Both the position numbers and the translations under genes were made by a program. Below, one piece after another: positions 1 to 43,911 of a stretch of 43,911 nucleotides of DNA. The DNA comes from Planctomycetaceae bacterium (lineage in GTDB: Bacteria; Planctomycetota; Planctomycetia; Pirellulales; UBA1268). The stretch is taken from contig JAIXPT010000114.1 in assembly GCA_027486095.1 (NCBI GenBank), positions 1 through 43,911 on the forward strand, in the 5' to 3' direction. Within the stretch, counting starts at the first letter, position 1, and each line of letters begins with the position of its first letter. Under the pieces are notes generated by a model. The model saw only the letters and a program-made list of their open reading frames with translations, ran no database searches and was not told the origin of the DNA.

Positions 1-1
1 G

Positions 2-106
2 CTCGGAAACTTCCGCAGGCTCGTCGTTCGGTATGAGCGCAAGTCCAAGATGTTCTTGGCCTTCCTGAAGGTCGCATGCCTGATGATCACCCTTCGACAG
101 TTTTGA
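2..106 (+). mobile_element. 3' end of an IS5/IS4-type DDE transposase gene (cut by the window edge)
   Basis: Frame 2 reads LGNFRRLVVRYERKSKMFLAFLKVACLMITLRQF-stop. The RYE(K/R)...F..F.K.AC..I.LR tail matches the C-terminus of IS5-family transposases as I know them. Only 34 codons are visible. Confidence 0.55.
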
Positions 107-184
107 AACCACTTCTAGTCATCGCCAGCTTCGTCGCGTACAAGTCCGGTCAATATGCGCTACGCGATGGGTCACGCGCGAGGC

Positions 185-1942
185 TCAAGTGTGACCCGTA
201 TTACTCCATGCTGCGGTGAGGTCACCGGAAAGCCGGTTCGCTTCCTCAGCCGTGCGGTCGTGGAAAGCTCGCCAGAGTTGTTTGGCTTCCGGCGAGAGCG
301 TGACGAACTTCTCGTCCTCGAGAGCGAAAAGGCTCTTGAGGACTGCGTCGAAGCGTTCTTTCGTGGCCGCCGATACATCGTCGTCGGAATACTCCTGCGG
401 CCGCGAGGGAGGGCATGCCAGCAGCAGCCGTGACAGAAGGCCGGCTTCACGCTCCGCCGCCCCCATCGCCCGAGCGAGGATGCCAGGCTGGATTCCGCCT
501 GTCACCCAGAGAGAGGCTCGTGGAATGTGGACGTGCCGCCGGTCGCCCGTGCGGCGGTCGACGGAATGCGGCATCCCGTTGTAAGCGGAGAGCAAAAACG
601 ACTGATCTGCCGAGCAGCCGCCATGCCGCTCCGTGTACCGGTCAATCGACCCAAACCAGCCTGCAAGCTCGTCTCGAACGCAGAAAATCCCACGCGGGTT
701 TACAGCCATCAACTGGGCAAGGGCCTCCGTGGTGGCATCGCCAACGAGGAGACGCCTCGGGGTGTCCAACTGCCGGATGGCATGGTCGTGTTCATAGGCG
801 GAAGACAGGGCCGTGCGGATAGCGGGCGTCTTGCCCGTGCCTGACTCGCCGATGATGCCGGTCCACAGGATCGTCGGCACCTCGTAGGTGCGTTTCAGCT
901 GCAGCCTACGGGCATTCCCGACGGCGGCGCCCAGGAGCGTGAGTACCGGGAGCGCCACAAACGCTGCATCACACCGAACTGCTGCAGCACTCTCAGCGAC
1001 GAATCGGGCCACCGAGTCGGGCAGGGTCTCGATGGGGAAGGGCTGATACTCGAGACCGATCGGCTGGGCGGAGCCTTCCTGTATCGGCACCACCTCTGTC
1101 CGGCTGGTGTGGGCCTCGATCCGCTCACGGAGAGCATTTCGAGCGGCGTCGTCCGGGCAGCGTTCCAGGAGGTCGGCGACGTCACCTCCGGCGGCAAGGT
1201 CCTCGAAGACAACGACCACCACCGTAGCTCCAAGACCGTCGAGAATGTCGGCGACTGTCTCTGCATACTTTCGCCCGGCCGCATCGTTGTCGGGCAGAAT
1301 CACCACCAAGCGGCCGGCCAGCGGCGTCCAGTCGGTGAGCCGCGCCGCCTGCGAGCCGCCGGCGCTCGTCGTGGCGAGGAGACCAAGGGCCGTCAGCGCA
1401 TCGACGCACTTTTCGCCCTCGACGACGTAAATCGGCGACTCTTGGTTGGCCAGCAGGGCGGGCAGGTTGAAAAGCGGTCTCGGCTCCTGCATCGCCGCAT
1501 GCCGCCAGCCGTCGGCGAACTTGGCCACAGGGCGAATGTCCTTGCCGGTCGCCGTGTTCCAGCGGAGCGTCCGGCCGACCTCGGCCCCGGAGGCATCCAC
1601 GTAGGTCCACTGGCGATCCGGCATGCCGCGGCCGTATCCATTGATCGCATCCTCCGCGGTCGCGAAATGCCGCGGTTGCGGCCGAGAACTCTGATGCTGG
1701 CGACCTGGCCAGGGAGGCTCATCCCGGGCAGGGAAGAGATCCGCCATGTGCAGCCCAAGGCCGGAGACGACCTTTTCCTGGGAGCATCCGGCGAAGCATT
1801 TCACGAGTACAACACCGTCTTGGGTCTCCCGGATCGAGAGACTGGGGTTCAGATCCTCGTGGGTCGGGCAGGGGGCCTTGAAGCCGTCGGCGGTCGCCCG
1901 GTGGTCGGGCAGTCGGGAAAGAATCTTCTCAATGGGCCGCAT
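185..1942 (-). CDS. P4-alpha-like bifunctional primase/helicase (zinc motif + Toprim + DUF3987-type P-loop domain)
   Basis: N-terminal Cys/His motif APCPTHEDLNPSLSI...VKCFAGC. Toprim acidic motifs YVVEGEKCVDAL and ILPDNDAAGRKYAE. P-loop GESGTGKTP in the C-terminal half. Start placed at ATG 1942 (MRPIEKIL); the ORF-track start 1978 is also possible. Confidence 0.85.
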   Translation of the reverse strand: MRPIEKILSRLPDHRATADGFKAPCPTHEDLNPSLSIRETQDGVVLVKCFAGCSQEKVVSGLGLHMADLFPARDEPPWPGRQHQSSRPQPRHFATAEDAINGYGRGMPDRQWTYVDASGAEVGRTLRWNTATGKDIRPVAKFADGWRHAAMQEPRPLFNLPALLANQESPIYVVEGEKCVDALTALGLLATTSAGGSQAARLTDWTPLAGRLVVILPDNDAAGRKYAETVADILDGLGATVVVVVFEDLAAGGDVADLLERCPDDAARNALRERIEAHTSRTEVVPIQEGSAQPIGLEYQPFPIETLPDSVARFVAESAAAVRCDAAFVALPVLTLLGAAVGNARRLQLKRTYEVPTILWTGIIGESGTGKTPAIRTALSSAYEHDHAIRQLDTPRRLLVGDATTEALAQLMAVNPRGIFCVRDELAGWFGSIDRYTERHGGCSADQSFLLSAYNGMPHSVDRRTGDRRHVHIPRASLWVTGGIQPGILARAMGAAEREAGLLSRLLLACPPSRPQEYSDDDVSAATKERFDAVLKSLFALEDEKFVTLSPEAKQLWRAFHDRTAEEANRLSGDLTAAWSNTGHT

Positions 1943-2144
1943 GGCGGTCTCCTTCCTGTTGATCGATCCAGTTCTCAATGGTTTGCCGGGACCAGCGGTA
2001 GAGCCGGCCGACCTTCACGGGCTGGGGCAGCTGGCCTTTTTCGGCCATCCGGCGGACGTGTTTGGGGGAACAGCCGAGAAAAACCGCGATTTCCCGGGCA
2101 TCGACCAGCGTGGCCGAGCCGAAGGGGGAGGGGCGTTTGGGCAT
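1929..2144 (-). CDS. AlpA/excisionase-type helix-turn-helix DNA-binding protein
   Basis: 71 aa. LVDAREIAVFLGCSPKHVRRMAEKGQLPQPVKVGRLYRWSRQTIENWI is the typical AlpA/Xis (MerR-like HTH_17) pattern. It lies directly upstream of the primase and overlaps it by 14 nt. Confidence 0.8.
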   Translation of the reverse strand: MPKRPSPFGSATLVDAREIAVFLGCSPKHVRRMAEKGQLPQPVKVGRLYRWSRQTIENWIDQQEGDRHAAH

Positions 2145-2295
2145 GGGTAGGCCCTCTGAGTACCGGCGGTGAGCGTCTCACCGCGGAAGGCCGATCTGGC
2201 CCTCCAGACTCTTTATGGGAGGGCTGGCCCCGAAATGAGCATGGGGGCCCAAAAAATTTTTTTGGAACCCGCTGCGGACCTGCCGGGCCGTCTCG

Positions 2296-3477
2296 TCACT
2301 TGGGCTTCCGTGGCCGCTTATGGCGGTCGGAATCTGCCTTCATCTGCTCGATCGGATCCGCACGATTGGCCGTTTTCGTGGCCCAATCGAGCCAGCGCAT
2401 GGTATCCGGGTGGAGGTTCTTCCCTTCGGCCCGTTCGGCGGCTGTGGCCCGCACGGCTTCGATGAACTCCCGGAGAATCTGGCTCCGCCGCCATTGTTCG
2501 GCGGTTTGGAACAGCTCTTCGCGTCGCTCCCGACGCTCCTGGAGCCGCTTTTCCCTCTGCGCTTTCCGCTCGGCCTCCTCCTGCTTCAGGCGCCGGATCT
2601 CGTCCTGCCGCCTCCGCTCCTCTGCTCGCTTCGCCTCCTCGCGCCGATACTCATCGATCACAAGTAGCATCTTGCACGGGAGTTCCTTCACGTAGTCCTC
2701 GACCTTCTTCCGCGCGCTGTCGCGGCAAATACGCGTCGAGCGATAGATCATGTAGTCGATTTCAAGTTGGAGCTCGCCGGTCGGGACGTACGCGTATTGG
2801 CTGTCCCACGAGTTTTTCTTCGGCTGAATCTGGCGTTTCATGGGCTCCCGAATGCGAAACGTGAACTCGTAGCCGTGGCCCGAGGCAGCGGTGCCGTGGC
2901 GGTATTCGCTTTGGGGCTTTCCAACCTTGTATCCCCGCTTCTCGAGACCTTTGAGAAGGGCGTCCATGATGCGCAGCGCCCTGGGAAGGGTGGCCTTGCC
3001 GCATGAAATGTCCAGGAACTGAACGCCCTCTTGCTTTCTTGGGTAAAGAAGGCCGGAATCCCTGCCCCATTGGCTTGGCTTGGAGTCGGCCAAGGCGTCG
3101 CGCGTGCGAGCGACGAGGGGATGCGGCGACCGTAGGGCGTCTCCGACTGTGATTGGCTCGGACTCGCTCTCCTGTTGGTAGAAAGCACGGACTTCCGGGT
3201 CGAAGAATCCATCGTCTTTCTCAGTCTTCGGCTCTCCCGGGGCGAAGACGATCTTCTGCGACTGCTCGTCGTCGCACCGTGGCAACGGCGTGCGTTTCAC
3301 CGTGCCGCCAGCGGCTTTCTTCGCCCAGTAGCCGTACGAGGGCCTGGGGATATTGAGCCGCTTGCAGGCCTTTGCGAGCCCAACGTCAGAAAGCCCGAAC
3401 TGTTTGCAAAGGTGCCGCGTCGGCGTTTCCCAGACGAGGTCGTAGAGTTCCTGCCGCGTGACTTCGACGGTATTCAT
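2296..3477 (-). CDS. Hypothetical protein of the mobile-element module, with a conserved N-terminal segment and a charged coiled-coil tail
   Basis: 393-aa ORF. The N-terminus ELYDLVWETPTRHLCKQFGLSDVGLAKACKRLNIPRPSYGYWAKK is a segment I have seen at the start of uncharacterised proteobacterial proteins. The C-terminal ~120 aa are E/R/K-rich (EEAKRAEERRRQDEIRRLKQEEAERKAQREKRLQERRERRE). It is co-oriented with alpA and the primase. Confidence 0.65.
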   Translation of the reverse strand: MNTVEVTRQELYDLVWETPTRHLCKQFGLSDVGLAKACKRLNIPRPSYGYWAKKAAGGTVKRTPLPRCDDEQSQKIVFAPGEPKTEKDDGFFDPEVRAFYQQESESEPITVGDALRSPHPLVARTRDALADSKPSQWGRDSGLLYPRKQEGVQFLDISCGKATLPRALRIMDALLKGLEKRGYKVGKPQSEYRHGTAASGHGYEFTFRIREPMKRQIQPKKNSWDSQYAYVPTGELQLEIDYMIYRSTRICRDSARKKVEDYVKELPCKMLLVIDEYRREEAKRAEERRRQDEIRRLKQEEAERKAQREKRLQERRERREELFQTAEQWRRSQILREFIEAVRATAAERAEGKNLHPDTMRWLDWATKTANRADPIEQMKADSDRHKRPRKPK

Positions 3478-3659
3478 GAGGCGCTGTGGATTCAGAGGAG
3501 TCGGGCAGACACTTCGCCAGCCCGCGGAATCCTACGTCTGTCGGGTTGCGGGTGTGAAGTAATGCCCCGGAGCCCTTGGCGAGACGAGCACGCACCAGGA
3601 CTGCTGGGTGGTAGCTTCATCGCGAGTCAATGGCTCTCGCGAGATGGCAAGGCGGATGG

Positions 3660-4385
3660 TCACCAGCGAAATGGGGGCATGTCGAGCCACACGCCGAGCA
3701 TCCGCAGGCTTCCATCATTCCGCATACCGCCGCCACGAATCTTGGCGTGACACCGGGTAGTGCGGCCTTTGCGTCCGTAGCGAATGAGTCGCCGACGGAA
3801 GGCGATGCCATCAGGTATTTGGCCAACGCGTGCTCCGTTGATGTGCACAAACACATCGCCTGTGTCCGGGAAGTCGTGAGGCGACTGGGGCGCGCAGACC
3901 AGCTCCGCCATTGTTTCGTGGTCGACCCATTGCGCTGTAGACCCACCGACAATGCGCACGAGAGCGGTCTGAGACTGAGATTCACCAGTGACCTCGACTT
4001 CGTAATGCCCGCGTGGAAGCCACAAGTCGCCCTCGATGGGTCGCGGGCGTTTGGTTGGCGACGTGCTTCGACGCGTCTTGCGGGGTTGCGAAGTCGGCTT
4101 CGACGTGAAGTCAAAATCAGAGAGGGTGGCGACTGCTACCGGCTCGTTGTCGTGGGGCAGGGTGTCGTCGATGGCCGCGGGCCAGGTATCGGCTGGCCCC
4201 AACGTTCTTCTAATCAAGGCGTGCTTTCCACGCCTCATGCCAGTAGCGGCCTTGTAGAGACAAGTCGCAGCGATGGCCGAGAAGATTACGCACGTCCACC
4301 AATCTTTCCCGATTGCTGCTCCGAGCGCAGCGGGGGCGAACAGGCAACCCACGGCGGCCATGAGTAATCGCAAAAGGAGACGCAT
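3660..4385 (-). CDS. Membrane-anchored protein with a HIRAN-like C-terminal domain
   Basis: Two hydrophobic N-terminal helices (LLLRLLMAAVGCLFAPAALGAAI and WWTCVIFSAIAATCLY). The C-terminus YEVEVTGESQSQTAL...ELVCAPQSPHDFPDTGDVFVHINGARVGQIPDG follows the bacterial HIRAN pattern (v.GEShYQ..l ... EP.NpyD.nAV.V...g..vGYlp). Confidence 0.55.
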   Translation of the reverse strand: MRLLLRLLMAAVGCLFAPAALGAAIGKDWWTCVIFSAIAATCLYKAATGMRRGKHALIRRTLGPADTWPAAIDDTLPHDNEPVAVATLSDFDFTSKPTSQPRKTRRSTSPTKRPRPIEGDLWLPRGHYEVEVTGESQSQTALVRIVGGSTAQWVDHETMAELVCAPQSPHDFPDTGDVFVHINGARVGQIPDGIAFRRRLIRYGRKGRTTRCHAKIRGGGMRNDGSLRMLGVWLDMPPFRW

Positions 4386-4427
4386 CGGTTGAGTGGGGCT
4401 CTCCGGCTGTCGCCGCCATCAATCATG

Positions 4428-5063
4428 CTACGAACGTGCCTCACGTAGCCGTAAAGCTTGCCGCACCTCGAGGCTCGCCATCAGTACGTGCATTCCTGTG
4501 GCTGGAACTCCGTGTTCCAGTTGCATTGCATCCGGCAGGTCTTGCGCCCTCGCGATCGCGGCCATCACGTGGTTCAGGGCGAGCGGAATCGGCGGGCCGT
4601 CTTTTTTCGTATAGCCCGGAACGACTGCCCGGAGTAACGCCGTCATATCGTGGCAGCTGCTCACTGGCGGTGTCGGAGCTATGGAGAAGTGGAGGTAGAT
4701 CCAGAGCTCGAAACAGGGGCTCGAGATCGCGAGCCTGTAGCCCTTCTGGCGGCAGAGCGACATTACCTCGCTGAGATTCGGCAGATGCCCCCCGCGGGCC
4801 CAGTGATCGAGATCGATGCAGGCCCACAGTTCATCCGTGTCGCTGAGCTGAAAGTTGTCGGAGTATTCGTCGAGCCGCTGAACCACGGCGGCGGGAGATG
4901 AGCGACCATCCTCCGTGGGGAGAACCCGCACCTGGACTCTCGTCGTCCGAAATCGTTGGAAGTAGTGCTCGACGGCATAGGTGTCTTCAGACGCGATCAC
5001 GATCAGCGAGGCGTCGCGGACGATGCCGTCCTCGCGGTCAAGCTTGCGCGGTATGCGCGGCAT
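4428..5063 (-). CDS. RloB-like (Toprim-related) protein, partner of the upstream ATPase
   Basis: Contains the RloB signature SSPCFELWIYLHF and an N-terminal LIVIASEDTYAVEHYF block. It overlaps the ATPase stop by 26 nt. Confidence 0.8.
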   Translation of the reverse strand: MPRIPRKLDREDGIVRDASLIVIASEDTYAVEHYFQRFRTTRVQVRVLPTEDGRSSPAAVVQRLDEYSDNFQLSDTDELWACIDLDHWARGGHLPNLSEVMSLCRQKGYRLAISSPCFELWIYLHFSIAPTPPVSSCHDMTALLRAVVPGYTKKDGPPIPLALNHVMAAIARAQDLPDAMQLEHGVPATGMHVLMASLEVRQALRLREARS

Positions 5064-6420
5064 TGATCGCGGTCTCCTTCGCGAAGGGGGCCAGCAGGTG
5101 CCGAAGTTGCTCGGCGGACCCGATCAAGGGCACGGCGCCGAACCTGCCATGGAGGTATCCCTTCTCCAGCTGCAGGTCCTTCCGCACGTCACGGTAGTCC
5201 GAAAGCGGCACAAGACGGCTCTGCTGGGTCTCATCCTTCTCCATGAACCAGTATTCGTCGCGGCGCAATAGGTCTTGGTCAAGCAAATGGGCCTCATGCG
5301 TGGTCACGATCAATTGACGCCGTGCCCCAGGCATGGAGTCGGCGAAAAGCTCGAGAAATCTCCAGCACAGGGACGGATGCAGGCTCCGGTCGAGTTCGTC
5401 AACGACGAACACGCGAGGTTGTCCTCCACCGGCGGTGAGCAGGGAAGCGAGCGCCAGGAGCCGACGCGTGCCATCGGATTCCTCTCTCATCGGAAGCTGG
5501 TATTCGCGGCCGTCGCGCGTATGGCTCGCCATGAGCTTTCTCGCCGTAAAGCGGCCTGGAGACTGAGGATCGCGGGCGAAAAGCATGTCGCTATCGGGAT
5601 TGGCAGCCGACCAATGTGCGACTGTGTCCAGCGTGTCACGCATACCGTCGGGAATCGACGAGACGTGTTCCACCAGCCGCAATCCGTCGATGCCGGTGCC
5701 CACGCCCCCGAGAAGGCCCTCCGCAAACTCGATGAGCTTCGGGTCGCGGGCAAGCCGGCGCAGCGTGTGTTCGTGTGCACCGTCGATGGGCACGACGACC
5801 AGCGATTTCGAGAACCAGTCGATGATTGCCTGCATGGTCAGCCCGAGCTTGTTCTCCCGCACCTCGCTCGCCCGATTGAGGAATAACTGGGAATCATTGA
5901 GATCGTTTGCCGCAATCGACTTAAGCAGCGATAGAAATGCACCATCGTCGCCAAAACGCTTCTTGATAGCGGCATCGTAAATCGTCGTGTGACCTTCGCC
6001 ATTGCGGTCAAAGAGCAGTTCGTCGCCGGCCTTGGAAACGAGCGCGAGCCACTCGGCGCAGACCGATCGGCCGCATATGTCGAATCCGTACGTGAAAATG
6101 CGGTTCGCGGCGACGAACCGGAACTCAAACGAGGACGGCGTGCCCTTGGCGTCAGGGTCGAACGCGTACGTATCGATGCTGCCCGGCTGGGTCCAGCGGC
6201 CGAGAATGATGTCCTGCGCCTGAGCTATCGCCTTCACGAGGTTCGATTTCCCAGCCCCGTTGGCTCCGTAGATGACGGCGGTGCGGACGACTCTGTGGTC
6301 AACCTCCGGCAAAGGCATTACGTGCGCCGGGTGGTCCGAGTAGCGGTTGCTCGCCACCATCGTGAGGGTGATTTCCTCGCCAATGGAGCGGAAGTTGGAC
6401 ACGGAGAAGGAAACGAGCAT
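5038..6420 (-). CDS. AAA_15/AAA_21-type ABC-like ATPase (RloA/AriA/OLD-ATPase-like)
   Basis: MLVSFSVSNFRSIGEE start. Walker A YGANGAGKSNLVKAI. Walker B/D-loop VFVVDELDRSLHP. H-loop LIVTTHEAHLLD. C-terminal EKGYLHGRFGAVP. Start set at ATG 6420 rather than ORF-track 6468. Confidence 0.85.
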   Translation of the reverse strand: MLVSFSVSNFRSIGEEITLTMVASNRYSDHPAHVMPLPEVDHRVVRTAVIYGANGAGKSNLVKAIAQAQDIILGRWTQPGSIDTYAFDPDAKGTPSSFEFRFVAANRIFTYGFDICGRSVCAEWLALVSKAGDELLFDRNGEGHTTIYDAAIKKRFGDDGAFLSLLKSIAANDLNDSQLFLNRASEVRENKLGLTMQAIIDWFSKSLVVVPIDGAHEHTLRRLARDPKLIEFAEGLLGGVGTGIDGLRLVEHVSSIPDGMRDTLDTVAHWSAANPDSDMLFARDPQSPGRFTARKLMASHTRDGREYQLPMREESDGTRRLLALASLLTAGGGQPRVFVVDELDRSLHPSLCWRFLELFADSMPGARRQLIVTTHEAHLLDQDLLRRDEYWFMEKDETQQSRLVPLSDYRDVRKDLQLEKGYLHGRFGAVPLIGSAEQLRHLLAPFAKETAINAAHTAQA

Positions 6421-6660
6421 CGGGTAAAAACCCAGCGGGATAGGGCGGGATTCAAGCCGCCTTAGCAATACCCAAGTTTACCAGATAGGCGTGAAAAGTC
6501 TACGCGAGTAAGCCAATTCAGGTCGCCGAAGGCGATTCCCTGGCAAATGTCGCGTGATTAAGTCACGACCAAAGCGTTTGCGGCGGTATCCCACACCTCG
6601 CTGACCAAGGCGTCTCCAATCGCTTCACACCCCCCTGGAGAGGTGTGTGCCGGGAAGCCC

Positions 6661-7572
6661 TCACTCCTCGATGAAGTAGTCGGAGTCGAGTTTCTTGACG
6701 ACGAAGGTCTGGGCGGGAGTGCAGCCTACGTCGTGGAGGATCATGAGCCGCGCGAGGGTGCGGCCGTCCACGAGGACGATCTTCGTGTCGATCTGGTCGG
6801 CGTAGTCCACGGCTTCGCTTGTGTACGTGCTTGTCGTGACGAAGACGCCCTTTCGCGCCCGGCGGCCGTGGAGGGCACCGACGAACTTGTGGATCTCGGG
6901 ACGTCCAACAGGGTCTTTCCACCGCTTGGCCTGCAGGTAGATCGTGTCGAGACCGAGGCGGTCTTCGTGGATGATGCCGTCGATGCCCTCGTCGGCACCT
7001 TTGCCGGTCAGTCGGCCGGCTGCGTCACCCCAGCCGCCGTAACCCATCGCCCGCATGAGATCGAGAACTACCTTCTCGAAGAACGCGGGCGTGCGGTCGG
7101 CGATTTCGTCAAGGAGCTGCGCGGCGAGCTCGTCATTGAGGGCCTCATGGGCCTTCTCCAGCACAGCGTCAGGCGTCTCAAGTGCAGGCTGGGGCTCGGC
7201 TGCCTCGCCCGCGCCGTCCTCACTTTGACGGGACTGCCGAAACTTCCGAAACGACTCGAACCGTTCGAGGTATGCGAGGGTGATCGAGGAGGGATTCCCG
7301 GCGAGCACTTCCCGGCCAGCATCGGAGATGGTGAACACACCGCGACGCACGCGGTCGATCAGCCCGGCCCGCTCCAGGTAGATCTTCGCCCAGCAGAGCC
7401 GATTCACGAACCGAGTCTGGGTATTGCTCGGCAGGAGCTCCTGCCGCTCGGCGTCGCTTAGGCCGAAGTCGTCCGCGATCGGGCCACGCAGGGCCGCGAC
7501 CGTCCACTCCTTGCCGTCGGCTGAGCGACGGAGAAGCGGGAGGAGCATCTCGTGGAAGGGGGGAATGGGCAT
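6661..7572 (-). CDS. mrr: Mrr-family type IV restriction endonuclease
   Basis: Mrr_N-type N-terminus (PPFHEMLLPLLRRSADGKEWTV...RFVNRLCWAKIYLERAGLI). Catalytic core GKGADEGIDGIIHEDRLGLDTIYLQAKRW...KGVFVTTSTYTSEA. Confidence 0.9.
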   Translation of the reverse strand: MPIPPFHEMLLPLLRRSADGKEWTVAALRGPIADDFGLSDAERQELLPSNTQTRFVNRLCWAKIYLERAGLIDRVRRGVFTISDAGREVLAGNPSSITLAYLERFESFRKFRQSRQSEDGAGEAAEPQPALETPDAVLEKAHEALNDELAAQLLDEIADRTPAFFEKVVLDLMRAMGYGGWGDAAGRLTGKGADEGIDGIIHEDRLGLDTIYLQAKRWKDPVGRPEIHKFVGALHGRRARKGVFVTTSTYTSEAVDYADQIDTKIVLVDGRTLARLMILHDVGCTPAQTFVVKKLDSDYFIEE

Positions 7573-7685
7573 GGTTCCTTGCCATGGTTTAGTCGGCGGC
7601 TAGCGGGCACCTACGGATCTTGGGTGGAAGTAGGCGGGCCATCGTCTTGCCCAGGGTCAGAGGCCGGCACCTTTTCCTGCGGTGG

Positions 7686-8936
7686 TTACTGCAGTTCTAT
7701 AAGCGGTTTACGGTTCACTTTTCCATCCTCACTCTTGACCATCATGGCTCTCAGCACCATTCGAAATCGTGGATCTGCAAATGTATACGCGTCCTCTTTG
7801 GCCGTTTTCTTGAGCAGAGGCTTTGCTTCCTCGCCATTCGAGCGTGCTAGCCCACTTAGAATCTGATTGCAGTTGAGTTGTACGCCATCGGTACTGTTCG
7901 CAAACTCCCGCCGTACGATCTCCTCTATCTGCGACGTCCGGAACTCGTCCTGCTCGCACTTTGATAGAGCGTATAAGACCTGGTTCTTCCGACCGAGTCT
8001 CGTTTCCTTCTCGTTCATATGCGACTCAATGATTGAGTAGGCGTATGTCGACTTGGAGGTTGTCCAGGTGCTGTCCGCATGTTGCCAAACAGCTGCATCG
8101 ACGCGCTTTGCAGCCGAGGCGATATTGGCAACCTCAAGGCAGTATTCGTGAACCATCTGCGGCACTCGCAGTGTCACATAGCGGACGTGCTGAAGAAACT
8201 GTTCCTCTTCATCTAGGTCGAAGCCAAGAAGGCCGAACCCTTTCTTCACCAATTGATCGCATTGTTCTGCGGTCAAGATTGAGACCTCAGGGAGTTCCAC
8301 TAAACGATTTGCGACGGTTTGGCAGTTAGGCGTGCCGTAGTAGTAGCGTTTGAGGTCGGGTGGAACCCCAACAATCATGATTCTTACTCGGTACCGGGCG
8401 TACCTTTCGTCATCGCATAGCGTGATTATATCTGCTAACTCCTTGAGTAGCTCTTGGTCGTCGAATACGTTTTCTAAATTGTCAAGAACTAGAACCGCCG
8501 AACGGCCACCCGCTTTCCTATTGATGAATTCAAAGCAGCATTCGAGCGGCTCTTTTGCTCCCAGCGCATAGATGGCCTCGTGCGCGAGCGAGCCCTTCGA
8601 AACAACAGCATTTACTTCTGCCTGTTTTGTCTCGGTGTAACCGGTTTTGGTCGGTTCGATATAGCGGTCAATGACATTTTTCAGCTCAGCTGCGATGCTG
8701 CCAAACCGCGACGCGTTTGCGAGATTTGCGAGTTCGTACGTAATTCCGTGATCAGCGAGAAACTTCTTGTAGAGCCAGGTTTTTCCTGTGCCGCTACCGC
8801 CATGGAGGACGATGTGCTGCGTTGACTTGAACGCGTTTTTCATCGCTGTTTCAAGCGTCGGGCGATGAATATACATGGTCTTGCTGACCTCGGCTTGGCG
8901 TGGAGTGAATACCGTTTCGGGTGCACAGTGAGTCAT
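7686..8936 (-). CDS. P-loop NTPase (ORC/Cdc6- or AAA_16/22-like) with a probable C-terminal winged-helix; function unknown
   Basis: Walker A LHGGSGTGKTW (about 8778-8801). Walker B SAVLVLDNLE. The C-terminal part NQVLYALSKCEQDEFRTSQIEEIV looks like a wHTH. The gene is clearly AT-richer than its neighbours. Confidence 0.75.
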   Translation of the reverse strand: MTHCAPETVFTPRQAEVSKTMYIHRPTLETAMKNAFKSTQHIVLHGGSGTGKTWLYKKFLADHGITYELANLANASRFGSIAAELKNVIDRYIEPTKTGYTETKQAEVNAVVSKGSLAHEAIYALGAKEPLECCFEFINRKAGGRSAVLVLDNLENVFDDQELLKELADIITLCDDERYARYRVRIMIVGVPPDLKRYYYGTPNCQTVANRLVELPEVSILTAEQCDQLVKKGFGLLGFDLDEEEQFLQHVRYVTLRVPQMVHEYCLEVANIASAAKRVDAAVWQHADSTWTTSKSTYAYSIIESHMNEKETRLGRKNQVLYALSKCEQDEFRTSQIEEIVRREFANSTDGVQLNCNQILSGLARSNGEEAKPLLKKTAKEDAYTFADPRFRMVLRAMMVKSEDGKVNRKPLIELQ

Positions 8937-8955
8937 TGGTGTTCTCCGTGTAGGT

Positions 8956-9219
8956 CTACTTGATCGGCATTGTGGCGGCGGTTGGCTGGTAGACGGAACG
9001 CCTAGTTAAAGGATCGGCGGGGAGAGGGGAGAGGCGGGTGTAGTAGGGGCCGACGATGCGAGTGGCGGTGGTCATGGCATTGTGGATTTCGAGGATCGTG
9101 TCTTTCGTGCGGTAGGTGCCGAAGGACTCGAGTTCTTCCTTCTTCACGATCGGGAAGGTTTCCATGGTGTGGATCACCGCGTCGCGGGGCGTCGGGAGGG
9201 CGAACTTCAAGGCGTCGCT
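8956..9219 (-). pseudogene. Remnant of the last ~80 codons of a second methyltransferase gene, paralogous to 10990..15120
   Basis: Translation ALPTPRDAVIHTMETFPIVKKEELESFGTYRTKDTILEIHNAMTTATRIVGPYYTRLSP aligns with the C-terminus of the 1376-aa MTase (ALPTPRDAVSHIMETFPIVKKKDLESFGTYRTKDTILEIYDEMATAVRTGQPYQTRLSP). Nucleotide similarity is visible over ~210 bp. No upstream MTase body is present. Confidence 0.8.
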
Positions 9220-9259
9220 CGGCCGAGACTTGATGGCTTGTTTTTTCGCTTTTTGTCAC

Positions 9260-10912
9260 TTATTCCGAGTCGGTGGCTGGCGATGCGGGCTCGGGCGAGA
9301 GCCGGCGCTGCCGTGCCCGCAGATATGATGTTCGACCGGATTGCTCGCCGGGTTTCCAATTGGGCACACGCGTCCAGTTCGGGTTTGTGATGCAGTCGAT
9401 CTCGCGATCTACCTGAGCCCTGAGCCTTGCGGTGATTGTGGCTTCATCGCTTTGGTCGCTCGCCGGATCGTCGTCGTGTGACGCGTCAAAAAACGCAAGT
9501 ACAACATCAGTGTGCGTAAGAAACAGACGCCGTTCTTTCCCACCTGCGCCTGCAGCGGTTAGGGATGGTCTCACCCAATAGAGTCCTGGATCCTTCGCGG
9601 TTATGACGTACCGCATCTGTACTGGGTGATCGTCGGTGATCGAGATGGGGCGATCGCGGCTGATTCGTGAATGGCTCTCCCCTTCAAGCAGCGCATCGGT
9701 TGTTTCGATGCGCCACGGCAACGATGCGTCAAGACGTTTCAATTCAAACCGAACGGTCACGCTGTCGACCTGGCCGGCGCCATACTCAGGAGCCACGACG
9801 AACTCAGGCATCGGCTCATATCGGACGACATCAAGACAGTAAGCCGTTACTGCCAAGCTTTGGTGCCACCAAGGCTTTTGGATCAACGCGTTCAAGGCAA
9901 CGGGTCCAGGCCCCGCCAGAACATCTTGATATTCGCGCACGACCGGATTGATCGCGGCGACTGCCTCTTTGAGCAGGGGGTTGGAATCAAAAGTCCGGGT
10001 AAAGCCGCTTGCGGTTCCGTGGGGGCCGTCGGCCCTCATAAGGACAAGCGGCTGGGCTCCGGCTGCTTTAAGGGCCTCTTCCTGCACGAAAGCCGGCGTA
10101 GAAGTCCAGATCGCGAAAAATAGAAGCCAGGCGGGAAGAACAAGGGCTACCAACCACGCTACTCCAGTCATCAAGTACGCCAGCCATCGTGCCGGGGGAT
10201 AAGAGAGGAAAAACCGAGGCAGAGTAGATGGCGCTCTAACAGCGGCTTCGGAATCGACGACGGTGCCGCGCGCTAGAAAAGGAATCCACGATTGCGCGAC
10301 ATGCGCCTCATCAAAGAATAAGCTGTGACCGCCCGTGCGATAGCGGGTGTTTACGCCATCCGTTTCCATGAACCCGTAAGCGCCTGAAGCTCCGTAGCGA
10401 GAGACACAAATTTCTGCGACGACGGGCCACGTGTCCGTATCGCCGCATTCATTAAGCACGGAAAAAGTGCCTTGGACTGCGATCCGGCGAGTCACGGCAT
10501 TCCATGGAAACTGGCGGCTCAGTACGCCACCGCAAAGAATAAGGCGATGCGGGCGAACAACGTCGTACTTCCGCAAGCACTCGCCCAATACATGCGTACC
10601 GAAGCTGTGGGCGATGATTGAGATACGAGCCTGCCGTTGATCAGCGAGTGCGTGATCGTAAGCCGCCTTGAGTGTGTCTACGGCAGCACGCGCTCGTGAC
10701 ACTGGAGCCAAAAAGGCAAACGGACTGAACCATCCGTATCGGACTGCAACGCATTTCGTACCCGGCAATGACCGTTCGATTTGTGTCCCAACGCGTTCCT
10801 GCCATCCGCCCAAGTCTCGGATTCCGTGCAGCAGCAAAACAACGTGTGTGATTTGTTGGTTGTCCCGCACGTCTGGCTCGTCGTGAGCGTGGCTTGTTGT
10901 AGCCATCATCAT
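9260..10912 (-). CDS. Alpha/beta-hydrolase (lipase/esterase-like) fused to a transmembrane segment and an unknown ~270-aa C-terminal domain
   Basis: HVVLLLHG oxyanion-type start. Nucleophile elbow IIAHSFGTH (Ser103). Candidate Asp in ECGDTDTWP and His in TGGHSLFF. Hydrophobic stretch WLAYLMTGVAWLVALVLPAWLLFFAIW (about 10106-10186). I recognise nothing in the remainder. Confidence 0.8.
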   Translation of the reverse strand: MMMATTSHAHDEPDVRDNQQITHVVLLLHGIRDLGGWQERVGTQIERSLPGTKCVAVRYGWFSPFAFLAPVSRARAAVDTLKAAYDHALADQRQARISIIAHSFGTHVLGECLRKYDVVRPHRLILCGGVLSRQFPWNAVTRRIAVQGTFSVLNECGDTDTWPVVAEICVSRYGASGAYGFMETDGVNTRYRTGGHSLFFDEAHVAQSWIPFLARGTVVDSEAAVRAPSTLPRFFLSYPPARWLAYLMTGVAWLVALVLPAWLLFFAIWTSTPAFVQEEALKAAGAQPLVLMRADGPHGTASGFTRTFDSNPLLKEAVAAINPVVREYQDVLAGPGPVALNALIQKPWWHQSLAVTAYCLDVVRYEPMPEFVVAPEYGAGQVDSVTVRFELKRLDASLPWRIETTDALLEGESHSRISRDRPISITDDHPVQMRYVITAKDPGLYWVRPSLTAAGAGGKERRLFLTHTDVVLAFFDASHDDDPASDQSDEATITARLRAQVDREIDCITNPNWTRVPNWKPGEQSGRTSYLRARQRRLSPEPASPATDSE

Positions 10913-10989
10913 TTCCGTGTTACTGAGCTTGGAACGTGCGCCGGAGGCGCTTGCCTGCGTGCTCGGCGTCCTTGGAGGAGTGTTGTTAT

Positions 10990-13900
10990 TCAGTCCGAGT
11001 CAGCCTCGCCGTGATGGCGGACGGATGGGTCGGCCGAAGGCGGGGAGAGGCGGGTTTGGTAGGGCTGGCCGGTGCGGACGGCAGTGGCCATCTCGTCGTA
11101 GATTTCAAGGATCGTGTCTTTCGTGCGATAGGTGCCGAAGGACTCGAGGTCTTTCTTCTTCACGATCGGGAAGGTTTCCATGATGTGGCTCACCGCGTCG
11201 CGGGGCGTCGGGAGGGCGGACTTCAGGGCGTCGCTGGCGTTACGGGACCACTCGTCGGGTGTACCCAGGTAGAGCTGGAAGAAGGCGGCGTCGAGTTCCG
11301 CTCGCAGCAGGAAACGTCGATCCTCGTCCCACGCGAACGGTGGCCCCGGATACCCGCAGTCCGCGCCAAACGGTTCAAGGTCCCACGCGGTGTACGTTAG
11401 TTCGAGGATGCGGGGGAGCAGCCATTCGGCGACCGTTGAGCTCGAAGTCCAATCGCAGTGTGAGGCGAATGCGGCCGGGGGAAGGATCGGAAACTGCCGA
11501 ACATAGTTGTATGTGACGTTCGAGCCTCCGACTTTCTGTCGTGCAGCGTAATCAAGGACGAATGCGCAGAGCATTCCATACAAGCAGCACTGATGGACAG
11601 GCGACTCGGGCGTGACCGCGAGAAGCAGTGAGTGCGCTGTGGGACTTCTTGGCAGTAGGGATGCTAATAGCGTTCGGTAATCGCTATTGCGCGCTATGTT
11701 GCGCCACCCCAGCAACCAATTGAAGCGAGTGGTGTCGCTGAGGGCGGCGCGGACGTCCGTCTCTTTTATCCAGTAGTCCGGTTGCGTGAAGCGGTGCGGG
11801 TCGGCGTGGGCGGCGGCGTCGAGGCGCGGGAGAGCGCCGACGTTGAGTTGGGCTTGGGTAGCGCCTTCGTAGGTTGAGAAGCGATGGTCGAAGTGGTTGA
11901 CCATCTTGGCTTCGATCAGCGGCAGGAATTTGCCGAGCGGCCCGTTCCAGGTGTTGCCGGTGAGCGTCTGGTCCGCGGCTTCCATCTCTGCCCGCGTGCG
12001 AAAGAGGCCGGAGTCGCTGGCCATGTTGAAGAGACCTTGAGAAAACGAGAGTCCCCACGGGTTGCCGTCGGGCCTGGTTTCGTTCCAGAGCACGCCGGTG
12101 CGGCGGTAGATGTATTTGTTGAGTTCGGCATCGGCGACGGACCGGAACGTGGGGCAGGTGCGAGTGTTGGGGTTGAGGAGCGCAAAGTCTTCGGGCGTGA
12201 GCGTGAAGTGGCAGCGCTTGTCAGCGAGGGCGGATGCCTGTCGGGCAAAGAACAGAAGGTCGGCGGCTTTGGCGGAGCCGAGGCCGACGACTACGAACCG
12301 AAAGGAATGGTGAACGTCGGCGAACAGTTTGTCTTCGTTCTCGAAGTGATAGACGGCCGCAAGCGATGAGTTCTTCACGAGGTCGTCGAAGAAGGCTTTC
12401 GTCGTGTCGTCGGTGGCGATGCCCGCCGGCACGATGAAAGCGGCGCGGCCAGTCGGGTGGAGGACGGTGCGGTTCAGTTCCGAGAACACTGCAAATGTGT
12501 TGATCTTGCCGACGGCAGTGAGTGGGAAGCGGCCTGACTCACGGATAAGCTGACGGGCTCCTTCAGATTCGCGAAAGGCGTGCGCCCATTCCTGACTGAG
12601 TTCGGGTCGAGTAACAGGAAGCGATGCAATGAGTTTCTTGCGGGCCGCCGCATTTGGCGCGGTGGCTATCTCGGGTGCCCGCTCCGCAAAGAACTCCTGC
12701 TCGTTCATCTGCAGGGTTTCCCACACGGGATTTCCCAGGATGCAGTCGAATCCGCCCGTCCAGCCGTTCGGGTTCGCGGCTTCCGGGGCCGCTGCCTCAG
12801 TAAAGACGTCGGGGAATTCGAGGTGCCAATGGAAGAACTTGTATTGCTTGGCGAGGCGTTGGATCTCGTCGAGCATCCAGGGGGCGAGGGAGTGCGGGTT
12901 GGACTCGATCGCCCGAAATACTTCCTCGGTGACGGGAAAGTCGAACTCGGGCGTTTTCTTCCAGACGAAGGCGGCGCACCAGGCGTCGGCGAGCAGCCGG
13001 CCGGATTTGTAGTCGCTCGAGGACACGAGGGATTCGTATTGGCGGGCCTTGGCGGCCACCTGGTCGAGCGAGTCGTCGGGCAGGGCCGAGAGGGCGGCGT
13101 AGACGCTCGTCAGGTTGCCGAGCTTGAGCGGAGCAGCAAAGAGGCTTTGCTGCTTATTCTTGGCGTCTTCGCGTTCCTTCTTGTTGGCCTTCTTGAAGCG
13201 AGAGCAGAGCTTCTTGTCGTCGCCCTCGATCGGCTCGAATGCCGCATCGGGGATGCCGGCAGCGAGAAGGGCGGGCGTGGCGCCGAGAAGGCTGTTGCCG
13301 ATCTTGATGTGGTGGTCGAGAAACGAGAGCGGCTTGCCCGGCTCCATCGACTCGAGCCAGAGGTTCACGCGGCAGAGCTCGGCTGCCATGGGATTCAGAT
13401 CGACGCCGTAAAGGCAGTTGCGGATGCAGTCGCGGAGGGCGGTGCGATAGGCCTCGGGGCTCGGCTCGGTGTCACCTGTGCGGACGGCTGCGAGCCGCTT
13501 GGCTAGCCGATGGGCGGCGCCAATCAAAAAGTGGCCGCTGCCCACGGCCGTGTCGCAGATTTTTAATGCGAGTAGGGCATGCTCGGCGTCGGGGCCCCTC
13601 TTGCCGGCGAGGCGTTCGGCGAGGAGCGGCTCGAGAGCTGTGTCGAGGCAGACCTGCACGAGCGAGTCGGGCGTGTAGTGGGAGCCCGAGGTTTTGCGTT
13701 CGTTGCCGGCCGAGATACCGAGCGTAAACCGGTCGGCGGCGAGCGGGGCCGTGGGGTTGATCTCGGGGTGGAGTTCGAGGAGCTGTTCGTAGACACCGCC
13801 CAGTTCCTCGCTGCCGAGGTTCTTGTAGTCCACGGGGCGGCGGCCGTCTTTGTCGACGATGTAGGAGAGGCTGCGGACGGCGGCGAGGAGCGCGGCGTTG

Positions 13901-15120
13901 GAGAGGGCGGCGGTGCCGAGGAGGCCGAGGGCGGCGTCGCTCCAGAGGTAGCCGCCGAGGCCGAGCAGGCCGAGCGGGGCGGCACCGGCGCTGCCGAGCG
14001 ACTTCATCACGAGCTTGAGCGATTCGTAGAGGTCGCGATGGCGGTTGCCACGGGTGGTGCCGGCAAGCGTCTGGAGGCGAGTGGCAGAGTAGTTTTGCTT
14101 GTAGAGGTCGCGGGCCCGGCGAGGAGCGGCGGGGTCGAGGAGCAGGTCGCGGCTCTCGGTGACGAAGAGGAAGAGCAGACGATACACAAGCCGGAGGAGC
14201 TGGCGGTAGTACTCCTGTCCGGCGAGTTGCCCAGAGGCGAGGGCCGTGCGGAGGTCGTCGTTAGCGGGGTGGGCGAGGAAGCCGCGGCCGAGGGCTTCGA
14301 TCGCTTGCTTGACGCCAGTGGAAAGCTCGCCGAGCACGCGGGTGCCGACGGTGGCCCCTTCGACGTGCCACTTCTCGATGATGCACTCGTGGGGCTGGCC
14401 GTCGGCGGGAACGTCGAACCGCGTGGCGTGGAGCGTGAGCCAGAGCAGCCTAAAATCGGCAAACGACTGCCCCTTGAACATGGCCTCCAGGTCGAACTCC
14501 ACGAACGCCTGCCGCGTCATGCTCACGTTGTCGCGGACCAGCCTGAGCTGGCGGCCGTTGGAGACAAGCCCCCAGAGGGAGCCCTCGCTGCGGTTCAGCC
14601 ATTCCTGGATGAGCGAATGCGGGGCCGAGCGGCTGGCGCCCGTCACGCCCGAGGTGCGGCGGTCGAGCGGCACGTTCACGCCGACCAGATGGATCGGCAC
14701 GTGGTTCCACTGGTGGGAGATCGGAAACGACTGGCTGGACGAGCCGGTGGCGTCGTCGAGCGTGCGTGCGGTCGGGGTGGCCGTGAGCGTGCCGTAGCCA
14801 AGCTCCTGGAAGAGGAACCGCAGCCACTGCTTGAACGTGGGGCCGGCGGCGGTGTCGAGGAGCGGCGACGCGGCGAGGTCGTCGGTGAAGGCGCGGTGGA
14901 TGTCGGTGAGCCGCGTCCAGGAGCGGGTGATCGCCTCGCCGAGCCGCTCGCTCTCCGCGAGGCCGTAATCGGAGGGCCGCAGGCCGGGGAGTTTTGCGTC
15001 TTCGTTGGCCACTCGTTCGAGCACGTCGGTGGGCAGCATGGGCCCGACCGCGGTGACGTGCTGGAAGGCGAACTGGCGGCGTCGGCGGCTGGCGGGCCGC
15101 CGCAAAATGGCTGTGGACAT
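10990..15120 (-). CDS. Large gamma-class N6-adenine DNA methyltransferase (Eco57I/type IIG/PglX/DrmMI-like); candidate DISARM DrmMI
   Basis: Motif I ICDTAVGSGHFLIGA (13522-13560). Motif IV GNPVW (12721-12732). Also SHYTPDSLV, YGVDLNPMAAELCRVNLWL, HIKIGNSLL and FFHWHLEFPDVF. 1376 aa. Confidence 0.9.
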   Translation of the reverse strand: MSTAILRRPASRRRRQFAFQHVTAVGPMLPTDVLERVANEDAKLPGLRPSDYGLAESERLGEAITRSWTRLTDIHRAFTDDLAASPLLDTAAGPTFKQWLRFLFQELGYGTLTATPTARTLDDATGSSSQSFPISHQWNHVPIHLVGVNVPLDRRTSGVTGASRSAPHSLIQEWLNRSEGSLWGLVSNGRQLRLVRDNVSMTRQAFVEFDLEAMFKGQSFADFRLLWLTLHATRFDVPADGQPHECIIEKWHVEGATVGTRVLGELSTGVKQAIEALGRGFLAHPANDDLRTALASGQLAGQEYYRQLLRLVYRLLFLFVTESRDLLLDPAAPRRARDLYKQNYSATRLQTLAGTTRGNRHRDLYESLKLVMKSLGSAGAAPLGLLGLGGYLWSDAALGLLGTAALSNAALLAAVRSLSYIVDKDGRRPVDYKNLGSEELGGVYEQLLELHPEINPTAPLAADRFTLGISAGNERKTSGSHYTPDSLVQVCLDTALEPLLAERLAGKRGPDAEHALLALKICDTAVGSGHFLIGAAHRLAKRLAAVRTGDTEPSPEAYRTALRDCIRNCLYGVDLNPMAAELCRVNLWLESMEPGKPLSFLDHHIKIGNSLLGATPALLAAGIPDAAFEPIEGDDKKLCSRFKKANKKEREDAKNKQQSLFAAPLKLGNLTSVYAALSALPDDSLDQVAAKARQYESLVSSSDYKSGRLLADAWCAAFVWKKTPEFDFPVTEEVFRAIESNPHSLAPWMLDEIQRLAKQYKFFHWHLEFPDVFTEAAAPEAANPNGWTGGFDCILGNPVWETLQMNEQEFFAERAPEIATAPNAAARKKLIASLPVTRPELSQEWAHAFRESEGARQLIRESGRFPLTAVGKINTFAVFSELNRTVLHPTGRAAFIVPAGIATDDTTKAFFDDLVKNSSLAAVYHFENEDKLFADVHHSFRFVVVGLGSAKAADLLFFARQASALADKRCHFTLTPEDFALLNPNTRTCPTFRSVADAELNKYIYRRTGVLWNETRPDGNPWGLSFSQGLFNMASDSGLFRTRAEMEAADQTLTGNTWNGPLGKFLPLIEAKMVNHFDHRFSTYEGATQAQLNVGALPRLDAAAHADPHRFTQPDYWIKETDVRAALSDTTRFNWLLGWRNIARNSDYRTLLASLLPRSPTAHSLLLAVTPESPVHQCCLYGMLCAFVLDYAARQKVGGSNVTYNYVRQFPILPPAAFASHCDWTSSSTVAEWLLPRILELTYTAWDLEPFGADCGYPGPPFAWDEDRRFLLRAELDAAFFQLYLGTPDEWSRNASDALKSALPTPRDAVSHIMETFPIVKKKDLESFGTYRTKDTILEIYDEMATAVRTGQPYQTRLSPPSADPSVRHHGEADSD
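11030..11240 (-). repeat. Direct-repeat partner (inside the intact MTase 3' end) of the remnant at ~9010..9220
   Basis: Example: 11101-11215 gatttcaaggatcgtgtctttcgtgcgataggtgccgaaggactcgag...cacgatcgggaaggtttccatg versus 9084-9170 gatttcgaggatcgtgtctttcgtgcggtaggtgccgaaggactcgag...cacgatcgggaaggtttccatg. Same orientation. Confidence 0.8.
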
Positions 15121-15152
15121 GGCCGCAGAATACCCCGTCGTGCGGGGGATGC

Positions 15153-15743
15153 CTACGGGCTGTGCCCGGGTTGGTGACGGGCATGAAGGGCCAGAAGCGG
15201 CTTCAAGTCGCGGGCGTCAGCGGCGCGGAGACAGGCGAGGTATTCCGAACGAATCGGGCTCTCAGCGACGATCGTCGCCGGCCATTCCACGATCGGGCAA
15301 TCGTGGATCCGCAGCCAGATGTTCGAGAGCATCCGCGACCAGCGGCCGTTGCCATTGCGGAACGGGTGGATCTGGACTGCCCGATGATGGATGAGAACAG
15401 CCTGCTCGAGGATGTCGGGCATATAGGGCTCGCGACCGCGAATGTCGTCGCACAGCTGGGCCATGTGCTCGCCGATGTGGCCGGGATCGCTGCCCAGCGA
15501 GAGTGGCCGGTCGCGGATCTGGCCCGCCCACGACCAGACGTCGCCGAACATTTCGCCGTGGAGCCGGAGCAGCCATCCGAAATCGAACGTGGCGACCTTG
15601 CGGGACGGAACGCCCAGGAGATAGCGGATCACGGCCCGCCTAATGTTCTCCGCCTCTGCGACGGCCAGTTGGGCGCGGGTGCGAATGTGCCGCTTGCGCA
15701 GACCGTCGAAATCGCTGAGCGGCGTTTCCCCGTCGGTGGCCAT
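15153..15743 (-). CDS. Fic/DOC family protein (mobile mystery protein B type)
   Basis: Fic motif HPFRNGNGRWSR. 196 aa. Sits 3 nt downstream of the HTH gene. Confidence 0.9.
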   Translation of the reverse strand: MATDGETPLSDFDGLRKRHIRTRAQLAVAEAENIRRAVIRYLLGVPSRKVATFDFGWLLRLHGEMFGDVWSWAGQIRDRPLSLGSDPGHIGEHMAQLCDDIRGREPYMPDILEQAVLIHHRAVQIHPFRNGNGRWSRMLSNIWLRIHDCPIVEWPATIVAESPIRSEYLACLRAADARDLKPLLALHARHQPGHSP

Positions 15744-15746
15744 GGT

Positions 15747-16133
15747 TCAATCAGCCCACAGCGTCTTGCCACCCGCGGCCTGCAGTTCGCGGGCGGTGCG
15801 ATCGACCATGGCGTCGAACTGGTGTCGCGAAAGCCCCTGGCCCTCGAGGGCCGAAGTCGCCTGCACGAGCGCTGCGGCCCGTTTCGCTTTCCTGTGGGCG
15901 GCTTGGCGGAGCAGCGAATCGACCGACACACGCGGCCGCAGCCCAAGCTGCATGCCCAGGGCTTCGGCAACGGCGGAGACATGACCCATGGCCACGGTGG
16001 GCTCTCCCCGAAGAACTCGCGCGACCGTCGCCGTGGAAATGCCGCTCCGCTGGGCGAGCTGCGGGATCGTCATCCGCAGTTCACGCCGGCGTTCGTCGAG
16101 GGATGCTCCGGTGGTGATGGCAGTGGCTGGCAT
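15747..16133 (-). CDS. XRE-type HTH protein (mobile mystery protein A type), probable antitoxin/regulator of the Fic gene
   Basis: LDERRRELRMTIPQLAQRSGISTATVARVLRGE is a Cro/C1 HTH. Start set at ATG 16133 because the 16 codons upstream (to 16181) fall in an AT-rich repeat-bearing region unlike coding DNA here. Confidence 0.8.
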   Translation of the reverse strand: MPATAITTGASLDERRRELRMTIPQLAQRSGISTATVARVLRGEPTVAMGHVSAVAEALGMQLGLRPRVSVDSLLRQAAHRKAKRAAALVQATSALEGQGLSRHQFDAMVDRTARELQAAGGKTLWAD

Positions 16134-16153
16134 GGCCCACCTCAAAAATAGCT

Positions 16154-16199
16154 TATGAGACTCGAAATCCTTCAAAATCATATCGTATGAGATACGAAA
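16154..16199 (-). promoter_or_regulatory. Two 14-bp direct repeats (TATGAGAnnCGAAA) in the AT-rich leader of the HTH-Fic operon; candidate operator
   Basis: tatgagactcgaaa at 16154-16167 and tatgagatacgaaa at 16186-16199 match at 12/14 positions and are spaced 32 bp centre to centre. They lie 20-66 nt upstream of ATG 16133. Confidence 0.4.
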
Positions 16200-16230
16200 A
16201 GACTACAGAAATACACTTCTATCGGCTAAG

Positions 16231-16258
16231 AAATTGGAAAAGGCATCATTTTATGCCT
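16231..16258 (-). terminator. Intrinsic terminator after the SNF2 gene
   Basis: The minus strand reads AGGCAT-AAAATG-ATGCCT followed by TTTCCAATTT. The TAA stop (16251-16253) sits in the loop. Confidence 0.5.
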
Positions 16259-19109
16259 GTTCTGCCGGTCCGGACGGCAAGAGGACGTAGGCGCCCAGCA
16301 CGTCTACGGGCAGTTGCGGGCGGACGTCGTACTTGAGGCCCTTGATCCGGCTCTCGTCCCGCAGCTGGCGGTGGACGGCCAGAAGTGTCTTCGCCCGCTC
16401 GGCCGCGAAGCCGTCGAGATGCGGAGCGAGGGCGGCGGTGGCGTCTACGACCTTGCCCACGAACTGACGAGCCTGCTCCGGGGCGATGTTGGCGTCGGGG
16501 GCGGCCGTCAGCAGAGTCTCGGCCTGCTCGGGCGAGAGCCAGGAAGCCTGCTCCGGGGCGCCCTCGAAGCCCACGATGCAGCACTCCTCGGCCAGTAGCT
16601 CGCGGGTCTCGCTGCCCACCGTCCGCAGGATGTGGAATCGCAGCCGCAGCAAGAGGAGCGTGGTGCGCTTGGCGACGGCCTGCGTGCGGATCGCCCCCGA
16701 CCGGGCCGCCTTCGACGCCGCCGGCTCGTCGATCGCCGTGCCCACGAGAAAACTCGCCAATGCCTCGACGAACGGGTGCGTGCGGACGAGCAGGATCGTC
16801 TTGTCCACGTGGGGCAGCTCGAAGACCGCGTCGAACCGGTCAGGTAGGCCCTCGGGCAGGCCGGCTTTGAAAGCCGGATCGGTCGCCGTAAGGTCGATCG
16901 ACAGCATCGTGCGGCCGCCGGCCGTCTCGACCTGCTTCACGATGCCGCCGAGCGTTTCCACCGCCCGCGTCACGAATCGCTCCACGTCCACGGTCTTGCC
17001 GATCGACTGGCAGGCGTCGATCCAGCTTGCCGCCACGTCTGTGCGAATCGCCTCCTGGGCAAACATCGTGCGGGTGCGCTTCGACCGCTCGGCCTCCCGA
17101 TCCCACTCCGCGTGAAGATCTGTGGTGGTCGGTTTGAGATACTCCTCGACCTCGGGGAGCAGCTTTTGCGTGGCCTTGGCTGTGCCGCCCCGCAGCAAGA
17201 GCCCCTCGAAGATCGCCTCGATCGCCTTCTCCGTGTTGATCGGCACAGGCACGCTCACGCCCAATGTCTTCTGGATGCTGCGGTGCTTGTTGATGAGGAT
17301 GTCGAGGACGATGCCGTCGATGCCGTTGTCGGCCCCGTAGAGGAAGGCGATCTCCACCGTGGGCTGCCGCTGGCCATAGCGATCCACACGGCCCTCACGC
17401 TGCTCATGGCGGGTGGGATTCCAGGCCAGGTCGTAGTGGACGACGGCGTCGAACGATTCCTGCAGGTTGATGCCCTCGGACAGGCAGTCGGTGGCGACGA
17501 GCAGCCGCTTCTCGAATGCGGCAAGTTTCTCGACCCGCTCCTCCCGTTCGGCCGGCGGCAACGCCCCGGTGACGCAATCGATCTCGAGACCTTTGACGGC
17601 GAGGCGGTTTCGCAGTTCTGCCGCCACATACTCGGCTGTTGCGATGTAGCGGCAGAAGACGATCGGCGATCGCTTCCGCTTGAGCATGTCCTTGAGCAGC
17701 TTGACGAGGGCGGCGAGTTTGGCGTCGGCGTCGCCCTCCAGTTCTGAGGCCCGCTTGGCGAGCGTTTGCAGTCGGCGGCGGTCGGTCGGGGTAGGGGAGT
17801 CGTCGATCTCTGCCCCGGCCGAAGCATCGTCTGCCTCGTCAGCGTCCTCAGTGTCGGCATCGGTGGCGGCCGCTCGCCCCAACTCGTTGGCTTCCTCCTC
17901 CGACGCCGCCCCCAGGCCACGGGCCCGGTTCACGAGCGTCGCGGCCGCGGCAGCCGGACTCGACGAGAGGCTTCTCAAGAGAGCGATTGCGCTCCACCAC
18001 CGCACCCGCTGCCGACGCTTGTCTTCCCCCTCTACGGAGACGAGTTCCCGGGCGAAGTCGAGGCAGTCATCGAAGAGAGCCTTGTAGGGAGCCGACAGAG
18101 AGTAAGTGAGATCCTTGTGGACCTCCCGCTTTGGAAACGGCGTGGCAGCGTCGAGATAGGCCTCGATGTCGGCGCGGCGCCGCTGGATGAAGTGGCCCGC
18201 AAGGTGGCGTCGCTGTGTCTCGTGGGCCGGGCCGGAGAGATCCTCTGGCAGGTCGGCGAGGGTGGGGTCGAGCAGGCCGACGAGCGAGCGGAAGGCGGCC
18301 TCGTTGCCGCTGTGGGGCGTGGCCGTGACGAGGACGAGGTGGCGATCGGGCGACTTGGCGAGGTCGAGAAGCAGCTCGTGCCGCTGATGCCGTGAGCCGC
18401 GGGACTCGACGTCGCGGGTGCAGGTGTGGGCCTCGTCCACGATCACCAGTTCCGGGCACGTGCGGAGGAAGTCGGCTCGATAACGATTCGACTTGATGAA
18501 GTCGATCGAGATCACGAGGTGGTCGTGTACCTCGAAGATCGACTGGTCAGCGGCACACTCCCGCTCGAGCCGAGCGACGGTGCTCGCCAGCACGAGCTTG
18601 GCGTCGATGTGGAACTTGGCAGAGAGTTCCCGCTGCCACTGCTCTGCGAGATGTGGCGGGCAGAGCACGGCCAGTCGCTTTGCCTCACCGCGAGCGAGCA
18701 ACTCGGCTGCAATGAGGCAGGCCTCGACCGTCTTGCCCACGCCCACGTCGTCGGCGATCAGCACCCGGGCCTTGGGCTGCTTGAGAGCCACGAGCAGGGG
18801 CACGAGCTGATAGGGACGCGGCGTCACCGCGATAGAGCCAAATGAGCGGAAGGGGCCGGCACTGTTGCGAACGCCAAGCCTGACCGCGTCGCGAAGCAGC
18901 CCGCAGGAGCGGTGGTCGCCAGTGTGGACGGGGTCGGGCGGCGTGAAGACAGCGGGCTCAATCGGCTCGAGATCGGGCACAATGCCCGTGACTTCTTCCG
19001 CCACGCCGGCCAGCGGCCGCAGCATGACAAGGTGATCCTGCGACTCGGGCAGCACGACCCATTCCCGGCCACGGGCCTTCACGAGTGTTCCAATCGCGAA
19101 GCGACTCAT
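16251..19109 (-). CDS. SNF2-family helicase; candidate DISARM DrmD
   Basis: Motif I ADDVGVGKTVEA. Motif II LVIVDEAHTC. Helicase-C LLVATDCLSEGINLQ. Motif VI YDLAWNPTRHEQREGRVDRYGQ. Start set at ATG 19107-19109 (MSRFAIGTLVKARGREWVVL), which overlaps the upstream TGA as ATGA. The ORF-track extension to 19397 is Arg/Pro-rich and lies inside the preceding gene. Confidence 0.9.
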   Translation of the reverse strand: MSRFAIGTLVKARGREWVVLPESQDHLVMLRPLAGVAEEVTGIVPDLEPIEPAVFTPPDPVHTGDHRSCGLLRDAVRLGVRNSAGPFRSFGSIAVTPRPYQLVPLLVALKQPKARVLIADDVGVGKTVEACLIAAELLARGEAKRLAVLCPPHLAEQWQRELSAKFHIDAKLVLASTVARLERECAADQSIFEVHDHLVISIDFIKSNRYRADFLRTCPELVIVDEAHTCTRDVESRGSRHQRHELLLDLAKSPDRHLVLVTATPHSGNEAAFRSLVGLLDPTLADLPEDLSGPAHETQRRHLAGHFIQRRRADIEAYLDAATPFPKREVHKDLTYSLSAPYKALFDDCLDFARELVSVEGEDKRRQRVRWWSAIALLRSLSSSPAAAAATLVNRARGLGAASEEEANELGRAAATDADTEDADEADDASAGAEIDDSPTPTDRRRLQTLAKRASELEGDADAKLAALVKLLKDMLKRKRSPIVFCRYIATAEYVAAELRNRLAVKGLEIDCVTGALPPAEREERVEKLAAFEKRLLVATDCLSEGINLQESFDAVVHYDLAWNPTRHEQREGRVDRYGQRQPTVEIAFLYGADNGIDGIVLDILINKHRSIQKTLGVSVPVPINTEKAIEAIFEGLLLRGGTAKATQKLLPEVEEYLKPTTTDLHAEWDREAERSKRTRTMFAQEAIRTDVAASWIDACQSIGKTVDVERFVTRAVETLGGIVKQVETAGGRTMLSIDLTATDPAFKAGLPEGLPDRFDAVFELPHVDKTILLVRTHPFVEALASFLVGTAIDEPAASKAARSGAIRTQAVAKRTTLLLLRLRFHILRTVGSETRELLAEECCIVGFEGAPEQASWLSPEQAETLLTAAPDANIAPEQARQFVGKVVDATAALAPHLDGFAAERAKTLLAVHRQLRDESRIKGLKYDVRPQLPVDVLGAYVLLPSGPAEQA

Positions 19110-22100
19110 GGGGCCTGCCTTCCAAAGAGCCCGGGATGGGCGGCCACTGTGTCTTCCCAGTCGCCCTGAGCCGTGAATCGCAGGACGGTCCAGCCACAGT
19201 CGTTCACACACGCCTCCTGCTCGCGGTCGCGGGCCTGGCGGGTGGGGAACTCGTGCATCGGGCCGTCCACGTAGACGATCGTCATGTCGTCGGTATAGAC
19301 GAAGTCGGGGCGTGTCAGGCAGCCGTTGAGCGACGTCGGCACGTGCTGGGCGGCAGTGGGCAGTTTCAGATTGCGGGCTTCGAGGAACTCGAGCCACGCA
19401 CGTTCAAGACTGCTTTCACAGCGGCCAAGCAGGCTCTGGAGATGTGCCGCCCGCGGGGCTGCCGAAGACGAGGCCGCCACGCCAGCCGTCGCAAGCTGCA
19501 GGAGAAAGTCGCGGATGAGGTGGCGGTTGAGACGGTGGTGGTCGGGCTGGTTGGCATACGTCATTAGGCAGTCGTAGCAGGCCGTTGAGCAGTCTTCGCT
19601 CGCCCGCGGCGCTCGCTTGCGGTCCTCGCCCGTCGTGGGGTCGAAGTGGCAGATCTCGAGGGCCTGTCGAGCCACGCGGCGGAGGGCGTCGGGCTCCGCC
19701 TGCAGCCGCTGCAGAACGCCGGCGCCGCCTTCGCTCGATTCGAAGAAGAGAATCTGCCGCCGAATGTCGCGGCTCGGCATCGGCTCCGCGGCAAGCTCCT
19801 GGTCTTCCAGTTGAAACTCCACCTGGATCGCCGCCTTAAGGGCAGCCTGCAGGGATGCCATAAAGTCGAGCGGCGCGTCGCCCGTCGGCTCGAAGAGCAG
19901 CGTGTTGCGGGTGTCGGTGACGAACGGGATCACGCGGGCGACCTGCGGTCCTTCCACCTCGGCATCGCCATCGCCGGGCCGGTTTTCAGGATCGCCCACC
20001 CATTCACCAGTCTGTTCGTTGATATGGAAACCTTGTCGGTTTTCCAGCTTCTGGCGGAACCAGCCGAAGTTGATCCGCCACAGCTCGGCATTGCGGCCGA
20101 ACGTGAGACGGGCGAGAGGAATGCCACTGCACGTGACATCGCTGGTGGTGAATGACGGGACGCCGCCCGCCCGCTGGAAGCGGAACGCCGTCCGCACGTC
20201 GAAGCCCTGCTTCTGCCGCTCGTCTTCGTCGCAACTGATCCGCTCACGGCGGCGGGTGAGCACGTTGGTCAGCCGCAGCAGGCGGCCCTCCGCCTCAGGC
20301 AGCTCCGCATGGCAAAACTCGCAGCGGTCGTCGTCTGCCGCACCATCGACGGGGTGGAGATAGCCACAGGCGCGGCACTGCTTGGCCTTATGAAGCACGA
20401 GCCTCTGCTCGGAGTCGCTCGGCGGCAGGAGCACTTTTGTGACCTGATACCGCTGTCCCTCGTGGTAGACGAGGGACTTAGGGCCAAACTCGCTGATCGC
20501 CAGGAACCGGGGCCGGTTGAGGTATTCCTGGTCGCGGGCGCCAGCGCGCCCCGGGATGAAGGCCGAGAGCGGCAGCCGGGGGAAGTTGTAGCCCGGGAGA
20601 AAGCCCTCGCTGGCGAAGTAGCGATAGGAGTAGAAGTCGGACTGGTGACTCCCGGAGGTGTCTTGATTGAGCAGCAGGTCACGCTGGTTCTCGGCCTCTT
20701 GCCGAAACCGTTTCGCCTCGGCCTTATGTCGTGGGGAGATGGAGTTGTCGTTCTCCCGCTTGTGCTCGCGCTCCCGCTGGGCCATCGCCGCTCGGTAGAG
20801 CTGCCGCCAACGGTCGCAGGAACGATCGAAACGCTCCGGCAACTGGGCAAGCACCTCGTCGAGCCACGCGGGGGTGTACCAGCCGGCGACAGCCAGTTTC
20901 GGTGCGATCGAATCGAGCAACTGCCGGGCACGGCGGCGGGTGCGGGTCATCGCCGGTGCATTGTCGAGATGGCTCTGCACCTCGGCCGACAGCGGCATCC
21001 GCGGCTGCTGGTCGAGCATGAGCAGGTCGCGGAGGCTGTCACGGAGGTTGAGCCCCGCTTCCGACAGCCAGATCGCATGGACGTGCGACCGGACGAGCTC
21101 CTCGTTGGCGACGTCGACTCGCGGCGGTGCCACCGAGCCGGCAACCATCTTCTCCTGGCGCTGGAAGAAGTACTGGTCGTGTGAACTGCCGGCCGTGCAG
21201 TAGGTGATCACGATCGCAGGCTGGCCGCTCCGGCCAGCACGCCCGGACCGCTGGGCGTAGTTCGCAGGTGTCGGAGGCACATTGCGCAGGTTGACGGCGT
21301 TCAGATCGGCGATGTCGACGCCGAGCTCCATTGTCGGGGAACAGAACATGACGGGGAGCTTTCCAGCGCGGAACTCCGCCTCCCGCTCCTCCCGCTTGTC
21401 AGACGGCACTTGCGCGGTGTGTTCACGGCCCTCCATGCCGGCCACGTCGATGGCCGCAGTCTTGTAGAAATTCACGAAGAACTTGTTGGGCCGCAGGCCT
21501 GCCGCCGGTGAACGTGGCACCCGCAGCGGGCAGCGGAACGCCTGCGTGCCGTCAGCCGGCACCCAGCGGAGCGTGGAGGCATTGAGTTGGTAGGCCGGAT
21601 CGTCGGCCTTGCCCGAACAGACGAGATTCGTGCGAGTGAGCACGCGGCAGATATCACGAATGACGCCCTGCACTTCATCGAGCGGCACTCCAGCGGCAAT
21701 GTTGCCGGGCCGGCGCAGATAGCGGCCGAGCGTGCCGCGGGCGCTCAAGAAGACATTCGGCGAGCGCGCGTCGTTGCCCTTTGCACGGGGCTGTGCCAGC
21801 CGGGCCGTGACGAGCTCCTCCTCGGGATCGATCTTCCAGCCCTCGACGAGCCATTGGCTGCTTTCCCGCTTTGTCGCCTCCTGCCACTGCTCCGTCAGGC
21901 AGTCGGCCTGAATGGCTAGTTCCCGACGCAGGTAGTTGAGGAGCGTCTTGCACACCTCATGCCGTGCCTCGCCCGACGCGGCCACGAGGCAATGATGGGT
22001 GCCCTGCCAGTCGGCCGCGCTGTTGCAAATGTCTGCGAGCGATTCGTATTCGACCGTCAGCAGGCCGCACTGCTCGAGGTTGGGCATAGAGAGCCGCCAG

Positions 22101-24346
22101 CCTCGTTTCATATCGAGGAACAGCCGGTAGGTGAGTACGTCGCGCATGGCGCGTTCCGTGCTCTTCTTGGCGTTGTATTGGGCGTCGGGCTGGACGGCGT
22201 AGAGCTTGTTCGCGTGGCCGTCGGCGTCTTTCGGCAGCCCAGCCTCGAATGCCTCGAACATCCGCTGCGGGAGGTCGCGATACTCGAGGCCCTCGGAGCC
22301 CGCCTTCGCTGCCGCGGCGTAGAGGCTGCCCCGCACGAGTGCGATCTGCACGAAGTCGTTGAAGTGGCCCGCCTGAAGTGACGCATCCTGCCGGTTGTCG
22401 GTGAACGACAGCAGTTTCTGGGCCTGCGGATCGAGCTGACTCTCCTTGCGGAGGTAGGTGACCGCCGTCGTCGCGATCAGAGTCGTGGCGCTCGACCGGG
22501 CACCGAATCCCACTTCACCGAGCACCGGCCGGTCGGTGCCGCGTCGATTGGCATACGAGACACCACAGGCCAGGCAGAAGTGGAACGGGTTGGCGATGAA
22601 GTGGCAGGCGAGCCCGTGCGGGTCGGTGTGGCCGGCCACATCGACATGCTCGAGTTGCGGCAGCTGCTCGACGCGACTGCGCTTGAGCACTTCCGATTCG
22701 TTGCGGAGTTCCTTCCAGTCTTCCGTTACCCGTGCCAGAATCGCCTCGGCCGTGTGGTCGGCCTGGGGCCACGCCCGCTCGGGATCGGAGCTGAAGTAGA
22801 GGTATCCCGGAGTCAGTTCCCCGGTCTTTGAAAGGTCGCCCAGATCTCGCGGTTCGAAGGTGGGATCGCCGCCTCGGGTCGGAACGTTCCTCGCGACCGA
22901 GTAATACTCCTGCCCGCATTCCCTGCAGAAAGCGAGTGGAAAGAGCAGGGCTTTGTCGTCGTGCGGGTCGGTGCGGACGGCGTCGGCCGTAATGAATCGT
23001 TTTGATTCCGGTTCGAGCGTCGCGTAGAGAGTGTCGCCGCGGCTTAAGAACTGATGGAGGCGGAATGCAAAAGCGGGCCGACCTTCGGGTGAGCGGGCCT
23101 GCGAGTAGCCGGCCATGAGTTGGTTGGTGATGAGGTCCCTGCAGGCATCGGAGTCGACGCCAGTGACGCCTGCAAGCAGCGTGCCCGCCATGTCGATCGT
23201 CTTGGGAACCGCTCGCACAAGACGGTCTTCAGCCTCGGCCTTGCGGACGCCGAACGTGGATTCGATCCAGCTCGAAAGCGGGTCTTCCAGAAATGCTTCG
23301 TAAGCCGCTAGCGGGGCGGAACGACCTTTGACCCGGGCCGTGAGGCTGCTCGTGAAGACCTTGTCTGACGGGTCGCCGACCGGCGTCGCTCGACGCAGGG
23401 TCTCGCCAATCACCGACTCAGGACGGACTTCGGCCCCAAAAAGGTCGGTAGCCACCTTCGCAATCTCACGGCGCTGCTCGTCGAGCGTGCCCGGCCCGGC
23501 AATCGTGGCGGAGGTGCCGATGTATTGAAGGTTCGGGGATTCGAGCTGCTCACGCAGCCGTCTGCAGAGCATCGCCACGTCAGCACCCTGCCTGCCGCGG
23601 TAGGTGTGAAGTTCGTCGAGGACAAGAAATTTCAGACCCTTGGCCGCTTCGACCAGTCGTTTTTCACCGATCCGCGTGAGGATCAGTTCGAGCATGACGT
23701 AATTCGTCAGAATGACGTCGGGCGGGTTGTCGCGGATCTCGTCACGCTCCTCCCGCTTTTCCTGGCCCGTGTACCGCCGCACTCGTACCGGCGGGCGGTC
23801 CTTGCTGAACGGAGCTCGCTCGAGAAACTTTGCCAACTCGCCCAACTGGCTGTTGGCCAGCGCGTTCATGGGGTAGACGACGATGGCCTGGACACCCCGC
23901 CCGGAGCCGTTTCGCAGGACATGGTCGACGATCGGCAGGATGTACGAGAGGCTTTTGCCGGAGCCCGTGCCCGTGGTCAAAACGTAGTTGGCGCCGGTAC
24001 GGGCCGTACGGACGGCCTGATCCTGATGCAGGTGCAGTCGCATCGGGTAACCGGGGAAGGGGTCGTTTTCCTTCTTGCCGGCCCGGAACACCTCGGAGCA
24101 GGTGCGGTGCAGCACGCCCTGGGCGACCAGATCATCGATCATGCCGCCCGGCTCGAAGGACGGATTGAGCTGGATCAGCGGCGACGGCCAGAGGAGGCCG
24201 CTGGCAAGCGATTCCTCGACCTCTTCCTTGAGCCGCGCGTCGGAAATCTCCACGAAGCTGCGGATGAACGAGTCATAGTTCTGGACCAACCGATCCCGCA
24301 TTTCGAAGACGTTCATGCCTGTGCTTCCGCGCTGCATTGAGACCAA
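19106..24346 (-). CDS. DEAD/DEAH-box helicase fused to a DUF1998 zinc domain and a C-terminal DUF559/Vsr-like module; candidate fused DrmA-DrmB (DruE-like alternative)
   Basis: Motif I TGTGSGKSL. Motif II LVLDELHTYRG. Motif III GTSATI. FTDNRQDAS. Motif VI QRSGRAGRSGQPA. Zinc ribbon CRACG..CEFCH (about 20300-20377). DUF1998-type CSTACYDCLMTYANQPDHHRLNR (about 19568-19591). Tail RPDFVY..IVYVDGPMH..GWTVLRF (19109-19417). The true start may be MNVFEMRDRL at 24316. Confidence 0.9.
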   Translation of the reverse strand: MVSMQRGSTGMNVFEMRDRLVQNYDSFIRSFVEISDARLKEEVEESLASGLLWPSPLIQLNPSFEPGGMIDDLVAQGVLHRTCSEVFRAGKKENDPFPGYPMRLHLHQDQAVRTARTGANYVLTTGTGSGKSLSYILPIVDHVLRNGSGRGVQAIVVYPMNALANSQLGELAKFLERAPFSKDRPPVRVRRYTGQEKREERDEIRDNPPDVILTNYVMLELILTRIGEKRLVEAAKGLKFLVLDELHTYRGRQGADVAMLCRRLREQLESPNLQYIGTSATIAGPGTLDEQRREIAKVATDLFGAEVRPESVIGETLRRATPVGDPSDKVFTSSLTARVKGRSAPLAAYEAFLEDPLSSWIESTFGVRKAEAEDRLVRAVPKTIDMAGTLLAGVTGVDSDACRDLITNQLMAGYSQARSPEGRPAFAFRLHQFLSRGDTLYATLEPESKRFITADAVRTDPHDDKALLFPLAFCRECGQEYYSVARNVPTRGGDPTFEPRDLGDLSKTGELTPGYLYFSSDPERAWPQADHTAEAILARVTEDWKELRNESEVLKRSRVEQLPQLEHVDVAGHTDPHGLACHFIANPFHFCLACGVSYANRRGTDRPVLGEVGFGARSSATTLIATTAVTYLRKESQLDPQAQKLLSFTDNRQDASLQAGHFNDFVQIALVRGSLYAAAAKAGSEGLEYRDLPQRMFEAFEAGLPKDADGHANKLYAVQPDAQYNAKKSTERAMRDVLTYRLFLDMKRGWRLSMPNLEQCGLLTVEYESLADICNSAADWQGTHHCLVAASGEARHEVCKTLLNYLRRELAIQADCLTEQWQEATKRESSQWLVEGWKIDPEEELVTARLAQPRAKGNDARSPNVFLSARGTLGRYLRRPGNIAAGVPLDEVQGVIRDICRVLTRTNLVCSGKADDPAYQLNASTLRWVPADGTQAFRCPLRVPRSPAAGLRPNKFFVNFYKTAAIDVAGMEGREHTAQVPSDKREEREAEFRAGKLPVMFCSPTMELGVDIADLNAVNLRNVPPTPANYAQRSGRAGRSGQPAIVITYCTAGSSHDQYFFQRQEKMVAGSVAPPRVDVANEELVRSHVHAIWLSEAGLNLRDSLRDLLMLDQQPRMPLSAEVQSHLDNAPAMTRTRRRARQLLDSIAPKLAVAGWYTPAWLDEVLAQLPERFDRSCDRWRQLYRAAMAQREREHKRENDNSISPRHKAEAKRFRQEAENQRDLLLNQDTSGSHQSDFYSYRYFASEGFLPGYNFPRLPLSAFIPGRAGARDQEYLNRPRFLAISEFGPKSLVYHEGQRYQVTKVLLPPSDSEQRLVLHKAKQCRACGYLHPVDGAADDDRCEFCHAELPEAEGRLLRLTNVLTRRRERISCDEDERQKQGFDVRTAFRFQRAGGVPSFTTSDVTCSGIPLARLTFGRNAELWRINFGWFRQKLENRQGFHINEQTGEWVGDPENRPGDGDAEVEGPQVARVIPFVTDTRNTLLFEPTGDAPLDFMASLQAALKAAIQVEFQLEDQELAAEPMPSRDIRRQILFFESSEGGAGVLQRLQAEPDALRRVARQALEICHFDPTTGEDRKRAPRASEDCSTACYDCLMTYANQPDHHRLNRHLIRDFLLQLATAGVAASSSAAPRAAHLQSLLGRCESSLERAWLEFLEARNLKLPTAAQHVPTSLNGCLTRPDFVYTDDMTIVYVDGPMHEFPTRQARDREQEACVNDCGWTVLRFTAQGDWEDTVAAHPGLFGRQAP

Positions 24347-24387
24347 TCCGGAAAGTTATCCGCGTGCAGGGACAACCTTGGTCCGGG

Positions 24388-24442
24388 CGGGGTTGAACCC
24401 CGTCTGTAGGGTGGGCAGTATAGACGGATTTCCTGCGGAAAT
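24388..24442. promoter_or_regulatory. Palindromes in the divergent intergenic region (candidate operators)
   Basis: CGGGGTT-g-AACCCCG at 24388-24402 (7-bp arms, 1-nt centre). ATTTCC-tgc-GGAAAT at 24428-24442, about 36 nt upstream of GTG 24478. ATCCGCGT also occurs twice (about 24358 and about 24450). Confidence 0.3.
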
Positions 24443-24477
24443 GACGGGCATCCGCGTTTGAAGCGGCCGGAGCGATT

Positions 24478-26532
24478 GTGGTTGCACCTCAGTACAGTTC
24501 GGAAGATGCCGCGAGGATCAAATCGCTCCTCCTGAACGGGCTGTCTGTGAACGAAGTGGCCGCGGCTACAGGCTTCACTCCGTACACAGTCACGGCCGCC
24601 GTGTCCGCCACGGAAGGCATGACGATCCCAGAGTTTCGCCACGCCAACAACCAGACATCGCCTCCGACGCAGGTCTCGCCGCCGACTGGCCCGAAGCCGC
24701 TGCTGCCGCGCACGCGCATTCCTGTGTCAGGCGCGCGGAAGTCCACCCGCACGCTGGCCGCCAAGACGTGTCCGTTTTGCAGACAGCCATTCACGCCTCG
24801 GAAAGAATCGCAGAAGTTCTGTTCGCACTCCTGTAGCAGCAAGGCCACGGTGCCTCGCGAGCGGCGGAGGCGAGTCAAGATTTCGAAGACCTGCGAGAAG
24901 TGTGGGACGCCTTACGACACCTTTCGGCCAACCCAGCGTTATTGCAGTGACGCGTGTCGAATTGCCCGAATCTCAGCCGACAAGACGTGGCTCACCGAAA
25001 TTCCCTGCAAGTTCTGCGACAAAATGTTTCGGCCTCCGCAACGGGGTTACAAGTTCTGCAGCCGGCCGTGTGCCTATAAGGGAAAAGCCGCAGGCAGTTT
25101 CGTCAGGGGAACCATCGCGATGCCGGACGGAGCACGTGTGCCCTACATAGGCACGTACGAGCTCGTGTTCCTCCTGTATGCGGCCAAGCATCCCGAGGAG
25201 TTCCCCCACGTTGCTCCGTGGTCGGTCGGGATCCCGTACGAACTCGATGGCAAACGACACACGTACTACCCTGACTTTCTCGTCGAGTGTGCCGGCAAAC
25301 AGCCGCTCATGGTCGAACTGAAGTCATCACGAACAATCGAGTTCTCCCAGTCTCGCCATGAGGCCAAGGTCGCTGCTGCTCGAGCATGGTGCGCCAGTAA
25401 CTCGCACGACTATCTGCTGCTGGGTGAATGGGAAGATGCGTTTCGCCGCATGTGCGACTTTGTGCGGGAGCGTCATAACGTCGACGCGCTTGCGCAGCGA
25501 TCGCGTGAGGACAGCAAGGTTGAGGATCGGCATTGCATCGAGTGCGGCGGCCTCATTCCACGCAAAGCGCCGTCGATTTATCGCACCCGCGTGTTCTGCT
25601 CGACGGAATGCCGCAACAAATCCGACAAACGCAAGAAGCCGATCCTGCCCTCCAGTCGGCACACGTGCCCAACGTGCAAGAAGCCGTTCACGGGATGGAA
25701 GCGGAGAAAGTATTGCTCGAAAGCTTGCTACACCGCTGCGCAGCAGACGTTGGCACCACGGCCATGCGCTGTGTGCGGAACCACCTTCCAGCCAACGAGC
25801 GCAAAGAGCGTGGCATGTGATTTGGAATGCGGGACCATCTATCGCGCTGCATCCCGTATGGGCCTGTCAGCAGAAGCCTATCGCGAGCGACAGCGGGCCG
25901 AGGTGGAGGCCCTCCCGGCGGAGGCGACCTGCAGTCGTGGCGAGAAGGTGTTCAAGCCCACTCTTGCAAACCGGAAGCATTGTCGGTGGTGTCGCGATGC
26001 AGGTGGAGATGCATGGACTCTCGAAACCATGCTCGCCAGGCTGAGGGCGATTCGGCAACATCTCGGCGGCAGGGTGCCGACATACTCCGAGATCTACGAC
26101 GATGCCGATCTCAAGGCACAATTCAACAGCTGTTCGCTTGCGGGAGCTTTATTTCGATTCAACCAAGACCAGGGCATCGCGAGCTACGCCGATTTCTGCA
26201 AGAAATATCTTGATTGGGACGTGCCGAGAAAACTGACCAAAGCACGGACGGCATGGGTGCTTGAGGAACTGGTCCGAACATGTGGCGGTGTGCCAGTCGG
26301 GGTTAGTCAGATGGAGTCGGTGTTTGGCCACCGAGGCATGACGCTCATGGCCGCAATCAAAAAACACTTCGGCAAGACGCTTGATGAATACTGTGCTGCC
26401 AAAAGGCTCAAGAGAGTAACGGCCGAGGCGGCTCGTCGTGCGCTCGACAGCGCGGCTCTGCCGGCGGGCGTAGCAAGGGGCGCGGCCCCAACGGCACGCG
26501 TTGGACGTCCCCCTCGACGGAGTTATCCTTGA
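24478..26532 (+). CDS. Multi-zinc-ribbon (FCS-type) protein with an N-terminal HTH and a central TnsA-N/PD-(D/E)xK-like nuclease core; no characterised relative known to me
   Basis: HTH-like LLLNGLSVNEVAAATGFTPYTV. Repeats CPFCRQPF..KFCSHSC, CEKCGTPY..RYCSDAC, CKFCDKMF..KFCSRPC, CIECGGLI..VFCSTEC, CPTCKKPF..KYCSKAC, CAVCGTTF..VACDLEC, plus a degenerate ..KHCRWC. Nuclease-like YELV...HTYYPDFLVE...MVELK. GTG start. Confidence 0.8.
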   Translation: MVAPQYSSEDAARIKSLLLNGLSVNEVAAATGFTPYTVTAAVSATEGMTIPEFRHANNQTSPPTQVSPPTGPKPLLPRTRIPVSGARKSTRTLAAKTCPFCRQPFTPRKESQKFCSHSCSSKATVPRERRRRVKISKTCEKCGTPYDTFRPTQRYCSDACRIARISADKTWLTEIPCKFCDKMFRPPQRGYKFCSRPCAYKGKAAGSFVRGTIAMPDGARVPYIGTYELVFLLYAAKHPEEFPHVAPWSVGIPYELDGKRHTYYPDFLVECAGKQPLMVELKSSRTIEFSQSRHEAKVAAARAWCASNSHDYLLLGEWEDAFRRMCDFVRERHNVDALAQRSREDSKVEDRHCIECGGLIPRKAPSIYRTRVFCSTECRNKSDKRKKPILPSSRHTCPTCKKPFTGWKRRKYCSKACYTAAQQTLAPRPCAVCGTTFQPTSAKSVACDLECGTIYRAASRMGLSAEAYRERQRAEVEALPAEATCSRGEKVFKPTLANRKHCRWCRDAGGDAWTLETMLARLRAIRQHLGGRVPTYSEIYDDADLKAQFNSCSLAGALFRFNQDQGIASYADFCKKYLDWDVPRKLTKARTAWVLEELVRTCGGVPVGVSQMESVFGHRGMTLMAAIKKHFGKTLDEYCAAKRLKRVTAEAARRALDSAALPAGVARGAAPTARVGRPPRRSYP

Positions 26533-26619
26533 CCCATTGTTGGGTTGACCGAAACGCGAGGTCGAATGCCTAAGGCCGGCATTCGTATCTCTTTAGGCAC
26601 CGCCTGATGAACGTCACGC

Positions 26620-29600
26620 ATGACAACGCAGCAAACCTCTTCAGACATTCGGGCCTTAGTGCAGGCTGCCGGTCGAATTTGGGTTCGCCGCCTCATCGAC
26701 TACTCTCGGTCGAACTCGTTGCTCTTTTACCGCGACCTCAAGGTCGGCACGTTCGATTTAACGCCCTATAAAGGCGCGTCTGAGAAGCTGCTGTCCGGTG
26801 ATGCGCTCACCGTGGATCAGCTTCTCGCGATGCGACCGCGACAGCAGCAGCGTGATCCTGTTGCGCGCGAGCGGGCTGAGGAGGAGGCGAGGCAGAAGAT
26901 TCGTACGGTCTTCGTCGCGCTGCGCCGGAAAGCCCTAGGAAACCTCGAAGAGAAGGGCATCCAGACACTTCACCTGGCCGTCGGCATGGCTACATGGCCA
27001 GCCGCCGATGGTGGCCGTCCATATGCGGCACCGATCTTGCTGGTCCCCGCGACGATCGACTCGCGAGGGCGCTCCGGTAATGACTTGCGGCTGGCCGCAA
27101 CCGGCGAACCCCGCCTGAATCCTGTGCTGCTCTCCGTTCTAGAGGAATCGCAGGACGTGCGGATTGACGCCGCGGCCGTAGTAAAGGAATGCAGCGAGGA
27201 GGGGGAAACAGGGCAGTGGCGCATCGAGCCGGAGAAAGTCTTTGCTGCCATTCGGGCTCGGACACGGTCTGTGAACCAGTTCGCAATTGAGAGCCGGTGC
27301 ATCGTTGCGAACTTTCAGTTCGCCAAGATGGCGATGGTGGAGGACTTGAAGCGAAACGAAGACGCCATGGCGTCGAGCCCCTTTATCGCAGCGATTGCCG
27401 GCCATTCCTCGTCTCGGCAGCAATTGGCCCAGGCCAGTTTTGATGTCGAGCCCCGGCAACTGGACGAAATGCCCAGTGATACGGACTTTCTCGTCCTCGA
27501 TGCTGACTCAACCCAGCAGCGGGCCATTGTCGCAGTAGGGAAGGGCCTCAACTGCGTCGTCCAAGGCCCTCCTGGCACAGGCAAAAGTCAGACGATTGCA
27601 AATCTCATCGCGCAGAGCGTGGCGGAGGGAAAGCGGGTTCTGTTCGTCGCGGAAAAGCGGGCAGCACTCGATGCGGTTCTCAAGCGGCTCACGCATCCGG
27701 ACGTCGGCTTGGGCCACCTCATACTCGATCTGCACGGGGCATCGGTGTCTCGTAAGGATGTGATGGCGAAGTTGGCACGGACGCTCGAAAGCATTCGTCA
27801 GAGTTTGCCGGTCGAGGGAGCGGAAAACGTTTATCGTGAATTCGATGCTCGCCGCAGAAAGCTCAACGAGCATGCTCGCCTCGTGAACACAAGCCGGGCT
27901 CCCACGGGCCTATCCATGAATCGCGTGATCGGTCGTTTGTTGCGGCTTCCCAAGGAGGCAGCATCACAGATGCGATTCCGCGGCGATGCGTTTGGGAGGC
28001 TGACGCAGGAACGCGCCGAGGAAATCAAGCGGCTGTTGAGGGAATGCGGCGCTAGTCGATCGCTGTTCTTGGGCGAAGATGCTTCGCCCTGGAACGCTGC
28101 CGCCCTCACGGACGGGCGGAAAGCTCAGCAAGCAGTGGACTTGGCCGGGAAGCTGGCCCGAGAGTTGCTTCCTCGAGCCGACAAGCTTCTTACGGAATGG
28201 ACCCGGAGTTCCGGAGTCACCAAGCCTAATGCGGTAGAAACCGCATTTACGCTGGCACGTTGGATCGTCGACACCGAGAGCTATCGGCAGAAGTTCAAGC
28301 CCGAGATATTCAGTTCTGCGCCGGCAAGCCTGGCAGCCGCGCTCGCACCTGCCAAACGCGGTGCCGTGTTGGCACTGTGGGCCTGGCTTTCCGACGGCAA
28401 ATACCGAGCGGCGCGCAGACAAATGCGGCGTCTCGCGATTGCCGACACGCCCGTGGATCAGTTGCAGGCGGGAGCACTGCGGGCCGCGGAGCTTGTGACG
28501 CAATGGAAGAAAGTCCGACCTGCAGGCGGTGTGCCCGATACGAGCACGGCGAAAGACTTGCTGGGGTGCTTGTCAAAGCTCTCGGCGGCACTCAAGGAAT
28601 TCCATGCGTTATCGGGGCTCGACGTCGCCAAGGGATTGAGTTTCGCGGATTCGCAAGCCCGCGTGGAGTCGCTGGCAGCGGATCAGCGGACGCCCTATCA
28701 ACTCCCGTCGGTCCATGAACTCCGGCGGCAGATTCGGGATCAAGGGCTTGAGCAGCTTCTTCAGGAGCTCCGGTCGCAGAATCTCCCCGAGAGCCTGTGG
28801 GAGCAGAGGTTTGAATACGTGTGGCTGCACTCGGCCTTGGACAACATATTGGCATCTGAGCCAGCGTTGGCCAGTTTTAATGGCCGAACGCATGAGCACA
28901 TGATCGAGGAGTTTCGGCGGCTCGACCGTGAGCGAATTGGGCTCGCCGCGGCTCGTGTGCGCCGACTGCACGCGGAGCGCGCCGTTGCCGCGCTAAACGA
29001 GCACTTTGATCAGGGCAACCTGGTTCGATCCGAGGCCAGGAAACAGGCGAGGCATATTCCTCTCCGTGATCTCCTCTCCCGGGCGCCCGACGTCCTCACG
29101 CGGGTTGCGCCATGTTGGATCGCGAGCCCACTTTCCGTCAGTCAACTTCTCGACGGAGGAAAACGGCACTTCGATATCGTCATATTCGACGAAGCAAGCC
29201 AAATCCTCCAGGAAGAGGCGATGCCGGCGCTATGGCGAGCAGAACAGGTTGTCGTGGCTGGGGATCGACATCAGTTGCCGCCCACGACCTTCTTCGCCAC
29301 AGCCGTGGACGGGGAAGACATGACGGAAGAAGAGAAAGCGGGCGCCGAGGCGGCAATGACCGCCACCAGTGCCGTCGGCGGCTTCGAAAGCCTGTTGGCC
29401 ACGCTCGAGGCGTTTCTGCCGAACTGCCCGCTCGAATGGCATTATCGCAGCGAGGACGAGAGGCTTATTGCGTTTAGTAATGAGCACATCTATGGCGGGC
29501 GTCTCGTCACCTTTCCGACCGCCAGAACCCATGAAGCGGTGCGCCATGTGCTGGTTGCGCATGACCGCGCCTTGGGCGGTCAGGAGGAGAGCGCATCGAG

Positions 29601-30744
29601 GGAAGTCGAGGAAATCGTGCGCCTTGTAATCGAGCATGCTCAGACGCGTCCTGAGGAATCGCTCGGCGTCATCGCCATGGGTATTAAGCATGCCAATCGG
29701 GTCCAGGCGGCACTGGACCGAGCGCTGGAAGCTCGCGCGGATCTCGCGGAGTTCTTCTCGCTGGACCGAGATGAACGCTTCTTCGTCAAGAATCTTGAGA
29801 CAGTTCAAGGCGATGAGCGAGAGGCGATCATTCTGACCATCGGTTACGGCAAGGCTGCTAATGGGGATTTGCCACACCGGTTTGGCCCCCTCACGCACGA
29901 GGCCGGGCATAGACGGCTCAATGTGGCCGTCACGCGAGCCAAACGTCGGATGACGGTCGTAAGCTCGTTTGCCCATCATGAGATCGATCTCGCCCGATCC
30001 GGCAGCAAAGGCGTTCAGTTGCTCAAGGCATATCTGGAGTACGCGGCCAGCGGCGGTACCCGGCTGGCGCTGGCAGAGGTCGCCGGTGAAGTGCCCTTGA
30101 ATCCTTTTGAAGCTGATGTGCAAGACGCTCTCGAAGCGGCTGGGATTCACACGCGACCCCAGTTTGGAGCATCTCGCTACCGGATCGATTTGGTGGCCAT
30201 GCATCCGCAGAAAAAAGGCCGAGCGGTCCTTGCGATCGAGTGTGACGGAGCCACGTATCACTCCAGCTCGACGGCGCGAGATCGCGACCGTTTGCGTCAA
30301 ATGCACCTTCAACGCCTCGGCTGGCGATTCCACCGCATCTGGTCAACTGACTGGTTCTTCAGTCGGGAATCGGAAATGGCACGGCTCGTAGCCGCCTTTA
30401 GTGATGCGGTTGAGCGGGCAGATGAAGCGGATTCTGGAGAGGGGCGTGAAGAAGCCGAGGAGGAGCGACACGAGGCGATCGTGAATCAGCCGGCGGTTGC
30501 GGTCATGCAGGCCTCTCGGGGGCCAAAGCCAAGTATTCGGCGTCGGGACTCTATCGACAGCTACACAAACGGGGAATTTCAGCAGCTTGCGGAGTGGATT
30601 GCATCAGACGGCCTTCTGCGCACCGACGACGAATTCGTTCGGTGCATGCTCGACGAGTTGCCCTTTAATCGTCTCGGTGCCCGCATCCGTGAACGTCTGG
30701 AGGGTGTCGTGCGGCAGATGACGCGAACGCGGCGCCCACGGTAA
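26620..30744 (+). CDS. DUF4011 / SF1 (Upf1-like) helicase / DUF559-Vsr-like endonuclease / DUF3320 protein (Hhe-like single-gene defence architecture)
   Basis: Motif I VQGPPGTGKSQTIANLI. Motif II DIVIFDEASQI. VVAGDRHQLPPT. VQGDEREAIILT. NVAVTRAKRRMTVV. Then YRIDLV..LAIECDGATYH..RDRDRLRQ..LGWRFHRIWSTDWF, followed by a ~150-aa tail. Confidence 0.9.
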   Translation: MTTQQTSSDIRALVQAAGRIWVRRLIDYSRSNSLLFYRDLKVGTFDLTPYKGASEKLLSGDALTVDQLLAMRPRQQQRDPVARERAEEEARQKIRTVFVALRRKALGNLEEKGIQTLHLAVGMATWPAADGGRPYAAPILLVPATIDSRGRSGNDLRLAATGEPRLNPVLLSVLEESQDVRIDAAAVVKECSEEGETGQWRIEPEKVFAAIRARTRSVNQFAIESRCIVANFQFAKMAMVEDLKRNEDAMASSPFIAAIAGHSSSRQQLAQASFDVEPRQLDEMPSDTDFLVLDADSTQQRAIVAVGKGLNCVVQGPPGTGKSQTIANLIAQSVAEGKRVLFVAEKRAALDAVLKRLTHPDVGLGHLILDLHGASVSRKDVMAKLARTLESIRQSLPVEGAENVYREFDARRRKLNEHARLVNTSRAPTGLSMNRVIGRLLRLPKEAASQMRFRGDAFGRLTQERAEEIKRLLRECGASRSLFLGEDASPWNAAALTDGRKAQQAVDLAGKLARELLPRADKLLTEWTRSSGVTKPNAVETAFTLARWIVDTESYRQKFKPEIFSSAPASLAAALAPAKRGAVLALWAWLSDGKYRAARRQMRRLAIADTPVDQLQAGALRAAELVTQWKKVRPAGGVPDTSTAKDLLGCLSKLSAALKEFHALSGLDVAKGLSFADSQARVESLAADQRTPYQLPSVHELRRQIRDQGLEQLLQELRSQNLPESLWEQRFEYVWLHSALDNILASEPALASFNGRTHEHMIEEFRRLDRERIGLAAARVRRLHAERAVAALNEHFDQGNLVRSEARKQARHIPLRDLLSRAPDVLTRVAPCWIASPLSVSQLLDGGKRHFDIVIFDEASQILQEEAMPALWRAEQVVVAGDRHQLPPTTFFATAVDGEDMTEEEKAGAEAAMTATSAVGGFESLLATLEAFLPNCPLEWHYRSEDERLIAFSNEHIYGGRLVTFPTARTHEAVRHVLVAHDRALGGQEESASREVEEIVRLVIEHAQTRPEESLGVIAMGIKHANRVQAALDRALEARADLAEFFSLDRDERFFVKNLETVQGDEREAIILTIGYGKAANGDLPHRFGPLTHEAGHRRLNVAVTRAKRRMTVVSSFAHHEIDLARSGSKGVQLLKAYLEYAASGGTRLALAEVAGEVPLNPFEADVQDALEAAGIHTRPQFGASRYRIDLVAMHPQKKGRAVLAIECDGATYHSSSTARDRDRLRQMHLQRLGWRFHRIWSTDWFFSRESEMARLVAAFSDAVERADEADSGEGREEAEEERHEAIVNQPAVAVMQASRGPKPSIRRRDSIDSYTNGEFQQLAEWIASDGLLRTDDEFVRCMLDELPFNRLGARIRERLEGVVRQMTRTRRPR

Positions 30745-31257
30745 CGACTCAATTCGACTCCTGGTTCGTAGGCGACCGGATCGTCCTTTGCTGAGTCGTT
30801 CGAATGCGAGCTGAGCGAGAGCGTTCCACGTTGATGCAATGTGAGAGAAGGGCATGCGTTGTTGTGCCTGACGCCCGCGTCCCATTTGTGGCCGAGCAGG
30901 TGCCGCAGCAGTGCCAGAAGCGAACGCGACGGACTGTCGGGGCTTGGGATCGTTCGGAATGGCTTGCTGGAGATGCAACGGGCGTATAACCGCCGACTCC
31001 AACGTTGAGTCTCCTCCTCACCCGGTGGTGCGGCACGGGGGCCTCCGGCCTTTGCTCGGCAGCCGGGCGGCCATTGCCGCCAAGGGTGGGCGTCGGCACT
31101 TCTGCGATATGAGTGCGGGGGTTCTGTATGCCCCCCGAGATCGCGTCGCCCTAAAAAACCGTTTTCCGCCGCTCTTTCGGCATAATTCCGCTTCTGAATG
31201 TCAAGGTTTCTTGCAAAAAAACTTGACACATGGGCTGGATTGGCCGAAAGTATCTAC

Positions 31258-32043
31258 ATGAGCACGCATGCCGCCACCGCCGGAATCCGCCAGCGATCGA
31301 TCGTGGGCCGCGTCCGGGCTCGGATCGAGGGGGGCGGCGAGCGCGTGTGGCGAGCTACTGATTTTCAGAGTGCCGACCGGGCATGGACCGCTCAGGCAAT
31401 CGCCCAGGCGCTGTCGCGGCTTTCCCGGCAGGGATTGGTGCGGCGGCTAGGCAAAGGCCTTTATTACCGCGGTCGGGAGACGGCGTTCGGCCCCAGCCTG
31501 CCAAGCCCCGCGATGGTGCAGAGTCTGCCGATCGCTGGTCGGAAGGTTTTTCCGTCGGGGCACGCCGCGGCCAGCATGCTTGGGCTCACGACGCAGCAGC
31601 CATCCCGCCCCGAAATCGCCACTACGGGCGGGAGCCTTCCCCGTCTGATCGTGGGCAAGCAAACCGTCATCCGTACCCGGCGACCGGAGTCCTGGCGGTC
31701 GCTCGATGCCGAGGATGCCGTGGTCTTGGAAGTTTTGCGGCAGCGCGGCTCAACCAGCGAGCTTTCAGCCGATGAAACCGTCAGGCGCCTGTTGGCGGTC
31801 GTCAACAAACCAGGGCGGTTCGTCAGGCTGTGCCGTGTGGCGGCGTCCGAGCCGCCGAGGGTGCGCGCCATGCTGGGTGCGATAGGGCAACAGTTGAGGC
31901 GGTCGCCCCGGGAGCTCGCGCGGTTGCGGGGTACCCTGAACACCTTGTCGAAATTTGATTTCGGAAAGCTGGCCGCCCTGAAGCATGCAGCTGAATGGCA
32001 GGCTCGACTGGAGAGGTCGCGTGCGTCTGTTTCAGCATCCTGA
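31258..32043 (+). CDS. AbiEi-family (type IV TA) antitoxin-like transcriptional regulator
   Basis: RVWRATDFQS...AQAIAQALSRLSRQGLVRRLGKGLYY is the wHTH N-terminus typical of AbiEi/DUF6088. It overlaps the downstream AbiEii gene. Start set at ATG 31258. Confidence 0.75.
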   Translation: MSTHAATAGIRQRSIVGRVRARIEGGGERVWRATDFQSADRAWTAQAIAQALSRLSRQGLVRRLGKGLYYRGRETAFGPSLPSPAMVQSLPIAGRKVFPSGHAAASMLGLTTQQPSRPEIATTGGSLPRLIVGKQTVIRTRRPESWRSLDAEDAVVLEVLRQRGSTSELSADETVRRLLAVVNKPGRFVRLCRVAASEPPRVRAMLGAIGQQLRRSPRELARLRGTLNTLSKFDFGKLAALKHAAEWQARLERSRASVSAS

Positions 32044-32983
32044 TTTTGGTCAGGCGATTCTGCGGGCGGCGGAGCATTTCGCAGCCCGGAAGCTGCGGCC
32101 GGCAGTCATCGAGAAGGATTATTACGTCACCGAAGCCCTCCGGATCATCGCCGAATGCGAGGGGGACAGGGCGATTTTCAAGGGCGGCACGAGCCTGTCG
32201 AAAGGCTGGGGGCTGATCGAGCGGTTTTCTGAGGATGTCGACGTGTTCATCGACATCTGCGGCGATGACCCCATGCCAGGCACGAAATCCATCGATACCC
32301 ACCTGCGGACGATACGGAATGCCATCGATCAGCATCCTGGCCTTGCCTTCAGCAAAGATCAGAGCACGACGAGCAAGGGGCTGAAGCGGGCCGATCGCTT
32401 CCTGTACGACGAGCGTATTCCCGAGATCGGTGGCCTTTCGCCGGGCGTTCTCGTTGAAACGATGGTCGCCAGCGGCAAGGCGCCGACGGAGCGGCGGCAG
32501 ATCGCTTCCTTCGTCGGCGAATTTCTTCGTGAGACAGACACGACCCTCGGATGCGATGACGAACAGCCGTTCGAAATGCTCCTGCTTCACTTTCGTCGCA
32601 CCTTCGTTGAAAAGCTGTTCGCCATTCACGCCAAGGTTGAAATCCTGAAGCAGACGGGTGAGCCGCTTGGCTCGTATGCCCGCCACTACTACGACCTCTA
32701 CTGCCTTGCGGAGAGGCCGGAGGTTCTGGCGATGCTCAAGTCGGACGAGTATGCGGTGATAAAGGCCGACTACGCCCGAATCAGCCAGGAGTTCTACGTC
32801 CGTGACTTCATCCCGCCGTCGGGGATGAACTTTCAATCGAGCGATGCGTTGTTTCCCGACCAGGCACTCGAGCAAGTACTTGCTCGAAATTACGAGGAGC
32901 AATCCAGCCTGCTGTGCTACGGGGATGCCCCGGGTTGGCAGGACATCAAAGGTCGCCTGTCCCAATTGCGACCACTGTTGTGA
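32021..32983 (+). CDS. AbiEii/AbiGii-family nucleotidyltransferase toxin
   Basis: IEKDYYVTEALR...FKGGTSLSKGWGLIERFSEDVDVFID is the DUF1814 NTase signature. GTG 32021 is preceded by GGAGAGG. ORF-track start 31985 is possible. Confidence 0.85.
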   Translation: MRLFQHPDFGQAILRAAEHFAARKLRPAVIEKDYYVTEALRIIAECEGDRAIFKGGTSLSKGWGLIERFSEDVDVFIDICGDDPMPGTKSIDTHLRTIRNAIDQHPGLAFSKDQSTTSKGLKRADRFLYDERIPEIGGLSPGVLVETMVASGKAPTERRQIASFVGEFLRETDTTLGCDDEQPFEMLLLHFRRTFVEKLFAIHAKVEILKQTGEPLGSYARHYYDLYCLAERPEVLAMLKSDEYAVIKADYARISQEFYVRDFIPPSGMNFQSSDALFPDQALEQVLARNYEEQSSLLCYGDAPGWQDIKGRLSQLRPLL

Positions 32984-33065
32984 GTGTCGTTGGATAAATC
33001 ACCCCTCGAGGGTTGACCCAATAAACGTGCAAACGATGCATGAAAAGGGTCAAAGGATCGAAAGT

Positions 33066-33094
33066 TTGCACATTCGCGCGAGAGGCGTTATGAT
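33066..33094 (+). promoter_or_regulatory. Sigma70-like promoter (TTGCAC-17 nt-TATGAT)
   Basis: TTGCAC at 33066-33071 and TATGAT at 33089-33094, with an exact 17-nt spacer. It lies just upstream of the structured tRNA-like segment. Prediction by eye only. Confidence 0.4.
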
Positions 33095-33100
33095 GCAGAA

Positions 33101-33186
33101 AAATAGGGGTTCCAGGATTTCGAGCCAACCCGGCCGGAAGCGGCTGGGGGTCAAGAGGTCGCAGGTTCAAGTCCTGTCGCCCCGAT
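33101..33186 (+). ncRNA. tRNA-like segment: long hairpin, canonical T-arm and acceptor-like 3' strand, with no matching 5' acceptor strand (attR-type tRNA scar or small tRNA-like RNA)
   Basis: T-arm GCAGG-TTCAAGT-CCTGT (33161-33177), then CGCCCCG-A. Hairpin CCCGGCC-GGAAGC-GGCTGGG (33129-33148) is positioned like a class-II/Sec variable arm. No YGGGGYG within 120 nt upstream. Confidence 0.4.
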
Positions 33187-33198
33187 TCTTTAAGAACG

Positions 33199-33240
33199 AG
33201 GCCCGGCTTTCTTGAAGAAGGCCGGGCCTTTCTCGTTCTG
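33199..33240 (+). terminator. Strong GC-rich hairpin terminator (possibly bidirectional)
   Basis: GGCCCGGC (33200-33207) pairs with GCCGGGCC (33221-33228). The inner TTTCTT/AAGAA extends the stem. It is followed by TTTCTCGTTCT. Confidence 0.7.
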
Positions 33241-33267
33241 CCTGTGGCTTTTGGCCCCGCCCGGGGT

Positions 33268-33440
33268 CTAGTCTCCCTCCCACTTGAACGTGCTGGCGAG
33301 CAGTTCCGTTTGTTGGAGAGCGCCCACGTGGCCGCTTGGCAAGCGGGGCAGAGGCACGCCCCAATCCGGCCGATAGGGGCGAACGGTTCCTCGCATGCCG
33401 CTCACAATGACACGCTCAGCCAGGCGGGCAATGCTCGTCC
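33268..33440 (-). pseudogene. Possible C-terminal fragment of an alpha/beta-hydrolase-fold gene
   Basis: The minus strand reads ...LAERVIVSGMRGTVRPYRPDWGVPLPRLPSGHVGALQQTELLASTFKWEGD-stop. This resembles the end of alpha/beta hydrolases (lvi.G..D ... ip.aGH....E.Pe....i..F). No N-terminal body is present. Confidence 0.3.
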
Positions 33441-33466
33441 CCGGTGCGGTCGCGGTCGCCTGCCCA

Positions 33467-33516
33467 CTATCCAACAGTCACCATGGAGGGACTCCCACAT
33501 GGTGACCGTTGGATAG
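33467..33516. repeat. 19-bp inverted repeat with a 12-nt spacer
   Basis: ctatccaacagtcaccatg (33467-33485) and catggtgaccgttggatag (33498-33516), with 1 mismatch. Spacer is gagggactccca. Confidence 0.85.
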
Positions 33517-33541
33517 CCCCAGGACACCAGAAATCCGGCGG

Positions 33542-33889
33542 CTATCGCAACGGGAGATGAATCAGGCGGTTGCGAAACTCGTCCGCTGTCATGCCCGCCA
33601 GGCAGAGCTCGGCGTCCTCAATCAGCTGTCCAATCGGCGTGCCCTGGGCCGCGAACAGAATTCCGCTGAAGGTGATACCCTGCCGCTGCCACCGCGATGC
33701 AATCTCGAGGAAGTCCGTGTCCTGCGTGAGCAACACCCGCCCAACGGCTGTTGCCCGTGCCAGCAGGTCGTCGTCCGACATCCCGCCCGCGGAGTCGTCT
33801 TGGGCGGTGCGGACATCGATCTGCTTTCGACGAAGCCCCGCCGAAATGCTCGCCGGTACATGCACATCCATGCATACGGCCAGCGGCAT
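33542..33889 (-). CDS. DUF5615-family PIN-like (Mut7-C-like) putative toxin
   Basis: CMDVHVPASISAGLRRKQIDVRTAQDD...LLTQDTDFLEIA is the typical DUF5615 pattern. It sits 8 nt downstream of the DUF433 gene. Confidence 0.75.
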   Translation of the reverse strand: MPLAVCMDVHVPASISAGLRRKQIDVRTAQDDSAGGMSDDDLLARATAVGRVLLTQDTDFLEIASRWQRQGITFSGILFAAQGTPIGQLIEDAELCLAGMTADEFRNRLIHLPLR

Positions 33890-33897
33890 GCGGTGGC

Positions 33898-34245
33898 TTA
33901 CCCGTTGCGGCCCTGGGCTCGGGCACGGCGACGAAGAAGCTCATCACGTGAGACGGGTTCCAGCCCGCGGTGCCGTTCAGCGAGAGATTTACCATCCTCG
34001 ATGGCCGACAGGATGCTGGCGTGATGGTCGTGAAAGTAGGCGAGCGCTGCATAGACCTCGGCCGGCCGCAGGTCGGGATGCTGTCGCAGAATCTCCTCCG
34101 CAGACCAGCCATAAAAATACTGCTCCGCGGCGATGTGCTCGACGGTGTACCGAGAGCCCTTGATCACAGCCTTGCCATCGGTCGCGAGGCCGATGTGCGG
34201 GTATGTGTCAGCGGTCGCCACGAGAAACCTCCTGCGGGCTTGCAC
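33898..34245 (-). CDS. DUF433-family putative antitoxin
   Basis: GKAVIKGSRYTVEHIAAEQYFYGWSAEEILRQHPDLRPAEVYAALAYFHDHH matches the DUF433 pattern (gkP.I.GTRi.V..I......G.s.eEI...yP.Lt...v.aAL.Yy). The true start is probably internal (VATADTYPHI). Confidence 0.75.
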   Translation of the reverse strand: MQARRRFLVATADTYPHIGLATDGKAVIKGSRYTVEHIAAEQYFYGWSAEEILRQHPDLRPAEVYAALAYFHDHHASILSAIEDGKSLAERHRGLEPVSRDELLRRRARAQGRNG

Positions 34246-34403
34246 ACGAGAATTCTACCGTGCATCCGGAGTTGGATCCTAGTCGATCATCCGATCGCCA
34301 TCGGTTGGCCCGCATATCCGGGGCCGGGGCTGCTGAAGGGCTACCGTAGGTATTTTGCACGATCCCCACGTATTCCGATCATGGCCTTCAGCGGGCACAA
34401 CTC

Positions 34404-34646
34404 ATGGCCACCGTCCGGATCACGATTCCCGATGCCCTCGCTGAGGAGGCCGCTGCCGAAGGCTTGCTTGAGCCCGGCTCGATCGAGGCGATCCTGCGCG
34501 AACGGCTCGCGGCAGCCCGCATTGCGAAGATGCAAGTGAAGCGGCAGAAGCTCGCTGTAGCCGGAACGCCTCCCATGACGGCTGAAGAGATCGAGGCCGA
34601 GATCCAGGCGTATCGTGCGGAGCGGCGCCGCGCGGCTGGTGCTTGA
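34404..34646 (+). CDS. Small antitoxin-like protein (VapB-type partner of a PIN toxin), now orphaned
   Basis: 80 aa: MATVRITIPDALAEEAAAEG...MTAEEIEAEIQAYRAERR. Its 3' end overlaps an ATG followed by a PIN-type N-terminus. Confidence 0.55.
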   Translation: MATVRITIPDALAEEAAAEGLLEPGSIEAILRERLAAARIAKMQVKRQKLAVAGTPPMTAEEIEAEIQAYRAERRRAAGA

Positions 34647-34655
34647 CACTCGGGC
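34615..34655 (+). pseudogene. First ~12 codons of a PIN-domain (VapC-like) toxin, truncated
   Basis: MRSGAARLVLDT has the canonical VapC start (..vLDTnV). After LDT the reading frame loses all PIN character. The convergent AbiEii gene ends at 34696. Confidence 0.35.
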
Positions 34656-34695
34656 CGGGAAGACGCAGTCCCGCCATAGTGGTTCCGCTAACGGC

Positions 34696-35586
34696 TCAGG
34701 CAGAGCCGCGCCGCTCCACGCCATCCAAAAGATCAGGAATGGTCGTCCTGCGAATCGTGTCGATGACGGATTGCGACGACTTCCACGACTCGCCGGACAG
34801 CCGCGAGACAAGTTCGCCCCACACTCGCCCGAACGCCTTCACGGCGTCGGCGTCGTCGAACCGAACGCCGGGCGGCAGAAGAGGTGTGACGTCTTCCGTC
34901 AGGCTGCGCGTGAGCTTCTGCAGCATCCGCTCCTCGGCGTTTGCCCGGCTGATGAGGTGCCCTTCGAGGGCGAGGTAATGGTGAAAGCAGTCGAGCAATC
35001 GCTCGGCGTCGAGCAGGCGTGACATCAGCCCCTCGTTGAGATCGAATAAATCGCGGTTCTTGTTTCGCTGGAGAAAGGCCCGCAGCTTCGTGCCAAAGAT
35101 TTCCTCCGGCTCGAACGAGAGGATCTCGGCGCGGGCCTGATGCCAGTCGCTCTCAACGGTGAATGGGTAAGCCCGGAGGCCATGGCGGCTTTGATGCTCC
35201 CGCGTGTTGACTTCGATCTTCAGCTTGAGTGGCTCCCCGCCTCCTGTTTCGGGGGAGAATCTGAACACGAGATGAATCGAATGCTGGGTTTGTGTTCGGC
35301 GGCATTTTCCCAGCCACGACAATGCGTTCCTGATCCCATCGATGATGTCGCCGATGGGCTCCGCACGCGTCTGCACCAGATCGATGTCCTCGGAGTATCG
35401 AAGCGGCCGCTGGAAGAGCAGTTTGTGGATCGCCGTGCCGCCGCGGAAGGCGATCCGGTGGCGAAGGGCCGGACTTGTGAACAGGTCACACAATGCGCGA
35501 GAGATAATCAGGTCCTGCTCCACCTGCCGAAGATCGGACCAGGGAGCCGAGGCGGTCCATTGCTGGATGAAGGCCAGTGGAATCAT
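34696..35586 (-). CDS. AbiEii/AbiGii-family nucleotidyltransferase toxin (second copy, divergent from 32021..32983)
   Basis: VEQDLIISRALCDLF...FRGGTAIHKLLFQRPLRYSEDIDLV. Start ATG 35584-35586 overlaps the upstream TGA as ATGA. Confidence 0.85.
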   Translation of the reverse strand: MIPLAFIQQWTASAPWSDLRQVEQDLIISRALCDLFTSPALRHRIAFRGGTAIHKLLFQRPLRYSEDIDLVQTRAEPIGDIIDGIRNALSWLGKCRRTQTQHSIHLVFRFSPETGGGEPLKLKIEVNTREHQSRHGLRAYPFTVESDWHQARAEILSFEPEEIFGTKLRAFLQRNKNRDLFDLNEGLMSRLLDAERLLDCFHHYLALEGHLISRANAEERMLQKLTRSLTEDVTPLLPPGVRFDDADAVKAFGRVWGELVSRLSGESWKSSQSVIDTIRRTTIPDLLDGVERRGSA

Positions 35587-36401
35587 TCGTCGATCTCCAC
35601 GGCCGTGTTCATGATCAGTTTCCAATCAGGAATCCGCTCGGTCGCCATGGCCTTCTGCGGCAGCAAGTGCTTGGCCGATGGGTCGATCGCCGTGAATGAC
35701 TTGGCTTTGACGGCGAAAGGGCGCAGGGCTCTGGCTTGGCGGGCATGCCCGAAACGCTCGAGCAAGTAGCCGAGTCTGCGGACGGACGTGTTTTCATAGG
35801 CGACCGCCGCCTCTGCCAGGATGCGACCGTTCGCTTTTCTGCCGAGATCATGGGCTGCCTGAGCGGCACCGTTGATTCCGCCCGCGCGGTGGAAATAGCG
35901 GCATATGTCGAGCAGGGTCAGTTCCACGCCCGCGATCTTGGCGAACCCCGCTTCCGTCTTCAGTCGGTTGAGCCACTCGGGGTGATTTGAGCGAGCGAAA
36001 GTCTGCGGGGCGTGGAACAGGAACTCGACGCGTTGCCGGCCGATCTCAATGGGAGGGAGCTGCCGCGGTGCGACCACCTGGAAGACCATGGCGGCCTGAT
36101 GCGCTGACCCGTGAAAAGCCGCTGCCCGGAGGAGCGAAATCCGGTAGTCGAGCCCGAGATGCTTCATCAGCGGATCAATCCAGCGGGCAGGATCAGGCGC
36201 CCCGAGCACTCGATCCTCGGGCCGAAGGATCAGATAAAAGCCTCGGCGAGGGGAGACGAGCCTGCTTTTCTTGGACAGCCGCGTGGCGGCCGCCTGAAAC
36301 GCCTTGGGCGATTGGCGGAGAGCGGCCAATGCGGCTGGCTTCGTGAACCATCCGCGGCCCATGGCTAGCTGCTGATCGATAAAGCCCTCGAGGTCGGCCA
36401 T
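35583..36401 (-). CDS. AbiEi-family antitoxin (second pair)
   Basis: GWFTKPAALAAL...ATRLSKKSRLVSPRRGFYLI wHTH, followed by the AbiEi_4-like C-terminal domain. Translationally coupled to the AbiEii gene. Confidence 0.8.
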   Translation of the reverse strand: MADLEGFIDQQLAMGRGWFTKPAALAALRQSPKAFQAAATRLSKKSRLVSPRRGFYLILRPEDRVLGAPDPARWIDPLMKHLGLDYRISLLRAAAFHGSAHQAAMVFQVVAPRQLPPIEIGRQRVEFLFHAPQTFARSNHPEWLNRLKTEAGFAKIAGVELTLLDICRYFHRAGGINGAAQAAHDLGRKANGRILAEAAVAYENTSVRRLGYLLERFGHARQARALRPFAVKAKSFTAIDPSAKHLLPQKAMATERIPDWKLIMNTAVEIDE

Positions 36402-36477
36402 GCCCGAATCATATCAGAAAAGCAACGCATGGAGGTGATTTCCCAATATGATCCGGGCGGGCGACTTTCTTGTGAAA

Positions 36478-38610
36478 TCAACTCTTGTGTTTGGTTTTCC
36501 TAGGCTTTCGTGCTGCCGCCCTGCGGTCGTAGGCGAGGGGAACGATCGCCTCAGCATGGCTGGCCGCCGGCGCCGCCTTGGCGGTCGGGCTCGCGTTGAT
36601 TGAGTCCCACACCGAGACGGAAGCGACGGCGCGATCCGTCGGCCTTCGACGCTCGACCACCGCCAGGGCCGGGACGGCGTTGATCGTGAACCGGGCGACC
36701 ATCTGGGGCTTCGCCTGACCCTCGGCCTGCCGCGTCTCGAGGATGACGTCACCCACGAGGGCCTTGAGCACCTGAGCGGCGACACCCACGTCGCCTTGCA
36801 GAAGGTCACGCAGGTGCGTGAGCGCCGCGACCACGTCCTTCTCCTTGACGCTCTTCACGTTCGGCCGCCGGCCGGCACGCTGGAGCTCCTTGAGCTGCTC
36901 CCGCTTTGCCGCCAGTTGTCGGCCCATCTCTTTGGCCTTGGCGAGCACGGCGTCGAGATGCGTGTCGTCGAGCTTGGCGAGCCGGTCGGTCAGCCGCTTC
37001 AGTTGCCGGTCCTCGTTCGCGATTTCTTGCTCGAGCTTCTTCGTCGATGGTATCGGTCGTCGGGCCAGTTCTGCGAGCCGCGTATTCACGTCAGCTGTGA
37101 GGTCGGCGATGAATCCATCGGTGAAGAGCGTCGCCATGACGGCGCCGAGCACCGCCTCGTCGATGATTCGGGCCGACTTGTAGCCGCGGTTCGTGCAGCC
37201 GTGGATTCCGTTTTTCGCATTGAAGCAGAAGAAGCTCTGGTACTTGCCAACCGATCGACCAAGGATCATCGGGTTGCCGCAGCATCCACAGACCGGCCGG
37301 ATCAGCACCTTGGGGTAGAGGTCCACGCGGTGGGCCGTCTTCCGGCGATCCTTCGCCTTCCGGCCGAAGGACTCGGCGCCGAGCCCGAGCTTCCGCTTGA
37401 CAGCCTCCGCCAACTCGTCCGACAGAATCCGCAGGTGCGGCATGTCCCGCCAGATCCATTCGGACGCGGTCAGATGGATGACCTTCTTCTTGCCCGTCTG
37501 CCGATCCGTCACCTGCTTGGTCTTGCGAAACACGTCCTTGTCGATGAGTTTCTCGCGGCCGTAGTGCTGGCGGACCCGGCTGTCGGACCACGTCTGCTTG
37601 CCGCCCACCTTGTGCTCGTTGAAGAGCCTCGCGACGTCGACCGCGCTCTTGCCCTCGTAGGCGATCATCTCGGCGCCCCGTCGCGTCCAGTCTGCTGCCT
37701 CGGGGTCGATCTCGACGACCTTCTCGATGGTGTTCTTGTGGGTGATCACGAGGTTGCCGTTGGCGTCTTTCAGGTCAACGAGCCGGTAGCCGACGCCGGG
37801 TGGCTGGATGTTGTCGCCACGGCGGAAGGCGTCGTCCATGCCCCGCTTCACCTTGGACCTCAGCTGCGTGATGAACGCCTCGTTCATCGAGCCGAGCAGG
37901 GGAAGCAGGAGCGAGGATTGGGGATTGGCACTGTCGTAGCCATCGCTGGCACCGACGACGCGGACGCCAGTTGCCTCCGCCAGTTCCCCGTGCCGCAGCG
38001 ACTCGATCGTGTTGCGGCTCAGGCGGGAGAGGTCGTCGATCAGGAACCACGTCACGCCGAACTCGTCATGCCGCTCGACGATCGTTTTGGCGAGCGTGTA
38101 GCCGGTGCGGCAGGCGAGCGTGCCGCTGACGGCGGCGTCGGCCAGCACGTAGTGCCAGGGCACGAAGACGCCGTCCCGTCGAGCGCGGTTCAGGACGTTG
38201 AGAAGCTGCTAGTCGAGCGACCGCGGGTTGGAGTTCTCGTCGCTGAACCGCAGGTTTGCGACCGCCAGAGCGATCCAGGCGATCGGCGTATCGCCCGGGC
38301 GGAAGACGTCCGCGTGCTGTTGCCGGAATCGCCGCTCGAAGTCGTCGGCCATCGCCGCGATCGTGGCGGGGTCAGCTGCCGGCACGGCGGCCGTTCCGGC
38401 GAGGTCGGGCCAGAGCCGGGCCTGAACCTCGAGGTAGGTGCGAGCCAGGTCGAGAAGCCCCTGCCGCTCGGGCATGCCGAAGTCGGCGCTGCGGAACCGC
38501 CCGCGGCGGCTGGGGGCCGGGGTGCTGCTACTGGCACCGGAGAACTGGGGGGCAGGGGAGGAGGAAGAAACACTGCCGGCGGGGCCGGCGTCGTCATTGA
38601 AACGAAGCAT
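36478..38610 (-). pseudogene. Large serine recombinase interrupted by an in-frame TAG (38209-38211) right after the catalytic-serine motif
   Basis: ORFs 38209..38610 and 36478..38163 share one frame. Read through, the junction is ...IALAVANLRFSDENSNPRSLD-TAG-QLLNVLNRARRDGVFVPWHYVLADAAVSG..., which matches the resolvase N-terminus (yaRvSt.eQ...SL..Q). Downstream are the recombinase domain, a zinc-ribbon (CGCCGNPM...CFNAKNGIHGC) and a coiled coil. Confidence 0.8.
36651..36715 (-). repeat. Segment of the recombinase gene duplicated at 39391..39455
   Basis: 60 of 65 positions are identical between the two copies at a constant offset of 2740 nt. Confidence 0.85.
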
Positions 38611-38885
38611 GGGAGAAACCTCGGAGGCGATGAATTGCCTCCGGGGTGGAGCAGGGGGGCGGGCTTGAGCCCGTCCCCGTCAGCTGCCTCCGCGTTTACG
38701 CCGAGAGGCCGATCGCGACCGCACCGCATCCCCGTCGAACCAGATCTGGAACGGAAAGGGGTACGGGCAGAGACCGGTGGATTTCTCGGGCGTTTCGCGA
38801 AGGGGCTGCCTCATCAGGGAACGCACGTCGCGGGTCGCCCCCACTGGTGAGTGCGGATTGAAAGGCATGCTGCCGAGATGCCCCC

Positions 38886-39119
38886 GTGCTGACGTGCTGC
38901 TGGTGTCGTGGCCTGGTTGAGCTTGTTTTTTTGGTCGATGAGGCCCCTGAGGGTGGCTTTACCGCCAGGGCCGTTGGTGAGTCGATCTTTACCGAGGTCG
39001 ACTCGCTCGACGCACTGCGGGCCAACGTTCTGTCTGCAGTGGAGTGTCACTTTGACGAGGGGCAGGCCCCGAAGGTGATCCGGCTCCACATCGTCCGTGA
39101 CGAGATTCTGGCTCCATGA
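38886..39119 (+). CDS. HicB-like antitoxin (the small family often mis-annotated as 2-oxoisovalerate dehydrogenase)
   Basis: LVFLVDEAPEGGFTARAVGESIFTEVDSLDALRANVLSAVECHFDEGQAPKVIRLHIVRDEILAP matches the pattern I recall for this family. The true start is probably an internal TTG/GTG. Confidence 0.6.
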   Translation: MLTCCWCRGLVELVFLVDEAPEGGFTARAVGESIFTEVDSLDALRANVLSAVECHFDEGQAPKVIRLHIVRDEILAP

Positions 39120-39226
39120 GTCCGCGGCTGCCGCGGAATCTTTCCGGGGCCGAGCTTGCCAAACGACTCGAGGCCTACGGGTATGCGGTGACGCGACAAA
39201 AGGGTTCGCGCTCAAATCTCCGTTGA
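39116..39226 (+). pseudogene. Truncated/frameshifted hicA toxin gene
   Basis: MSPRLPRNLSGAELAKRLEAYGYAVTRQKGS then RSNLR-stop, 36 codons in total. HicA proteins continue ~30 aa beyond the GSH motif. ATG overlaps the hicB-like stop. Confidence 0.6.
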
Positions 39227-39390
39227 GACGGACTCAGAACGAAAGAACGTCAACAGAACACAACCCGTAAACCGCCTCGTGGCCGCGCGAGACCGTTGGG
39301 AGAGGTCTCGCGGGCCACTGCCCAGGAGCGCTACACCTTAAACAGGGCCCCAGACTGTCCAACAAATGGGGTCCACCTCAGGCCCCCAAC

Positions 39391-39455
39391 GATCGAGCAC
39401 CGCCAAGGCCGGCACGGCGTTGATCGTGAACCGGGCGACCATCTAGGGCTTCGCC
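39391..39455 (-). repeat. Orphan 65-bp fragment of a serine-recombinase gene (copy of 36651..36715) carrying a stop
   Basis: The minus strand translates as AKP-stop-MVARFTINAVPALAVLD, versus AKPQMVARFTINAVPALAVVE in the recombinase. The flanks are unrelated. Confidence 0.8.
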
Positions 39456-39564
39456 GGCGTCCTCGCGGAAATCTGGAAACTATTCAGGGTGGATTTGCAG
39501 TGGCTCTCGCGCGATCACTCGCCTGAGCCCCTTGCGGCAGCGGATCCGGTAGAGTGAACGTCAC

Positions 39565-40188
39565 ATGACAGACGGCATCATTCATCGCGACGGCCGGCTG
39601 CTCGTGCTTGAGAAGCCCGCGGGGCTGTTGGCCGTGCCGGGGCGGGGGCCCGACCTTCAGGATTGCCTCGCGGCGCGGGTGCAACGCGTCATGCCGACGG
39701 CCCTTGTCGTGCACAGGCTCGATCGCGACACGTCGGGGCTGATGCTCATGGCCCTCGACGCCGACGCACAGCGGGAGCTGAGCCGGCAGTTTGAGGCCCG
39801 CACGGTGCAGAAGGCGTATGAGTGCGTCGTGCACGGAGTGCCCACGGCCGATGAGGGACTCATCGATCTGCCGATCGGCCGCGATCCGCTCCGGCCGCCG
39901 CGGTATCGGATCGACGACGTGCTGGGGCGGCCGTCGCAGACCCGCTGGCGGGTGCTCGCCCGCCTGGGCGACCGCACCCGGCTGGAAGTCGAGCCGATCA
40001 CCGGCCGCTCACACCAGATCCGGCTGCATCTCGCTACGCTCGGCCACGCGATTCTCGGCGATCCGCTCTACGCCGACGACGAAGCACGCGCCTTGGCCCC
40101 GCGCCTGCTCCTGCATGCGACCTCGCTTGCGATCGCGCATCCCGACGACGGCCGGCCCGCTGCCTGGCGGTCGGTGTGCCCGTTTTGA
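39565..40188 (+). CDS. RluA-family pseudouridine synthase
   Basis: LLVLEKPAGLLAVPG, catalytic HRLDRDTSGLMLMA, and TGRSHQIRLHLATLGHAILGDPLY. Confidence 0.9.
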   Translation: MTDGIIHRDGRLLVLEKPAGLLAVPGRGPDLQDCLAARVQRVMPTALVVHRLDRDTSGLMLMALDADAQRELSRQFEARTVQKAYECVVHGVPTADEGLIDLPIGRDPLRPPRYRIDDVLGRPSQTRWRVLARLGDRTRLEVEPITGRSHQIRLHLATLGHAILGDPLYADDEARALAPRLLLHATSLAIAHPDDGRPAAWRSVCPF

Positions 40189-40302
40189 GCATCGGCCCGC
40201 GGCGGCGGCGTTGAAGATGTTGGTGACTCAGCCAGGCGTTGACGTACACTGCGAAACTGCAAGCAGTTGTGTCAAAGAGGCCATGCGGCAAAACCTCGTT
40301 CC

Positions 40303-40998
40303 ATGATGCACCAGCCCGCCCTGTCGCGCCGTCTTTGCGCCGAAGCGTTCGGCACGTTCTGCCTCGTGTTTGCCGGCACCGGGGCGGCTGTCGTCGATGA
40401 GGTGACAGGGGGCGGTGTCTCGCATGTGGGTGTGGCGCTCGCGTTTGGCTTGGTCGTGATGGCGATGGTGTATGCGCTTGGGAACGTCTCTGGCTGCCAT
40501 ATCAACCCGGCGGTGACGCTCGGGCTGTGGGCTGCCGGCCGGTGCGAGCGGTCGCTCGTGCTGCCCTTCATCGCCAGCCAGTGCGCCGGGGCCCTGCTGG
40601 CGAGTGGCACGCTGCGCGTGCTCTTTCCAGAGAGCGGCACGCTCGGGGCGACCCTGCCTGCCGGCAGCGTGCTGCAGTCGCTCGTGTTCGAATTCATCCT
40701 GACGCTGATCCTCATGGTCGTGATTCTGAGCGTCGCCTCGGGAGGCAGCGAGATAAAGCAGATCGGGGGCATCGTCATCGGCGGAGTAATCGGTCTCGAA
40801 GCCCTGTTTGCCGGGCCGATCAGCGGCGCGTCGATGAACCCGGCTCGGTCGTTTGCCCCGGCCGTCGCGACGATGCACTTCGACCACCTCTGGCTCTACA
40901 TCGTCGGTCCGATTGCCGGAGCGTTGGCGGGTGTGCCGTTGGGCCGCTTCATGCATCCGCCGTCAGGTTTCAAGGCAGAAGTCCGTGGAGAAAGTTGA
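40303..40998 (+). CDS. MIP-family channel (aquaglyceroporin; probable arsenite channel given its neighbours)
   Basis: Two NPA boxes (HINPAVTLG and SMNPARSFAP). Six hydrophobic segments. Its stop overlaps the arsC ATG by 1 nt. Confidence 0.9.
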   Translation: MMHQPALSRRLCAEAFGTFCLVFAGTGAAVVDEVTGGGVSHVGVALAFGLVVMAMVYALGNVSGCHINPAVTLGLWAAGRCERSLVLPFIASQCAGALLASGTLRVLFPESGTLGATLPAGSVLQSLVFEFILTLILMVVILSVASGGSEIKQIGGIVIGGVIGLEALFAGPISGASMNPARSFAPAVATMHFDHLWLYIVGPIAGALAGVPLGRFMHPPSGFKAEVRGES

Positions 40999-41396
40999 TG
41001 AAGACCCTGTTGTTCGTCTGCGTCGAGAATTCGAACCGCAGCCAAATGGCCGAAGCCTTCGCCCGGATGCACGGCGGCGACAGGGTGCACGCCGCCAGTG
41101 CCGGCTCACGGCCATCGGGCCGGATCAACCCGAAGGCGATCGAGGCCATGAAGGAGTTGGGCTATGACCTCACGGCCCACTCGTCCAAGGGCTTGGAGGA
41201 TTTCAACGGGCAGGCGGTGGACGTGGCCATTACGATGGGGTGCGGCGACGAATGCCCGCTCGTGCAGGCCGGTCGGCGCGAAGACTGGCAGATTCCGGAT
41301 CCGCGAGAGATGTCGCCCGAGGAGTTTCGCGGCGTCAGGGACTTGATCGAGAACAAGGTGCGGGCGTTGCTCGCGGCCCTCGGCGTTGCTTGCTGA
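40998..41396 (+). CDS. arsC: Low-molecular-weight phosphatase-type arsenate reductase
   Basis: LLFVCVENSNRSQMAEA is the CX5R P-loop of LMW-PTP ArsC. Downstream are GCGDECP cysteines. 132 aa. Confidence 0.9.
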   Translation: MKTLLFVCVENSNRSQMAEAFARMHGGDRVHAASAGSRPSGRINPKAIEAMKELGYDLTAHSSKGLEDFNGQAVDVAITMGCGDECPLVQAGRREDWQIPDPREMSPEEFRGVRDLIENKVRALLAALGVAC

Positions 41397-41406
41397 AAGG
41401 TTCACG

Positions 41407-41838
41407 ATGACCGTTGCCGAATTGCGGGCCGTTTTGGCCGCCCATCCTGACGCGAAGATGCACTGGATGCTGCCAGACAAGTCGTTCGTTCCGGAGCATT
41501 ACCACATCACCGAGGTGGGGCGTGTGCACAAGGACTTCATCGACTGTGGCGGCACGATCCGTTCGTCGAGCACCTGCCTGCTCCAGATCTGGGTGGCCAA
41601 TGACACGGATCATCGGCTCCACACGACCACGCTCGCCACGATCATGGAGGTCGCCAAGCCCGTGCTGCAAAGCGACGAGCTGCCGGTCGAGGTCGAGTAT
41701 GAGGAAGGAGCGATCTCGCAGTATCCCGTGGGCGGAGTCGAAGTCACGCCCGCCGGCCTGCTGTTCTATCTCGGCACCAAGCACACCGCGTGCCTCGCCC
41801 CCGAGAAGTGCGGCGTGGATGGCAAAGGCTGCTGCTGA
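41407..41838 (+). CDS. DUF6428-like protein of ars clusters
   Basis: MTVAELRAVLAAHPD..MHWMLPDKSFVPEHYHITEVG... with a C-terminal Cys-rich tail (KCGVDGKGCC). It is positioned after arsC. The family assignment is from memory. Confidence 0.65.
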   Translation: MTVAELRAVLAAHPDAKMHWMLPDKSFVPEHYHITEVGRVHKDFIDCGGTIRSSSTCLLQIWVANDTDHRLHTTTLATIMEVAKPVLQSDELPVEVEYEEGAISQYPVGGVEVTPAGLLFYLGTKHTACLAPEKCGVDGKGCC

Positions 41839-42071
41839 GAGCGGTGTCGAAGCAGGCTGGCGACAAGCCGGTGGATTGGATTCGAACGAGTCGGGCAGCG
41901 GCCACTGGCGGACGAGCAGCGGCTGCAGATCGCTCCGCCGGGTGTCGTGCACGGGCCACGGGTCTTCAAAAAAGCTCGAGGAGGCGTGGAGCGCGATGCC
42001 GAGAAGCATGGCGAAGCCGCGTGGCAGGCACGGTCGATGCTCTCCCAGGCAGGCCGATGCGATGGTCCGAT

Positions 42072-43217
42072 CTATTCTTCGCTGAGGAGCGTGGCCCATC
42101 CCTGGCCGCCGCGGATGTGGGCGAGCACGATCTTCACAGCCGCCAGCATGGGGTAGGCGAGGAACAGGCCGAGCACGCCCCAGGCCCAGCCCCAATACGT
42201 GAGCCAGAGAAACATGAGCGTCGGGTCGAGATTCAGTTCCTTGCCCGACATCTTGATCTCCACGAAGTCGATCCACAACAGCCGGTTCAGCACCAGCAGC
42301 ACCGAGAGGAGGATCGCCTGCGAGAGGTGCGTGAGATCGAGAAAAGCCATGATGACCGGCGGAATGCAGGCCACGATGCTGCCGATATAGGTGATGTAGT
42401 TGGACGCAAAAAACAGGAACGCCCACAGGAGCCAGTGGTCGAGCTCGAAGACAAACATGAGGAGGCCGGCGGTCGCGCCCATGCCGAGGCCGACGACCGT
42501 CTTCACGGCCATGAACCGCTCGATCGACTGCGAGATGCCCTCGCCGATAAGGAGGAGCTTGTCGCCGCGGCCCCCGGGAAAGGCTTTGCGGATCCTGTCC
42601 GGTAGTTTCCGGCTGCCGATGAAGAGAAAGACCAGATAGACGAGCGTGAGGACGAAGATCTCGGCCACGCCGAGCGTGTGGCGAAGCAGGTAGTCGAGCG
42701 CCGACTTCGAGAAGCTGCCGAACAAATCACCGAGAGGTCCGCCTGGTGCCGGCTCGGGAGGGCGGGTCGGCGCGGCCCCCGCCGGGGTGGCTGGAGCAGC
42801 GTCGCCTGAGGCGTCTGCCGGAATCGGCGACGGGCGGTGGCTGCCGGCATCCGCCATCAAGTGGTCGATGTGTGGCAGGGAATTGATCGCCCGCGTGATC
42901 CGTCCCTCGTACTTGGGCCACTTGTTCACGAAGACAGCCGCCTCGCGGTAGACGAGCTGCCCGAAAAGTACCGCGAGGATGATCACGATCCCGAGCAGGC
43001 CGGTGTAGGCCGTGCGCGGCCCGAGCCCGATCCGGGCCAGGGTCTTGGCTCCGAATTGCGTCGCGTAGAACAAAAACACCGCGACCAAAAAAGGCTTCAA
43101 CACCGGCCCGAGCCAGGTAAACGCCGCGGCTGATGCCAGCACGGCGAGCACGACGATTCCGGCCTCGGCAGCTTTGTTCATGCAAGGTGAAGAGGAAGGC
43201 CTGGTCGGGCGTGCCAT
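42072..43217 (-). CDS. AI-2E (PerM/YhhT-like) family transporter
   Basis: 381-aa multi-pass membrane protein with the layout and C-terminal blocks typical of AI-2E permeases (...IGSIVACIPPVIMAFLD..., ...WGWAWGVLGLFLAYPMLA...). Confidence 0.75.
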   Translation of the reverse strand: MARPTRPSSSPCMNKAAEAGIVVLAVLASAAAFTWLGPVLKPFLVAVFLFYATQFGAKTLARIGLGPRTAYTGLLGIVIILAVLFGQLVYREAAVFVNKWPKYEGRITRAINSLPHIDHLMADAGSHRPSPIPADASGDAAPATPAGAAPTRPPEPAPGGPLGDLFGSFSKSALDYLLRHTLGVAEIFVLTLVYLVFLFIGSRKLPDRIRKAFPGGRGDKLLLIGEGISQSIERFMAVKTVVGLGMGATAGLLMFVFELDHWLLWAFLFFASNYITYIGSIVACIPPVIMAFLDLTHLSQAILLSVLLVLNRLLWIDFVEIKMSGKELNLDPTLMFLWLTYWGWAWGVLGLFLAYPMLAAVKIVLAHIRGGQGWATLLSEE

Positions 43218-43337
43218 GGATCACGCAACCATCCATCGTCGCTGGTGTTGTATCATTTGGCGGGCACGCCGGCTCCCCTACTGCTGACCGTTTTTCTCCG
43301 CGTGTGCGGAACGCCCGAGCTTCGCCCACCCCCGCCG

Positions 43338-43911
43338 ATGCCGCTCGTCACGCTCCAAGATCTGTCGCTGCGGTTTCGTGGGCCGCCGTTGCTCGACGAC
43401 GTCACCTGCCACGTCGAGGCCGGGCAGCGGATCGGCCTCCTGGGCCGCAACGGCGCCGGCAAGACCTCGCTCTTGCGGCTCTTGGCGGGCGTGATCGAGC
43501 CCGATGGCGGAGCGGTGGACTACGCGCCGGGAGCGACGGTGGCTCTGCTCCAGCAGGATGTGCCAGAGGATCTGGCCGGCTCGGTGCGCGAGGTGGTGGC
43601 AGCCGGGCTGCCCGCGGCTGCCGCAGACGATGCCGCGTGGCAACGGGAACAGGCCGTCGAGCAGATCATGGCCCGAATGACGCTCGATGGGGCCTCAGCC
43701 TTCGAGGCCCTCTCGGCGGGTATGAAGCGCCGCGTGCTGCTCGCACGGGCGGTGATCGCACAGCCGGATCTCCTCCTGCTCGACGAGCCCACGAACCATC
43801 TCGATATCGAGGCGGTCGAATGGCTCGAGGGGTTTCTCGGCCGCTGGCGGGGCACGCTCGTGTTTGTCACCCACGATCGCACGTTTCTGCGGCGGATGGC
43901 GAGCCGGATCC
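43338..43911 (+). CDS. ABC-F type ATPase, N-terminal part (runs off the window)
   Basis: Open frame from ATG 43338. Walker A GLLGRNGAGKTSLL. Signature LSGGMKRRVLLA. Walker B LLLLDEPTNHLD. No transmembrane part. Confidence 0.85.
   Translation, partial: MPLVTLQDLSLRFRGPPLLDDVTCHVEAGQRIGLLGRNGAGKTSLLRLLAGVIEPDGGAVDYAPGATVALLQQDVPEDLAGSVREVVAAGLPAAAADDAAWQREQAVEQIMARMTLDGASAFEALSAGMKRRVLLARAVIAQPDLLLLDEPTNHLDIEAVEWLEGFLGRWRGTLVFVTHDRTFLRRMASRI

Follow-up and report, generated by a model that had tools for sequence, protein, structure and literature searches.

In this study, we describe two same-orientation copies of the 3' end of a large methyltransferase (MTase) gene in a 43.9-kb stretch of DNA, here called the window. 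One copy lies within an intact gene, the other is an orphan on the far side of a single accessory gene. The orphan is probably a decaying pseudogene fragment, consisting of the last ~87 codons and the native stop codon of a second ArmB/PglX-type MTase gene. We consider it likely to be a scar left where two related loci were spliced; its left junction is non-homologous and hence an illegitimate join. Leftover tails in other genomes suggest that splicing of this kind is a common route of gene gain by phage-defence islands.

Results

The repeat pair and the orphan MTase tail

A repeat search returned a direct-repeat pair at 9011-9219 (copy A) and 11027-11235 (copy B) of 209 nt, ungapped, with 85% identity (31 mismatches), a start-to-start spacing of 2016 nt and exact-match runs of 29, 28, 20 and 20 nt; blastn of this region against the whole window gave E = 5e-65. 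Both copies encode, in the same frame, the conserved protein module SDALK..METFPIVKK..YRTKDTILEI..PPPAD, and the repeat is therefore not of low complexity. The only further repeat in the window is an unrelated 75-nt pair; inverted repeats were not found within the window, nor was a recombination site or a recombinase found for the pair. An earlier note on this DNA had described an upright recurrence of the MTase 3' end near 9010-9220, at some 80-90% identity and without a gene body, with exactly one gene, encoding a hydrolase with a transmembrane (TM) helix, between the copies. All of this is borne out, 9260-10912 (minus strand) being the single gene between them, and the alignment of the copies, an ungapped coding match, excludes a similarity of low complexity only. 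The window is one whole assembled contig, seen once in the protein collection and probably metagenomic. Its features are listed in Table 1.

Table 1. Features of the MTase locus and its downstream slot (positions in the window)
Feature	Position	Strand	Remarks
Mrr-type Type IV restriction endonuclease	6661..7572	-	Pfam Mrr_cat, Mrr_N; conserved right boundary of variable slot
Conserved intergenic element, ~45 nt	7635..7679	-	AAAGGTGCC.GCC...GGGCAAGA; 63 nt upstream of Mrr
AAA_22/ORC-like ATPase	7686..8936	-	Pfam AAA_22; GGAG motif ahead of start
Probable orphan 3' remnant of second ArmB-type MTase gene	8956..9219	-	Copy A (9011-9219) plus its own tail; stop 8956-8958
Junction between hydrolase stop codon and orphan	9220..9259	-	40 nt; without MTase homology; unique in window
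Alpha/beta serine hydrolase with TM helix (predicted)	9260..10912	-	Hydrolase residues ~20-230; long TM helix 238-270; unmodelled C-terminal region
PglX/DrmMI-like N6-adenine MTase (ArmB-like)	10990..15120	-	1376 aa; Pfam Eco57I, N6_Mtase; PADLOC DrmMI 5e-65
Repeat copy B	11027..11235	-	Codons 1296-1365 of intact MTase; conserved C-terminal module
SNF2/BrxHII/DrmD-like helicase, ArmA-like	16251..19397	-	Pfam SNF2-rel_dom, Helicase_C; PADLOC DpdE/DrmD/BrxHII
YprA-like DExH helicase, DUF1998/MZB, with C-terminal Vsr-type (DUF559) nuclease, ArmC-like	19106..24346	-	Pfam DEAD, Helicase_C, MZB (PF09369), DUF559

The frame of copy A is intact through a divergent tail of its own to the stop codon, which 19 nt separate from the ATG of the ATPase gene at 8936. 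The proposal that the orphan derives from a second, related MTase gene is supported. Upstream of copy A, a stop codon 13 codons before it closes the frame, and the sequence there is MTase-unlike. The only in-frame start upstream is a mechanical TTG without a Shine-Dalgarno-like sequence. No promoter-like site was found in or near the orphan, and nowhere else was a small protein found that is identical or closely related to it. The orphan shows relaxed constraint: its private substitutions are nine nonsynonymous and one synonymous, versus 26:21 in intact alleles (Fisher p = 0.07), the nonsynonymous ones hit positions unanimous across the seven other alleles of the clade, and dN/dS is 0.45-1.0 versus 0.17-0.57 among intact alleles.

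Copy B is 94.7% identical to the allele of the related locus L019, 90.8% to that of L020 and 85.0% to copy A, which in turn is 86.5% identical to both of these alleles. Since copy B is so much closer to L019 than to the orphan, in-place duplication appears an unlikely source of the repeat pair. Copy A is not sister to copy B in a tree on 207 nt of a plainly recombining region, in which clade-internal bootstrap values reach at most 64%. Collinear homology of the window to L010-L012 ends at 9253, 7 nt beyond the hydrolase stop. The 40-nt junction perhaps represents a degenerate form of the element usually found upstream of Mrr, to which its match is weak, 3.9% of random 48-mers scoring equally well; the element itself has nhmmer matches in the window, L001, L013, L014, L015 and L019 (three copies).

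The genes of the slot and their occurrence in relatives

Identity profiles versus L019, L001 and L021 show a variable block (~11440-12800) in the intact MTase gene and a 3' end conserved over ~400 nt; lying between this block and the variable slot, the 3' module is the last stretch of conserved DNA. By sequence and modelled fold, the product of the next gene is an alpha/beta-hydrolase of the Ser-Asp-His type that also has a transmembrane helix: HG, S102 (in AHSFG), D159 and H195 are invariant in 12 homologues, the AF2 model is confident for residues 20-280, and Foldseek matches are serine hydrolases or lipases (E ~4e-6). No family was assigned to it in Pfam, PADLOC or NCBIfam. The ATPase gene, with 330 homologues, has a GC content of 51% versus 65% for MTase and Mrr.

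The slot that follows the MTase is hypervariable. The flanks of L001, L019 and L021 are ~94% identical to those of the window, and their slots hold a DUF4365 gene (L001), an Mrr' stub plus genes of 112, 158 and 379 aa (L019), or HNH-like and FRG-domain genes with three unannotated ORFs on the minus strand behind them (L021), giving four different MTase-to-Mrr contents on near-identical backbones (~94% nt). Past the slot, backbone homology restarts exactly at the Mrr start; the alignment of Mrr, with 93.5% (L001) and 94.1% (L019) nucleotide identity to the window, begins exactly at the gene. In the wider family, the catalogue of 77 genes downstream of the MTase comprises 53 families.

Loci with only one of the two accessory genes also occur. 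L010-L012 have the order MTase, hydrolase (86% aa), 185-aa gene, Mrr, without orphan or ATPase, and L013 has MTase, hydrolase (61%), lipase. The ATPase is found without the hydrolase in L014/L015 (MTase, FRG, ATPase (59%), Mrr) and in L016, where the ATPase (66%) follows an MTase 3' end; L016 is a 1.9-kb contig starting inside the MTase tail, which may thus belong to another remnant. The view that hydrolase-TM and ATPase genes have each once lain directly downstream of such an MTase is supported by L010-L013 for the former, and by L016 and the 19-nt gap behind the orphan stop for the latter.

Similar scars in other loci

Orphan MTase tails are present in at least six other unrelated loci, in two of them as paired tails around a single gene. 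In L116 a 283-nt tail pair of 84.5% identity surrounds one SLFN/AlbA_2 gene (unit of 2169 nt), and L114 contains three tail-gene units; the orphan tails of both are frameshifted or truncated. A lone tail lies next to transposases in L017, short tails lie directly past the first downstream gene in L026/L029, L045 and L055, and L081 and L087 contain ARMADA remnants from internal deletions. Mrr leaves comparable traces, namely an 89-nt, 85% direct repeat of its 5' end around one gene in L019 and 3' stubs only in L013 and L021. Comparable repeat pairs are 83-92% identical, never near-identical, and of 80 metagenome loci only ~4 carry a second MTase-tail copy. Orphans vary at the 5' end (MTase residues 1241, 1262, 1275, 1286, 1296, 1299 and 1307, plus much shorter stubs); their left junctions always lie 9-127 nt past the stop of the preceding gene, with no partial ORFs. 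The orphan tail is an ordinary kind of scar, though a recurrent one.

Discussion

Origin of the orphan tail

The present order of MTase, hydrolase-TM, MTase' remnant, ATPase and Mrr probably arose when an MTase-hydrolase block, as in L010-L013, was joined to an MTase'-ATPase-Mrr block, as in L016 and L014/L015. Both blocks would come from related defence islands, the ATPase gene being the immediate downstream neighbour of the MTase' gene. One side could have used the extensive homology of the shared backbone, which consists of the ARMADA genes and the MTase body on the left and Mrr onward on the right. The 3' flank of the hydrolase gene would have been joined to codon ~1296 of MTase' without homology, by illegitimate recombination or by a deletion between tandem systems. 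Such an event would belong to the class named homology-facilitated illegitimate recombination, and it could have run in either direction, with the hydrolase block reaching an MTase'-ATPase locus or the remnant-ATPase block landing downstream of the hydrolase. A clean exchange through homology arms leaves no duplicate, and the left junction of the orphan is without MTase homology, so at least one join would be illegitimate. Of the two readings offered by the earlier note, recombination between two related MTase loci is thus the likelier, and a clean exchange via the MTase 3' homology arm is not supported, as the duplicate remains. We infer the order of events and the one-sided homology from these comparisons; the parents are deduced from more distant relatives, the nearest MTase tail being 86.5% and the nearest ATPase 66% identical. 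RecA-dependent recombination between the repeats could now delete the hydrolase gene and leave a chimeric, in-frame MTase.

A long target duplication, in which insertion of the hydrolase gene at the 3' end of one ancestral MTase-ATPase locus duplicated ~210 nt or more of the target and left a downstream copy that decayed to 85%, is unlikely. It would explain why same-orientation repeats of the end of the target gene flank one gene and why constraint is relaxed in the downstream copy, and Nobusato et al. 2000 and Furuta et al. 2010 reportedly described such insertion for Helicobacter restriction-modification genes. However, copy B is closer to the alleles of L019 and L020, both without hydrolase or orphan, than to copy A, and copy A is no nearer to copy B than to these alleles. 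Moreover, L010-L013 have MTase and hydrolase without a duplicate, neither the 40-nt junction nor the divergence of the tails is accounted for, and comparable pairs elsewhere are never near-identical. Slightly less probable again is a cassette system, in which circles of an MTase 3' module and a gene excise between modules and re-enter any ArmB-type 3' module by a single RecA-dependent crossover; that it would build integron-like arrays without a dedicated integrase is just as doubtful. The architecture repeated in the window, L116 and L114, the left junctions free of partial ORFs, the 3' module as last conserved DNA before the slot and the exact runs of 20 to 29 nt speak for it. Yet orphan 5' ends differ (residues 1241-1307 and shorter stubs), longer and internal-deletion remnants occur too, the hydrolase lacks a second module in L010-L013, second copies are rare among the metagenome loci, orphans decay (by frameshifts in L116 and L114, by relaxed constraint in the window), and Mrr leaves like stubs, so that the effect is not confined to the MTase module.

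That the orphan is functional, as a small protein mimicking the MTase C-terminal module or as promoter or regulatory DNA of the ATPase gene, is very improbable. Its 87 codons are open despite 15% divergence, it adjoins the ATPase start, and some BREX loci have a separate ORF encoding the C-terminal part of PglX (PMC9881135); against this stand the nonsynonymous excess at otherwise unanimous residues, the TTG as sole start, the lack of a promoter-like site in or near it and of a close small protein elsewhere, and the frameshifted or truncated counterparts in L114 and L116. We give equally little credence to an assembly chimera that joins a strain with MTase-hydrolase to another with MTase'-ATPase. 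The contig status of the window would permit it, but a switch inside shared sequence should give one hybrid tail, not two tails with a gene and a 40-nt non-homologous junction, and like architecture is present in the independent assemblies L116, L114 and L019.

Comparison with known systems

Homology-facilitated illegitimate recombination, known from natural transformation in Acinetobacter and Streptococcus, combines one homologous anchor with one illegitimate join. The window resembles its products in having foreign genes beside a conserved anchor, a non-homologous far junction and local duplication or deletion in the recipient, and such one-anchor joining would yield an orphan gene end beside a new gene; a deletion between tandem systems would produce an identical arrangement. 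The restriction-modification insertions with long target duplication of the Kobayashi laboratory place a defence gene in direct repeats of ~100-300 bp. Here, too, a defence-related gene lies between direct repeats derived from a flanking gene, but the repeats are 85% identical and the functional copy is nearer to alleles of other genomes than to its partner, so that they look like two alleles and not like one duplicated target.

MTases of the PglX/DrmMI type are also subject to programmed inversion in 'shufflons' (PMC9881135). Partial copies of the MTase family near the full gene and a variable middle block between constant N- and C-terminal parts are common to both; in contrast, the partial copy of the window is direct and not inverted, comprises the constant C-terminal module only without an alternative variable block, and has neither an adjacent invertase gene nor inverted repeats.

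With Class 1 DISARM (DrmD, DrmMI, DrmA, DrmB, DrmC) the system shares an SNF2 helicase and a large N6-adenine MTase, with DrmD and DrmMI as best or near-best PADLOC matches, and a DUF1998-containing helicase. Unlike in DISARM, helicase and DUF1998 are in one protein, whose best PADLOC match is DruE with DrmA/DpdJ weaker, the nuclease is a fused Vsr domain, and the gene order differs. The SNF2 helicase scores 336 bits for NCBIfam DrmD, under the cutoff of 610, and no PLD (DrmC) gene was found in the system of the window. By domains, gene set and order the system fits ARMADA Type I and not canonical DISARM. Its nuclease is fused to the YprA-like helicase, so that the slot does not match the accessory-nuclease position of DISARM with which the earlier note equated it.

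ARMADA is the disARM-related Antiviral Defense Array (bioRxiv 10.1101/2025.09.15.676423), of which ARMADA II has been tested (PMC13463889); keyword matches in the ARMADA papers contain no mention of a variable slot or of orphan MTase tails downstream of ArmB. The helicase-nuclease gene is the first gene of the predicted ARMADA Type I operon. The mechanical ORF of the SNF2 helicase overlaps it, but translation of that helicase probably starts only around codon 100. The window differs in an inserted HTH+Fic 'mobile mystery protein A/B' pair that separates the SNF2 gene from the MTase gene. It shares with ARMADA Type I the succession of YprA-like helicase/DUF1998/Vsr nuclease, BrxHII/RapA-like SNF2 helicase and PglX-like adenine MTase, in the same order, and its location in a mobile-element-like island (primase, serine recombinase, AbiE pairs).

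Results

The repeat pair and the orphan tail

Between positions 8000 and 12500 a repeat search returned a single substantial repeat family, a direct, ungapped pair of 209 nt with 85% identity whose members lie 2016 nt apart. Copy A sits in an orphan methyltransferase (MTase) tail and copy B in the intact MTase gene, and all genes around them are encoded on the minus strand (Table). In a MAFFT alignment of the two regions the block, which carries the same protein module in both copies, is flanked on either side by non-homologous sequence; when the whole window was searched by blastn with the orphan region, the match had E = 5e-65. Copy A encodes the MTase module SDALK..PTPRDAV..METFPIVKK..FGTYRTKDTILEI..PY.TRLSP.PAD in one frame. 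This frame is closed 13 codons upstream, the residues before copy A (QKAKKQAIKSRP) are unlike the MTase counterpart (..LGTPDEWSRNA), and downstream the frame continues via a tail of its own to a stop codon 19 nt ahead of the ATPase ATG. Exactly one ORF lies between the copies. The repeat, the orphan without a gene body and the single enclosed gene, all three proposed in the earlier note from the sequence by eye, are thus borne out by repeat search, alignment, blastn and translation.

Searches of the orphan gave neither a start signal nor a promoter-like site nor a closely related small protein, and promoters and terminators in and around it did not exceed shuffle expectation on the coding strand. 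A fusion of hydrolase and orphan by stop-codon readthrough or frameshift was ruled out, since both frames are closed in between and the hydrolase homologues share the end point. The 43.9 kb contain just one other repeat, a 75-nt pair unrelated to copies A and B. It encloses a small ORF together with the 5' portion of a gene for a large serine recombinase, directly ahead of a pseudouridine synthase gene, and may represent att sites or a target duplication at the edge of a mobile element. The window has no inverted repeats or shufflon, and no tRNA genes as integration targets.

Coordinates of features in the window and in related loci (L-numbers)
Feature	Position	Strand	Remarks
Copy A	9011-9219	minus	in orphan MTase tail
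Orphan stop codon	8956-8958	minus	
Copy B	11027-11235	minus	codons 1296-1365 of 1376-aa ORF 10990-15120
ORF between the copies	9260-10912	minus	hydrolase-TM
MTase variable block	~11440-12800	minus	65-82% identical or unalignable to L019/L001/L021; both flanks 88-97%
HTH protein (144 aa) and Fic protein (196 aa)	15153-16181	minus	between SNF2 and MTase genes
Overlap of mechanical helicase ORFs	19106-19397		292 nt
Slot between Mrr and 393-aa gene	3660-6468	minus	
Same slot, L001	7876-9687		
Same slot, L019	14086-15867		
75-nt repeat pair	36641-36715 and 39381-39455		direct, 89% identical; sole further repeat in window
~45-nt element	7635-7679		
~45-nt element, relatives	L001 6904-6950; L014 3212-3258; L013 2844-2886		
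~45-nt element, L019	11678-11723, 11757-11800, 13086-13129		tandemly doubled
89-nt Mrr repeat, L019	11864-11952 and 13216-13304		direct, 85% identical
Mrr stubs	L013 ~3950-4079; L021 9146-9385		
L114 array	5996-12417		MTase; 130-codon tail-TIR; tail split by DDE transposase-DUF2971; 64-codon tail-PDDEXK_1
ARMADA remnants	L081 3-1801; L087 6860-10336		internal deletions

Gene content downstream of the methyltransferase in related loci

Reference genomes, when scanned, placed the locus in Planctomycetota, among Pirellulales-like metagenome-assembled genomes. Three relatives (L010-L012), reached through homologues of the hydrolase, have the order MTase, hydrolase (86% amino acid identity), 185-aa gene and Mrr (86%), with a single MTase tail; their nucleotide homology to the window runs from within the MTase across the hydrolase and ends at 9253, 7 nt past the hydrolase stop. 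L013 carries MTase, hydrolase (61%) and lipase. Homologues of the ATPase led to two more arrangements: L014 and L015 carry MTase, FRG, ATPase (59%) and Mrr (76%), and in L016 the MTase 3' end is followed by the ATPase (66%). Loci that carry just one of the two cassettes thus exist, the hydrolase without the ATPase in L010-L013 and the ATPase without the hydrolase in L014-L016. Each of the two genes is also found directly after an MTase of this family (L010-L013; L016 with the MTase 3' end), as the earlier note had supposed.

Three further loci (L001, L019, L021) are about 94% identical to the window at the nucleotide level across a shared backbone (helicases, 5' part of the MTase, Mrr, orf393), and homology among these backbones restarts exactly at the Mrr start codon. 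Their slots between MTase and Mrr hold a DUF4365 gene (L001), two small genes, an Mrr stub and a 379-aa gene (L019), or HNH-like and FRG genes followed by three unannotated minus-strand ORFs (L021). In the wider family, the genes that directly follow the MTase at 77 loci form 53 sequence clusters, with domains including GmrSD, NERD, OLD/AAA_15, TIR, AIPR, YhcG, SIR2 and radical SAM. Cross-phylum gene diversity is expected at any operon end. The telling evidence for a hot slot is the turnover among the ~94% backbones; the slot downstream of the MTase is truly variable.

A second variable slot lies between Mrr and the conserved 393-aa gene, occupied in the window by an AAA_21 ATPase, RloB and a 241-aa gene and in L001 and L019 by a 358/368-aa gene and a RES-domain gene. 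The C-terminal module of the MTase occurs widely, with matches in 1845 cluster representatives (E <= 0.001). Some MTases extend 130-210 aa past it (L003, L027, L034, L035, L046, L049, L051-L053, L055 and others). An extended MTase precedes a conserved ~670-aa protein in 14 loci; no dominant Pfam family was found for this protein.

Two alleles of the methyltransferase tail

Alleles were compared over 207 codon-aligned bases and placed in a neighbour-joining tree. Copy B shares 94.7% of these bases with L019, 90.8% with L020, 89.4% with L021 and with L018, and 85.0% with copy A; between copy A and either L019 or L020 the identity is 86.5%. In the tree L019 is grouped with copy B at 64% bootstrap, and copy A falls elsewhere in the same clade (clade support 100%). 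Because copy B is nearer to L019 and L020 than to copy A, an in-place duplication would need to predate the split from genomes without the duplicate. These 207 nt, with their weak bootstrap support, point to copy A as a second allele and not a local duplicate.

Copy A carries 10 private substitutions at sites unanimous in the seven other alleles, nine of them nonsynonymous, among others at the S of AVSH, the Y of IYD and a K of KKKD. This 9:1 ratio compares with 26 nonsynonymous versus 21 synonymous changes in the six intact alleles and copy B together (Fisher p = 0.07); pairwise dN/dS is 0.45-1.0 with copy A and 0.17-0.57 among intact alleles. We read the orphan as a pseudogene fragment that is still without an acquired stop. 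A donor of the orphan-ATPase block was not found: the orphan peptide retrieved short proteins only, the nearest 72% identical, and the nearest ATPase is 65-66% identical. L117 and L018 are cut by contig ends and uninformative.

Junctions, and scars at the Mrr boundary

The 40-nt stretch that separates the orphan from the hydrolase stop has no match in the MTase and occurs once in the window. A ~45-nt element (AAAGGTGCCAGCCACCAAATCYGGGCAAGA) is located 63-86 nt upstream of Mrr or Mrr stubs in the window, L001, L014 and L019, and in L013 directly behind the hydrolase stop. The 40-nt junction resembles this element weakly (GCGAAAAA..AGCCAYCAARTCT.GG), as 3.9% of random 48-mers score equally (p ~ 0.04). 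If the resemblance is real, the ancestor might tentatively be drawn as hydrolase, element and Mrr, the remnant-ATPase block having entered just past the element. At the cassette junctions no shared recombination site was found; the intergenic sequences have no common motif and the 26-nt junction string is unique.

The 89-nt repeats of L019 derive from the first 30 codons of Mrr and enclose a single 379-aa gene on the opposite strand, which mirrors the feature in the window with the other boundary gene. Only the last 65-80 codons of Mrr remain after the inserted gene in L013, where this is the lipase, and in L021. The Mrr repeats and stubs of these three loci are other scars of the same type in the slot.

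Orphan tails in other loci

Orphan tails were located by inspecting short proteins on long contigs and by an HMM scan of six-frame translations of all loci retrieved. L116, a Sumerlaeota metagenome-assembled genome, contains a tail pair of 283 nt (84.5% identity, 2169 nt apart) which encloses one SLFN/AlbA_2-HATPase_c_4 gene; its neighbourhood has no intact MTase of this type. In L114 a distantly related MTase is followed by three units of tail and gene (TIR; DUF2971; PDDEXK_1), the tails being 83-92% identical among themselves and belonging to an MTase subfamily other than that of the resident gene. L017 has a lone 71-codon tail next to transposases, and stubs of 20-27 codons stand directly after the first gene downstream of the MTase in L026/L029, L045 and L055. 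In the ARMADA remnants L081 and L087, internal deletions have removed the SNF2 gene and fused the YprA-like helicase gene (5' part) with that of the MTase (3' part). Leftovers downstream of this MTase family recur in unrelated bacteria, sometimes stacked in layers.

Genes of the locus

The operon runs YprA-like helicase, SNF2 helicase and MTase (minus strand, 24346->10990). The 1746-aa DExH helicase contains Pfam DEAD, Helicase_C and MZB/DUF1998 (PF09369, residues 1499-1594) domains and a DUF559 (Vsr-like) domain at residues 1681-1726, a predicted nuclease (E = 1e-4, 22.6 bits vs a cutoff of 20.6). Its best PADLOC match is DruE (2.5e-98), the DrmA model reaching just 2e-17. The SNF2 protein is DrmD/DpdE/BrxHII-like (DrmD 1e-86, BrxHII 8e-63). 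The mechanical ORFs of both helicases overlap, and the true SNF2 start is probably downstream of the mechanical one, because family matches begin near residue 100. The 1376-aa MTase has Eco57I and N6_Mtase domains (Pfam) and best matches DrmMI and Type IIG enzymes in PADLOC (DrmMI 5e-65, PglX 3e-11). Its variable block, probably the target-recognition region exchanged between alleles, adjoins upstream the conserved 3' ~400 nt containing the repeat. In NCBIfam the Fic protein scores above the cutoff of 'mobile mystery protein B'. Besides the window, L002 and L006 carry the HTH and Fic pair, which the ~94%-identical backbones L001, L019 and L021 lack; its site is a second insertion point within the operon.

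Neither the hydrolase-TM protein nor the C-terminal module of the MTase has a family in Pfam, PADLOC or NCBIfam. Across 12 homologues the hydrolase has invariant HG, Ser102 in AHSFG, Asp159 and His195. Its AlphaFold model, confident for residues 20-280, comprises an alpha/beta fold and then a long helix (238-270), and Foldseek matches it to serine hydrolases and lipases; the name hydrolase-TM, assigned earlier by eye, is therefore right. Full-length homologues number only 12 in 5.8 billion clusters. Relatives of the hydrolase and TM part (residues ~20-265; ~25-33% identical) occur on predicted viral or prophage contigs (L099-L113, IMG/VR), and scans of viral contigs with the ATPase and with the MTase tail gave no matches. 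The gene after the orphan encodes an AAA_22 ATPase of a widespread family (GC 51% vs 65% for the MTase) and is followed by one for an Mrr-type Type IV restriction enzyme. The window as a whole is a mobile-element-like defence island; it also carries a DUF3987 primase, the AAA_21/RloB pair, two AbiE pairs, a helicase-nuclease and a large serine recombinase.

Discussion

The feature is a recombination scar of a known kind. One non-homologous join would connect the 3' flank of the hydrolase to codon ~1296 of a second MTase, and the other side could be resolved anywhere within the shared backbone. Homology-facilitated illegitimate recombination combines a join within shared homology with a non-homologous one, at which 3-10 nt of microhomology are typical. 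The window has the non-homologous (left) join and the homologous flanks on both sides; microhomology at the junction would be legible only against the parental sequences. As judged from the sequence, the product would be the signature of such recombination, to which a deletion between two related systems in tandem would be equivalent; either block could have been the resident one. The interpretation in the earlier note is supported in part: two related MTase-linked loci were spliced, but a clean cassette exchange with the MTase 3' end as homology arm does not explain the duplicate. The exact runs common to copies A and B (29, 28, 20 and 20 nt) are near the minimum for RecA-dependent exchange, so that a rare deletion of the hydrolase would be possible and would leave an in-frame chimeric MTase beside the ATPase. 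A self-protecting MTase could not be lost while its restriction partners remain; the only survivors would be replacements in which one MTase stays intact, and the displaced tail would be left as a layer together with the gene that used to adjoin it. Self-protection by the MTase is a plausible driver of replacement.

Other origins predict other structures. A long target duplication predicts repeats that are mutual closest relatives and a single-copy empty site, whereas over the 207 nt compared, with their weak bootstrap support, copy B is far nearer to L019 than to copy A. An integron-like cassette array needs a conserved site at each cassette boundary and a dedicated recombinase nearby; the window junctions have no such site, the sole conserved element tracks the region upstream of Mrr, the only recombinase gene is ~25 kb from the repeats, and fragment 5' ends vary. 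A programmed-inversion MTase shufflon has inverted partial copies with alternative variable regions and an invertase, but the repeats here are in direct orientation and comprise the constant module only. We regard it as improbable that the 3' module of ArmB/PglX-type MTases (ArmB being the ARMADA name of the MTase) is a recombinase-free docking site at which module-plus-gene units move by homologous recombination. Single defence genes would then travel with a copy of the MTase tail, be captured beside any MTase of the family and could be lost again by recombination of the flanking tails. Arrays such as that of L114 would be built in this way, and a defined cassette end is conceivable from the fact that every orphan starts 9-127 nt past the stop of the preceding gene, without a stub of the donor's next gene; this short distance may also reflect selection and later compaction. 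However, fragment 5' ends range over residues 1241-1307, plus shorter and much longer remnants, which fits random breakpoints rather than a defined site, and any second copy is found in about 4 of 80 metagenome loci. If docking did occur, the window would be a two-unit array caught in the act.

As a recombination scar, the feature is of interest for its legibility and its recurrence in unrelated defence islands. Defence islands are known mosaics, yet one can rarely see the events by which genes enter or leave them. In the window a dated, in-frame remnant of a replaced MTase shows which pieces joined, and both parental arrangements are found among relatives. The recurrence of such leftovers suggests that repeated replacement of the self-protecting MTase brings in new neighbours while old ones stay in place. 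Were this the case, the sequence in which defence islands acquired their genes could be read from the leftovers, which may also nominate former partners of ARMADA-type systems (hydrolase-TM, AAA_22 ATPase, TIR, SLFN-like and others).

The earlier label DISARM was a near miss. Class 1 DISARM has a separate DrmA helicase and DrmB (DUF1998), which in the window are fused in one 1746-aa ORF, and a DrmC phospholipase-D nuclease gene, whereas the 26 window ORFs scanned with Pfam gave no PLD-family match. The SNF2 helicase scores 335.7 bits with the Class 1 DrmD equivalog NF038317 (NCBIfam), below the cutoff of 610. Nor did the proposed DISARM accessory-nuclease position after the MTase hold, because the nuclease domain is fused to the helicase. 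A 2025 preprint (bioRxiv 10.1101/2025.09.15.676423) defines ARMADA Type I by three genes in order, namely a YprA-like helicase with a fused Vsr nuclease, a BrxHII-like helicase and a PglX-like MTase; ARMADA II was tested experimentally (PMC13463889). The best match of the window helicase to DruE is consistent with the relationship of ARMADA to Druantia stated in the preprint, and PADLOC 2023 predates ARMADA. With its DUF1998-containing helicase, fused Vsr-type PD-(D/E)xK domain, gene set and gene order, the locus is re-labelled ARMADA Type I, a system first described in 2025, which by predicted domains and gene order it fits rather than DISARM.

Follow-up and report, generated by a model that had tools for sequence, protein, structure and literature searches.

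A putative membrane-anchored alpha/beta-hydrolase in a planctomycete defence island is a candidate anti-phage effector from a large, unstudied enzyme family

A 550-aa protein encoded in the window, which is the whole 43,911-nt stretch of planctomycete DNA that was analysed (contig JAIXPT010000114.1), is put forward as a credible candidate for a new defence effector from a large and unstudied enzyme family. Its gene (hereafter the target) is real and under purifying selection, and it is horizontally exchanged cargo in the methylase-to-Mrr slot of a mobile defence island. Its N-terminal domain is an alpha/beta-hydrolase fold with the triad in the order nucleophile-acid-histidine, as judged from conserved motifs and a predicted structure. 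The chances that the protein functions as a stand-alone, membrane-acting, lipase-like anti-phage effector seem to us evenly balanced, the defence phenotype being inferred. Coordinates of the features discussed are given in Table 1.

Table 1. Features of the target gene and the surrounding cargo slot, with positions in the window.
Feature	Position	Strand	Basis
Target gene, 550 aa	9260..10912	minus	ORF list, orthologues, dN/dS
Alpha/beta-hydrolase domain, aa 20-235	10208..10855	minus	AF2, Foldseek, invariant triad
Hydrophobic block, predicted membrane anchor, aa 243-272, Pro260 mid-block	10097..10186	minus	hydropathy, AF2, family
Beta-rich C-terminal domain, no known family, aa 281-520	9353..10072	minus	sequence searches, dN/dS
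Basic/polar C-terminal tail, aa 521-550	9263..9352	minus	alignments, AF2
Spacer, 77 nt, methyltransferase stop to target start	10913..10989	minus	kept in L001; aligned with L001 and L004
Direct-repeat copy A, functional methyltransferase 3' end	11027..11235	minus	209-nt repeat
Direct-repeat copy B, methyltransferase 3'-end remnant (ORF 8956-9210)	9011..9219	minus	209-nt repeat
Upstream slot flank, N6-adenine methyltransferase, 1376 aa, Eco57I/N6_Mtase	10990..15120	minus	best PADLOC model DrmMI
Second slot cargo, AAA_22 ATPase, GC3 0.58	7686..8936	minus	Pfam, PADLOC, GC3
Downstream slot flank, Mrr type IV restriction enzyme	6661..7572	minus	Pfam, PADLOC

The ORF list of the window contained a single ORF covering 9260-10912 on the minus strand, and both the ORF and the positions of its motifs agreed with the initial annotation of the locus, which had described one 550-aa gene there. 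The start consists of three consecutive ATG codons, and the database copy begins at the second of these. Intact orthologues with 61-89% identity were found on independent contigs and dN/dS was low, at 0.12-0.20 for the whole gene and 0.06-0.2 across the N- and C-terminal domains alike, so that the ORF is not a chance one. The GC3 of the target was 0.59 compared with 0.80-0.82 for its neighbours. No RNA runs were among the sequencing runs that carried the gene.

The hydrolase domain includes an HG motif forming the predicted oxyanion hole (H29-G30), the nucleophile elbow AHSFG (A101-H-S103-F-G105, Ser103 codon 10604-10606), a GDTD motif (G157-D-T-D160, Asp160 codon 10433-10435) and a GGHS motif (G194-G-H196-S, His196 codon 10325-10327). 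Residues S103, D160 and H196 were unchanged in 12 of 12 aligned homologues and, along with G105, G128, N154, G174 and G177, were invariant in 149 family representatives at 22-37% identity. The AF2 model of this domain (pLDDT 70-92) placed Ser103 between a strand (96-102) and a helix (105-115), with pLDDT about 90 around this elbow, while D160 followed strand 151-157 and H196 followed strand 187-192. Comparison of the model with the PDB by Foldseek yielded 269 structures at E<=1e-3; the 50 listed were all alpha/beta hydrolases or hydrolase-fold proteins, and the highest target-normalised TM scores were to lid-less minimal lipases (1i6w LipA, 0.68; 6nkc, 0.66-0.68). The elbow in the model, the structural matches and the invariant triad all bear out the Ser-Asp-His hydrolase layout originally proposed for the gene. 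The class of possible substrates is wide, since enzymes with this fold use ester, amide and thioester substrates of many kinds.

Curated sequence models contributed little to the assignment. The whole protein gave nothing significant in Pfam, NCBIfam, PADLOC or PDB phmmer searches and did not reach the Pfam Abhydrolase-clan cut-offs, the scores for DUF900 and Hydrolase_4 being no better than about 12 bits (E 0.12). Some relatives pass Abhydrolase models (P0030, Abhydrolase_1 at 30.2 bits, cut-off 25.8), and the only sequence models touching the hydrolase domain (the putative serine esterase model DUF676, DUF900, Hydrolase_4 and LIDHydrolase) always lie around the nucleophile elbow. The family is without a curated model of its own because matches of the target fell far below the cut-offs and few relatives passed an Abhydrolase model. 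No model for the hydrolase-plus-TM module was present in PADLOC, Pfam or NCBIfam and therefore no validated defence protein contains the module.

A hydropathy scan located one hydrophobic block after the hydrolase domain, where a hydrophobic stretch had been noted earlier; it peaked at 2.37 on the Kyte-Doolittle scale averaged over 19 residues, and AF2 predicted an unbroken helix at residues 239-271. An equivalent block was found 130-150 aa after the serine in about 135 of 148 relatives, and an N-terminal signal-like segment was absent in 145 of 147 family members. Lysine and arginine were enriched on the N-terminal side of the TM segment (58 vs 29, Wilcoxon p 6.5e-4). The most likely topology has the hydrolase domain facing the cytoplasm and the C-terminal domain facing outward. 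With a length of 30 aa (family median 32 aa) and a proline at its centre, the block could alternatively form a re-entrant hairpin and not span the membrane, in which case the C-terminal domain would be cytoplasmic.

Sequence searches with the C-terminal ~270 aa against Pfam, NCBIfam, PADLOC and the PDB were without match, and the final ~280 aa, described as unassignable in the initial annotation, were again given no family. The domain is under constraint (dN/dS 0.06-0.18) and contains the conserved motifs EYGAGQVD, LPWR, RYVITA, YWVRP and LAFFD. Among 1.84 billion representatives it occurred in two clusters only, that of the target itself and P0013, a full-length homologue 34% identical to the target. 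AF2 modelled the domain poorly (pLDDT 30-50 in the full model and 44 in isolation) and predicted a tail helix at 524-538 with low confidence. The Foldseek search recommended earlier for this region gave only generic Ig-like or beta-sandwich matches with query TM scores of 0.2-0.3, which were not trusted; the models of the domain were unreliable. When 5.8 billion proteins were searched with a profile, the sole return was an IS-transposase ORF joined to a P0013-like gene at its end, an artefact since an IS insertion had fused the two, and a metagenome scan with the domain motifs gave no matches. The apparent reach of locus L020 into the domain was rejected as similarity too weak for homology.

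The target lies in an island that includes an AbiL pair, Mrr, a DISARM/Druantia-like helicase-methylase module, Fic, a helicase-REase, AbiE, a serine recombinase and a DUF3987 primase. The two repeat copies flanking the target are 209 nt long, direct, 85% identical and spaced by 2016 nt. Copy B retains a stop codon of its own, which lies 19 nt ahead of the AAA_22 start, together with a native-type GC3 of 0.82, and its product shares 74% aa identity with the methylase C-terminus. The AAA_22 gene was missing from loci L001 and L004, the methyltransferase gene was mosaic between loci and the gene directly downstream of the target varied between arrangements and loci. In related loci Mrr was kept at a distance of 2.1-5.2 kb on the downstream side of the methylase. 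In seven related SNF2-methylase loci (L093-L099) the slot between methylase and Mrr was filled by other cargo of low GC3, including FRG-like, HNH-like, DUF262-like and Lipase_3 genes, these labels being read directly from the sequences. The atypical GC3, the duplicated methylase 3' end and the alternative cargo establish the target as exchanged cargo, and the duplicated end marks the exchange. The locus illustrates swapping of defence cargo by recombination inside the flanking methylase and Mrr genes, with truncated gene ends left behind. An invertible shufflon, as described for DrmMI (PMC9881135), was considered for the duplicated methylase end and dropped because the repeat is direct rather than inverted. 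Contigs joining the two repeat copies were found in none of four sequencing runs, all four of which had the window arrangement.

The position of the target behind the methylase raised the question of a tie to the DISARM-like module. The gene starts 77 nt downstream of the methyltransferase on the same strand, as noted originally (methyltransferase stop 10990-10992, target ATG 10912), and a scan of the spacer found neither a promoter-like nor a terminator-like site. The order methylase, spacer, hydrolase was present in every orthologue contig (the window, L001-L003 and L004) at 61-100% protein identity and dS>2, and overall divergence was similar, the methylase part being 70-73% and the hydrolase 62-86% identical. 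This arrangement is what would be expected of an accessory effector of the adjoining DISARM/Druantia-like module that is co-transcribed with it, triggered by it and perhaps a replacement for its missing DrmC nuclease, a role that we nevertheless find distinctly doubtful. The seven loci L093-L099 (65-73% identity over the C-terminal query region, with the full-length methyltransferase 84-87% identical in four) carried other genes, or none of the target family, behind the methylase, and P0013, the sole other carrier of the C-terminal domain, had no methylase adjoining. A window-type methylase was within 10 kb in none of the 95 loci with family relatives, and the GC3 of the target-family gene was sharply unlike that of the methylase in all loci carrying both. 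The neighbours of the target matched the PADLOC models DrmMI, DrmD/DpdE and DruE/DrmA, whereas the target matched none of the Drm (DrmA, DrmB, DrmC, DrmD, DrmE, DrmMI and DrmMII), Dru or Dpd models. A tblastn search of the neighbourhoods of relatives with the window defence proteins gave three hits only, a number too small to inform, and had no control set. As the seven related helicase-methylase loci carry other cargo instead, membership of the target in the DISARM-like core is not supported. The functional attachment suggested in the initial annotation was not upheld, adjacency to the methylase being limited to the small clade of the target, and the co-occurrence with core genes that was to be checked fails in L093-L099.

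Evidence for an effector role came from the wider family. Clustering at 50% identity gave 3,795 family clusters with E<=1e-3, and 470 with E<=1e-30, and among the matches listed all save the cluster of the target and P0013 aligned only to residues ~15-290. The flanking extensions were hypervariable, with 196 extensions falling into 136 clusters. Fusions on the N-terminal side included TIR_2 (12), TIR (6), SEFIR (4), kinase, AbiTii and HTH domains, the PADLOC models bSEFIR, ThsB, PDC-S66 and PD-T4-6 matched fused domains of relatives, and fn3 domains followed the TM segment in some. Relatives were found in Planctomycetota, Proteobacteria, Acidobacteriota and Actinobacteria as well as on conjugative plasmids and 15 IMG/VR contigs.

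One relative, P0012, has no TM segment and its hydrolase domain is 34% identical to that of the target over 225 aa (E 3e-23); the two share the HG, AHSFG, D and H motifs. Its C-terminus is STING-like (Pfam prok_STING, E 5e-4, 20.4 bits, under the cut-off of 27.1) and matched the PADLOC TIR-STING effector model at model positions 159-256, and the P0012 gene (locus L008) ends 22 nt ahead of a CD-NTase gene (PADLOC Cyclase, 3.6e-105). P0012, in which alone a STING-like domain was found, therefore looks like a CBASS effector by sequence, because of the STING-like fusion and the adjoining CD-NTase gene. Fusion to STING implies that such proteins are activated by oligomerisation. The earlier idea of a membrane-acting effector gained support at the level of the family from sequence, where TIR, SEFIR, kinase and STING-like partners are attached to the hydrolase domain, which stands once beside a CD-NTase.

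It is also conceivable, if unlikely, that the target is a membrane esterase or lipase with no part in defence, for example in envelope lipid or lipoprotein remodelling, carried in the island as a passenger of recombination. The closest structural neighbours of the model are ordinary esterases, lipases and thioesterases, and one relative has been named a pimeloyl-ACP methyl ester carboxylesterase by JGI. Of the distant homologues with a long context, the nearest (P0008) is among the housekeeping-looking genes MutS, RbfA, an acetyltransferase and QueC. The partner genes in conserved operons of relatives have no defence annotation, being without match in Pfam and PADLOC, and a large plasmid partner had no PDB match. 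Such a role fits poorly with the patchy and mobile distribution, the atypical GC3 and the nature of the alternative genes in the slot. The recurrent TIR, SEFIR, STING-like and kinase fusions, the single CD-NTase coupling and hypervariable flanks that are unusual for housekeeping enzymes argue in the same direction.

A toxin-like factor in addiction or competition, latently toxic to membranes, that would serve to stabilise the island or to strike rival elements or bacteria and not phage, is in our estimate very improbable. AbiE, Fic and other modules of toxin-antitoxin type abound in the island, GNAT/DUF1778 toxin-antitoxin pairs adjoin the plasmid-borne relatives and the low GC3 maintained across a long divergence could have been selected to keep expression of a toxic product low. 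No small immunity or antitoxin gene adjoins the target, however, and the gene downstream of it differs with each arrangement. Weak matches to the model of the T6SS phospholipase Tle3 in two relatives (E 7e-4 and 6e-3) speak for such a factor, but these were under the curated cut-off, and both secretion-system genes and secretion-associated domains were absent.

As a stand-alone anti-phage effector, the target is predicted to be a catalytically competent lipase-like serine hydrolase that would be tethered to the cytoplasmic membrane by the hydrophobic segment right after the catalytic domain. Upon a trigger, Ser103-Asp160-His196 would cleave esters of a membrane component, most plausibly inner-leaflet phospholipid, with both substrate and trigger inferred, and the membrane damage that results would abort the infection. 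The variable C-terminal domain may serve as the controller or sensor. A bolder version, which we hold to be quite unlikely, would make the module the constant core of a widespread, hitherto unrecognised class of single-chain transmembrane immune proteins. In these a hypervariable outer domain, represented in the target by the beta-rich one, would detect phage at the cell envelope and activate the cytoplasmic lipase-like effector from across the membrane. If this outside-in reading were true, bacterial defence would include outside-in receptor signalling, with the TIR, SEFIR and kinase fusions and the partner operons as variations on it.

The analysis delimits a family of ~3,800 clusters with an invariant triad, a predicted membrane anchor and immune-type partner domains that is unmodelled by Pfam, NCBIfam and PADLOC. 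Should one member protect against phage, catalogues of defence systems would gain a new effector module, a function would be available for alpha/beta-hydrolase-STING proteins and thousands of hypothetical proteins could be annotated. To our knowledge, known lipid-cleaving abortive-infection effectors have other folds or are soluble proteins.

Among characterised enzymes, LipA of Bacillus subtilis (1i6w) and the rumen lipase Lip_vut1 (6nkc) share with the target a small alpha/beta core of ~200 aa. Their nucleophile elbow, like that of the target, reads Ala-His-Ser-x-Gly and not GxSxG (AHSMG in LipA). They are only 13-14% identical to it, and are secreted, soluble proteins with no TM segment or extra domain. 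We know of no minimal lipase with the YGxSGxxGF loop and N154 signature of the target family. Likeness to the T6SS Tle lipases is confined to the sub-threshold Tle3 matches in the two relatives, and no T6SS genes were among the scanned window ORFs.

In a search of PADLOC-DB at E<=0.01 the target had no match; a preprint reports PADLOC-type 'Hydrolase-TM' calls. The Hydrolase-3TM system of Rousset et al. 2022, cited in the initial annotation as a precedent, consists of a HAD-like hydrolase and a separate membrane protein encoded by two genes (PMC9122126) and for that reason is not comparable. Its likeness to the target is one of wording only (a hydrolase, a membrane protein, a mobile hotspot of defence and suspected abortive infection); the target is a single polypeptide of alpha/beta-hydrolase fold with one hydrophobic block and a variable downstream neighbour.

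The alpha/beta-hydrolase-STING fusions have been noted bioinformatically as CBASS effectors (PMC10732462), and experimental tests of this effector class were not found in the literature searched. These proteins, represented by P0012, have a hydrolase domain homologous to that of the target and in both it is the presumed killing or effector module. In the target it is joined to a TM anchor and to a C-terminal domain that is beta-rich and unrelated, in contrast to the STING-like sensor of P0012 encoded beside a CD-NTase gene. Scans of 19 window ORFs with Pfam, PADLOC or both detected no CD-NTase gene, and no cyclic-nucleotide sensor (STING, SAVED or similar) was recognised in the target, its C-terminal domain being without a family match.

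The patatin-type CBASS effectors such as CapV follow the logic that is proposed for the target, in which a lipid-cleaving serine hydrolase destroys the membrane and aborts infection. Lamassu likewise has lipase or hydrolase effector variants with a lipid-cleaving abortive logic. In Pfam and PADLOC the target matched none of the patatin, CapV and LmuA models. Patatins use a Ser-Asp dyad in a fold other than the alpha/beta-hydrolase fold, and effectors of the CapV and Lamassu type are soluble proteins that a nucleotide or an SMC-like partner switches on, whereas the target has a Ser-Asp-His triad and is predicted to be anchored in the membrane.

The target gene begins 77 nt beyond the end of a gene for a 1376-aa N6-adenine methyltransferase (the methylase) on the same strand, as the initial annotation had placed it. 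Intact orthologues (61-89% identity) were present on independent Logan contigs, four separate sequencing runs each assembled the same arrangement around the gene, and dN/dS was low in both the hydrolase domain (0.1-0.2) and the unassigned C-terminal domain (0.06-0.18), so this is a real gene. The motifs on which the hydrolase reading had been based were found in their described positions (H29-G30, A-H-S103-F-G, G-D-T-D160 and G-G-H196-S), as was the hydrophobic stretch, a single strong block at aa ~243-272 with Pro260 at its middle. The remaining ~270 residues, which had been called unassignable, were without a match in Pfam, NCBIfam, PADLOC and the PDB sequence set.

An AlphaFold2 model built from 12 homologues was confident for aa 20-230 (pLDDT 70-92) and included a canonical nucleophile elbow, with strand 96-102, Ser103 and helix 105-115, while Asp160 and His196 were each placed after a later strand. 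Foldseek against the PDB gave 269 matches to this model at E<=1e-3. The matches listed were alpha/beta hydrolases. Small lid-less lipases had the top target-normalised scores (1i6w 0.68, 6nkc 0.66-0.68), and acyl-protein thioesterases, cutinases and monoglyceride lipases came next; the whole protein matched DUF900 and Hydrolase_4 only at E ~0.1, around the elbow. The enzyme was judged very probably active because the triad residues S103, D160 and H196, together with G105, G128, N154, G174, G177 and F67, were invariant in 149 family proteins 22-37% identical to the target. The protein looks like an active alpha/beta hydrolase of minimal-lipase type that has a Ser-Asp-His triad and a hydrophobic segment as its tether; that it is an active membrane-tethered enzyme is highly likely.

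When 1.84 billion representative proteins were searched with a profile, 3,795 clusters scored at E<=1e-3, of which 470 reached E<=1e-30. Among the matches listed, the C-terminal domain was confined to the target's own cluster and P0013, a 572-aa protein 34% identical to the target overall and 28% in this domain, and all others aligned solely to aa ~15-290, covering the hydrolase domain and hydrophobic block. The block was sited 130-150 residues past the serine in ~135 of 148 relatives, and hydrolase plus membrane anchor is the conserved unit of the family. An N-terminal signal-like segment was absent in 145 of 147 members and Lys and Arg were enriched at the N-terminal TM flank (58 vs 29, p 6.5e-4), which speaks for a hydrolase in the cytoplasm and a C-terminal domain on the outside. 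We infer this topology with some reserve because the block is long (30 aa in the target, median 32 in the family) and could be a re-entrant hairpin. For the C-terminal domain AlphaFold2 gave a beta-rich core then two helices at low confidence (pLDDT 30-50 in the full-length model, 44 when isolated), and a fold search with the domain model returned generic beta-sandwich proteins alone, with poor scores. In the 378-aa ORF P0161, DDE-transposase domains run into the final ~80 residues of a P0013-like protein, evidently because an IS element has inserted into a homologue of this domain.

The N- and C-terminal extensions of the family, 196 in number, fell into 136 sequence clusters including 112 singletons. 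Pfam domains in 78 longer members included TIR_2 (12), TIR (6), SEFIR (4), FGE-sulfatase (4), fn3 (2) and HTH (2), as well as one protein kinase, AbiTii, AAA_35, and TPR or LRR repeats. Those TIR, SEFIR, kinase and HTH domains that were located lay N-terminal of the hydrolase and the fn3 domains past the TM. The PADLOC models bSEFIR, ThsB, PDC-S66 and PD-T4-6 matched solely the fused domains, and the hydrolase-TM unit itself was never matched by PADLOC models in the relatives scanned.

Several relatives were located in CBASS-like, mobile or variable settings. The hydrolase domain of P0012 was 34% identical to that of the target over 225 aa (E 3e-23), and this protein is without a TM; its C-terminus matched Pfam prok_STING at E 5e-4, under the cut-off, and also the STING portion of the PADLOC TIR-STING effector model. 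A CD-NTase gene (PADLOC Cyclase, 3.6e-105) begins 22 nt past the P0012 gene end and an HTH/Peptidase_M78 pair is on the other side. The region looks like a compact CBASS-like operon with P0012 laid out as its alpha/beta-hydrolase effector, and alpha/beta-hydrolase-STING fusions are mentioned in PMC10732462. Another relative adjoins AbiE and an integrase. Enterobacter and Klebsiella IncF conjugative plasmids carry relatives too, each as the final member of an operon of three genes. The first two encode hypothetical proteins of 1110-1190 aa and 146-154 aa, and the third a protein of 384 aa in which the family hydrolase follows an N-terminal region that RefSeq names a response regulator in the Klebsiella copy. 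A tyrosine recombinase and a GNAT/DUF1778 toxin-antitoxin pair neighbour this operon, which looks like an unannotated candidate system. Two conserved operons among 80 genome loci terminated in a hydrolase-TM gene: in 13 Pirellula-type Planctomycetota loci the end of a ~340-aa partner overlaps its start, and in 7 Burkholderiales/Pseudomonas loci ~340-aa and 141-aa partners precede it. The partners in both had no match in Pfam or PADLOC. Relatives were present on 15 IMG/VR contigs and none were found in GenBank phage records.

The window is a mobile defence island. In addition to the target, it includes a DUF3987/Toprim primase, an AbiL pair (AAA_21 and RloB), Mrr, an AAA_22 ATPase, the methylase (best PADLOC model DrmMI), Fic, an SNF2 helicase (PADLOC models DpdE and DrmD), a 1746-aa DEAD/MZB(DUF1998)/DUF559 helicase (PADLOC DruE, weaker DrmA), a TnsA-like protein, a DUF4011 helicase-REase, AbiE and a serine recombinase. 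"DISARM-like" is a fair if approximate label for the helicase-methylase module. GC3 was 0.59 in the target and 0.58 in the AAA_22 gene as against 0.80-0.82 in the methylase, Fic, both helicases and Mrr. Between the two low-GC3 genes is a dead 84-codon remnant of a methylase C-terminus with a native-type GC3 of 0.82, ending 19 nt ahead of the AAA_22 start, and a 209-nt direct repeat (85% identical, spacing 2016 nt) is shared by this remnant and the real methylase 3' end.

Positions of the target gene, its surroundings and related loci
Feature	Location	Positions	Strand	Description
Target ORF	window	9260-10912	minus	single 550-aa ORF
Mrr gene	window	6661-7572	minus	type IV restriction
AAA_22 gene	window	7686-8936	minus	ATPase
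Methylase remnant	window	8956-9210		
Direct repeat, remnant copy	window	9011-9219		
Direct repeat, methylase copy	window	11027-11235		
Methylase gene	window	10990-15120	minus	
Methylase mosaic	window	~11400-12600		aa ~840-1250
Fic/DOC gene	window	15153-15743		PADLOC PDC-S04/SoFic-like
Helicase ORF overlap	window	19106-19397		
Low-GC3 relative	L001	2075-3727		
Low-GC3 relative	L004	1170-2825		
Low-GC3 relative	L010	1654-3372		
Low-GC3 relative	L005	10001-11290		
Mrr 5' remnant	L094	8475-8564		
P0012/CD-NTase	L008	10001-12086		
Plasmid operon	L091	2552-7726		Enterobacter hormaechei IncF plasmid NZ_CP124122.1
Plasmid operon	L092	1768-6723		Klebsiella variicola plasmid
Pirellula-type operon	L023	8521-10735		12 similar
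Burkholderiales/Pseudomonas operon	L015	8463-10708		6 similar

In the orthologue contigs (L001-L003 and L004) the methylase end, spacer and hydrolase gene were collinear with the window, homology ended ~25-40 nt past the hydrolase stop codon in alignment blocks read by eye, and the genes that follow differed (a 255-aa membrane protein then Mrr vs a Lipase_3 protein). Nine related loci were found in a metagenome search with the methylase C-terminus. The SNF2-methylase junction and the downstream Mrr gene were kept in related loci, and the 2.1-5.2 kb between methylase and Mrr held varying same-strand genes with GC3 of 0.5-0.68, well under the flanks. This alternative cargo, labelled mostly by eye from the sequences, was FRG-like, HNH-like, DUF262-like, DUF1353-like, TPR-AAA, Lipase_3 and others, with no hydrolase-TM family members among it, and one locus (L094) retained an Mrr 5' remnant. 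The varying contents, low GC3 and gene-end remnants argue for the target as exchangeable cargo and not a core component. Counting window 6661-15120, L001 and L004 with L093-L099, the cargo is different in nearly all loci and takes in the 255-aa membrane protein, the AAA_22 gene and the target as well. The interval is a recombination hot spot with the target as one alternative cargo, and the truncated methylase and Mrr ends look like marks left where recombination within these two flanking genes exchanged the cargo.

Attachment of the target to the DISARM-like locus, as initially suggested, is a weak link since related methylase-Mrr loci carry other cargo. A functionally coupled accessory of the helicase-methylase module would accord with the methylase-target adjacency kept within a small clade and with the lack of a predicted promoter or terminator in the spacer, but P0013 has no methylase beside its gene and 0 of 95 loci of family relatives had this methylase within 10 kb. 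We consider such coupling quite unlikely, and the target is not one of the core parts of the helicase-methylase system.

Other features of the island were also observed. The Fic/DOC gene between the SNF2 helicase and methylase occurred in the window only, the two abutting in related loci L094, L095, L097, L099, L100 and L101, and its GC3 of 0.82 is native-type, unlike the other insertions. The methylase is mosaic, with aa ~1100-1250 only 38-56% identical between loci and neighbouring segments 80-100%, which looks like a swapped specificity region; a near-identical contig from run X1 departs from the window mainly at 11900-12500. The ORFs of the DEAD/MZB and SNF2 helicases overlap by ~290 nt; since SNF2 homology in L094 begins only at ~residue 70, translation of SNF2 probably starts at a site downstream of the GTG at 19397. 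GC3 was ~0.48-0.62 in the target and relatives vs 0.72-0.83 in neighbours, even among orthologues whose synonymous divergence is saturated (dS>2). Recent transfer by itself does not explain this; one possibility is that a toxic product is selected to be poorly codon-adapted, another is repeated re-import.

The target is under purifying selection and has been horizontally exchanged into a defence hot spot, and its relatives recur in fusion or partnership with immune signalling domains. A conflict or defence effector is the reading we favour, if only slightly. The distant homologue P0008 is surrounded by housekeeping-looking genes, which counts against a conflict role of the family. An ordinary membrane esterase that was simply carried along with the island seems unlikely, and a toxin or addiction-type factor more improbable still. 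As a defence effector, the target would keep its catalytic domain against the inner membrane on the cytoplasmic side, and activation would set it to cleave ester bonds in membrane lipid, with membrane integrity lost before phage progeny were complete; the variable C-terminal domain, which is probably on the outer side, may hold the enzyme off or sense the trigger. A lipid substrate is a tentative assignment, and the chances are about even that a membrane-tethered hydrolase acts here as a lipid-cleaving defence effector.

The target makes a good candidate for experiments and the hydrolase-TM family merits a curated model, but nothing found here upsets current thinking. The PADLOC Drm, Dru, Dpd and Lmu models did not match the target, and we would give equal weight to either side of its placement as a lipid-hydrolase-type defence effector from a large unmodelled family with a C-terminal domain in two clusters only. 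The initial suggestion of a membrane-acting effector was reasonable and is now backed by the family, although the precedent cited for it was mistaken: Rousset's Hydrolase-3TM is a HAD-like hydrolase with a separate transmembrane protein (PMC9122126), to which the target appears unrelated. The hydrolase domain is structurally like the LipA-type minimal lipases and shares ancestry with the hydrolase part of CBASS proteins of the alpha/beta-hydrolase-STING type. The target is not a patatin, but would act in the manner of CapV-type phospholipase effectors.

Follow-up and report, generated by a model that had tools for sequence, protein, structure and literature searches.

The 684-aa protein encoded on the + strand at positions 24478..26532 of the window (the whole 43,911-nt stretch of DNA that we analysed) is probably an autonomous, metal-dependent and modular DNA endonuclease, built like a homing endonuclease and carried as independent cargo of mobile-element and defence hotspots. 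We call it ZnTnsA, a working name. This reading draws on what we observed of its domain identities, its conserved active-site residues and zinc ligands, purifying selection, the lack of a conserved partner gene, and the presence or absence of the gene beside conserved neighbours. In the mechanism that we propose, a PD-(D/E)xK core of the TnsA / T7 endonuclease I / T4 gp4 type would cut DNA. Flanking the core are small modules predicted to bind nucleic acids, namely seven Cys4 treble-clef ribbons and helix-turn-helix (HTH) modules at both ends. These modules would lay the enzyme along an extended and presumably specific stretch of DNA and bring the core into place to cut. The gene would be cargo of integrative mobile elements and defence islands, lodged in their variable regions, and it would need neither the DISARM-like operon nor the Hhe/PDC-S37 gene that adjoin it. 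The beneficiary may be the host or the element, by the exclusion of competing DNA, or the gene itself, through homing-like persistence.

The ORF begins with a GTG codon with a GGAG motif 5 nt upstream, and its homologues start at the identical position. ZnTnsA is under purifying selection (dN/dS of 0.12-0.15 against three relatives). A pseudogene or a chance ORF was rejected because of these values and because homologues have the same length. The domain order that the first-pass annotation had read from the letters (an HTH, six to seven zinc ribbons and a TnsA-like PD-(D/E)xK core) was borne out by motif scans, Pfam, Foldseek and conservation.

The nuclease core spans residues 209-335 (25102..25482, + strand) and contains every motif proposed for it: YELVFLLY (E228), PDF (D266) and ELK (E280 and K282). 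We aligned 10 family members and 15 more distant nuclease domains and found E228, D266, E280 and K282 to be invariant in all of them; these catalytic E/D/ExK residues do not change across identities of 17% to 96%. Because they are invariant, we rejected a pure transcription regulator. Residues 251-314 matched PF08722 (Tn7_TnsA-like_N) with an E-value of 1.3e-8 and 35.7 bits against a cut-off of 26.5, and the Isosphaeraceae homologue also passed (28.5 bits). A profile of the nuclease domain matched a TnsA-TnsB fusion (2.6e-3), T7 endonuclease I (1e-2) and Tn7 TnsA (0.23), and the catalytic residues of ZnTnsA aligned with the ESSLE, PD and EYK motifs of the fusion. The AF2 model of the core, with pLDDT values mostly of 81-93, consists of a helix, four to five strands and a helix, which is a restriction-endonuclease-like alpha/beta fold. 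The best Foldseek matches in the PDB were TnsA (1t0f and 1f1z, probability 0.97-1.0), followed by Exo5, Cas4/ACE1, RecU and Hjc. The Foldseek E-values (7e-3) were modest, as the search used the model of all 684 residues. The central region thus does model as the PD-(D/E)xK fold that had been suspected. On profile and model evidence, the core belongs to the TnsA-like endonuclease N-terminal superfamily (PF08722) and is a predicted nuclease.

Tn7 TnsA (1f1z, 1t0f) and the TnsA-TnsB fusions thus share the PF08722 PD-(D/E)xK family with ZnTnsA; they are its best structural matches, and their E, PD and (E/Q)xK motifs align with those of ZnTnsA. However, Tn7 TnsA has a C-terminal domain of its own, which contacts TnsC, and works with TnsB, TnsC and targeting proteins, none of which was detected with ZnTnsA in the window. 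Also unlike ZnTnsA, it lacks a zinc-ribbon array, and it acts solely within the transposase complex. No Pfam or NCBIfam model for the TnsA C-terminal domain matched ZnTnsA (NF033179, TnsA_like_Actin, reached 12.8 bits against a cut-off of 110). Genes for TnsB (a DDE transposase) and TnsC (AAA+) were absent from the large ORFs of the window (searched with Pfam and PADLOC; ORFs under ~270 aa were scanned in part) and from the called neighbourhood of every homologue. A Tn7-like transposon, which had been discounted from the start, was rejected because the partners and the TnsA C-terminal domain are missing.

Zinc ribbons lie on both sides of the core. A motif scan for CxxC...C-x2/3-C units located them at C98-C119, C139-C160, C177-C198, C353-C378, C397-C417 and C430-C451. 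All six units listed in the first-pass annotation are therefore present, but the fourth ends at C378 and not at C377. The strict form of the motif matched ZnTnsA five times and the loose form six times, whereas 2,000 shuffles averaged 0.01 matches and never exceeded 1. Ribbons 1-3 (residues 95-201, 24760..25080, + strand; C98/101/115/119, C139/142/156/160, C177/180/194/198) matched phrog_1333 (E 1.3e-9), and their cysteines are invariant or nearly so across the family alignment, in which the zinc ligands of all ribbons are conserved. Ribbons 4-7 occupy residues 350-508 (25525..26001, + strand; C353/356/374/378, C397/400/413/417, C430/433/447/451, C485/[G488]/502/505), and this region matched phrog_1271, named "HNH endonuclease", over residues 332-486 (E 1.8e-25). 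The seventh unit (C485...C502-C505), noted before as a degenerate copy, is genuine in the family, where C488 is nearly invariant. Codon 488 (25939-25941) is GGC (Gly) in the window allele versus TGC in six close relatives, and C488G is unique to the window allele. Judged from this codon, ribbon 7 appears damaged in the window allele, with one predicted zinc ligand lost.

We wondered what kind of ribbon these units represent. Each unit was modelled by AF2 as a beta-hairpin plus a helix. A Pfam scan of ZnTnsA gave no ribbon match to zf-FCS, MYM or TRASH at E<=10. When a ribbon-unit profile was searched against the PDB, the full-length matches were non-significant (FCS finger of PHC1, 2l8e, E 0.69; L24e, E 0.24). 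Matches of this profile to C2H2 arrays were rejected as a fold assignment; they are a repeat artefact in which the CxxCGxxF knuckle alone aligned. Related repeats match DUF2116, a "probable treble clef", and the NinG N-terminus. We describe the units as predicted Cys4 treble-clef zinc ribbons; the earlier FCS assignment is not significant against Pfam or the PDB. Ribbons of the FCS kind can also bind proteins, RNA or metals. The repeat occurs in 6,672 proteins of a representative library and is fused elsewhere to HNH_3 and TnsA_N nucleases. Many of these proteins come from phages, have an HNH or TnsA-like nuclease and bear the annotation of an HNH or homing endonuclease. It is very common yet covered by no Pfam family, and the phage proteins that carry it are labelled "HNH endonuclease" or "hypothetical". 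Characterising them would supply a function for this unmodelled repeat.

An HTH module is predicted at each end of the protein. The N-terminal module (residues 1-58, 24478..24651, + strand) matched HTH_18 (E 2e-4) and HTH_23 (E 0.048) in Pfam, both below threshold, and its profile matched the HTH proteins 2lvs (5.9e-8) and Spo0J (7e-4) of the PDB. AF2 modelled it as four helices (pLDDT 79-86), for which Foldseek returned NarL/DosR (probability 0.87) and Ada. The profile and Foldseek matches support the HTH that had been seen there. At the other end lies a C-terminal helical domain (residues 511-648, 26008..26421, + strand), in which a helical unit is followed by a putative second HTH module. 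The last ~170 aa had been described as free of recognisable motifs, but they appear to hold a second copy of the N-terminal HTH: hhalign aligned the latter with residues 74-133 of the C-terminal domain (domain numbering) at a probability of 93.7% (E 1.9e-7). Modelled alone, the domain reached a pLDDT of 91. It had no significant Foldseek match in the PDB, where AraC-type DNA-binding domains recurred at E>2, and a profile search was likewise non-significant (MarA, E 0.7; NLR fragments). Since significant PDB matches are absent, the HTH assignment of the C-terminal domain rests on the internal hhalign match. PF18780 (HNH_repeat), a homing-endonuclease-associated family, matched the domain weakly in 5 of 11 members (E ~0.01). 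The domain also occurs as free-standing proteins of 149-275 aa. A phmmer search of the whole protein against PDB sequences returned nothing useful.

ZnTnsA belongs to a rare and uncharacterised family. A word search found 9 homologues. The full-length family comprises ~8 clusters among 1.8 billion representatives; its placed genomes are two, both Planctomycetota MAGs, and it is absent from the best 80 IMG/VR viral contigs. Literature searches on this architecture, on DUF7487, on TnsA-like proteins combined with anti-phage and on PF08722 found no study of the family. In BFVD there were 42 matches at E<=0.001, some of them to phage proteins that bear the labels endonuclease, putative homing endonuclease, NUMOD3 or TnsA N-terminal domain; a PHROG or BFVD name of this sort, "homing endonuclease" for example, comes from annotation and not from a test. 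Thus, the claim that ZnTnsA has no characterised relative holds in that we found no characterised family member or closest phage relative. To speak of no relative at all would go too far: phrog_1271, the 6,672 repeat proteins and the BFVD matches show that phages and mobile elements widely encode a ribbon array joined to a nuclease.

The phage proteins of this build (phrog_1271, phrog_15471, phrog_15427; 200-400 aa) share their building blocks with ZnTnsA, with repeated ribbons that flank a small TnsA-like or HNH nuclease. Examples are the "endonuclease" of Bacillus phage Moonbeam, the "putative homing endonuclease" of Pseudomonas phage PaBG, TnsA_N proteins of Campylobacter phages CP20/CP21, and hypothetical proteins of Staphylococcus phage S6 and Listeria phage LPJP1. 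Their genes seem to stand alone within mobile genomes. ZnTnsA is two to three times as long as these proteins and has more ribbons, and its terminal HTHs and C-terminal domain are missing from them; identity to ZnTnsA is 24-37%, over parts only. I-TevI and I-HmuI are modular homing endonucleases in which a catalytic domain is joined to zinc-finger, NUMOD and HTH DNA-binding modules. ZnTnsA likewise joins a nuclease domain to predicted modular DNA-binding domains, and by analogy it may share their design, a small nuclease tethered to a string of modules that reads a long target. Its predicted catalytic fold is PD-(D/E)xK, whereas theirs is GIY-YIG or HNH, and it belongs to much larger proteins encoded on bacterial chromosomes or integrative elements. 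The gene lies neither in an intron nor in an intein. The ~680 aa of ZnTnsA are also two to three times the usual length of a free-standing homing endonuclease. Should the ribbon array read DNA sequence, the ZnTnsA family and thousands of shorter phage relatives would be a bacterial counterpart of engineered zinc-finger nucleases and would represent a new mode of DNA recognition.

We compared the neighbourhoods of the ZnTnsA homologues. Homologues with 37-51% identity lie among integrases, a serine recombinase fragment, IS66, an IS4-type transposase, a BrxA fragment, a PIF1 helicase, a ScoMcrA-like enzyme and homing-endonuclease-like nucleases. Beside the 50% homologues lie genes whose products have an I-TevI DNA-binding domain and resemble "homing endonuclease" families of PHROG. 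Two loci, L006 and L007, have flanks that are 90% identical and ZnTnsA copies that are only 66% identical, and in L007 two extra homing-endonuclease-like nuclease genes are inserted beside the ZnTnsA copy. A metagenome scan (7 loci) and a species-genome scan (5 loci) added few new contexts, and the last two context loci lie on contigs of 2.6-3.8 kb. No partner gene is conserved across the neighbourhoods. The expectation that homologues would be enriched beside defence genes fared unevenly: defence genes are present in several of the ~six independent contexts, which is suggestive of an enrichment, but no partner is conserved.

These contexts also fit a nuclease that defends on its own against phages or plasmids, in a restriction-like or type IV-like manner, and recognises invading DNA through its ribbon and HTH array. 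This possibility, which differs from the reading that we favour only in the benefit to the host, is appreciably less probable but a serious contender. The window carries Mrr, an AAA_21 ATPase, the DISARM-like operon, Hhe/PDC-S37 and AbiEi/AbiEii; L006 and L007 encode a ScoMcrA-like EVE-HNH enzyme together with a PIF1/RecD-like helicase matched by PDC-S68/S53; and the BrxA fragment lies in L010. The core is similar to nuclease domains found in restriction enzymes (NF046055, E 3.4e-6), the purifying selection is consistent with a defence role, and alleles at one locus that diverge far more than their flanks are what defence cargo would show. However, PADLOC models matched none of the six family members tested as a defence system: in PADLOC-DB 2.0, the window protein, P0006, P0010, P0011 and P0015 had no match, and P0012 matched only the nuclease end of the type III restriction enzyme model (REase_III, E 2.6e-7), the second resemblance of the core to restriction enzymes. 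Nor was there a cognate methyltransferase or other evident means to discriminate self from non-self. The contexts are few and most of them include transposases or integrases, so that the association could just as well reflect linkage to mobile elements.

A more elaborate version holds that each of the seven ribbons, together with the terminal HTHs, reads a few base pairs, and that the protein is a long-site nuclease which mobile elements and defence islands exchange and diversify to exclude competing DNA. We consider it unlikely. The basis cited for diversification is the one-locus comparison above, with alleles 66% identical versus 90% for the flanks. If true, ZnTnsA would be a new single-gene effector of defence or competition with a potentially decipherable recognition code.

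Also unlikely is a structure-specific nuclease that acts on branched DNA, junctions or ends and serves the replication, recombination or packaging of the carrier element. T7 endonuclease I, lambda Rap/NinG and T4 gp4 are the models for such a role. The profile match to T7 endonuclease I given above agrees with it, as do the resemblance of the ribbons to the NinG/Rap N-terminus, the helicases that repeatedly adjoin the family (DruE-like, Hhe, PIF1) and matches of the core to T4-type gp4 "head completion" proteins in 70+ cyanophage records. T4 gp4, for which a TnsA-like nuclease was predicted earlier (PMC1189080), is a TnsA-like DNase required for packaging and, outside transposons, the one relative for which DNase activity is reported (PMC7824862). 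T4 gp4 and its cyanophage homologues are 27-32% identical to the core over ~120-140 residues. Unlike ZnTnsA, T4 gp4 is a small single-domain virion-assembly protein, without ribbons or HTH, encoded inside phage structural modules. We found no capsid, terminase or replication module linked to ZnTnsA, and its ten-module predicted DNA-binding array exceeds what known junction resolvases use. Moreover, the carrier element is also found lacking ZnTnsA: in L105, a serine recombinase region (at 75% DNA identity) and the helicase operon are present but the gene is not. Because of L105, a core function of the carrier element was rejected.

It is very improbable that ZnTnsA is a sensor, effector or regulator of the DISARM-like operon, or half of a two-gene system with Hhe/PDC-S37, because the presence/absence data largely refute, at the level of sequence, any such membership. 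PADLOC backed the identities that had been given to both neighbours. ZnTnsA lies 131 nt from the divergent DruE-like helicase gene and 87 nt from the Hhe gene (26620-30744) downstream on the same strand. The divergent arrangement is kept in all homologues at least 70% identical (L001-L004, L009, L094/95, L098, L099, L101), and the Hhe gene follows in those at least 88% identical whose contigs reach far enough. The GC content of ZnTnsA (~0.60) matches that of Hhe and not that of the helicase operon (0.65-0.67), and the intergenic region between the divergent genes could be a binding site for the N-terminal HTH. However, ZnTnsA is missing beside DruE-like helicase operons in L107 (helicase 88% identical) and in L105 and L106 (74%), and the helicase family, with >7,900 matches versus ~8 ZnTnsA clusters, is about a thousand times commoner. 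In L094, the 70% homologue, homology is lost at 26417 and the 338 nt read downstream had no Hhe match. The 37-51% homologues have neither neighbour. Hhe was described as a single-gene system, and PDC-S37 sits in the PADLOC "S" series, which we take to comprise single-gene candidates. The link to DISARM and Hhe that the first-pass annotation implied thus fails. A gene wedged between two defence systems need not belong to either, and here the presence/absence comparison separated ZnTnsA from both.

The divergent intergenic region (24347..24477) points the same way. Its inverted repeat (24395-24408 / 24419-24432) belongs to a block that is conserved in L107, which lacks ZnTnsA, and homology to L107 stops at 24428, 50 nt ahead of the ZnTnsA start codon. 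By this alignment, the part up to ~24428 belongs with the helicase operon, and the last ~50 nt occur only where ZnTnsA is present. The left flank of L107 had no match in the window, so that the comparison placed the boundary on the helicase side; neither a target site nor a pair of alleles that differ by a clean insertion emerged. No sigma-70-like promoter was found in 24000-27000, a scan that is uninformative for a Planctomycetota genome. On the downstream side, a weakly supported terminator-like hairpin (26563..26585, + strand) may separate ZnTnsA from the Hhe/PDC-S37 gene, a minor point against a two-gene system. The pattern scan that found it gave 2 sites versus 2.9 in shuffles; L001 and L009 preserve the stem, which has decayed in L099.

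ZnTnsA occupies 24478–26532 on the forward strand and encodes 684 aa from a GTG start, with GGAG 5 nt ahead of the start codon. In the family alignment its homologues start at the same position. The reading frame, Cys units and nuclease motifs reported in the first-pass annotation were all present. Comparison with three relatives gave dN/dS values of 0.12–0.15, against 0.05 for the neighbouring helicase, which indicates purifying selection on ZnTnsA, more relaxed than on the helicase. The dS of ZnTnsA was 0.51 against L099 and 0.12 against L001, two homologue loci where the adjacent helicase was higher (0.94 and 0.19); against a third, L004, the genes were similar (0.98 and 1.03). The recombination histories of these genes may differ.

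The nuclease core carries the motifs YELVFLLY, PDF and ELK. E228, D266, E280 and K282 were invariant in 10 family members and also in 15 nuclease domains with identities down to 17%. Residues 251–314 matched PF08722 (Tn7_TnsA-like_N) in Pfam with 35.7 bits (E 1.3e-8), above the curated cut-off of 26.5 bits. We modelled the protein with AlphaFold2 from a ten-sequence alignment and obtained pLDDT values of 81–93 over most of the core. In a Foldseek search of the PDB, TnsA (1t0f and 1f1z) ranked first with near-certain to certain probability, followed by other PD-(D/E)xK nucleases. A profile of the nuclease domain matched a TnsA-TnsB fusion with the catalytic motifs aligned (E 2.6e-3), T7 endonuclease I (E 0.01) and Tn7 TnsA (E 0.23). 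Thus, the TnsA-like PD-(D/E)xK core proposed earlier holds. Tn7 TnsA and T4 gp4 are the characterised relatives of this core (PMC7824862, PMC1189080, PMC3424549).

A motif scan recovered all six of the four-Cys units described before, at C98–C119, C139–C160, C177–C198, C353–C378, C397–C417 and C430–C451; the fourth ends at C378, not C377. The strict pattern found 5 units and the loose pattern 6, versus a mean of 0.01 and a maximum of 1 when the protein was shuffled 2,000 times. The supposedly degenerate copy at C485–C505 exists, but in the family it is a full seventh unit (C485, C488, C502 and C505), and C488 is missing just in the window allele. Codon 488 (25939–25941) is GGC (Gly) in the window and TGC (Cys) in six close relatives (L001, L002, L003, L009, L098 and L099). 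Gly488 costs zinc ribbon 7 one ligand; it reflects an error of sequencing or assembly, or else a genuine degenerating change. The predicted zinc ligands, like the catalytic residues, are conserved throughout the family alignment. The label "FCS-type" was right at the motif level but found no statistical backing: Pfam gave no zf-FCS, MYM or TRASH match in ZnTnsA, and full-unit matches of the ribbon-unit profile to the PHC1 FCS finger and L24e were both non-significant.

An N-terminal HTH spans the first ~58 residues. Pfam HTH_18 stayed below threshold there (E 2e-4), and profile matches to the PDB HTH proteins 2lvs (5.9e-8) and Spo0J (7e-4), together with Foldseek matches to NarL/DosR and Ada, back the earlier assignment. 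The last ~170 residues, in which no motif had been recognised, were confidently modelled as a helical domain (pLDDT 91) whose second half is paralogous to the N-terminal HTH (hhalign E 1.9e-7, at high probability). The first half resembled PF18780 (homing-endonuclease-associated repeat) weakly and below threshold, in 5/11 members (E about 0.01). Neither profile search nor Foldseek gave this C-terminal domain a significant PDB neighbour; it also occurs as free-standing proteins of 149–275 aa.

The full-length family is rare. A word-indexed search of 5.8 billion proteins returned 9 homologues, and an exhaustive profile search, covering 1.84 billion representatives, about 8 clusters with the family architecture. 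Two genomes could be placed: a Planctomycetia MAG with a 96% identical homologue, evidently of the lineage the window comes from, and an Isosphaeraceae MAG (37%). Its parts, singly and combined, are common: the profile search, mostly via the ribbon repeat, hit 6,672 proteins at E<=1e-3, of which 485 reached E<=1e-10. In sampled members this repeat is fused to HNH_3 or TnsA_N nucleases, and similarity links it to the NinG N-terminus and DUF2116. The ribbon region also matched phrog_1271 'HNH endonuclease' in PHROGs (E 1.8e-25). A structure comparison with BFVD returned 42 matches at E<=0.001; among them are many phage proteins, a few hundred residues long, annotated as endonuclease, putative homing endonuclease, NUMOD3 or TnsA N-terminal domain. 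Nuclease relatives, some also with ribbons, are encoded on 178 IMG/VR stretches. The 118 matching GenBank phage records include gp4 homologues of the T4 'head completion' type as well as Staphylococcus, Listeria and Campylobacter phage proteins, annotated as hypothetical, that combine ribbons and nuclease. We found no characterised ribbon-plus-nuclease protein among these matches and, in a literature search, no published study of the architecture. The earlier statement that ZnTnsA has no characterised relative stands for its architecture, but uncharacterised proteins that combine its parts are widespread. ZnTnsA is a large architecture, confined to few lineages, within the unstudied zinc-ribbon-array nucleases of phages and mobile elements: striking, yet put together from common mobile modules.

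The reading that best fits the evidence is an autonomous modular DNA endonuclease that would travel as cargo in its own right, in the variable hotspots that occur within mobile elements and defence islands. A chain of ten small binding modules would position the TnsA-type core, a design analogous to that of modular homing endonucleases; DNA cleavage and the length of the target are inferred. The benefit would go either to the gene itself or to its host or element.

A stand-alone defence nuclease is a live variant of this reading. From 185 to 43217 the window has the appearance of a defence island carried by an integrative element, judging from a P4-type primase with DUF3987/Toprim (185–1978, reverse strand), an AAA_21 ATPase (5038–6468, reverse), Mrr (6661–7572, reverse), AbiEi/AbiEii (DUF6088 plus AbiEii, 31198–32983, forward) and a serine-recombinase region (about 36.6–38.8 kb, 75% DNA identity to L105, a related helicase locus). 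An AAA_22/PDC-S59-like protein (7686–8936) and a 550-aa protein without a match (9260–10912) lie on the reverse strand. PADLOC models did not match the ZnTnsA family. A structure-specific nuclease of the T7 endonuclease I, Rap or gp4 kind is conceivable, though genomic context lends it no support.

PADLOC agreed with the first-pass identification of a DISARM-like operon and an Hhe-like helicase-nuclease, calling a DrmMI-type methylase (10990–15120), a DpdE/DrmD-type SNF2 helicase (16251–19397) and a DruE-like DEAD/MZB helicase (19106–24346) on the reverse strand, and PDC-S37/Hhe (26620–30744) on the forward strand. The divergent helicase is retained in homologues of >=70% identity and Hhe in those of >=88% on contigs long enough to show it; these loci are whole-island relatives. 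The DruE-like family has thousands of members across phyla, and the ZnTnsA gene is absent upstream of the helicase in L107 (88% identical helicase) and L105/L106 (74%). DNA homology between the window and L107 ends at 24428, 50 nt short of the ZnTnsA start codon. An inverted repeat, CCGTCTGTA ... TATAGACGG, lies in a conserved block (24395–24432) upstream of the DruE-like gene, with equivalents in L107 and in L099/L004/L094. L107 keeps this block without ZnTnsA, so the block probably serves to regulate the helicase operon rather than ZnTnsA. In L094, which carries a 70% homologue, homology is lost at 26417 and the remaining 338 nt contain no Hhe match. No partner gene is conserved across homologue contexts; ZnTnsA has no conserved system around it. 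A role as a component of the DISARM or Hhe system, which the first-pass annotation implied, is thus largely refuted; of the earlier interpretation the domain build survives and the tie to neighbouring defence systems does not.

The DruE-like helicase ends in a Vsr/DUF559-type endonuclease; several homologues carry precomputed PF04480 and the JGI name 'very-short-patch-repair endonuclease'. The mechanical SNF2 ORF (1048 aa) runs 292 nt into the end of the DruE-like gene. As relatives have gene calls of 948–954 aa, the SNF2 gene probably begins ~100 codons further in. In L105–L107, toxin-antitoxin pairs (Gp49/HTH_37, HicAB) follow the helicase-SNF2 pair, not the methylase directly.

The 50% homologues (L005–L007) sit on lower-GC contigs among integrase-like genes, a ScoMcrA-like EVE-HNH enzyme, a PIF1 helicase and 550–740-aa nucleases with DUF4379 fingers, MTES_1575 or an I-TevI DNA-binding domain; of these neighbours, the ScoMcrA-PIF1 block is absent from L005. 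This flanking block is 90% identical between L006 (4966–9897) and L007 (414–5330), but the ZnTnsA homologues (10283–11967 and 10283–11958) are only 66% identical, which suggests allele replacement or rapid diversification. In L007, two tandem ~700-aa DUF4379-finger nuclease genes (5397–9960) are inserted between PIF1 and the homologue. Immediately upstream of the Isosphaeraceae homologue (L010) is a 127-aa BrxA-like fragment, and a truncated serine recombinase and two IS66 transposases are close by (features at 9354–9737 and 7159–8025); the region resembles a decayed remnant of a mobile element or of BREX. The homologue's GC3 fell below the 0.62 filter, which its listed neighbours passed. Further contexts hold an IS4-type transposase, a PIN gene or two Hsp70-like genes. 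The 377-aa homologue P0009 (L096, 1685–3079) appears under-called: in tblastn, query residues 1–461 align to a single stretch beginning ~500 nt before the called start, so the gene itself may extend further or be disrupted.
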